DNA of 61,922 nucleotides, filler included, from Hausera hauseri (Eukaryota), in NCBI GenBank assembly GCA_046269625.1. It is 10 parts of 10 records of this genome, joined end to end, with 100 filler letters (N's around TTAATTAATTAA, not from the genome) between each part and the next. Parts side by side here need not be neighbours in the genome. Positions count along the whole stretch, not along the records: positions 34,212 to 39,184 come from JBJURY010374036.1; positions 39,285 to 46,202 come from JBJURY010051663.1; 8 more parts are not named here. The stretch is one strand, 5' to 3'. Position 1 is the first letter of the stretch. The number at the start of each line of letters is the position of its first letter. Shown piece by piece: positions 1 through 61,922 of the stretch. The notes under the pieces are model-generated. The model was not told where the DNA came from and made no database searches. It saw only the letters and a program-made list of their open reading frames with translations. A program made the position numbers and the translations under genes.

Positions 1-639
1 TTGAACGGCTAAATATGAAATTTCGATATTTCTCGTTGGATCTCGGCTTATGTCGTCGATTGTTAGCAATTGCTCATTGCATTCTTCTTTATCACTTGGA
101 CAAAGTTTTCCTTCTGATTTCAGATGATCTTCGATACAGTTGAAACAAAATTTACAACCACATGGAGAGTAACATGAATCAATTAATAACTTCCCACAAA
201 GTGTACACTTTAGACCATCTGGAATTGTGTTGATAAATGTTAAATTATGGTTTCGCAAAATTTCAAAAATGGCATTCATTATGCGATTGATAAATGCTAA
301 AATGACAACTGTTACATGCTGACCTTTGTATTTATGAATTGATGATTAATCGAAAACGATATGGTCTGCATCGGATTAAATATTTTGTAACCAATAAATA
401 GGGCCGTGAATTTTTCGCAGTTATCGCGGTGGTGGTAAAAATTATGAATTTTGTACATTTTATTAAAACGCCGCAAATTTATAGAATTAGGGAAGATTTC
501 GCGAATTTTACCTTAATTTAGTCAATAATCAATAATTCAATAAAAGTATTCTCATTTGCCTGTACTAGCAGAATTATGATTTTTTGTTGAAGTTCTTGCT
601 CTTTAGAATTACTGAAGATATTGAAATTATTGTGAACAA

Positions 640-1700
640 ATGGCAGTACCAAAAAAACAACAAAAAAGTTGCCACTTTGATGACGCCTCAAAAACGAGCA
701 TCCCAGTTTCCAGCAAAAGCTTTCCAGTGAGTGGAAACATCCTTTTTTGTAACACTTGCAATATTCCCGTAGAATTTAATCGAAAGGACAGTTGCATAAA
801 GCGCTGCATTGGAAGACCAAACCAGTGCCCAAAGCTAACGACAATCTGAGCTTACGCCACATGTAGAAGTCTCTTATGCTGCGAAATTCCCGCTTAAATC
901 ATTAAATAACCCCAATCTGAGATCATACTTGAAAGAAAATTTGAAATCCTACTGCTCAACAATTAAGAATAGCTTATTCACCAAAAGTTTTTGAAGTTCA
1001 TCAGGCTAAATTACGTGATCTTCTTTCAAAATCATCTGCTACGGCTCTGATATGTGATAAAACTACTGATGTGGAAGACAGCTATGTATTCAATTTGCTT
1101 GCAGTTCCAAGTTTGGCCAATGACAACAATATTGTCGAGAATGTAGGACACAAATTACAATGAGTATTGTTCGACTGTGTGATCTTGGAAGTAACACACT
1201 TCAAAACCGTCAGTGAGACTGTTATGAGCATTTTGTGTAAGTATGGAATTGCTTTTGGTAGAATAAGATCCCTTGTCACTGAAAATGCCACATACATGTA
1301 CAAGGCATGGCATTCAAGCCTTAAATGTCATTCATGTTACCTCCTCGGCTCATTTATTTAAATTAATCTGTGAAATATGGCAGAAGGAATTCCAGTGAGT
1401 GAACGATTTAGTGCCTCGCTTAAAGAAAGAATTCTCTGCTTATCCAGCAAGAAAAGCAAGATTCAGAACATTTTTGATCGAAAAAAGAAAACCGGCTCTT
1501 CTTTAGTCAACTCCAGTGATCACCCGTTAAAATACATGGTTTCAAGCAGCTTTGTATCACATGGAATATCTTGAAGATTATTTTCAAATTTAAATTGAAT
1601 CCGGTAGTAGCGTCAACCTCACGGAAATAGTGGAATTGGTATCTTCTGAAGATATAAGATCAGATCTGAATAATTTAAGAAATTATGCTCTACGGGTCAT
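640..1700 (+). pseudogene. Decayed hAT-type transposase with CGGBP1-like zinc finger
   Basis: Frameshifted pieces read SGNILFCNTCNIPVEFNRKDS (CGGBP-like BED finger), FPLKSLNNPNLRSYL, ICDKTTD (DETTD), VTENATYM (VTDNAxYM), HVTSSAH (CxxH) and PVITR*NTWF (TRWNSW). Confidence 0.75.
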
Positions 1701-4052
1701 GTAAATCTATGATGGGCAACCCGTGACTCGCAAGCCACAACTGGCTCTTTTCGTAATATTTTGTGGCTCTATTGTGGTGCCTTCGTGCGACGAGGAGCCT
1801 GGCCTACTCTCGGCCGGACCAAATCGGGTGTGTGGTTTCGCTTCAGTTGCAATCTCAGGGCCTTGCTGCAATCGGTGGCATTCGACCGGTTTGACGATTG
1901 AAATCTTTGAATTCAAATGCAGAACAAAATAAGCTGTTTAAACTATCAGATCATGGAATAATTCCAATACTGTGCGTTTTACCAGTAATGCTGAAACGTA
2001 AGCCTCCTTTCCAACATATTCTATCACCTTTAATCGTCTGTTATCAGTCAATCCCATTTTTTTTCTTTTAACGAAATGTATTTTCCAATTCAACACCAAA
2101 CAAGTGTATCAACAGCGGTCACAAATCAGTCAAAACAAGTCTCGATTGAATCGTTGACTGTGATATTAAAAACTTGATATATAAAATCTGAGACACCTAA
2201 TTGCATTCGTAGATCGATTAACATTCGCAATATTCGTTCGACAATGACGTTGAAGCAGTAATCGATAGGAAAATATTTTCGTTTCTACACAAAATACATT
2301 TTACCGATTCTTTGATTTTTATCCGCGTCAAGATTTTGTTGACAAATTCAATTTGACCAAAATACCGTAGAAGAAAAATCCCAGAACATAGTTTGAGTTA
2401 GAAATGAGCGAAACAGCCGAAAAATTAATGGAGTGATGGGAAGGGTTGGTATACAATTGTCGAATTCGTCCAACCTCTGTTTTAATGATCAGTGTTTCAG
2501 TTTCATTCAATATTTTGGTCTTGTCAAATAAACTTTTTGATTCTTGGGATGGAAAAGTTCCCTGCCGAAACAGAGGCAGTAAATTCCGTGGTTTTGCAAC
2601 CCCGTTGTTCTAGGAATGGTGTACAATACCGCAAAATGTCGGCTGTTCTTTTTTACGCATATCTTTGTTAAAGATTTTGATAGAGAAGCGTTCAACTCAA
2701 TGTTCAGTAAAACCACAATTGGTCAGATTAGCTTTTGGCCAGATTTTTTAAAATGACCAAATGAACAAATGGCTATTGATTGAAATAAACAACAATTGTT
2801 ATCAGTTATTTACAATGCCAGGCTCGGCCGTCCGGCATTCAACACTACATTCGGCAGACTGAGCAACCGCGGCCACCACGTAGACGGGACACAAAAAGGT
2901 GGGAGATTTTGGCGTTGTTTATCAGACCATCCCACACTCCAATTTTATTGCGTTTAAAAACTTACTCAAATGCATTGCTTGTACGTTGCTTTACAAAATT
3001 CCAGTCTTTTTGAAAACATTCAACATTCAGTCAAGAATTTATCGCCAGAAAACTGTCTGTTTCGGTTTTTTTCCTTATTGGATATCAAAGTGGATCTCGT
3101 AGCCTTCATTACTAAAAATCCCGTCAAACTTGTAAAGCTGTTGCAAAATATTTCTGCATCGGCATTTGATATCTTGAATGGCTCAGAAAACACGTATAAT
3201 TGCAGCTTCTTGTCAACGTTAAAAACGACGATATTTGTTGATTTTATTGATCGAATTATGATTTTTCGTGGAACAAGTATAGCTGTCACAATTGGAAATA
3301 ATTTCATCCGACATTGCACGTACTGGTGCTACGATAAATATTGCAAAAGTTCTAAGGAAAAAATTCATGCGTTTTACCTAGAATATTACAAAATTTGTTC
3401 ATGCTTTATGCGCACTAAATACGTTGCTATTAAGCGATTTTAATTTTGTGTTTCAGTTAAGGTAGAAAAATCTGCCTACACATATTGCGTAAAGAAATGT
3501 GTAGTATGTATTGCTAGAGGATCTACCTGTGAAAACATAAAAAAGCAAGCAATATTTGGTTTATTGATATTCCTGTTATTCGAAGACCACTTTCAAACAC
3601 GAAAATATATGTAAAAATACATAGCATTAATTATGGTATTTCCATTTGCAGATGACGTGACTCCTTCGGAATCGTATTTTACTTTAAAACCCTCAATATT
3701 GCTACTTTACTTTCAAATATAACTGAAACTGATCCACACGGATCAGACGATTCGTCTTGCATTGAAAATGTTTTTGACTATACCATATTATTAATGATAT
3801 CGGCCAGATACTCAAATATTGTCTCAGAAATTCCTAGGGCTGTCACGAAATGTACTGAGCATCTAAATATTTATGATAATCAGGACAGCTTGTTTAGGTC
3901 AATATCACTCAAAAATTGAACCATGAATACCAAATTCGGAACTCTTTGGTTACTCTCGTATTACGTTGCACTAATATCAAATCCTAAACTTTTGTGTAAT
4001 AAGGACAACAGCTTGCCTAATAAAGCTCTACTGGTTTGACTTATCACACCCC

Positions 4053-4997
4053 TTGGTACACCGAGAGGTCGTACGATCCAACACCTTTTTATGCAAGGTC
4101 TTGGCTCCCTTTGATATTCAGGAAAATGGACCAATGGGTATCAATAGCTTACATAAACCAACCAAAACATTGATTAATCCTTTTGATATCATATACTCTA
4201 TGGAAGATGCAGATTCGAATGAAGGGCAACTCAGACAAATTAGTTCAACTCTTAATGCTTCGGTCAATAACAGCTCCATTAGCAACGATAATTACCATCA
4301 ACGGCATTATTCACACTGGAACTATATCATCTCAGATTGTATTGAAGTTCCAACTGAACTCAGTTGCACCAAGTATCCCCCTCGTACAAAACTGCCACCT
4401 CATTGGAACTGGAACAAATCTTCTTTGTTACCTTCTCTACTTCACGTTCACATTGATGAGAAGAGTTTTATGTATGATGCCATTCCCAAAAAGATCATTG
4501 CAAATGCCACTATATCTGCCAAAGGATTTAATCACATAATGAGAAGCAGTGAAGATAGCGATCATAAAGATGGCGTTTATTGCGTCAGAGAAAGTATCAA
4601 ATACAAATTAGCAAACCGGACTATTTCTGAATGGATAAACATCACCGTAAGAGCTCCAGCAATAAAGAAAGATGGGTTCTTATACAAAACTTCAGATTTG
4701 CTAAACATTGTTGACTACTCCATTGTTAAAAAAACGAAACAGACTTTTGCGAAAACATCTGAAATTCCAGGAGAATAGCATAACCTTCGAAACCAATTTC
4801 AACATATCGTGACTATGGAAACAGAAATTATTTCAGAAAACATAAATGTAACTAATTTGTGTATAGACGTCAAAGAAAGCAAAAAAGAAGTTTATTTTAT
4901 TTGGAATTTTGAACTAAATAATATCAGTATTGGTACCAAGATAATCCCTCGATTTATCAAATATTACATCGAAGGTTTTGCACAAAAATCATTTTGA
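4053..4997 (+). pseudogene. Uncharacterised ORF remnant, possibly an extracellular (FN3-like) region
   Basis: 241-aa plus 62-aa ORFs with several NxS/T sequons and W/Y spacing loosely like FN3. No diagnostic motif. Confidence 0.25.
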
Positions 4998-5389
4998 AAC
5001 TAAAACAGACAACCAAGTGAACAGACACAGCTAGTTGTTGTTTTTACATTCCCTGTGGGGAAGAAATCCAATGAAAGTCTGTCCGATAATGTCAATAATG
5101 AAGTAGATGAAGTTTGCAGCGGGGTGCTGCAGGAGGAGACGGCTTTTCTAATGGGGGTTCTCTCCTCTCGATATCTCGGCGCCACCGCAACGTGGCTCAC
5201 TCGCGGTTTTCCGTCCCAGGGCCGTGGGGTAGATCGCTCGACACGCGGGGCCACTACATCACGCCCTTGGGTACCTACCACCCTCAGTTTCTTTTTTTTA
5301 AATAATATGCATATACATAGACTACGAACGCACTACACTAACGCAATACAAATTCATACCTACATTAGTACAATCACCTACATGACAGA

Positions 5390-5893
5390 TTTTTACATCA
5401 CAAACAACGGAGCTACATTTTCTACTTTTGGAATTCTGGCTTTTTCATCATTTCACGTCTGTCTTCTTATTCATCCCACAATCCGTGGTGGGATGTAATC
5501 TTCTACTACTATTAACATCACGGATAAAGTCACTGCCAAACCTAAATCTATTATCTCTCTCTATAATTCATCTAATGAAACTCCTTCAGCTAATAACATT
5601 CCTTCAGCCAACACCATTCCATCAACATCTTTTCAGTGTGTTGAATTATTTTTGGACAGCCCAAACCCCCACCGGACTAAGCTGGACTTCTGACAGATTC
5701 TTTCTTAAAAGCCAACAGCCTCCTTCTTCACATTCATTCTTCTTTAAAATCACGTTTGTCAAATCTTGTGGAAATATTTGCTGAAGCGGACCCATATAAC
5801 TCATTTCACGCCTCAGTTCTAAAGCTCTCCGAACCATCTATTAACGTAATAATTCAAAAATTCTCTAATGAAAACGCATTAGGTCTCACCAAA
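5390..5893 (+). mobile_element. Ty3/gypsy gag remnant (same family as contigs 4, 8, 9)
   Basis: VEIFAEADPYNSFHASVLKLSEPSINVIIQKFSNENALGLTK aligns by eye with LKIKEPYMDSITHKLFNDNALSTQKP at ~55140, which precedes a zinc knuckle, protease and RT. Confidence 0.55.
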
Positions 5894-5993
5894 NNNNNNN
5901 NNNNNNNNNNNNNNNNNNNNNNNNNNNNNNNNNNNNNTTAATTAATTAANNNNNNNNNNNNNNNNNNNNNNNNNNNNNNNNNNNNNNNNNNNN
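5894..5993. other. Artificial contig-joining linker (44 N + TTAATTAATTAA six-frame stop + 44 N)
   Basis: The identical 100-nt linker is also at 14193-14292, 21231-21330, 25903-26002, 34112-34211, 39185-39284, 46203-46302, 50649-50748 and 57259-57358. It defines ten independent contigs. Confidence 0.98.
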
Positions 5994-6079
5994 TGAGTAG
6001 AATTGTTTTATCGTCTTCCGTGGCAGTAATGTCTGAATGAGCATGGGAATGGTACTTATAGTTTATTGTACAGAGTACA

Positions 6080-6545
6080 TTATTTTGATTCACTAAAACG
6101 TTTATGTGGCTTTTAATTTGATTAATAATCGGTTCATAGTCCATTGCCCGAATACCGAGTACAACAGTTTTACCACTGCTAAACACATTGTCACAAAGTG
6201 AGCGAAATAATATCAGTGTCAGTGCAGGAAACAGTTCCGGTTCATACGTATATTCAGTGGCCATTGCTAATTTGTACAGATTGATTGATGAACCGTCTAA
6301 CTGAGACGTTACCGTTATTGATTGAAATTGGTCAATGACAACTCCGAATGATAGTAGTTTACTTATACTCTTGTCAGCTGTGATTGGTTTGCGACAACCC
6401 ATAATACGACACTTTCTGATTGAAATATGATGCATGTAAAATCCGGTGGACACTTGAGGACATACTGTTTTGGCTTCTATTGATTAAAAGGTAGTGCGTT
6501 AATACCCTTGGTAACATGTCCGCGATAGTTAATATTAGCTAGCAT
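6080..6545 (-). pseudogene. TATA-binding protein (TBP)-like gene of the Polinton
   Basis: Second TBP repeat FQSITVTSQLDGSSINLYKLA..YEPELFPALT..NVFSSGKTVVLGIR (TBP: YEPELFPGL..LIFxSGKVVLTG). First repeat MLANINYRGHV..KPKQYVLK..ISIRKCRIMGCR, broken by a stop and a frameshift. The frame stays open to the contig end at 5994. Confidence 0.85.
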
Positions 6546-6556
6546 TATGGAAACAG

Positions 6557-6598
6557 TGTTTATACTATAGCTGTTTATGTGTAACATGATTATAAACA
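6557..6598. promoter_or_regulatory. Divergent promoter with TATAAACA on both strands
   Basis: tgtttata at 6557-6564 (TATAAACA on minus) faces the TBP ATG at 6545. TATAAACA at 6591-6598 faces the ATPase start at 6640. Confidence 0.6.
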
Positions 6599-6639
6599 AA
6601 TCATGTGGTGAACAAAGGTTGTATTATTATTATTATTAG

Positions 6640-7295
6640 ACGAAGCTGCAGAATGATGCAATTTTCCATATTTTAGGCCCCAGTGGAAGTGGCAAAACGC
6701 ACTTTGTGTGTAAACTATTGCAGGACTACCGTAACATGTTCCGTTCACCGCAGTACAATCACATTTACTGGCATCAGAGTGTTGGTGATGATGGTGAGTC
6801 CGGTCTGCCACATGAAGAATTTTGTAAATTAAAATCGATAACGGTATTTGAAGGGTTTGATGAGAACTGGTCTGAATGATTACGCAACGGTGATGTTATT
6901 GTCATTGACGATTTATTTTAGGAAGCCGCAAAACAAACCTACTTCAACAACCTGTTTACGAAGATTGCACGACACTATGGTGTGACGGTTATTTTCATTA
7001 CGCAAACCATGCTCCATCAAGACGGACAGCATCGAACAAGAAATTTAAACGTACACTATATGGTGTTCAAAAATCTCCGTGATCAGACTCATTGATTATG
7101 TTAATTATTTATTAAACATTTTCTCAAAACCGAGCCTACTTGATAGATGCATATCATGATGCTACGAACAAACCGCATGGATATCTGTTCATTGACTTTA
7201 CACAACAGTGTCCAGATGACATGCGTGTACGAACTTATGTTTTCAATCACAAAGGTGTACATGTCTATAAACAAATTCGAAACTCGACACGATAG
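6640..7295 (+). pseudogene. Polinton A32-like (FtsK/HerA) genome packaging ATPase
   Basis: Walker A ILGPSGSGKTHFV, Walker B VIVIDDL, then LFTKIARHYGVTVIFITQ, RNLNVHYM, FKNLRD, AYHDATNKPHGYLFIDF and MRVRT. Start appears mutated to ACG; internal stops and frameshifts. Confidence 0.9.
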
Positions 7296-7314
7296 TAGTA
7301 GTAGTAGTAGTAAT

Positions 7315-7497
7315 ATGAAGAATTTCCGAAAAACAATTGTTAAACGTAAACCAACCAAAAAGGTATCCAAGAAGGAACGTGCGTCAAATACATCAAAACG
7401 CAACGCTACAGTTAAGCGATTGATCAATTCAGTACTTCAAACAACAACAACAGCAATAAAGAGACGTAGGTTACCGTCAAGGTGGCAACGATTATAA
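7315..7497 (+). CDS. Small basic Polinton protein (putative DNA-binding/core)
   Basis: 60-aa K/R-rich ORF MKNFRKTIVKRKPTKK...RRRLPSRWQRL, with TATAAACA 49 nt upstream. Confidence 0.5.
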   Translation: MKNFRKTIVKRKPTKKVSKKERASNTSKRNATVKRLINSVLQTTTTAIKRRRLPSRWQRL

Positions 7498-7545
7498 ACA
7501 ACTACGATTTGATGCATAAATATTCCATCATTCATTGATTGAATA

Positions 7546-7873
7546 ATGCGCTTTAAACGGAGTCAACGGTACTTTATTGCTTTGCTTAAAGCACCGTCGA
7601 GAAAAACGGAACATGCTGAGATCATTCTCGCAATTTGTAGTAGACGATTTGCTGGTAATTTTATACAATATCGTTGTGGGTCACGTTGACATTTGTAGCG
7701 GAAAGCGGAATTTGCTGAAATATCGAAAAAGACTCATTGGCTTTGCCAACACTCGTAGTAAACGACTGAAACGAGAGGTCATGTACCAGAAAGATGGCGG
7801 ATTTCGGCTGTGCAGTTCTACGGCTTGTCACGTCATTACTGGGTGGTCTCATCGGTACAGCAGCATAGTATAA
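7546..7873 (+). pseudogene. Polinton core protein (adenovirus pVII-like)
   Basis: ILYNIVVGHVDI..LLKYRKRL..KREVMYQKDGGF matches the Polinton core pattern (N.L.GN+.L..L.K.K..L..QxGGF, adenain-type site). Frameshifted. Confidence 0.7.
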
Positions 7874-8017
7874 ACAATGAATGTAATTATATGATGATTT
7901 GCGATATTGGTACATGGTTTTCATCTTTTTGTCCCAGTTTACCGAATATTACATTATCGTTTCGTTCAAATTCTTGTAATACAAGCAAAACCGACACCAT
8001 CGACAACACCGACAACA

Positions 8018-8378
8018 ATGGGTGACGTGTGGTTCGATCCGCATAATACCGTCCGGTATACTGGCGTCAACAAACTGGAAAAGACGGTCAAACAGAGTCT
8101 GCGACAAACCCAACGTTAGCCGGGGGAAACAGTTGGCACACAGCCTTCACAAGCCGATAAGAAAACTGTTTCCAACTCGTGCACATCGTGCTGCAGGTGT
8201 AAATAATGTATGGCAAATGGATCTAATGGAAATGATTTCGTACGCCAGCATTAACGATGGGTATCGGTACGTGCTGACGTGTATTGATGTGTTTAGTCGT
8301 TTTGCACGTCCAATTGCCGTCAAATGTAAATCTGGTAAGGAGATTGCCGACGCTGTTCACACATTAATAAACCAATAA
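8018..8378 (+). pseudogene. Polinton retroviral-like integrase, N-terminal part only
   Basis: WFDPHNTVRYTG, LHKPIRKLFPTR, WQMDLMEM, NDGYRYVLTCIDVFSRFA, KSGKEIADA. Truncated before the second catalytic Asp. Confidence 0.9.
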
Positions 8379-8384
8379 TAATAA

Positions 8385-8916
8385 ATGCAACATGAAATAG
8401 TTTTCTTACGGAAACGGAAACACTTGTGTGAAACCATTAAGGCAGTAGCTAAAATGGCTCTCAAGAAATTTGAATTAAACTTTGATGGTCGTATTTCATT
8501 TACACTACATGATAATGTTACATATTCTGCCTTTGATGAACTATTGTCACGAAATATGGGTTTTAAGAAACGAGAATTCGGTCAAACCGGCGGCGGACGC
8601 CCATTGTTGCTAAACACAAACCACGTTTCTACGAAGTATTTCATAGAATCAATATTTTATCTGATCTAACCGAACCCGTATATGTTGGCGGAGACCGCAA
8701 ACAACTATTGGCTTCTATTGGACTGGTTTCAGACACGTACAAAACAACGGGCGAAACTGCTCATGTAAATATCATCCTGCCATGTATTTATCGTTGTCTC
8801 ACAATGTTGTACACAGTATTTCCGTGTATATAGTAGACGAATTTTGGAAACACATTAAATTTTTGTTTGGAGCCAAGACACATTTGATGCTACATTTTCG
8901 TCGTCGTCGTCGATAA
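8385..8916 (+). pseudogene. Polinton minor capsid (penton) copy 1, C-terminal part
   Basis: Alternate frames give ILSDLTEPVYVGGDRKQLL and SISVYIVDEFWKHIKFLFGAKTHLMLHFRRRRR*, the typical penton C-terminus. Confidence 0.75.
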
Positions 8917-8955
8917 TAAACAAACTGCGTCATCATTATCATCATCATAATCATC

Positions 8956-10011
8956 ATGAGTCTTTACATGATGTTACAGAATAGTAGTTGTCCGACTACT
9001 CGTCCGAACAATTTGGCCAGTCAATACGTTGTGGATTGGGACAATCCGTTATATTTATCCGGCCGATGGGAGGTTGCACTGACGGAATTTAACTTTTCCT
9101 ATGCACCGGTGGCATTGAAAGGTAGTACGAAAATAACGTACAAGACTGTAAATGAAACGAAATCACATTCCTGTCGTCTGACACTTACTAATAATATACT
9201 CTGTCGGAAACCCTTCCATTTGCACGAGAGATCTAAATAATGACGTACAAGAGGGTTTAATTCGTGTTTATCTTAAACAAGGTAAAGTACAGTTTGATTC
9301 AAAAAGCAAATTTACTGTCAGCTTCGAGTTCATTGAAATTGCGCAAAAATGTGGATTCTAAAATACAGAGCTCAAAGGTAATGTTGTTTCTGGTGATTAC
9401 GAAGTTGCACCAAGATTCAGTCCAGTATTTTACGACACATCGGTGAAATTTGTCCTTACTGGACAAAGGGTGTCTACTTCATATGTATCAGTTGGCGATA
9501 ATGTCTATTGTCAATCTGTAGCAGATCTCTGTCGACATATTTCGTCCAATAAATACAAAGGTATATTTAAGGCTTTCACGTCTGATACAAATGGCTACGT
9601 AACATTCGAACTGAATAAGGACGTGGTTAAAATTTCGTTTGATAAAGCTTTTGTCATGGTATTGGGTTTTGAAAAACATCGGCTTGAGGCGAATACGAAG
9701 GCACATGTTGCAACACTTAAACCAAAGCTGAAAAACGCATTACATCAGATGTACATTTAGATGAACGACACCGAACCGATTCTGGTGGGTGGAATACGTG
9801 TGCCGCTAGTCCGTTTAATTTATCCAGAAAGTAACCGCTATACCTCTGGAGATAATGTCAGTGTCAAGCTCGATAATTCAGTGTACTTACTTGTGTCAAC
9901 TACATCTATAAACAATGTCGATGTGACGCGGGCTACTTTATGGAATTTCCATACGGTACCACAACCTCTCTAACTCCTCATTTCCGTCGCAACCAACAAC
10001 AACATGATTGA
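8956..10011 (+). pseudogene. Polinton minor capsid (penton) copy 2
   Basis: N-terminus LYMMLQNSS..PNNLASQYVV..LYLSGRWEVALTEF. C-terminus MYI..TEPILVGGIRVPLVR..FPYGTTTSLTPHFRR. Several stops and frameshifts. Confidence 0.85.
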
Positions 10012-10360
10012 TTCTGAAATCGTTTCCATTTCCAGTAAACTCCAGCAAGGTGGTGAACTGCCGTATTTCGTTGGTAAACAGTATGGCTCTGGATGGTTGC
10101 GTACATTGGCACTTTTAGCATTTCCAGTGTTGAAACGTATTGGAGCCGTGGAAGCAAAAACAGCACAGGATGTACCATATGAAAACAAATCGATTTTACC
10201 ATCATTGAATGAACACGCCTTGTCAAAAATAAAAAGCGCTGCACCTGGAGTCGTTGAATTAGTCAAAAAACAAATCGCTGGTAGTGGCTTGAGAAAATGT
10301 GGTAGAGTAGCTAGCTTTTCAACTGTAAACAAACGTCGTTGTCGTACGATTTTACATTGA
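10004..10360 (+). CDS. Polinton pX/membrane-active-like protein preceding MCP
   Basis: QQGGELPYFVGKQYGSGWLRTLALLAFPVLKRIG...IAGSG (QxGxG plus amphipathic helix), located just before the MCP gene. Confidence 0.7.
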   Translation: MIDSEIVSISSKLQQGGELPYFVGKQYGSGWLRTLALLAFPVLKRIGAVEAKTAQDVPYENKSILPSLNEHALSKIKSAAPGVVELVKKQIAGSGLRKCGRVASFSTVNKRRCRTILH

Positions 10361-10374
10361 TTTAAAACAGACAA

Positions 10375-11610
10375 GTGGCATCTGAAAAATCTGAATTGTG
10401 TATATTTGACAAAGGCGCACCACAAGTAGTTATTGACAATGCGGCATTTGAAGAAATCTACACCATTGATTCTGTTTCAACGGACGATAACATGGACATT
10501 TAATTTAACATTATTACGTCAGACAATGAACACCTCGATTTTAATGACACACCACTGTACGTAAAAGTCATTGTTAAAAATGATGCATCAACGGTTGTCG
10601 CTGCAACAGACAATGTCACACTGGCCAATTGACTTTTCCTCACACTGTTCCAGGAGGCTTCACTGACTCTAAACTGCGTCAAAATCGAAGGCAACACCAG
10701 TCTATACAATATCAAAGCACTTACCGAAACGGCTCTGAATTACAGCGCAGATACGAAAACGACTCATTTGACGAAAACCATCAGATATGACGCCACTGCA
10801 GCAAACCGTCAGTAATGGGTGGCAGAATCAAAAGCGCTTACAATGTGTGGACCGCTGTACTTTGACTTTTTCGATCAGTCGAAATACCTATTGCCTGGTG
10901 TTAAAGCAATGATTCTGCTCAAACGAAGCGACAATGTCTTCTGTTTGAAAACAGCAGTTGCAAATCTCAACCCAATATTGAAAATTACCTAGGCACAATT
11001 ATACTTACGTCGTGTAAAGGTAGAACCATCTGTGCTCATGGGACATCGATTGGGTTTGAAAACGCAAAATGCCTGTTACCCATTACAACGTACAGAACTC
11101 GTGTTTTACACCATACCCAAAAGTTCAACTACTTTTTACAAAGATGCACTGTTTGGCGACATGCGATTGCCGATATTTATGCTTGTTACATTTCAAACGA
11201 CTGCTCAAAAAACGGCTAGTTATACCACCGATTCGGAAACGTTTACTTATAGCAATGTGAATTACATCAGTTTGGGTCGGAATGTGGATTTCGTTGAGAT
11301 ATACAAGCAGGATTTCGAGACCGGTGATTATGTTTGCACATATGTGCAATCTATCATGCGCAACATGGGTTTGACGAACAAAAATGTCAACAATGGCATA
11401 TCTATGGATTTGTTCAAGTCCACCTATCCATTCTCTACCTTTGTCCTGGCTCCAGATTATTATGTTGAACAGACTCAACTACCTCAGCAGGGAAACCTGC
11501 AACTGGAGATTCACGTTGCTAAAGCGTTGGGACAATCTACGGTGATGTACATTTACGGTGTATTTGATGCCGAGGTTGAAATAACGAAAAACCGAACAGT
11601 CATTGTATAA
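10375..11610 (+). pseudogene. Polinton double-jelly-roll major capsid protein
   Basis: (M)ASEKSELCIFD..PQVVI (KSELDLF type), ALTETALNYS, FDFFDQSKYLLPGV, LKRS..FCL, LYLRRVKVEPSVLMGH..ACYPLQR, GNLQLEIH. A few in-frame stops. Confidence 0.92.
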
Positions 11611-11675
11611 ATAAAATCCGATGTGTCTCACCTTTTCTTCTTCGTGCTATGAAGTAATTTATTACTATTACTATT

Positions 11676-12044
11676 ATGCTTAAATCACATTTTACATTTA
11701 GCTCCACTGAGCTCAGTCACTATATAAAACTGCTCTTGGGCGTGAAATCTCGTGGTATGTTTCCAATGGACTGTGCCACTTGATTTACGACAAACTAATG
11801 GTGGTGATGGCGGTTTCGTTGTCAATACACACACTTCTTCGTTGCCGATCGAACATGGGATTGTTGTATATGTCCATTCGATCGTCGTCAGACTATTCGA
11901 TCCGCTAGGATTTTACTACCCGTCATCGTTAGTTTTTCAAACTTAAAGACAATCATCATTATCATACCGAGTTGAATATAATAGACTTCATTATCAATAT
12001 CCAATCTATGTGGATATTACTGTTTATTGTGGCTTACATTATAA
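11676..12044 (+). pseudogene. Polinton adenain-like cysteine maturation protease
   Basis: RGMFPMD, VVNTHTSSLPIEHG (VNTD..PGEHW), LFDPLG (YFDSYG), EYN..YQ..ICGYYCLLWL. Confidence 0.85.
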
Positions 12045-12204
12045 ACGCTTTTATGAACAATGTCTAAATGACTTCTGTTTTGAATTCTTTTTTGTTGTGA
12101 ATTTGAAATATTATTTAGTTATGGTTTTCCTGTTGTACAGCAGATTTGGAATGGATTTTTTTTACAATAAAACGCTTTTCAAATGACAAAAATGTTTGTT
12201 ATAG

Positions 12205-12485
12205 TCGTATAGGTTGGGAAATGGTGTTGTGTGAAACTGGGACAGGCCAATTTTTTCAAGATGTCTGTTATAACCAGATAGGTGGGGAAATGGTGTTGTC
12301 CGTGCTCATAAATGTTAGAAATGCTCACATGTTATAAACTGTCGTGTATATGATGTGATTTGCTCACAATTGCTTAAAATGCTCACATGTTGAAAACTGT
12401 CATGTATACGACTCACCAATCACGTGACAGTCACGTGATACACCCACGCGTCACGCGCTGCATGTGATCAGAGTCACATGACTGC
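12205..12485. repeat. Putative Polinton subterminal region: direct repeats and E-box palindromes
   Basis: taggt(t/g)gggaaatggtgttgt x2, aaatgctcacatgtt..aactgtc.tgtata.ga x2, and clustered TCACGTGA/TCACATGA at 12420-12483. Confidence 0.5.
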
Positions 12486-13379
12486 CATATGATTCCAAAA
12501 CCATGAACGCCTTTGCTCCTACACATTTCATCCGGTCCCACAGGCCCATGTTGGATCCAGACCTCCTCTTTTTGACAGACTTTCCCGTCTTATCGCTTCA
12601 CTCAACCCAAACGATATGTACATCATTCGAACGCCCGTACTCTAAACTACAATCCCACTCATCTATGTCTGCTTAAATTTTGCTTCTGGAAGAAGGTGCT
12701 TTTATTCTTTTGCATTTCCCGGATTTGCTTGAAGTGCTGTAGCGGCGTACTATGCATCATCGAACTCGCCGTGTGTCCATTGACCGGAAACCACGTGACT
12801 CTCACGTAATTGGTCACGATGCGTGGGTGGACCCCCTTTGATCTAGAACGCATTTTCCTCTACTCACTAGCATTCCGTACATCCTTAGTAAACCTGAATT
12901 AATGAAGTTAAATGAAATGGAAAATTGACTTTTTGTTTTTTTTATATAATTTTTTAAGCAAAATGACTTTACTATATTGGATAAATATTTTGATACAACA
13001 GCTTTTAGTGCAATTATCTTTTCGAGATTCTTGTTTACATACACATAAATAATATTTTGTTATTAACTTTGGTCCATTTTAATGTTTAATTTTAAAAGTT
13101 TTAGGTATATAAGGAAATATTAACAATGAATATTAAGATTAATTACAGAGCGTATGCTGCTTGACTGTTTGGTTTCGTAAATGAATGTTTGCTTTGCTGA
13201 ATGTTTGCGTTATTTAGTGTGATTTTATTAGATTATAATTGCCTCGGTATGAATGCACATGATCTCACCAAAGTATCTGCGTCATATACTTCATATATTA
13301 GTCGTATGCGTATTAAATAAAGGCTTTTCAATTTTTCAATTCAATTATATTCAGTCATATGATGTCAGAAAGGAAAAAC

Positions 13380-14095
13380 TTACACTGTTGCAACAAAGGA
13401 AACTCTTAAAACTTTCAGCTAAAACCGTTTGAATTGATATTCATAGATTTTTATTGTCTGCTAAAACTGTCTCCCAAAGGTAAGAAATATATACTGGCAA
13501 TTATCGACCAGTTTAGTAAAGATATAATTCTTCAATCAGTTCAGCGACAAGATGAAACCACATTGGTGAACATATTAGTCCAGAATTTGATATTAAAAAT
13601 TGGAAAATCAAAAACTGTACACTTTGACAGAAAATGCTTTCTTTCAAAGAAATTCGATGATACGTCAAAAATGTTTAATTTCAAAGTACAGTTTTCAAGT
13701 CCCTGTCATCATAAAACTAACGGCCAAGTTGAGAGGCAATTTCGAACTATTCGCTAATGGATAGACTGCTGAATTGAGGATAAATTATTCCGAGATTGAA
13801 CACAAAGTTTACCTTAAGTCAAATTTACATAGAATTCTACGTTTCAAAAAAGTTTGTATATGTTACCGTCAGAAATAATAGAATATAGAACATTTTGCTT
13901 TCAGTCAGAAATCAATTTCAATAAATAAAGATATACAATATGAACAGCCGAAAAGAACTTTCGATATCGGTTACAAGGTACCTTTTAAGTGAGATGTTCT
14001 AAACAAGTCGGACAACAGATTGAAAAGATGCATGAAATATTCTACAGAATTATCGATAAAAATGGTACCTAAAGGATCAGACGTGGAATGGAAAA
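13380..14095 (+). mobile_element. Ty3/gypsy integrase remnant
   Basis: KPFELIFIDF..KKYILAIIDQFSK..FSSPCHHKTNGQVERQFRTIR. Confidence 0.8.
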
Positions 14096-14292
14096 GACCG
14101 TAGTAGGTAGAAGTATCCTCTCCTAACCACTTCCCAAAAAGTGCTCAGATCGAGCTGGAAACCAGTTTTCCCCACCTATCTCGCAATTCTGANNNNNNNN
14201 NNNNNNNNNNNNNNNNNNNNNNNNNNNNNNNNNNNNTTAATTAATTAANNNNNNNNNNNNNNNNNNNNNNNNNNNNNNNNNNNNNNNNNNNN

Positions 14293-15292
14293 TTAATTGG
14301 TGGTTCAGAGAATTCCAAAGTGGACGTGCAGACTTACTCGCAAAGTGGGATCTGGTAGACCAATTTCAGCGAAGAAGAATCAGTCCAGAGATGATATCCT
14401 GTCTGCTGTTGAAGATAATCCATTTTTGACACTGCATGAACTTGAGGACATGCTTGATCTGCCACGGAAGACCATCTGGTTGATACTGCACGAGACTAAC
14501 AAAACAAAGATAAGTATGCGATGGGTGCCTCACCGTCTGACAGAAGCACCGAAACAGGAAAGGTTTGATGCCTGCACTGAAAATCTTCGCAGAATTTGAA
14601 ATGGAGAATTGGACCCCCTAATAATAATATTATGTGATGCAAAGCAGTTCCATTTTTATACGACTTATGGTCACAAACATTCATGGGTATAGCACGATAA
14701 AGGTGGTGAAACAGTGGCCATACCAAAGCCATTGCTAGTCAGTTTCGTAAGCAAGAGACTGTGTTGCGTTTTCATGTCCATTGTGGGTATTGTCTACAAT
14801 CATCGAGTTCTTCAGCACTCCAAAATAACTGCCAATATCTACATCATCGACTGCCTACAGCCGGTTATTGAACTTCTCGGCCAAAAGCAGCAACAACCTA
14901 TATTTTTGCTGCATGATAATAAGCTGCCGCATATTGCTCATATGGTGAAACATTTTTTGCGTCACTCAAATGTCTCAGTCATCCGCCATCCCACATATTC
15001 CCCAGGCATTTCACCTTGCGATTTTTTCATATTTTCCCGTCTGAGCAAATTTCTTGCAGGTAAAAGATATGAAAATGATGAAGTGTCGGATAAAGCTGTG
15101 TTCGACGCCATTGCCTCAATTCCTAAAGAAAAATTTGTAGCCACCTTTCATTAGTGGACTGAACGATTACAGTTGGTGGTCGAACACAAAGGAGACTATT
15201 TGAGTGAACATCTTTTGGATTAAATAAAATCATATAATCACTTTTAGCTATTTGTTTGATACCTTGCTATTACTTTGAAATTGCCATACGTA
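14293..15292 (+). mobile_element. mariner transposon remnant
   Basis: GSGRP, WVPHRLT, LLHDNKLPH (HDNARPH), HPTYSPGISPCDFFIF (YSPDLAPxD). Probable 3' TIR ends ...ccatacgTA near 15292. Confidence 0.9.
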
Positions 15293-15432
15293 TACATGAA
15301 TGTTTACTGAACTATAGGTTTTTTGGTCAACAAAGATAATTAACATGTACAAAAGTGTTCACTCAAAGTCTAATTGAAAAATTAATTTTCCGACAAAGTG
15401 AAAAACTTATCTATTAGCACTATACATTTTAA

Positions 15433-17181
15433 CACCAGAATGACCAGTGCGTCAATGGACGCATTTCAGAATAAAATTGTTACTCTCATGAAGGTGTCAT
15501 GAAACACAGTAACGAAAAATTGTGAATTCGTTAGTAACATCAAAAGCTTTAAAAATTATAGAAAAATATAAGGCCAAAAAATTGTTTTTGAATTTCACGT
15601 AAAAATACCTAGAATGTCCAATGTGTATTAATTGACTCAAGCAGCCGGACACAATCATTGCATATATTGATGGTCTAAACCATATCTAAACTATTTTACA
15701 GAAACCATCAAAGATAGATCAGATCTAAGACGTCTATTTGTACGTATTACAAATATTTGCATGACATTTTCCGCAGACTGGAAACATGCATTTGTCACAT
15801 CTGGTAACTGGGGGATTTCTGTTACAGTTTGTTTTGATCACACAGTTTACGCGTTTTGACAGTTTCTCATCAGGTTTCTGTGTATCTGCTGAGGTGTTGC
15901 TTGATCTTCTGGTGACTTCTGTCTGCCTTAACTCCTGAGACAGCTGGTATAAGAAATGCCTTCTTGAGATCGAACTGTTTGTTTTCTTGAATATTATCCA
16001 TGCATTTATTGCTGCAAAATCCAGAATGTTGCAGAAGGCCGAAAAAGTCCAACGCCGACAAGCAGCCTTTGTAGACATTTGTCGGCACATGGAGTCGAAC
16101 ACGTCAACACCACACGTTTTCATTATAGTATAGAATGCTTTCAGGCTTCATTTTTCCGTCAAACTGACAAACCACTCTTTTATGAAGTGTAGACAAAACT
16201 CTGACTGATTTATGCCACATTCATTGATTCACTCTCATAGAAAATAGACTCGTGCAGTTTCAACTGAGTTGAAGGTGGCAATTCTCTGCGATTGAGCCGT
16301 GTGGTACCAACTAAGGAAGTGCGAAGTTCTCAGCCAGATCATGACTGGTGAAGAAATTATCGACAGTAATATTGTAGCCGCGGTTCAGAAATGGTTCTTT
16401 CAGAGACATAACCACGTGTTTTCAGACTGTTGACTCTGTCGTTATCTTTTCCGATATATAGCGTGATATTCGGACAGTATTTTGAATTCGAGTATCCAAT
16501 ACTTAATACAAAACTTATCGGATTTATTTGGCATACACCTCTTGTGGCTGTCGTCCTTTGTTGACGTCTTGGTTGACACGTTGATGGAGTCTACAGTGGC
16601 ACTATCACCGGTGCTGAATTCTTGGTATCAGAACGTTTACGCGTTGAACGTTTACCTGTTGGTTTTTTCTGCTGAGAAACCAACAATGATTTTGTAGCAT
16701 TGGTAGCAGGAGGCGTATCTGTAACTGGAGTCAGCTGTTGCACTGCTTTACTTTTCTTAGCTTTTGATGGCATTTTCTGCAGAAAAATATCAGTAATGCA
16801 TGAGATCGAAAAACATGGACTTTTTTACATGGTATTTTACACGAAACAGTTGNNNNNNNNNNAGTATTCACGAAATGTGATGACTAAATCATAATGCATG
16901 CGGAATATATAGAATAATTTGGTACTTTGCAACAAATTATTGCAGTAAATAAATATTACCCTAATGTACAAAAATAACACCATAATGTGAAGTACACAAA
17001 GTAAACGTAGACAATTAGTACAAAGAATACTTAAAATAATTACTTGTTATTATAAGTAAGCAAGTTACGTGTTAATCCTGAAGTCCACAGCAGCGTTAGC
17101 TGATCATTCAGCGGGTATGCGGTGGTGCGTCAATTGACGTATTTGGTCATTCAAGACATGTACAGTCCGGTTCTCCTAGTG
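15433..17181 (-). mobile_element. piggyBac (PGBD4-like) element, internally deleted
   Basis: Transposase pieces MPNKSDKFCIKYW, DNFFTS, SLVGT, GVDVFDSMC, RRW..NILDFAAINAW and a C-terminal Cys-rich domain. Left end TTAA|CACCAGAATGACC; right end GGTTCTCCTAGTG|TTAT. Confidence 0.88.
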
Positions 17182-17705
17182 TTATTAAATAATAAAAATT
17201 AACAAAATGCCAACAAAGCTCTATGGCGTTATAGCATTGGTGGGTGAAGTGAATTTGGCGACTGAAATGAGCCCCAACTTCTGACTAATGCCTTTCGATG
17301 TTTTGCGCTATTTACGAAACGACGAGATCTCATTTATAAATGATAATATTATCGTAGCCCCTGAAATATTTAGTTATGTATAAAATCAGTTACAGGGTCA
17401 TCTTGTGGCTATTTGACGCTGATAGATGATACTTTGTTGAAAATATCTTGAAGGGCTACAAGGTAAAAGATAAGTTTGATTATCCAACAAAATTGTAACA
17501 CAAACCGAGGAATTAATTTAAATTATTGAATATTTTTTACTTTTAAGGCGACGATGTCATTAATTATTAATTTTCTAATATGTAAATTTAACAAAATTAG
17601 TTATTGTTTAAATAAATAGCTTAGCGTTGCTTTTATCGATAATAACAGACTTTCCATGTAATTTCGTATCTACGGAAGAAATTTTCATCAATATTATTCA
17701 TTCAG

Positions 17706-18170
17706 AAGAGTAAATCTCTTGATGCGAGACATGTTAAGAACTTGTCAATTCAGCTTCTTAAAGGCTTGGAATTCCTTCATTATCATTACATTGTACACCG
17801 TGATTTGAAACCGAATAATATCTTTCTGAACACACAAAACCAATTGAAGATAGGCGATTTCGGTTTAGCAAGGCATCTAAGCGATGATCCTGAGCGTAAA
17901 ATGACGACTCAGGTTGTTACTCTTTGGTACCGTTGTCCGGAGTTACTCTTTGGAGTAAATCTGTATGGTTTTGGAGTTGATATGTGGTCAGTGGGTTGCA
18001 TTATTGCTGAAATGTACTTGAAGGGCCCTCTGTTTCCTGGGCAAACCGATATGGATCAAATAACTAAAATATTTGAGGTGCTTTTTACACTTTGTATGGG
18101 GTATTTTATGGTCAATAGGTACTTGGGTCACCTAATGAATCTGACTGGCCTGATTATAGACGTGTAAATC
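17706..18170 (+). CDS. CDK7: CDK7-like cyclin-dependent kinase, exon fragments
   Basis: HRDLKPNN, DFGLAR, TQVVTLWYRCPELLFG, YGFGVDMWSVGCI, PGQTDMDQITKIFE. Removing a GT..AG intron at 18078-18118 restores VLGSPNESDWP. Kinase call is firm; subfamily is less so. Confidence 0.75.
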
Positions 18171-18504
18171 CTAAGCTCGATTTATCTATTTGCTTTGTTC
18201 AAGATGGATTTGCATATGTAGTTTTCTTACCGGTAGTAGGAATTGATGCAAATGACTGAGTCATGCAATATATAAGGATAAAGTATAAGGATGTTCCATT
18301 AAATACGGAAAAAGAAAAAAAGATTGTATTAATTTGTGTAATTCATTTTGATTAAAGCTTGATTTGCCAACTTCTTTTGTTGTCTACTTACTTCATTCAG
18401 TTAATTTCAGTCAAGATTTTGATGAATCATGCAATTTATGTAAAGTATTTTTTGCTGGTCATAATAAGTCTTTTTATATTTGGATTTTTCTGTCAGAATT
18501 ACTT

Positions 18505-20978
18505 ATGTAAAACGCTTTGAAAGTGGTGCTCAGAAAAGAAAGCTTAAAGCCAAAGATGAGATACATCCATAAACTTCCAAAAATTAGTGCAGTTCTTTCT
18601 GTTCATTTTTCTGCTACTCCTGCCAGAACTTCAACCTAAGCTGCAGAAAATTCCGCTGTCGTCGAAAACTATCCTGAAGGTAAAGTTCCTCCACATCTGT
18701 TCATGCTTCTTGAAATTCTTTGACTACTGCAGGAACCAATTATTCTTTTCCTATGAGGGATCTTGCTCTCTGGAACACTGCAGATTATACAATTGTTGAT
18801 TAATGGATTCGGTGTGGACCTGAAACATGTAGGAATCGCGATGGCCACTACACCAAATCATCCAGGATCATGCATAGAATAAATAGGAAGTTCAATGATT
18901 CGGCATTTGTGAAAACTCTTCCGTCCGGTGAAACGAAGCAACGGAACTGGTTGCTGTATTCGCCGTCGACTGGTAGTGTTTTTTGTTTTGTTTGCCTATT
19001 ATTTCCCAACAGCCAATCATGTTTGGCAAAAGATGGATTCGATGCATGGGATCACATAAACAGACTCTCAGAACATTAAGAATCTGCTAATAATCGGTGA
19101 GCACTGACTCAATATTCTACTCAAGTAACCAACAAAGAGACATTGGATCGTGTTCTAGTTGAAGAATATGAAAAAGCGAAACATTATTTGACAGAAGTCC
19201 TGAAAAGTATTGAGTCTACTGTGAAATTTTTGACTGGTCGAGGTCTAGTATTTCGTGGATTTGATGAGAAATATGGCAGCTTTAGCAACGGAAACTTTCT
19301 TGCATGCTTGGAGTTGTTGGCCGAGTATGATCCATTCTTAACAGGGCATATTGAAAGGTATGGTAACTCAGGACGTGGTAAAACATCCTATCTTTCTTCA
19401 ACAACCTGTGAGGAATTTATTGAACTGATGACTAGTTACTTAAAGAATGAAGATTGCGAAGTACTTTTCGTTTACTCTAGACCACTCCGGACATTACACA
19501 TGTCGATTAATTGACTTTTACTATTCGTTATGTTTCAACTAATGATATTCCAGTTGAGAGATATCTACTGTTCGTTCCTATTGCTTCTCATATTGGTGAA
19601 ACTTTGCACCAAGTTATCAGAACAACATTTTAAGATCTTGAAATACCTTTGGGTGCCTGTGTCGGGCAGATGTATGACAAAGTCTCCAACATGTTCGGAA
19701 TTTACAACGGAGTTCAAGCTAAAGTGCTCAATGACAACACCAGATCAGTTTTCATCCCCTATATGGCTTATTCTCTAAATCTTTCTGGTAATACTGCAGC
19801 AGAATCCTGTGTCCAAGCAGTTACCTTCTTCGGAGTTGTACAGAAAGTATACGTGTTTCTGTCGACCTATACTTCGCGGTGGAATGCGCTCTGGGAGAAG
19901 TTGATAACTACTGGTGGTGATGGATCTGTTCCTAAGCGGCTGAGTGAAACTTGGTGGGCAGCACGTGCTGATGTGCTCAATAGTTTGAACGCCAACTACC
20001 AAATGTACCTTGAAGTTACGCAACAGATCGTCAAAGACCCGTTGCAGAAGAAAGCTACTCGAGTTGAGGCTGGTTCAATCATCAAAACACCGGTGAAGCT
20101 GGAAACAAGTTTGCTGACATCATTTTCTTGTGTTCTGAATAGGATAAACATGACCAATAAGCTTCTCCAGCCTGAAAAAGCTGACATGGGATTTTCAGTT
20201 TGTCTTCTTAAATCACTGAGTGAGTTTGTCGGAATGCTACGGGAGGAAAACAAGTTCGAAGAGTTTGTTGAGGTGGAAAAGAAACTGTTTGGATCTTCAG
20301 ATTTTTCTGAGAAGCGGAAAAAGTACTACCGGCGAACTGCAGATGATCAAAGTGCTCAACGCGTCACCATGTCTACCTCAGAAGAAGAATTCCGAATATT
20401 CACTTTTCTGGTGATTATTGATTTCCTTCTTCGTGATGTAGGCAAGAGAATCAAAGCGTACTGAAAGGCCAACGAGAGGGTCTCGTTTTTGCGATACACT
20501 GATGTGGAAGTAAATGTTTCTTTGAATGGAGTCGTAGATTTCTACTCCAAAGATGCAGAAGATGTGAACATAGTTGAGAATGAATAGATTCAGTGGAGGT
20601 GATGATTTCAGCACATCCTTCCAGAATACCCACATTCTTTTTTTGTCTCTATTTGACTCTGACAAACGCATTAAATCTACTCTAAGATCAGCACAAGTAC
20701 AAGAGTGACTAAATAACCTATCTCTGTTGAACATTGAAAGTGATTTGCTTCATGAGTTACACTTTTCCTTAGTCATTGATGCTTATTGCTCAGTTAAATG
20801 TATGAAGAGATCTTTCTGATTAAATTTGTATATACCAATATCATATGCAAATATTGTACATTTTTGTGCCTGTCTTCGTCAAAAATATAATAGAATTTGA
20901 TGTTAAAAATCGATTTTGACATTTGAGGGACTCTTTTTCAAAGTGCACCAAGACCTCCAAAGTCTTAATCCCACTCTG
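18505..20978 (+). mobile_element. hAT (Charlie/ZMYM1-like) transposon remnant
   Basis: ESGAQKRK, TTF-type finger RNWLLYS..VFCFVC, LVFRG, NGNFL..LLAEYD, YLSST, GQMYD..NM.G, AYSLNL, KRLSETWW and the dimerisation tail LRS..LNNLSLLNIE. Confidence 0.9.
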
Positions 20979-21330
20979 TATACACCGTATATAGTTATAA
21001 ATATTGCGCAGAATATCAACTAATACATTATAGTTAATATTGTCTAATTTATTAAATGTATATAGTTATTTTTTAATCTACAAATTACATACATGTTTTT
21101 CAAATGTCCAATATTTGTGAAATTTCGACGACCAGTATTATTTTTCCATACTTTAAATACATTGATTTCTAATTTTAACAAATTTACCATCAAATACGTT
21201 GACAAAATTTGCCAGAAAGAGACGATACGANNNNNNNNNNNNNNNNNNNNNNNNNNNNNNNNNNNNNNNNNNNNTTAATTAATTAANNNNNNNNNNNNNN
21301 NNNNNNNNNNNNNNNNNNNNNNNNNNNNNN

Positions 21331-24300
21331 TCTAAATTGTCGTTGATCTTACCAAACTTTCGGTCCACGTTTCGTTGGACGTTTACCGTCGCTAACGTCC
21401 GCACAGCAATCTTAGGTTCGGATTTCTTATCATACTATAATCTTTTAGTTGATTGAAAACAACAATGTCTGAAACGTAATATTAGTGGATATCTTACCGA
21501 GCGACTAAATAGTATATCCGCTAAGGCGCAAACGATCTTCCCGCGGAAGCCTATACTCAAAAATACTGTAAGTAATAAAACTTTTTCAACAAAAATTTTT
21601 CATTTCGTAAATTTTTTAATGATAATGTCGATATTGAGTCGAGATTTGGTTTTGACAACTACGATTGTGTTGATTCAGTACATTCACTAGACAAAATTAC
21701 CTCTTCAAACATTATTTTTAATACTACTATTCTACACCAAATTTCCCTTGATTTCAGTAACTCGCAAACATTACTCGTCACTGCACATAGTGACTCAACA
21801 CCACCACCATCACTTAATCTCTCGCAATTGCCTGCAAGTCTACGGCAATATATATACACACTGCATGCTACCGCTTAATCCAGAAAGACCGAACCTTCAA
21901 ACATACAAACAACACTTTTGATCACATCATAACGCAACACCAAAAACCTAAAGGCAAAAGGTACGTCCATTCTCACCTCATCGTAGGCAAGCTGTAGAAG
22001 CGGAATTTCTAGACCTTGAACGCTCCGGAATTATATGCAGATTTAAATTGTCATGGTCTTCGCCTTTACACATTGTCCAAAAAAAAGGTTCCTTCCGACT
22101 ATGCGGTGATTACCGTCAGCTGAACACTATAACTGTTATGGATGTATACCCTTTACCATTAATTAAGGATATCCTGCACCGGCTCAATTCCACTGCAGTA
22201 TATTCAACCATATACTTAGCCAAGGAATATTGTCAAATTCCTGTAGCACCCGAGGACATCGAGGAAACTGCCGTTACGACACCTTTCGGCTTATACAAAT
22301 ACATTTATACGCCTTTTGGTTTACGCAACGCCGCATAGACCTTCCAACGTCACATCGACTCTATCCTTTCGGATTTCACTTTCGCGCATCCATATATCGA
22401 CGATATCTTGATTGCTTCGCCTTAATCCAAAGCGCATAAGGAACACCTTCTTTCTATTTTTCAACGACTTAACCACAATAATTTACAAATTAATTTTATG
22501 AAATATCACTTCTTCCAAAAGCGCATTAACTTTTTCGGATACGCCATTTTGGCAAATGGTCATTTTCCCCAGCCAGAACATGTTGAAGCTCTCAAAAGTA
22601 TACAACTACCTCGAACAACAACAAAAATGAGGAGTTTTTTGGGAACTTTGCACTTTGTGCACAAGTATGTGCCGTACTGCTCTGAACTTACTGCACCATT
22701 TGCTCACTTAAACGGCAGCAAATATCATTAGCCAATCCAGTGGACACCTGACCTGGTTGATAAATTTGATAAGTTAAGCGAAGGAATTAAGACCGTCGAC
22801 ATTCTCGCTTTCCCCAACCTGATGCAGAACTCATGTTTTACTACAGACGCTTCAACCACTGCGTTAGGTGCAATGCTTCACCAAATACACAAAGGAGAAA
22901 ATCAAACATTAGAATTTTTCTCTAGTAATCTAACATCCCCTGAAACTCGATATTCAACGTTCGATCGAAAATTATTGGTCATAGTTCTCGCTTTAAAGCA
23001 TTTCTCCCACCTACTTGTCGCTCGCCATTTTAATATACAGACCGATCACAAGCCCTTATTTAACATAATGGCTATGAAACATGCTTCCACACGCCAAGAA
23101 CGACAAATATCATACTTACCGACATTTAACTTCGACATAAAACATATTAACGGGGTTAATAATTTGGTTGCCGATTACCTATCTAGGACGGTTGGTTCGA
23201 TTAATTTTTCACCAATCTTCTCTCAAATACAACTCCAACATAACCAGCCACCTCACGACACGCTTAATTCTTTTAAGTCTTACACAACCGTTGACGGCGT
23301 GGCTTTAGACACTTCCAAACCAGGTCATTCCGTAATAATTCTCGCACCACCTTTACAACGGCAAGCGTTTAACAGTGTACATTCGCTACACCACCCTGGC
23401 GCTAAGGCCACTTTTCGTTTACTCCACCGACAGGTAATTTGGCCGTCAGTGCGTTCAGATGTGCAAGCGTGGGTTAAGGAGTGCGTGGCTTGCCAGAAAT
23501 TTAAAACCACCAAACATTTGAAGCCACCATTATATCATTTTTCTTGCACATCACGTTTCGGGTCTGTTCATGTTGATCTCGTTGGCCCTCTTCCTCCTGA
23601 CAAAGGTCATCAGGTCATTTTGACCATAATGTATCGTTCCTCACATTGGCCAGAAGTTGTCGCCCTACGGAGTACTAACACGGATACAATAGCCGACGTT
23701 TTTATACGCACTTGGATCAGCAGATATGGATCCCCTAGATTCATTATTACGGACCAAGGTACTTAGTTTGAGTCCAGTTTGTTTAAATCTCTAGTTAACC
23801 GATTAGGAATCAGCCATATACACACATCACCGTATCACCCCCAATTGAATGGTCTTCTAGAGAGATTCCACAGAACACTAAAACGTCACTGAGAATCCTC
23901 GTAGAATCCAATAACAGTTGGACTACTCTTCTGTTGGTTCTTCTGGGTTGGCGTAACACCCCTTCTACTTCTACTGGATGTTCACCTACGGAAGCACTAT
24001 TAGGAACGCCTGTACGTTCATTATTTGAGTTAACTGCCTTGGAAGATACATCTACAGACGAAGCTATCCGAACGGCACAGAATCATTTTGTCTCAGTCAG
24101 CAAAGACTCATTCTGCAGAGTAATACATAACAATAAAACGTACCTACCCGACGACTTATACTCTGCAAAGTTTGTTTGGTTGAGAAACCAGACACCGTGC
24201 GGTTTTCAACCATGGTATTTGGGGCCCTACAAACTCATTCAATTGCATTCCCACAATGTCATTATTTTTAAAGACGGTAAGGAACTAGCGGTGCATATAA

Positions 24301-24780
24301 ACAACGTAAAGTCTGCTTTTTTCGTAGATGATATCCCTCCCCCAATTGAGTCTTCTACCCCATTTTTGACTCCTCCACCTTTTCCTCCTTCAGTTCCTCC
24401 ACCACCTCCATCCCTTTCCATGCCGACCCCTATTTCTACTTCTCTACCAGAATCTCCTACAAGCTCCAATTCTACTACCCTAACAACTTTTACTTCCTCT
24501 TCACCTACATCTTATCCTCCATCTTCTTCTCCGTCCTTGTACGACTCAACACCTAACACGACCAAACCCGTCTTTGTTGTATCTCAATCACCTCAACATG
24601 AAGTTTCAAAGACATTGAAAATTCACAAATCAGTCACATTTAGTACCTACAGTAAGGCGATAAACACTGCAGGAGTACAACGTCTTACCCACACAAAGAC
24701 CACTTACACTGCCTGCACCGTTTCTACCCATTTTCTACCTTCTTACCTCTCTAGTCTTTGCTTTGCCACGGGGGCTGATG
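21331..24780 (+). mobile_element. Ty3/gypsy LTR retrotransposon pol (RT-RNase H-integrase), decayed
   Basis: WSSPLHIV, FRLCGDYRQLN, YPLP, PFGLRNA, YIDDIL, TDAS, YSTFDRKLL, TDHKPL, ADYLSR, H..HPG/C..CQ, VHVDLVGPLP, ITDQG. G-rich PPT at ~24769. Confidence 0.95.
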
Positions 24781-37412: not shown

Positions 37413-40240
37413 ATTGGTGGTGTGAGAGCTTTTGTTTTATTTTATGTTTTGTAGTTACCCTTTGAAGTATTTAGTGAAAAATACATAGACAATACAAAAT
37501 TTATTCTGATCCTCGATTTGTAAATTTCAAAAATGAAAATCATAAAATATTTAAACTTCCATAAATTAAATCAAAGCAAAAATCAAAATTAGATACAGAT
37601 TTATTTATTCATTTCTAAATATTAAAACAAACAAACAAAAACGCAGATACCGACGATTATTAACAAATATTTTCATTTACAGGAATTTACACACTGATCA
37701 TTAAGAAGTAAACAATCACAATTACAGTAAAATTCAAAATATATTTCATTAAGTCTAGATGAGCGAAAGAATCGAGTTTGAGCCGTTTTGTAATAAGTTG
37801 AAAGTCATTACAGATCGTAACAAAGTTATAAGTGTACTAAATAATTTCTTAATGAAGGGATTTCGTCGACTTTTGTCTTTTTTGAACTTGGACTTTTCTG
37901 AAAGGTCTAAAGAAATACGCAAGTTAGGATTTAACGGTTGAACTGAAACAGGTCGAGCGATATTTCCACCCATATTTACATCAGAACCCATTTTATTATT
38001 CTGATTCAATTTTTGTTTCTGTTTAGTAGCTTCGTCAACATCACTTGATCATTCCTTATCTTCGTCGTTTCTAAAACAGACATTATTAGTGGAAAATATG
38101 TCTCTACCCTCAGTTGAAAGAATCGTTTTTAATTTAGGTGAATTGAAAGAGTTCGCTTCCGTGTTTCTTATTTTGGAGCCGATATTAATATCTGAACTGA
38201 TAGTTTTGAAATTTTGACGTTCCTTAATTTGTGTTTCCGTTCATAAACTGTTACAATATGTTTTCTGATTAATGAGACTTCCCTCCAAATAATTTGGAAT
38301 TTCTTGACTAGGATTTACCGGATTATTATCCAAAGGGTAATTAGTGGCTTCTGTTAAAACCGAAGGTGGAACTATAGGAATCGATGCCACTGAGACCTTG
38401 TAGTTACGTTGATGACTGTATCATCGCTGTGAGACCGTAAATGTTTCTGACTTATTTTATGGAGTTTTGCATTTTGAATCACAAAATCATCGCTACCAGT
38501 GGCAGATGTCTCTTCAAGAGGAACTCCATGTCTTTTGTAAAACATATCCCTGATGTATTGCAAATATTTACAGTAGCCAATTATTAACTTCATTATGTCG
38601 GATAAAGTTTCTAAAATGTTTTCTAAAATTTTCCGTAAATCGATGGGCTTTTTTGATAACCCCTTAATACTGTGGAATGTGGATGGCGCCCGAGCCCGCG
38701 GCCCCACAGGTGGATTCAAAATTGGGTCTATTTCTGCTCTTGAATGCTCTATTGGATTCTTCACCATCAACATTGACGTATGTGCCCTCCAGTTGCATAC
38801 TAGCCTTAATGGCCTTGAGCTCAGCTATGTTGTTCTGGAGAATTCCCTGTGTTTCTTTCTCTGTGCACTCCAGGAATTACTTGATGGTTGTTTGACCACT
38901 TGCATCAATGACATTTGCGGCATTTTTCTTTAATGCTGCAGCATCAACTGATCGCTGTCTTTGACTCTGATGAAGCCGGTACGCCTGATGGGTCTGATGC
39001 GCATGATGCTGCTGCGCGTTTCAATTCTCTAAGATGTTTCGCAGCTGCTGCACCAGATACTGCAGCATAATTCGAGGCAGAATACTGCGAAGCATCATAC
39101 TGCAAAACAGATGCATCAATATTATGTTGCTCATTATAGATGGCCTTCTTGGACTTTGATGCGAAGTGACTCAAATGATGTTTGNNNNNNNNNNNNNNNN
39201 NNNNNNNNNNNNNNNNNNNNNNNNNNNNTTAATTAATTAANNNNNNNNNNNNNNNNNNNNNNNNNNNNNNNNNNNNNNNNNNNNACAGGACCATGTGAAA
39301 TCCAAGAAATTGCACAAAAAAACCTTTTCACCCAGTATAACCATAGAAAAAGGTGCTTACGTATAAAATTTTCTCCTCAACGGAATTAAACAAAGACACC
39401 TACAAAAGAAGAATGGGGAACATTAACACTACCGAAAATCAAAGGTAATGTGTACAACTATATCCACCCACAAAGAAAACTGTTGTAAAGTTACCCCTGG
39501 ATCTATTTATTCGGTACAAATACATACATTAAGAAGTAAGGATTTATCCCTGACTGAAAACCGGACAATTGAAATAATGATACCCACCGAACAGAAGACA
39601 ATTACACTATCTTTGACAGATAACTCACCCGAGCAAAAGGAGGAAACTAATATAGAAAGATTATCCTTAGAAGAGCGAATATTTATAGGTCAACCTAATT
39701 GCAAGAAGCAATGATTACCACTTGAATGAGATAGAAAAATACCAAAAGGCAGATAATGCAAATAACCACTCGATATGCCGATATATCCATCATCAATAAC
39801 AACATTCATTACTCTAGAAAACATAATCAATCAACCTGCATATTCTCATGCAGATCTGGAATATTCACTAATAGTCGCCATGTTCCGTCTCGTAAATGGT
39901 ATTTGAAGACAAACCGTAAAAGGAATCGAAAGAAAAGCACCAAGCATTCTTTGCACTCCCAGAGTTGTAGACAATCAATGAATTAATGCCAAAATATTTT
40001 ATGAAAACGAAATTTTAGTAGTTGCACCTCAAATTAGTAGAGCTCACTGCGCTCTATCCTGTGCCACGAAACGTTATTGAGAAGAAATGTATAACCTAGA
40101 GGTCACAAGTTCACGACCCCCGATATGGTGTACAAAACATGACAATTGACAAATACTCCTAAAACTACAGTTACAATCTTCTTGTCCAAATATCTTTTGG
40201 TTGAGTAGTTTTCGCTACTCCGTACATAATAAAATTCCAT

Positions 40241-41450
40241 TTGATAGAAGGATTAAGACAGACCCCAGAACGAATCAAAGTAATCCCATTCAGACTATTG
40301 ACTATCTATCTTCAAATGAGATCTGATCGTGTAATGTTCAGTTTACCTAATCCCAATTTTATCGTCACATTAGATTATGCTAATGACGCTAGCTTTCTGA
40401 TCAGCAGCACTCCAAAAGGGAGTAAATTCATTACTTCGATATCCAACACTCGGCGAGATAATGAAAAGAGGAAAATTCATCTTTAGAAAACCCACCAACA
40501 CTCCTAACGACAATAAAACGCTTGCCATCATATCACCGTCAGTTGAACCAATAAAACAACTTCAAATAGATTATAATATATTCCTGCTAATAGTAATAAT
40601 AACACCCATCAGTGTAACATTGATTATAGCAGCAATTCTTGGTATATACGTGCATAAAGAAACACGAAAAAAGAAATATACCTCCTTCGAGAGCAACACC
40701 TGATAAATTATTCGAAATTCCTCTAACCCACCTGGAATACGACTTCGAAATTTACGGCGACGAAAAATTGTTATCAAACATCAAGGAAGAATACTACCCC
40801 TATGTAGAAAATAACGAGGAACAAATTCTACCAAAGGCTGAACGCTACATGTTAGGATGTACTTGTGAATCAACTAATTCACTGGTCTATACAACAGTAA
40901 ACAACGCCGGAAAAGCCCCACGAATGTTAGCTGTAGCTTCAGAAAACGAAGGAAGAGCTAAAGAAGCTATAACCCAATTAGGCGACGAAGCAGATGAAAC
41001 ACTGAAGTTCCAAGATACAAATGGCAACACCATCATTCATATGAGTGTGTGTCATGATTTCTTTATAATCATGCTCATTCAATCACAAGCACCCTTGCAC
41101 ATACCTAACGTAGATGGAGAAATTCCCTTATTGCTTGCTATACGCCATGGTCGACATAACCTTAGAGCTCTAATATTCTATTATGCCTACGACAACAAAG
41201 TATTTCAGACTATTTTCCAACCACAATTACGCAGTACTCCATTACATCATGCAATAGTATTCAAATGATTTCTCTTATTGGAAGCCTTCCTAAATACAAA
41301 ATTCGACAACTGAACCTACCTATTCGATGTAAACTACGCTCCTGGCACATGAGGAAACTCATCTCATAACTGCACTTTTGACTCCATCCTGATGCGACGA
41401 CCAGATATCTACCCAAAACCCACAATTATCGAAACCTAACGATAAATGAC
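40241..41450 (+). pseudogene. Single-pass TM protein with cytoplasmic ankyrin repeats (Notch-like topology)
   Basis: TM IFLLIVIITPISVTLIIAAILGIYV followed by basic HKETRKKK. Ankyrin motifs QDTNGNTIIHMSV, NVDGEIPLLLAIRHG, RSTPLHHAI. Confidence 0.6.
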
Positions 41451-41773
41451 ATTCTGATACGTGACCCAATGATTAGCTCCTTCGAACGAGAACGCTGATT
41501 AGCCATCATGCGTCGTGAGATAATATAAACAATTTCACACTTCACGAACTTTTATCTAAGTGTATATTTTAGTATGGCTATTTGGTTCTGTATATTGTTA
41601 TCATCTTTATTCCTAATCACTGAGGCTCCTTATTTCATACAACTACCGACACTATCTTATAGCCATTGTATATAACTCATGATTGATATAGTACTGCATG
41701 TTATTGTTTTATGTAATTTTCATTTTATTAGTGTAAATAAACTTTTATCTTTATGTTTTGTATTAAGACTGAA

Positions 41774-42302
41774 AATGGATTCCTATATCGATTCACCAAC
41801 TTTTTATGACGCTTTGGAGTCCTACCTGAGTTTAGACCAATTGCATTATACTGTTTCCAATCAAACAGCTATTCCAAATAACCTAAAGTCTGAGAAACTC
41901 CAACTCTATTCCAGACAAATGTGTATACAACAAACAACAACCGATATAACCAATTCATTATCGCAATTAATCCTTATCGATAAACCAATGAAATTGGACA
42001 TTATAGTCATTCTTTGTGCCTGTGGCAAATTAACTGTCAGTGTCAATTACAATGATCCTATATTCAACATTAATCACGAACTACTTGATAACTCTGCTGT
42101 AATTATTACTATCCCTCCTGTGGAATTATTGTCTTTTACAATTTCCTCTTTAACCAATTGTATACATGCTATGGAATCAATCCAACCAAAACTTATATAC
42201 ACCGACAATGAGGATTATGACCAACCAATACATATACCCAACCCGCTGTCATCAATAAATGCATACATTTCAGCACCAGAAGGGTTATCCCTATCAGATT
42301 AA
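41774..42302 (+). CDS. Uncharacterised ORF in cargo-like gene run
   Basis: Open ~175 codons from MDSYIDSPTFY. No recognisable motif. Confidence 0.35.
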
Positions 42303-42369
42303 AACACCTATTCACCTTCATATCCTATAATTACGTCGCCACTCAACCCAGTTTGACAACTATCAACCA

Positions 42370-42827
42370 GACCATTATTGATATAGTTATACTAGATTAT
42401 AAAAGCGAGATTTTGTTATAACAACACATGTACCCTAGATATAAAGTCATCGACTGGAGAACACCCTTTACAGGCATGACAGATTATCTCACCCTAAATA
42501 AAATCGATAATGAAGATTTCTTACCCCTCATAGAAGGTATACTGAAGCACAAATTCATTATAACGGCACAATTAGATTTACTTTTATGCTCATTGTAACT
42601 ACCCACAACTCATACCAATGGCTGTTTCGATCTTACCCGTCACCATATCGCTACAAACTTCTCGGCAAACCCAGTACTCAATTCGTTTAAGTGAACAATT
42701 ATTACATACCACCAACATTCCTACGCATACATCACGGTTGGTGCAAGCCCACCTACTTAGACAATTGTATAACTATCTGATAAACTCATTTTATATTCAA
42801 GATATTGCCGAATTAAATCTCAATTAA
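42370..42827 (+). pseudogene. DEDDh (REX4/ISG20-like) exonuclease remnant
   Basis: IVILDYKSEILL*QHMYPRYKVIDWRTPFTGMT..IEGILKHKFII resembles VSIVD..G.VL.D.YV.P...V.DYRT..SGIT..ILKGKI+VGH. Later LSEQLL..HTS..QAHLLRQLY resembles the ExoIII region. Confidence 0.6.
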
Positions 42828-42839
42828 GTCTACTTATTT

Positions 42840-43627
42840 TTGGATTTTCCGGAATGTATGGAATGCCGTATAATCCTCGATGTAGCGTACAGACTCACAC
42901 CTTGTCTACACTTATCTACACTATATTGCCCAATTTGTAAATCTGAGATCAAATACTGCATCCAACATAATTCTTATGAATCTGATGCTGCCCAATCATT
43001 ACTCGACGCCCATATATTTGACATTCTTGAACCTACTGATCACATTACATATTACTACACTTGGTTGTGTCAACCCCTTTCTCTATTCCTTTTTTCCAAC
43101 TCCATACATGTTGTTTATGCCATAAACCCAATAAAACAACTTACCAATTTAGTTGTTGTAGTGTCGAATACTGCTCCCATTGTTACCAAGCAGAATCCCA
43201 CCACCGCCACCTTATTTGCAGCATATGCTATTTCTGTCCTCAATTTATATATTCTTATTTCCATCACGCTATAAGAGCCCTTCTCACTACTACTAACACG
43301 CCAATTCCCAAATTACTTCTAATCAGATATTTTCGATTAGAACCACAATCATCCGCCAGAGTTGAATTTACAATCTATCGTTTTAGCCCGTCCACAATAG
43401 TCAGGCCACCACCAGTTACATACAAAGCACCTTTACCCCACATAAATGTCACGTCCCTAATACGTCAACCATCCTCAATACCACATGCACGTTATCGTCC
43501 CGAACAGATTATTAGGCCGTTACCTTTACTACCAGCACCTACACCTTCAATAACACGTACAGACTATATCGCATTTCCCTCCACTACCATCATCGTTACA
43601 ACAAGATTGGTTCCCAGTCTTAAATAG
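42840..43627 (+). pseudogene. RING-like and further Cys-rich zinc-finger remnant with Pro-rich tail
   Basis: ECMECRIILDVAYRLTPCLH..CPICKSEI, then CCLCH..CCSVEYCSHC..ICSIC. Confidence 0.55.
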
Positions 43628-44005
43628 ATGTCCGATTGATCTCATTACCGACCTAACTTCACCAGACCTTTGGGCATCACTGCAAATCCTTACCGAACGT
43701 ATAAATGTGGTCAAATTCCAATGCAACCACAATCTATGTGCAACGTGCTTCAACAAACTTCGACCATAATTCCTTCAATTCATCGACCAAAGCGATGCTC
43801 TCAGAATGACCTTCCAGAACGGCATTTCATGCCCTTACGGCCGTCAACCAACCGTCTATTATCACTTCTACACCTACGACAACCGCACCAAACTACTATG
43901 CCATTGGATCAACCCAGTGAACGATGCGACACTAAGAATAAAACCCAGAAACCTCAGCTTCATTGATGTCAGTACCCAGAGTGATCTGGAGGACCGAATC
44001 CTTTT

Positions 44006-44196
44006 AAAAGGTGGAAAATGTTAGGGTTCGTTAATTGAACTCAACAACCCAACAAAACCAAGACACTGACAATTTATCGTGATCCTAACAAAAACTGACT
44101 TTATATGATCAAATCAAACATTATAGACTGTGACTACATGTATATTATTGTGCTTATTAATTAAACATTTGTATATATAATTGTTAACCAAAGCGG
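44006..44196 (+). repeat. Putative PPT + short LTR + PBS-like site
   Basis: ctggaggaccgaatcctttt-AAAAGGTGGAAAA-TGTTAGG, the gypsy 'LEDxxxxKGG' 3' signature with TG at 44019. ATTAAA near 44160. TGTTAACCAAAGCGG at 44182 resembles TGGTAxCAGAGCG-type primer sites. Confidence 0.5.
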
Positions 44197-46419
44197 CTAA
44201 ATATTAATTAATAAAAACAGTTAACATATAAAATATTCACCAGACAAAATACTATAACTTAAAGAATGTATACATAATTAGATGTTAGAAGATATTAGAA
44301 ACACGGTAAAAAATGTGCCAATAAATATGGCAAATGCACAATAATGGAAACCAATTTGGAAATAGGATACAAATTTGCCCAGAAATATACAACCCCGAAA
44401 TATGCAATAATAAAATTTAGAATATGCAGGAACATGTACATAATCAGAATTAGGATATACTCAGAAATATACAATAACTGACAATCAGAGAAAAACAAAA
44501 ATACAATAATGGAAACTTTAACTCCATAAGTATGCACAAATAATGTTAAAACAGCTAATTAATCAGTTTAGAAACCAAAATTAATCAATTGCTTAATTAA
44601 ACAATTTGGAAAAACCAAAACTTATGGAATTTCCAGAATATAAAATTAGAATATGATTAGACAAATTTCGCACATTGGTTACCAGAATTTTAATAAATAT
44701 AGAATGTGAAATTACTAATCTAAAGGAACAGTACTCACAACAAAACCTAAATGAAATCATACGTTACCTTCGCCAACTATTTACCAAATCGAAAAACTGA
44801 AAACATTGAAACAGAATCAGCTAGGGAAATATCAACATAACCAGACATTGAAATGAGCCATAGGCAAACCTGGCTGCGTATATTCCTATGGGAAATTAAT
44901 AGAACCCTAGATAAACAACAATCCTCAGATTATCACTATTTAAAAACATCATTTGTAGCGCTGATTGACAATACTTCACCCAAGGCGATACCTACGCCTT
45001 TAAAACTATAGCCTCAACAGTATTTAAAAACCAACCCTCTCAATTTACATACAGGAGTTTTTACATAATTTACCACATTGAATACATCTATTTACCAATT
45101 GCTTAACACAGCCTTACATAGATCTAAACAGTCGGAAATCTCGACACAGGACATAGAAATACTCAACGATCTAGAGAGATTGTGGTATAGACCACGTAAT
45201 TAACGGGCTTTGGACTCGGAGAATGCGAAATATTGAAAACGACCGAGAACAGTATAAGAAACACATGGATAGACCTATTACTATTGGAAGCAGGACTGGA
45301 AGACGAACCCCTCACAGAGGAGCTGGTTGGAGCCCTCATTAATGTGATCGAGAAAACCGAATATTTCAAAAACAAAGCTTAAAATGTTAGAAGAGTTACG
45401 ACATGAAGTCGAAATACTATACGATGGATACTTAAAAGATAAACAAGCATTAGGAACCGTACATCTTGATAGGGAGTGGATGAGAGCAAAGTGCGGGTAT
45501 GTGCATAATACACAAATAAATGCAAATTGCAACATTCAATATTTACCAGTGGAATAGAAAATCTATAAAAGAGGTCAATTCCCAGAGGCAATCTATAGAC
45601 TGAAAATACGCAAGTATTACGATAGGAAATTGCTGTATTAACTGTAAGACGTGCTTATGATAAATAAAAATATAGACGTAAAATTTGGACAACCCGATTA
45701 TTGCATTACGTAAAAATATATAAACAATAATTAGCGATTACAACAGAGGTTACAATCAGCTTTCAGACAATGAAAAGAACCCCAAGCCAAACTCCAAAGT
45801 ATCGAAACATGACCCTTGGATATTTCATAATGTTAGCAAATTAGAAAGAGAGCAAACCATGAAAATGGAATGGCAAAGACATTTTATCCATTGCATAGAG
45901 GAACAGAACCTCGAAATTTCAAAAGGAAAAACAAGCTATACTGAATTATTTATTTGACATGGAAAGGTTTGGATCTTATAACCCCACATTACACCTAGAC
46001 ATTTACTACTATGAAATGATAAGAAGATGCGCTGATAGCTATTCAAATATTCCAATTAGAAGAAGAACGATCACGGAAGAAGATTCCAATAAGCAAATTA
46101 GAAAGTGTTGTACAAATGAATCACAGAATATGCATCTGCAGTAAACTAAGGTCACCGATAGAAAAATTCCTTTAACAAAAATTATACGCAAGTGCTTAGA
46201 TANNNNNNNNNNNNNNNNNNNNNNNNNNNNNNNNNNNNNNNNNNNNTTAATTAATTAANNNNNNNNNNNNNNNNNNNNNNNNNNNNNNNNNNNNNNNNNN
46301 NNTATTTATATCCAACAACCAAAATTAAAAAAAATTTTTTTGACACAAACCGACCAATCAAATTACACCAAGTGGGGGTGTGAATAGTGAAACCACGATC
46401 AGGCCAGAAAAAGCTTTTT

Positions 46420-46900
46420 TCACAACCAAAATTTAAACAAATTCTTTCGCGCCAAATTCAGATTTTTAAGTCACTCCGAATCCATGCAGTACGCGTGTTT
46501 GTGTGCATCCACTTTGTGATTGTGTGTCTCCTATCTCCGCTCTATTAATTGTGCGTATGTATATCGTTTTTTCTACACCATGACTCATCCGCGAACCATA
46601 TCAATTTTTCTTCGCGGGGGGGGGCATTGGCCTGGTGTCCTCACATCTACCTACTAACAACATATACCAAAATTAAACAAAAATATTTTTCGCGTTAAAT
46701 TCCAATTTTTTAAACCATTCCGAATCTATGCCGTACGCGTGATTGTGTGTATCACTAAAGTGCTTGTGTTGCCCATCTCCACCCTATTAATCGAGCATGC
46801 ATATATCGTTTTTTCTACCCCATGACTCATCCGCTAACCTCATCAGTTTCCCCTGCGCGGGGAGGGGGGAGTGGCTTTATGTGCTCCTTTCTTCCTACTA
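46420..46900. repeat. Two diverged tandem copies of a ~240-bp unit
   Basis: Both copies share ccgaatc.atgc.gtacgcgtg, tatatcgttttttctac.ccatgactcatccgc and a G-run. They end in ctacctactaac and cttcctactact. Confidence 0.8.
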
Positions 46901-47580
46901 CTGTTTGCTACGTTTCAGTATTTGAATTCTATGATCCGAAACATTATCCATTCCAAGTTTGATACTATCATCTGAATTTGTTGCCAATGTAAAAAATGCA
47001 TTATTCGTAACACTCTTTTCTGTCAAATTAAGTAGTATTTGATCAGGGATCCTCGATCTCAAGTTGATTGCCATTGTCAAATTAAAGCCACTAATAAATT
47101 TTTTTAGAACTTGAGGCTGTGTGTATACGAGACAGCTCAAACCATTAAAATATGGCTGAAGAATGCCGGATATTTCGATTTTTTATTAACAGTTTTACTC
47201 CAAAAATCCCAAGGGACATGAGCAAACAAATTGTTGATTAAAAGGGATGCAAACTGCATGTTGCCAGCAAGGCTTTGGAGATTGACCACACGGGTGACTG
47301 TCACAATTTATCAGATTTCTGGACGTTTGAATGCCTTCGATTAGTTTGACTTCTTGATTGTTGATGAATAGCTCATATGTCTAAGAGCATGTGATTCTTG
47401 AAAGAGTAAAGTTAATATTTGGGACACGAATTAACTCCTTTAACAACAACATCTTTCGAACACAACTTTGGTCATGCCATTCGTTTATGATTTGTTCCTG
47501 CTTTAATAAAGAAGTCTTCAAAATACTCTGAGAGAAATTCAAACGTTGGCCTTTCTTCTGGTTTAGCATTACACGTCATT
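46900..47580 (-). pseudogene. LamininG-EGF-LamininG extracellular protein remnant (agrin/EYS/pikachurin-like)
   Basis: INEWH (LamG), NCDSHPCGQSPKPCWQHAVCIPFNQQFVCSCPLGF (EGF), then PYFNGLSCLVY..INLRSRIPDQILL (next LamG). Confidence 0.65.
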
Positions 47581-47794
47581 ATCATCGTATTATACGTTGC
47601 TGTGGGATAACTCTTAATACAAAGCATTTGATATCCCGCTTAAACTTGTCTAAGGGTTTCTGTTTTATTTATTGATGGATATGGAACACCACTGTGGGTC
47701 ATTATCTCACGTATAAATATACCATTAATTAGTTTGGTCGCAACGTCAAATTCTATACATTTTAGAAGTCAATTCTTGTTCGAGTTTCTCCGAA

Positions 47795-50648
47795 TTAGTG
47801 CCCCGTGGCAAAATGAAATACTATAAAGAAGAAAAATAAATGTATATTATAGTAAGAAAAGGAAGAACTTGTACCTATTCGGTTTTGGTATGTGTCAAAC
47901 GTTAGATTCCATCTATGAACTTCACCCTACTGTAAGTACTAATCAGCTTCAAATTGCAACCCCTAGTTCGTTACAATGTGACGTGGTGAACCAAAGCGGC
48001 TGATCCATATCTTGATAAAGGCATCTGCTACCGAATTGGTGTTTGTTGATCGAAGAGGAAAAGCTTCCGGCCATCGAGAAGCGCAAACCATCATAGATAA
48101 GATGTATTGATAACCGTTGCCGGATGATAAAGGGCCGAAAAGATCCAAATGAACGGTGTCAAAACGAGACGTACAAGGGAAGTGGTAAAGTGGTAATTTT
48201 AGGTGTTTATGGACTTTATTTTGCCGACATTCCACACATCCCTTAACCGAAATCTGTACATCTGTACGCATAGTCGACCATACAACGTGGCGCTGCAGTA
48301 GACGAAATGTAGCTTTCGACTCCGGATGATGAAGAGAGTGAAATTAATTGAAAGCTGGCTTTTGTAACGACGGAGCTAGAATGATTTTTTATTAGTCGAG
48401 TTCAAGGTGTCGTAGGCGATGCTATCGATGATCTCAACAGATTTAAAAGCTTGGAGAATATCAGATGATGGCTGATTACTTCTCAGGATTTCAAAGGAGA
48501 AAATTGGCTAAACTGTAATTGAGCTGATCTACCGCGACCGAAAGTCTGATACTAAATTTTCCGTGCCTAAAATATATTTCATACGAAAACTAAATATGGA
48601 CAGGACTTATATATGTCGTTTTTGTCTAGTGGTGGCTGTTTTAACGTCTTGATATGAAGCAGGTCGGTTTGGATGACGAATTGACGTGACAGAAGCAAAT
48701 GCTTGAAATGCTTTACTGCTAGAACTATGACCAGAAGTTCACGATCGAATGTTGAGTATCTGCTTTCTGGTTGCGTGAGCTTTCGGGAATAGAATTCTAA
48801 CGGCTCATCGATACCATTGTATATTTGGTGTAATATCGCGCCAGTGGCTGTGGTGGAGACATCGATGGTTAATATTAGTTCCGCGCTGGGTTTTAGAAAA
48901 ACAAGATTTTCAACGGTTTTCACACCTTCGCGAAGGCGATCAAATTGGTTTATTTGATCAAGAGTCCATTGGATTAATTGGCCTTTCTTCCCGGATGAAA
49001 GGTGTGCAAAAGGTGACGTTAGTTCGGAGAAGTGTGGCACGTATTTGTGTACGCAGTGTTCCTACAAAACTTCTCATACCGGTTAGTACTAGTTTGTAAT
49101 GTCACATTTTGCAACTGTTGTAAGCGATCAGGCTGGGGGAATGATTATCGGGAGTAATTATGTGGCCTAAAAAGTTGATGCGTTTTTGCAAGAAATTACA
49201 TTTGGAAAATTAATCTGCAGGTTGCTTTGATGCAATCTGCAAAAAATATTTCAGATATGCTCATGACGTTGTTTGATGGAGGTGAAGGCGACTAATATGT
49301 CGTCTGCATGTGGATGAGCAAAATCAAGAACTGAAAATACGGTGTCAATGTGGCGTTGAAAGGGCTGAGATAAGCAACGAAGGCAGAAAGGCGTGAAAAT
49401 GTACTCATAAAGACCAAATGGTGTGATGACAGCAGTCTTTGGAATATCCTGAGGTGCAACAGAAATTTGATGATAGGCATTGTGCAGATTAATGGTAGAA
49501 TAGACATTGGTGTTATTGAGGCCACAAAGGATGTTTTTAAGGACTGGTAGTGGATAGGCATCTCTAATAGTTAGGTTATTTACTTGACGATATTCGCCAC
49601 ATGGCCTATAAGTACCATCTTTTTTGCTGCTACATGAAAAGAGGAAGCCCAAGGTGAGTTTGATCTCCAAATGATGCCAGACGTTTCAAATTCATTGAAC
49701 TCCTTTTCCACGGCTTTGCGTCTGTGTGGGGACAAAGGTGTGAACTTTTGTTTAATAGGCCTCTGATGCTCTGTTACTATTTGATGATAAGTTGAGGATG
49801 GAGGCTTGAAGTTGATGTCTTTTTAACTATACGAAAACAAGATGTTGTGATGTATGATTTAAGGCCGGAGCCTAGAGAGAGGAATGAAGGTGGTACATTG
49901 TATGAATAGTTACTAACTGTAATTGACGCAGAATGACTAAACACGCCATTTGGTTCAGTCGATTGTTTCAAGATTGACTTGATCCCACTTGACGTAATTA
50001 AAAACATAGATAAACTATTAAACGTATTGCTGTCAGCAGACGAGCAGCGTGTCAAATTCACATCTGAATAAGTAGAGGTAAGCAAGGTGTCCGATTGGTA
50101 GTTTTGCAGGCATTTGTAGTATCTACAACCGAGTTTCTGCAGCCAAGAAATCGGAGCCTAGTATGGGCGATCTAATATACGCCACATGAAACGTCCACGA
50201 AAATTTACCTGGTAGGTTAGAGAATGTGAAAAACAGTTTTGTAGTGCCTACTGTATGCAAGGGTTGACCGCAATCAGTGAAAAGTAGAGGAGAAAATACT
50301 GTAGTAGATGTGGAAGCAAAAGATAATGGATGCAGTGAATAAGCAGCTCCCGAGTCGATAAGAAAATTGACATGTGAAGTGTCTCTGAATAGCAGTGCAA
50401 CCTTCAATAGAAAAACTGCCGAAGTGGTGTTGAAACGGCCAGAAAATTGAGCGTATTTGCCTGCGCCAAAATGTGCCGTGAAATCTGGCGGCATTATTAA
50501 TTTTTTAAAGGATTTGGAGAAAAGCAAGAAGGGAAGAAAAGGAAAAGATTTATTTTTGTACTGTTTGTAACCAGGCACACATGATCTGGTCTGTGACTGG
50601 TACTGATTGTGGTAGATGTAAATAGGGTTGTCCTATAGCGTGTCGTTC
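47795..50648 (-). mobile_element. Ty3/gypsy pol (PR-RT-RH-IN), decayed
   Basis: FLIDSGAAYS, ILGSDFL, YRPCGEYRQVN, YPLP, HADDIL, YSTFDRELL, VHLDLFGPL, SRWPEAFPL. The 3' end tttgccacgggg is shared with the contig 4 copy. Confidence 0.93.
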
Positions 50649-50889
50649 NNNNNNNNNNNNNNNNNNNNNNNNNNNNNNNNNNNNNNNNNNNNTTAATTAA
50701 TTAANNNNNNNNNNNNNNNNNNNNNNNNNNNNNNNNNNNNNNNNNNNNAAGAAGACGAAGAACAACGAAAAAACATTTTCCAAAATCGACACTTTCATTG
50801 ATGACAGTAATCCTCAAAAGAAAAATTTAAATAAACATTTGACTTTTATGGAATTAATTATTTATCAGAGAACTAAGTCAAATTAGTAA

Positions 50890-53060
50890 ATTGTGTTGGA
50901 AAATGACTAACATACTAAGATATACGTTTTAGTAACGTTCCGGCTACGTTGCTGTGTTTGTACTACATGAACAATAATAAATTAAAATCTACGGAATGTA
51001 TGAGAGCAATAAAAGACAGCGATGGTATATCTCTGTTGATCAACTTATTATCTCCCAATGATGTCCACTGTCGAATAGGCTAACTCAAAGTTATTCGTGA
51101 ATTGGTAATTTTCAGAACAAAATTAGTTCGCATGCTTTTGTCCAAATCATGTCGTTTTTTACGTTTTTCTCCATGGATTAATTTTTCAAAAACTCGTCTC
51201 TTCTGTCTAATAAATAAAAAATATTAACTGCACAATGAATTATGCAATATTCTATTCCACATCGTCGCTGAAACTAAAGAATTTTCTTTAATCCACAAAC
51301 TAGCCAGAATTTCGTTATTTCGTGAAAAGATGAAAGCAGAATTGCCGTACTTCGGTAAATGTCTCCCAACCACTGTCGAAGACACTACCCAAACTGTGTT
51401 CTGCAGTGAACCAAAATGAAAATTCACTGTTCATTGCTTCAGAATTGCCGTTGGAATTTAGTGGATTGTTTGTCTTGTCCAAAACACAAAACATCGGGAC
51501 ATTTGTGTGGCATTTTACCGGATTAGTTCATGGGGCGAAGGACTTGGATACATTTGCAATGGAATTCGCTGTTTTTATTGGAATGTACCGAAACCGAAAG
51601 ATTCGAATGCGCAACCGTTTAAATTTGCAATCTACAAACCAGACAGAAATAGTCACCAGTATAGATTCAGTTATCAAGTGGAAACAATTCTTCGAAGTGC
51701 ACGATTAAAACGAATGTCTTGGTCGAAAAAATTGGCTATCAATTTGTGACAGCTGGTGAGAATGATGCGTCTGTTGTCGACGTTCTCTACAATACGACAT
51801 ACCGTGAATTGGTATGTCGTAAGGAATTGGTGTCAATAATTACCTACTGTAGAATTATTACATTTCTGGGCGGTATACAACCGCTGGTGGATAACCTCAA
51901 AGATCACAATGCTGACTTGCAAAGTCTATCTACTGAGACCCTGGCCAAATTGGCAGTATTTATAAGGGCTAGATCAAATATCCGACGATCTGATGTCTTA
52001 GTTATCTCGTTTATCTGTTGGTTCTTGATTTGAAAAGTCTCAGGTTTCAAGTTAAAAAGAGCAGAGCTAGTGTAATACAGAAATGCAATATACAAGTGTC
52101 AGTAATGCAAAAGGCTGCGACAACGTTATGGAGAGCCAGTAAATCCAGAAGAAACAGAGTATGTATGCAAAGAGCAAGAGTACTACCGTTGTTGGCTAGA
52201 TTGATAAGAACCTCAAACACCCATTTGCTGACCCCAGTCATAGTGACTTTACAGCAATGTGCTTCCGAATATTCCTATGGAGTTTCTATTCGAACAGAAG
52301 GGATATTACCTATTTTGGTGAGAAATATTAATAGCCAAACATTTGGCTAAAAACTCAAAGCGGATATACAATTTTCATACGATTATCCAGAAACACGAAC
52401 AACGATACGTAATCTAAATGGGATTGATATTTTCATTACAGATATGGATAAAACTGCTGATCAAGACCTTCTGTATGCTTTAACCGGAGCTGCACGGAAA
52501 TGCTGCTTATATCGGATTAATGCGAAAGGATTCACAACAAAAGGCGCACATTAATGTTTTTGAATAGGTTAGAAGAACTACCAAAGATTTTTGAAGTTTA
52601 TCTTCAACCGCAGTTATTGGCATCATATAAATTAAATGATTTGGACAAAACCGAACGAATTACGGTCAATGTTACTGATGTTCTGCCGGAAATTTCCAGG
52701 TTTGACATAGGTCGAAAGATAATTAATGAAAAAACCCGACCAGATTTTTGATTTCGTTGTTAAAAATGGACGACGAAAATCTTCTGATTCATACGATTGA
52801 CACTATCCAAGCTTGCACAAAAGATCCGATTTGTATGAACGAAATTAATCGACATGATGGTGTACCGATTTTGATTTCCCTGACCGGGAATAACTCATCG
52901 AGTATTGTTTTTGTGACCTTATCAGTTTTGAAATCGTGTTTTGCGAATACTCAGAATGCAGGGGAGCTTTTTAAAACGTTAGTCAGTTCTTTTGATTTGA
53001 CGTGAATCAATTAGAGTCTGTTAATGAAGATACGTTGCTATCGGCCTGTTCGCTGATCAC
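50890..53060 (+). pseudogene. ARMC4: ARMC4/ODAD2 (outer dynein arm docking, armadillo repeat) degraded copy
   Basis: AIKDSDGISLLINLL..VHCRIG, LGGIQPLV..LQSLSTETLAKLA..RARSNIR, LWRASKSRRNR..LPLLARL..LLTPVIVTLQQCASE..IRTEG. Contains stops and a ~0.7-kb interruption. Confidence 0.8.
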
Positions 53061-54779
53061 AACCAATGATTGTTTCTTTCACACCAAACTTTACTATCAT
53101 CCATATCAAGAAGTATGCAAAATTGGTAAACGTTTTATTGATAGAGAAAATTTTGAATCATTTGTATATGACACTATCCCAATTAACAATATAATAGAGG
53201 TAAATTTAATCACATTTAGGGCAGATTGTACCAGATCTGTTCTGCAACACAGATTCTGGCCGGTGGCAACTCCTTACGTCAATGACACCAATGCGGCGCA
53301 TGGTGATTTGCCGTTGATACTAAGCGAGACACGAATGGAACTTGACGCATTCGGTCATTGGTTAATCAGTGTCTATCAACTCCGTTTTGGCGATGTTGCA
53401 TGCTAGAAATCAAAGGGGCCATCTACTGTCTTTATGGACACTTCTATATTGTTCTCGTTGGAGAAACTAGCGCACGACGGGGTAAGAGTGCTTGTTGTGT
53501 AGATTTGTCGGCAATTGTCTTTTTTGTATAACTTTTCAACATAAATTTTATTTCCTCCGGTTGCCATATTTTTTATGTATGATTTTCAGTCTCCGTTAGC
53601 AGAAAATATCTTGTCATTTTTCCTTATCGCCTTTTCCATATTAAGGCCTAACGATGTCTTACAATCGTTCTCAACAACGATCCTTAACCTGTATTATTGT
53701 CATGCTACGTTCAAGTATTACGTTCATGACCTGCTTTGTGCCTTTTTACAATTTAAGAACATTAGTGTATTGTTATTAAAACATTGGTGTATTGTTTCGC
53801 ACGATCAACCCTGTACGTTTTCCAAACTATCGTTTGGTGTAAACTGCATTGATTCATTCTTCGACCGACACTTCCATCACGATTCGAAATTTACATTTGG
53901 AAATTTCCCTCTTGAATTTCTTAAAGTATTGCCTATTGTCGCCGGTACAAATTTTCAACTCGCTGGCATGGTGTATTACAATTTATCCGCATGTTAGGCT
54001 GCGTTGTTCCGCTTACTTTAGAACTGTACTAATACCGAGAAATATTTTAAAACTATGGCCCAGCTTTTAATTCTCTACCAACATACTACGTACGTGAAGT
54101 TGAAACTAATATTTGGCGTTTTTGCCGATGAAATTGAAAAGTATTCCATGTTTACAATATTCTGTTCCACATTTGTTGACATCCAACGATGTTGGATTTT
54201 TATTAACATTGTAACTTTTGGTGATGACGGGGAAATTATGATACATTCCGATATGTTCCGTCCACATATTGTCTCGCCTTTTCCCACCTGGGCTACTATG
54301 CAGTTCTGTACCTGTACGTAACTTCTTGGAACTGAATTGCTACCCTTTTTCGACATAACATTTTCTGACAACACATACAAAGCGAAATTGAGGTTTGTAT
54401 CTCTGACTGGACCCACCGGAGGGAAGTCTATTCCCCCGGATTTTCAGGTCCATCACAGTTTGACTGACTACCCCGCCACCTATTCTATATCCGTAAGTCC
54501 CATGTCATGGACTGTTCCGTCACCACATCAACCACTATGGCCTACACCGACTCTTTCCTTTATATTTTTCGTAAATAATTGCCAATTATTCACACACAAT
54601 ACAACGTATTTTATAGACGCACATTACGTGAACAATTATGTACTACACTTTGCTAATATCTCTGACTTTTACCTCACTTACAACGACCTACTTGTAATTA
54701 ATGTCAATTTTCGCAACCTTTCTGTTCCTTCAACCCAATATATCATTAATCACGTACACTTTCGTATCTGTGGTTGCAT

Positions 54780-57050
54780 GGATTCTTCACCCACTATTGA
54801 CTTTAGTAATAAAACTGACTCTGAAGCAATACCCTTCACTTTTCTCCAAAAATCAACGACCATCACCACACCATCTACTTTCACCACTTATACACCTTCC
54901 ATCCCGCCAGCCAAACAAACTTCTTCTCAGTGCACAGAATACTTTATCGACCATGAACGTCCAGCAAGACATAGCTCAACTTTCACAAACTCTGGCCACA
55001 GTATAACAGTATTACCGATCCCTCAGCCAAGGCTAATAGCTTACTTTTCCTCTTACAAACACAGTAAAGACTTCTCTTCACGATATTTTAGACATCTTTC
55101 AACAATGTAACTCGTACACTCACTCTATAATGCAGTTTTGAAAATCAAGGAACCGTATATGGATTCCATAACCCATAAATTATTCAATGATAACGCTTTG
55201 AGTACACAAAAACCATACGATTTTCTTAAAACCTCTAACTCAACTGGAAACACGGCGTTACAAAAGAAAATAATTCCAGTCTCTTACGACGCAACTTTCT
55301 CAACGCATTACCGATTCAGATCAGGGCCTTGCTTACCATCGTCGAGGAATCGACAGAACTATATAAGTTAGCCGAACTTGCAGACAAAACGTACGCGGTT
55401 TTACATCTTAACACACAAACTATCATAGAATCTCAAATACAACAGTTGCGAGCGAAAACCGCAGCCCTACATTATTCAATAACTAATATATACGAGAGAT
55501 TAAATGAAGTCGTTATGACCCAACGAAAGGGTTCCACCTACGATCACGCACGCTCTGTACCCAGAGGTCGATAACCTTCTCCAGCACGATCGCTTATCTG
55601 TTTTTACCATGATATGTTTGCTCATAAAGCACAAAAATGTCGTCTTGGGTGCCGTTTTTACTCACAAAAGTATCACATTAATAACGCTATTTTCAACTAC
55701 TACGCAAAATTTAAGAATGATGCACATAAGTGTATCCATAATTGCATCTTTTGAAGCAGCACGCAGCATACGAACGTCGGACGTACTGTCTCGTTTTCTA
55801 ACAGCCGCCCAAGTTCACCACTGTCAAAAAACTAATGCTGCCGCAAAAGCTTACGGCGAGTACTGGCGAAGGCCATTATCCAGTTTCTACCAGCCGAAAA
55901 CTTCCTTTCGCCGTATTTACCGTAAAAGCAGTAACTACGTTACTAACAACTTGCCACATAGATTTCCTTATCTATCCAGGTGCAGCGATTTCTTTAGTGC
56001 CACTCACCTTTTCAACTCAACACACTTCATCTAAAAATAAACCTCTATTTACAGCTTCTGGACAACCGCTACATGTTTCCGATACATGTATGCTTTATTT
56101 TACTCTTACGAAATTTACTAAAACGTTCCACTAGACGCTTATCGTTGCAAACTTCCAGACAGTCATTTTATGATCCGACTTTCTTTCGCACTATAATCTC
56201 CTTGTCGACTGTAACCAACGTTGCTTAAAAAGTGGTTGCAATAAGAAGCGATTCGATCACGTTGATACCATTTCGTCTGCCGTGCGGGTGAACGCAAGTC
56301 GAAAACCAATATTAAAAACCGTTGCACAAATAATTTTATTACAATCATGGCAATTTGTTTTATAAATTATTAAAAAACGATATTACTGACGATTGGGGAT
56401 TGCACTGTGATGAACATGATCCCGTTACCACTACCAAATCACTGGATAAGACTACCATCTGCAATACCATCTTCAATACTACCATCCGGCATCGAATACC
56501 ACTTCATTTTTGATTATCAAATGACGCCAAAATTGCTACTGTTACTGATACAACCACAATTACTGATAAAACCTCCTTGCTCCCTCCAAACTTTTCACAA
56601 TTACCTGCAAGTCTGCAGCAATTCATCAGCGAATTTTGTTCTAGAATTATTCAAAAAGACAGGTCTTTTACACATGCAAATACCACTTTTCATCACATTA
56701 TAACACAACATCAGAGACCTATCCGACAGAAAGTGCGTCCATTGTCTCTTCATTGCAGACAGGCCGTTGAAGCCGAATTTCTAGACCTTAAACGCTCCGG
56801 TATTGTACGTCTCTCCAAATCCCCATGGTCGTCGCCTTTGCATGTCGTACAAAAGAAGGATGGAACTTTTAGACTATGTGGTGATTATCGCCAGTTGAAC
56901 ACTTTGACCATCATGGATGCACACCCGCTGCCACTCATTAAGGATATCTTATACCGTCTCAATTCCACTACAATTTATCCTATCATTGATTTATCCAAAG
57001 CCTACCATCAAATTCATGTGGCACCTGAAGATATCGAAAAAACAGCTCGC
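54780..57050 (+). mobile_element. Ty3/gypsy gag-protease-RT remnant
   Basis: LYKLAELADK, CFYHDMFAHKAQKCRLGC knuckle, FLIYPGAAISLVP protease, PWSSPLHVV..FRLCGDYRQLN..IDLSKAYHQI. Confidence 0.9.
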
Positions 57051-57358
57051 TGTTTGGTCGGTCATATAAAACATACGCAAAATCGTTGTAGCCTTAATTT
57101 CCCTGGATAATAAATTGACGCTGTCTCTTTCAAACATATTTTGCAATAATCGTCTGAATCAAAAAATTACGACCCACGACAAGATTTTTCCTGGTCCTCA
57201 CTAAGTTTCAGGTGTAATATTATAATTTGGACCGCAAGCCTTATTTTGCATTTAAGTTNNNNNNNNNNNNNNNNNNNNNNNNNNNNNNNNNNNNNNNNNN
57301 NNTTAATTAATTAANNNNNNNNNNNNNNNNNNNNNNNNNNNNNNNNNNNNNNNNNNNN

Positions 57359-58290
57359 GAGACGGAAATAAACACCAGAACGTTTAAACTGGAGACTCAA
57401 GACATTCGGATCGAAGATTACTTGAAGAACAGAGACGACTACTTCTATTATAAAGGGCAAGCCGGAATAGCGGAGTTATATCACAAGATGATAACAAACG
57501 ACTGTAAATTGGACTTAGAAGTTATGAGGACTAAGCTCGCTTTAATATATATGAACCCTGTGCTAGCATCGCCAATAATTCCGATGAAAGATGGCGCTTT
57601 TGGACGGGTAACCGGAGAAGTTTTATTGACGTATAAGTGCGACAAAAAGGACATACCGATTAATGTGGAAGAAAAGAGATGTATACAAGAGCTCCCAGTG
57701 ATATATCAGGACGTACCGAGATTAGCAACGCCAATTATCAGAGTGTTGTTGGCAAATGCCACTCAACCGACAATCTTGAGAGACTGTAAAACTATCTTAG
57801 GAGAACTGATGTTCAGACTTAGCGAGACCGACTGGGTAAGTTTACCAAACGGCGGCATTATCGCGCCACCTGCCAAGTTGACAGGAACAAACTTAATAAA
57901 GGGAATAGCCGACGATAAATTTCAGGACACAGTCGCGAAAGGCATTTACCGACCAAAAGAAGTAAAGGCGTGCCGACAGTTTCTCGCCTTTCCTCGTCAG
58001 CGTACGCACAAACTGATTCGAGCAATGCACACAATATTGGAGGACTCCCGTTATCAAGCATTACTTGGTGTTGGCAATTATAAAAAGGTAACTACGGAAA
58101 TATTGTACAAAATTTGGGAAGGTTCCTAATATTTGGACAGGCTACGTCAGGATTTCTAGCAATATATTTCTTAATTCAACTGGTAAAAGCTATAATTCAA
58201 GCGGTTATAAACGGATACGAGATATTAATCTTGACAAGATTTTCATGCAAGATTTTAACGGCCATCATTACACCCTTCGGAAAATTCTGA
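57359..58290 (+). pseudogene. Chuvirus-like (gB/class III-type) envelope glycoprotein, C-terminal half
   Basis: LY..MITNDCKL..LAL..NP..GAFGRVTGEVLLTYKC..RCIQELPV..PIIRVL..DC..W..GIY..LAFPRQR. After a frameshift, a membrane region FLIFGQATSGFLAIYFLIQLVKAIIQAVINGYEI. Confidence 0.8.
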
Positions 58291-58949
58291 AGGCTTATGA
58301 AGAAAGTAAATGGAAAACAGGTGTAGAGCGACATGTTGGCTACCACAACCGAAAACGTAAAAGACACATATTCGATTATAGGCAAAAACTTCTGCACAGT
58401 AAGACACGAAGAAATAATTCTGACGATAACAAACCTAAGGGAGGAGATGTCATCTTCAAGCCAAGCCGACATGAAAATTACTCCGTTATGAAGCTACCAT
58501 TACCAATATTGCCACCAACGGCACCAATATAAGAAGACTGCGAGAAACAATCTATGAGCTCGTGTCAGACAGACGTCTATCGAAAGCCATTTAACATAGA
58601 GGATCCCTAAGAAAGAACAAAACGTTACGGGATATTGCGCAAGATCCACAAAACAGAGAGAACGTTTATCCCACATTATCGCTCAGCAGTCGACGATCAC
58701 GGTATAATATATTACCCCAGAGTACCTAGATCAAATGAAACACAGTCATTATTTACCAGAAGTTGTGAGACACGCAATCTCCGAAATCAAGATGTTCAGC
58801 CGCCAGTTAGAAGCCAAGGAGTAGAAAACGCGAATGGGACGAATAACGAACTGTACCCAATTGGAGAGTTAAGACAGTTAATCGAGCAGCCAGTTGGAAT
58901 CACTGAAGTTACGATAAACGGCTACAAAATGTCTACGATACGACAATCC

Positions 58950-61922
58950 AAGATAGCACCAAGCTATTACGGTAAAGTAATCGGAGGCAGGCCTTTCGCA
59001 AAGATTCAATTAAAAGATTGGGAGGTTTATGCACTAATAGATACAGGATCCGAAATATCACTGATAAAATATGATTCAGTACCGAAATTCCTACGGAAAG
59101 AATTGTATGCGTATCCTACGACGGACCCAGGAAGTATTGGAGACTTCGGACAATCATCGAAAAGTAAATTCCGATGGAAACCAGAGATACACATAATGGG
59201 ATAATCTTTCCCTCATGAATTTTCATTAATGGAGCAATTAACGAAAGATGTAGTGTTAGAATGTGATTTATTGAGACAACTACCCAATATAGCAATCGAC
59301 TTCAATGCAGGCAAGCTGATAGAACTTGAACCGATAAAAGGAGCTAAAACGACGAAAGACAGAAAGTTTGGAGAATTGTGGATTCTAGTAGACGAAACCA
59401 TACCACCCAGGACAGAAAATCTAATATATGCTCAGATACGTCAGGATGACGATCAGCCAATCTATTTCGAGCCAAAGGAATCGCTCGATCCATACCTCGT
59501 GCTCAGCAATGTTTTGACAGGAGTATCAACCGGCCGCGTGCCAATAAGAATAGCAAATAACGCACCGATTCCTATTAAACTGTACGCCAATACCACTTTG
59601 GGACACACGTGTAGGGTATCATCTATCACTATTGAGGAAAAACCATATAAGGGCGCCGAATTTCCGCCCCACGTGGCGACTATGTTTTCACCAGAATCAT
59701 ATTGTCGACTTTACGAACTACTTTGTCGTTATAGTTCAATTATCGCGAGAGATGAAGAAGATATTGGCCGAGCCAAAACCCTAAGACTCACGATTCCACT
59801 TAAGAAAAAGCCTGGATCAAAGGAAGAAATTGATTTGGAGGATCAAAAGATGCCGAAGTAATACCCTCCTCCACACTCATTAAGGCCAGATATAACCAAA
59901 GAGGTTGAACGGATGTTAAAAGCCGACATAATGAGACCAAGCTATAGATCTTGGTATTCACCGATACTGATGGTAAAGAAGAAAGGTACCAGTAAACACC
60001 GATTTTGTATCGACTATGGAGCATTAAATACACTTATGATAAAGGACTCTTTTCCGTTACCATCGGTGAAGGAAGCTTTGGACAGACTTTCTGGAGCTAA
60101 ATGGTTTACCACTCTTGACTTGCAATCGGGGTATTGGCAAGTGGAGATAGAAGAGGAAGACCGCTACAAAACGGCATTTAAGACACACGACGGTATATAC
60201 GAATCACTACGAGACCAGCTATCTTTACCCGCATGATGAACAAGATGCTAATGGGACTGGAACACTCGTTCGCCTATTTAGATGACGTCATGATTGCCTC
60301 GAAAACGGAAGACGAACATTTAAAGCATATTGAAGGTACACTTATAAGGCTGGAACAAGCCGGACTAAAACTAAATCCTAAGAAATGCAAATGGGCTCAA
60401 AACGATGTGTCTTATTTTGGGCACATAGTTGGCGAAGGAGGATCGAAGCCAGACAAATCATTACCAAACAAGATATAGGAATGCATGGAACCCCAGAACC
60501 AAAAGGAATTAAGACATTGGTTAGGTTTGTGTGGGTATTATGCTACCTACGTACCAGACAACGCGAAGATAAACGCACCTTTGTACATATTATTAAAAAA
60601 GGGAATCAAATAGAAGTGGACCGATTTCGAACAAAAGGCTTTTGATGAAATGAAGAAAAATTTAACTATTGAACCGTTTTTAAAATATCCGGATTTCAAC
60701 CTACCATTCATAATCAAAACGGATGCCAGTAAGAAAGGTATCGGATATGAACTGGCTCAAAAACAAGAAGACGAGGAGTTAGAACACCCAATCGCATATG
60801 GAGGGCGTTCTCTAAAGAAAGCTGAGAAGAACTATTCCGTAACAGAGTTGAAAAGGTTGGCAGTAAAAGAAGAACTGCGAAATTTTAATGTATACGTCTA
60901 TGGACAAAAGATTATAATCGTTACTGATCATAAAGCAGTTACGACTTTAAAAGGTAGAGCAAATAATCCAACGTGTAGACTTAATAGATGGATTGAGGCA
61001 AGCCCGGAAATAAACATGTAGATGCCGATGCATTAGCAAGACTTAAGACTAAAACAAGCTCCGTTACGATAATGAGAAAAAACCACCTCGAGGAATTAGT
61101 AGAAAGAAAACTGATTCTCGTGCTGGATAATGCATTAAGGATTTCTGTCGAACAAAAGAAGGACGGAGTTATACAACAAATTATGGAGTTCGTAGACACC
61201 GGCAAGATATCAAAAGGCCACCAGTTCCAAAAACACCTACGGAGATATGGTCAAAAATACTGCATCACTGGAGATTTGAATCATGAAAATGTGTTGTACT
61301 GCGAACGAAAAAGACGAAAATTAGTTGTTATACCGAAAGGATTACGAGCGGAAGTGCTAATGGCCGAACATGACTCATACTTAGCCGGACACATGTCGTG
61401 GAAAAGGACATTGGAAAGGATATTAAATAAGTATTATTGGCCGAGCATTTACATCAACGTAAGAAATTGGGTGAGTGCTTTCGAAGTATGCGCAACCAAA
61501 CAAAGAAAGGTAAAAAGCTACATCGCCGAACTTAAACCTATCGACGTGCCCGGTAGATTAATGCAAGCAATGTCTATGGATATTGTAGGACCACTGCCTG
61601 CAACCCACAAGAATAACAAATATATTTTGACCTGCGTAGACCGACTGACTCACTTCGTCGAAATTGTAGCGTTATTAGACCAAAAGGCCCAGACTTTGCA
61701 GAAGCCGTAGTTCGGAAAATCATTTGCAGATACGGGCCACCCGAACAAATCTTGACAGACCAAGGAAGAAACTTTACGATCGAATTGTTCGATAAAATTA
61801 CCAAAATTTTTGAGATTAAGCGATTAACTACCACAGCTTATCATCCCCGATGTAATGGAATGGTCGAACAAATGAACGCGACAGTTATACGAATCTTATC
61901 GACAGTAGTCGCAAAAGACCAG
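58950..61922 (+). mobile_element. Ty3/gypsy pol (PR, spacer, RT, RNase H, integrase), a different family from the other gypsy copies
   Basis: ALIDTGSEISLI, SPILMVKKK..RFCIDYGALN, LDLQSGYWQV, YLDDVMI, TDAS, NYSVTELK, TDHKAV, HDSYLAGH, MDIVGPLP, ILTDQG, YHPRCNGMVE. Confidence 0.95.

Follow-up and report, generated by a model that had tools for sequence, protein, structure and literature searches.

A 6.9 kb contig of Hausera hauseri DNA probably carries, in a decayed copy, the accessory region from the 3' end of a large Ty3/gypsy LTR retroelement resembling Burro. The contig occupies positions 39285-46202 of the window, by which we mean the whole stretch of 61,922 nucleotides analysed. Note that we infer both 'giant', a term of the earlier note on this DNA, and 'gypsy', because the contig showed no pol domain and its interior measures only 4.7 kb. 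That note had already recorded the lack of pol and, consistent with this, profile and PDB searches of 39285-46202 gave no match to RT, RH or IN.

The contig represents a decayed member of a highly repeated family. In run X1, 13,138 contigs align to it at 80% or more; 10,796 of these are less than 95% alike and 6,138 less than 90% alike. At one position, up to 113 separate contigs of the run differ. Summed depth of the run X1 contigs over the interior is 805-11,646, which is not a copy number and, coming from one run, does not establish dispersal. All copy evidence is from this run, possibly the window's own sample. The cargo, for which the earlier note proposed a copy search, is multi-copy. 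No similarity was detected between the contig and the rest of the window, and the contig contains no tandem repeat, tRNA or Rfam family. Related loci were absent among viral contigs and JGI metagenome contigs; an 18-base match in one viral contig was dismissed as chance.

Coding signal is confined to one strand. To score it, we divided 39285-44021 into its four coding blocks and took, in each, the minimal-break path over three frames. On the + strand, 199-200 of 200 block shuffles needed more breaks than the real sequence. The same comparison on the - strand gave no such signal, and the reading of the region as same-strand ORF remnants stands. So do two further descriptions made at the outset. 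Skew favours C over G (-0.10 to -0.41 across 39001-44000), as expected of an A/C-skewed region, and colinear tblastn with three intact relatives revealed no introns. The features of the contig are as follows.

39285..39540, + strand: broken coding remnant at the contig edge, spread over three frames
39541..40583, + strand: broken coding region ahead of the transmembrane helix, no family assigned (1 of 200 shuffles as good)
40584..40640, + strand: transmembrane helix, then basic residues (Kyte-Doolittle mean 2.89)
40696..41528, + strand: acidic, Tyr-bearing juxtamembrane stretch and ankyrin-repeat domain (Pfam Ank_2; relative P0002)
41529..41774, + strand: T-rich spacer of 246 nt, 45% T, with AATAAA at 41736
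41775..42827, + strand: one 350-aa gene, N-terminal beta-rich domain and ISG20/REX4-like DEDDh domain (intact relatives)
42828..44024, + strand: broken finger region, recognised by Cys/His spacing; its tail ends LEDRILLKGGKC
about 42855-42938, + strand: RING-like finger 1, in frame behind the stop of the 350-aa gene
43109-43228, + strand: Cys-rich finger 2, full set of Cys pairs
about 43630-43840, + strand: RING-like finger 3 (Pfam RING, E 0.0037-0.24), separated from finger 2 by a Pro-rich linker
43938..44004, + strand: segment before the polypurine tract (PPT), much deeper than the cargo (summed depth 25,025-90,870)
44005..44018, + strand: polypurine tract, 12 of 14 purines
44019..44226, + strand: probable 3' LTR that starts with TG and ends with TAACA; its 5' body is low-copy and its 3' part moderately repeated; right boundary uncertain
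44600..46202, + strand: a second coding block, A-rich, broken and repeated (none of 200 shuffles equally good; depth 129-2,378)

The link to an LTR element comes from the 3' end. Here, the last ORF encodes LEDRILLKGG (43986-44015) and enters the PPT in frame, with TGTTAGG starting directly afterwards at 44019. This is the 3' signature first read from the sequence. A purine run lies at the same place in other copies, and the purine tract plus TG start (44005-44025) is common to them. The contigs listed run from 43880-43887 to the PPT and then diverge. Past the PPT and TG head, 54 and 12 contigs continue into mutually discordant sequences (agreement 0.69 and 0.66). From 16,015 at 43996-44024, summed depth drops to 10-35 at 44025-44082, rises to 112-361 at 44083-44227, and is 2-22 from 44286 onward, with values of 7-22 through 44286-44720. 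The LTR body is far rarer than the interior (10-361 across 44025-44227, compared with 805-11,646). Only the LTR head is family-wide; the body is not common to the family. Consequently, 44019-44180 was not confirmed as a family-wide LTR, and that of a cargo-bearing retroelement survives in part: the repeated, intronless block with its PPT and LTR-type start is there, but the LTR body is not family-wide. With a fixed head and a variable body, standard LTR finders would miss or mis-cut this family.

Other details of the 3' end can be stated briefly. The 70 nt ahead of the PPT are about 10 times deeper than the cargo; the segment 43938-44004 has no stable fold (z 0.32) and no Rfam match. A 72-bp unit also ends, at 44090, in a perfect 7-bp inverted copy of the LTR head. 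On the contig, which is cut at 39285, we saw no second LTR, PBS or target-site duplication. Similarly, no PBS was recognised behind 44226, where TGG occurs only at 44328, 44345 and 44357, and weak direct repeats at 44300-44520 are no better than in shuffles. A single-copy spacer precedes the second coding block, for which no family match passed a cut-off; a PHROG match at 45724-45954 (E 0.0027) was set aside as chance. This block may be the next tandem element, an older insertion site or captured DNA.

The transmembrane and ankyrin protein described in the earlier note is confirmed by hydropathy, by Pfam (Ank_2, E 4.6e-6) and by an intact relative. This relative, P0002 (236 aa), is 65-77% identical, aligns over 1-235 and has the same end point; the natural end of the gene is the stop at 41526-41528. 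Decay of the window copy is evident from four in-frame stops and from frame switches near 40700 and 41360-41410. We infer type I topology for the helix, and the ankyrin repeats are likely membrane-anchored. Among 1.84 billion representatives, the ankyrin part has one relative at 75%, followed by generic ankyrin proteins at 25-38%. A search of 5,147 candidates at E 1e-20 found no homologue longer than the ankyrin relative, which is weak evidence. An identity as Notch was rejected, with no EGF or LNR match before the helix in Pfam and Notch only 22nd of 39 PDB matches. In the spacer that follows the gene, the final 40 nt contain a single AG (41766), which terminates the T-rich tract 7 nt ahead of the next ATG. 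The spacer resembles a poly(A) site combined with a splice acceptor.

Less can be assigned ahead of the helix. The remnant at 39285-39540 has no match in Pfam or PDB; by eye, it presumably resembles the SH3-like C-terminal domain of gypsy integrase. The region 39541-40583, without a match in Pfam, NCBIfam, PHROGs or PDB, is a probable ectodomain or further polyprotein domain. A poor AlphaFold model of 39766-40327 (pLDDT 32) gave no structural match, and readings of that part as a phosphoesterase or ADP-ribosyltransferase obtained no support.

An alternative is that the block is a non-autonomous LTR derivative, in which DNA without pol sits between LTR ends and the genes are temporary captured passengers. 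No pol lies on contig 39285-46202, the 70 nt before the PPT are as deep as if common to many derivatives, and LTR-mediated mRNA capture is general in animals (PMC5131818; here and below, citations refer to those parts of each paper that were covered). However, relatives of the genes at 59-77% amino-acid identity retain full ORFs and the same ends, unlike passengers. Furthermore, no close host parent of the ankyrin part was found among the 1.84 billion representatives. We regard a non-autonomous derivative as unlikely.

Large DNA viruses commonly carry ankyrin and RING genes, and Polinton-type pieces occur on other contigs of the window. The block could then belong to other mobile DNA or an endogenous virus (Polinton-like, large DNA virus or Penelope/Terminon-like), with the PPT and LTR head an unrelated neighbour. 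Terminons have DEDDy nucleases and transmembrane ORFs (PMC6431247). We consider such an origin improbable, given that the last ORF stays in frame up to and into the PPT, which the listed contigs reach before diverging. In addition, no relative was found among viral contigs, nor by viral Foldseek, for which the model was uninformative.

We return to the preferred reading, an accessory region of a gypsy-type element, and to its second gene. The earlier note had placed an unknown ORF and an exonuclease here as separate genes. Intact natural relatives P0151 and P0152 (59-64% identity) indicate one gene, 41775-42827, interrupted in the window copy by two in-frame stops and by frame switches near 42215-42290 and 42676-42681. 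The likeness to REX4/ISG20 nucleases was confirmed, though weakly. With a limit of E 10, PDB gave four matches, all of them DEDDh nucleases with weak scores (E 0.025-0.29); the RNase_T profile match has E 0.15, and Foldseek rank 1 is ISG20L2 (E 0.018) on a poor model (pLDDT 35, two relatives). Enzyme activity is another matter. In PDB alignments, the ExoI D/E is replaced by N/V and the ExoII D by L in P0151, P0152 and the window copy. Hence, ExoI and ExoII acids are absent in three of three sequences; ExoIII was judged lost by eye. A motif of the DYRT-x-x-x-G type is retained as DWRTPFTG. We call the 350-aa protein a pseudonuclease because its ISG20/REX4-like domain is without catalytic acids in two intact relatives, and on sequence grounds it is one. 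The first reading, an active enzyme trimming RNA, draws on the ISG20-like motif and matches, and rotifer LTR elements do have DEDDy ORF3s with intact active sites (PMC5408684). Given the missing acids, we think it very improbable. The N-terminal half of the gene alone had no match at 96-307 aa and none in Atlas. Cupin/oxygenase-type rows for this domain (Foldseek ranks 14, 18 and 36) are leads only.

Ankyrin, DEDDh and RING domains are all of cellular origin, but we find it scarcely credible that the block represents an ordinary host gene family or segmental duplications, because it lacks introns, has its genes 0-246 nt apart, occurs in a great many diverged copies and ends in PPT/TG.

The fingers are probable ubiquitin-ligase fingers. 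Of the RING and Cys-rich fingers first proposed, the Cys/His spacing is present, but all RING matches fall under Pfam cut-offs (best E 0.0037, finger 3 only) and fingers 1 and 2 have no Pfam match. In PDB, the finger region matched RAD18 and PML RINGs without significance (E 1.1-4.7). Zinc-ligand sets of fingers 1 and 3 are incomplete in the decayed copy. The final small ORF, previously counted as a further gene, is probably the tail of the finger 3 ORF, because the two share a frame and the Pfam match spans the intervening stop.

A working scheme can be proposed. The block would be copied by reverse transcription within the element, and plus-strand synthesis would be primed at the PPT. Live copies would encode three kinds of product: an ankyrin protein anchored in the membrane, a pseudonuclease that binds RNA, and ubiquitin ligases of the RING type. 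The ankyrin protein may form the last part of a long ORF that begins upstream, perhaps that of the pol polyprotein, and at the membrane it could act on host signalling proteins as a scaffold or a decoy. Downstream genes would be translated from sub-genomic RNAs made at acceptors such as 41766. The 350-aa protein is predicted to bind RNA ends rather than cut them, because the ISG20/REX4 RNA-contact motif is kept and the metal-binding acids are not. Such binding would most likely shield the element's own RNA or compete with host 3' exonucleases. The fingers would recruit E2 enzymes, leading to removal of host restriction factors. In this scheme, the accessory-gene tail would act on host cells as complex viruses do. 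Compared with the viral host-modulation kit suggested in the earlier note (signalling decoy, nuclease, E3 ligase), one of the three parts is altered, the nuclease being without catalytic residues. Taken jointly, these host-modulation functions are plausible but put forward tentatively. More doubtful is a wider scheme of a giant, envelope-bearing invertebrate gypsy lineage resembling complex retroviruses. This would have a conserved 3' operon (membrane ankyrin decoy, RNA-shielding pseudo-ISG20, several RING ligases), a single polycistronic RNA resolved by spliced-leader or cis-splicing machinery of the host, and a fixed LTR head with a freely swapped U3 body. The block offers three candidate effectors in fixed order, two with assayable intact natural proteins. 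If a retroelement has indeed retained a dead ISG20-type relative, this would allow a simple test of the idea that RNA-decay enzymes of the host are converted into shields by mobile elements.

Literature searches, including one for Metaviridae, ankyrin, RING finger and exonuclease together, found no publication with this gene set; subscription papers, Repbase and the figures and supplements of the Burro paper were outside their scope. Among LTR elements with 3' accessory ORFs, Juno and Vesta of bdelloid rotifers also carry a 3'-exonuclease-fold gene in that position (PMC5408684). Their ORF3 is RNase D-like DEDDy with catalytic residues intact, whereas the block has an ISG20/REX4-like DEDDh domain without them. 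Moreover, the latter domain shares its gene with a beta-rich one and lies between an ankyrin gene and RING genes; the covered text of the Juno/Vesta paper mentions neither ankyrin nor ring (PMC5408684). The best sequence and fold neighbours of the 350-aa protein are the ISG20/ISG20L2/REXO4/SDN1 DEDDh cluster (PMC3985635), from which it differs in lacking catalytic acids, in having an extra N-terminal domain and in being mobile. Maelstrom and EXD1, inactive DEDD derivatives retaining RNA binding, are a model for a dead nuclease fold working through RNA binding (PMC5408684). They are host silencing factors, unlike the element gene of the block, and the parallel is functional, not by sequence. 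LTR-mediated retroposition (Tan et al. 2016, PMC5131818) provides a route to host domains and to variable DNA beside LTR ends. The captures in that study are young with recognisable parents, whereas for the cargo of the block, which is old and common to the family, no close parent was found.

The nearest parallel is Burro/GYPSM1, a planarian giant gypsy-like element. Like the block, it is many-copy, with ankyrin and RING-related cargo and accessory ORFs; specifically, Burro carries ankyrin repeats and RING-related motifs (PMC6431247). Its internal region is about 25 kb, with a polyprotein of about 4,900 aa; an env-like fusion protein lies between gag and PR, followed by RT, RH and IN (PMC6431247). 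Elements of this type are thought, as a hypothesis, to interfere with host ubiquitin and cell-death systems (PMC6431247). In the block, the cargo ORFs are separate and sit immediately ahead of the PPT, a transmembrane helix precedes the ankyrins and an ISG20-like pseudonuclease is present; the covered part of PMC6431247 lists none of these for Burro. BIR, BCL2 and MATH/TRAF domains had no Pfam match on the contig; in Burro they are 5' of pol, outside this piece. A further likeness lies outside the block, on contig 57359-61922 of the window, which is not linked to contig 39285-46202. It encodes a fusion glycoprotein (Pfam PF24664, E 1.9e-18), PR, RT, RH and IN, and, as in Burro, env precedes PR.

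An earlier note on this DNA proposed that 39285-44196 is the 3' region of a giant, cargo-bearing LTR retroelement. The relevant features of the 6.9 kb contig (39285-46202) are as follows.

40584-40640, + strand, transmembrane (TM) helix, followed by ankyrin repeats
41528-41774, + strand, spacer
41775-42827, + strand, pseudonuclease gene (350 aa)
42828-44024, + strand, three Cys/His clusters (RING-like fingers)
43986-44015, + strand, peptide LEDRILLKGG
44005-44018, + strand, polypurine tract (PPT)
44019, + strand, TGTTAGG, head of a probable 3' LTR
44600-46202, + strand, second coding block

Repeats were counted in one public run that contains the stretch and may be the window's own sample. The region is not single-copy, a state that would have refuted the earlier note's reading: 13,138 contigs align to the 6.9 kb at 80% identity or more (522 at 99% or above, 1,820 at 95-99%, 4,658 at 90-95% and 6,138 below 90%). 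Transitions make up 1,329 of the 1,867 differing places. Because a single such place is supported by up to 113 separate contigs, the repeat family is large and diverged. Summed depth, which is no copy number, is 805-11,646 across 39285-43904 and 11 at 44367-44597.

Coding was assessed by the minimal-break path over three frames, compared with 200 shuffles. On the + strand, the four coding blocks of 39285-44021 have 1.0-2.6 breaks per 100 codons, versus shuffle means of 2.9-4.1, and at most one shuffle in 200 was equally good. The signal was not significant on the - strand of these blocks (13-29% of shuffles as good), was borderline in the spacer (6%) and was absent from 44019-44600. The block is real, repeated and decayed. 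Behind the probable LTR, the signal is significant again at 44600-46202 (0 of 200 shuffles as good). This second block is repeated, A-rich and broken, has no family match, and may belong to the 5' part of a tandem element, or else be captured DNA.

The peptide LEDRILLKGG, which we take to be a gypsy signature, leads into the 14-nt PPT (12 purines). In 29-nt bins, depth rises to 90,870 at 43967-43995, is 16,015 at 43996-44024 and drops to 10-35 at 44025-44082. Contigs depart from the window at 44005 (54 contigs) and 44011 (12), their loose letters continuing as a G-rich purine run before disagreeing (agreement 0.69 and 0.66). Hence, the PPT and head are family features and the U3-side body is not; 44019-44180, claimed as a repeated LTR, is common to the family in its head but not its body. 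Further 3', depth is 112-361 at 44083-44227 and 7-22 from 44286 on. Given the fall there, TAACA at 44222-44226 is the likeliest right end of the LTR. Alternatively, the LTR may end at 44084-44090, where the head recurs inverted and without mismatch over 7 bp; within 210 nt this has a chance of about 0.02, though the site was chosen after the fact. Head and inverted copy enclose a 72-bp unit, 44019-44090, which could be a very short LTR. No PBS was recognised behind the probable LTR. Note that some 70 nt ahead of the PPT (43938-44004) are about 10 times deeper than the cargo genes. This suggests a cis-element common to many more elements; no stable fold was found for it.

In the first gene, basic residues, an acidic Tyr-bearing stretch and the ankyrin repeats (Pfam Ank_2, E 4.6e-6) come in this order after the TM helix, whose hydropathy is 2.89. 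We infer that helix and repeats form one protein, across a frame switch near 40700. Among 1.84 billion representatives, the ankyrin part has one close relative (75%), the intact 236-aa protein P0002; the remaining 149 of the listed matches, at 25-38%, are ankyrin proteins of a generic kind. Residues 1-235 of P0002 align without introns and its C-terminal end is that of the window's frame, while its other end stops short of the TM helix. A Notch copy was rejected, as EGF/LNR are missing and Notch ranks 22nd of 39 matches. Profile and sequence database searches assigned no family to the 1.3 kb 5' of the helix, and the fold predicted for this stretch was useless, without match. By eye, the contig's first 250 nt resemble what we take to be the gypsy integrase C-terminal SH3 domain, a likeness that would place pol directly upstream; nothing in Pfam or PDB matched it.

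An unknown ORF and a separate exonuclease had been proposed next. They are one gene, because two intact relatives, P0151 (350 aa) and P0152 (349 aa), both span 41775-42824 as three colinear pieces (59-64% identity). A search with the exonuclease-like frame picked out these two from 36 candidates. Start and end are identical in all three sequences, and the relatives are 71% identical to each other. Run against 177,635 PDB sequences with E up to 10, their profile found four, each of them a DEDDh nuclease: PolC exonuclease, ISG20L2, ISG20 and SDN1 (E 0.025-0.29). Pfam RNase_T appears in one relative (E 0.15). Despite a poor AlphaFold model (pLDDT 35), Foldseek puts ISG20L2 first (E 0.018), in mixed rows with many DEDDh nucleases. 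An active nuclease is, however, highly unlikely: aligned to the PDB nucleases, both relatives have N and V in place of the ExoI acids and L in place of the ExoII acid, as does the window copy. ExoIII looks lost, by eye. That copies which are intact and diverged have lost these acids speaks for a non-catalytic role having been kept. The role may be RNA binding: an ISG20-type motif is still present, and Maelstrom and EXD1 offer a precedent (PMC5408684, excerpt). In rotifer LTR elements, the DEDDy ORF3s have an intact active site, as called in the same excerpt (PMC5408684), whereas the window gene is without the ExoI/ExoII acids.

Of the three fingers, the third has a Pfam match under the cut-off (E 0.0037-0.24), and is the only one with any; PDB rows (RAD18, PML) were not significant. 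The further small ORF of the earlier note is probably the third finger's tail, since the Pfam match spans the intervening stop. Finger 1 lies in frame behind the pseudonuclease stop, and its first Cys precedes the first Met (42825-42860). Because P0151, P0152 and the window stop at the same place, finger 1 could be expressed only through splicing, through readthrough, or from a start that the window copy has lost.

From ankyrin stop to next ATG, the 246-nt spacer is 45% T, with AATAAA at 41736 and, in its last 40 nt, a single AG 7 nt ahead of the ATG. These signals are consistent with a poly(A) site and an acceptor. An excerpt of PMC12582326 sets 300 nt or less as the definition of a flatworm operon and gives spliced-leader trans-splicing as the way in which such operons are resolved. 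If the host were a flatworm, the downstream genes might be expressed this way; ordinary sub-genomic splicing would be an alternative route.

In Burro, a giant gypsy-like element of planarians, env comes before PR, and the motifs carried are ankyrin, RING-related, BIR, BCL2 and MATH (PMC6431247); PMC11410931 adds only its size. Contig 57359-61922 (+), separate from 39285-46202, matches the Burro order: Monjiviricetes-type fusion glycoprotein (Pfam E 1.9e-18), PR, a 218-aa stretch without assignment, RT, RH and IN. Hence, judged by gene order, Burro-order elements exist in this genome. No paper in the literature searched describes the present gene set before a PPT. From its layout, the block appears to work like the 3' accessory region of a complex retroelement, likely a member of Ty3/gypsy. 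We consider a gypsy-type accessory block the probable reading. A non-autonomous carrier is unlikely. Other mobile DNA, for a block that ends in a PPT and LTR head, is more doubtful still. Host genes, in a family of this size, are the least probable. An ordered gene set for which natural proteins can be assayed merits further work.

The neighbouring contigs of the window are separate pieces, joined by N spacers and without linkage to 39285-46202. Their content, with a protein kinase, an armadillo repeat, and Polinton-type and gypsy pieces, marks the host as an AT-rich eukaryote and most probably an animal. The kinase frame (17646-18167, +) is 173 aa, uninterrupted, CDK7-like by eye and strongly diverged. 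Contig 5994-14192 is Polinton-like by eye, with an integrase remnant, capsid-like ORFs without Pfam match, and a TBP-like ORF (5994-6483, -; Pfam E 2.1e-7). Remnants of a protein-primed type B DNA polymerase and an endonuclease VII-like stretch, of Polinton/adintovirus type, lie at 34212-39184 (-). Low-complexity tri/hexanucleotide repeat occupies about 8 kb at 26003-34111, where GC skew is extreme (+0.75 to +0.89). Finally, a 262-aa open frame without Pfam match (54322-55110, +) lies immediately 5' of a gag-like gypsy remnant.
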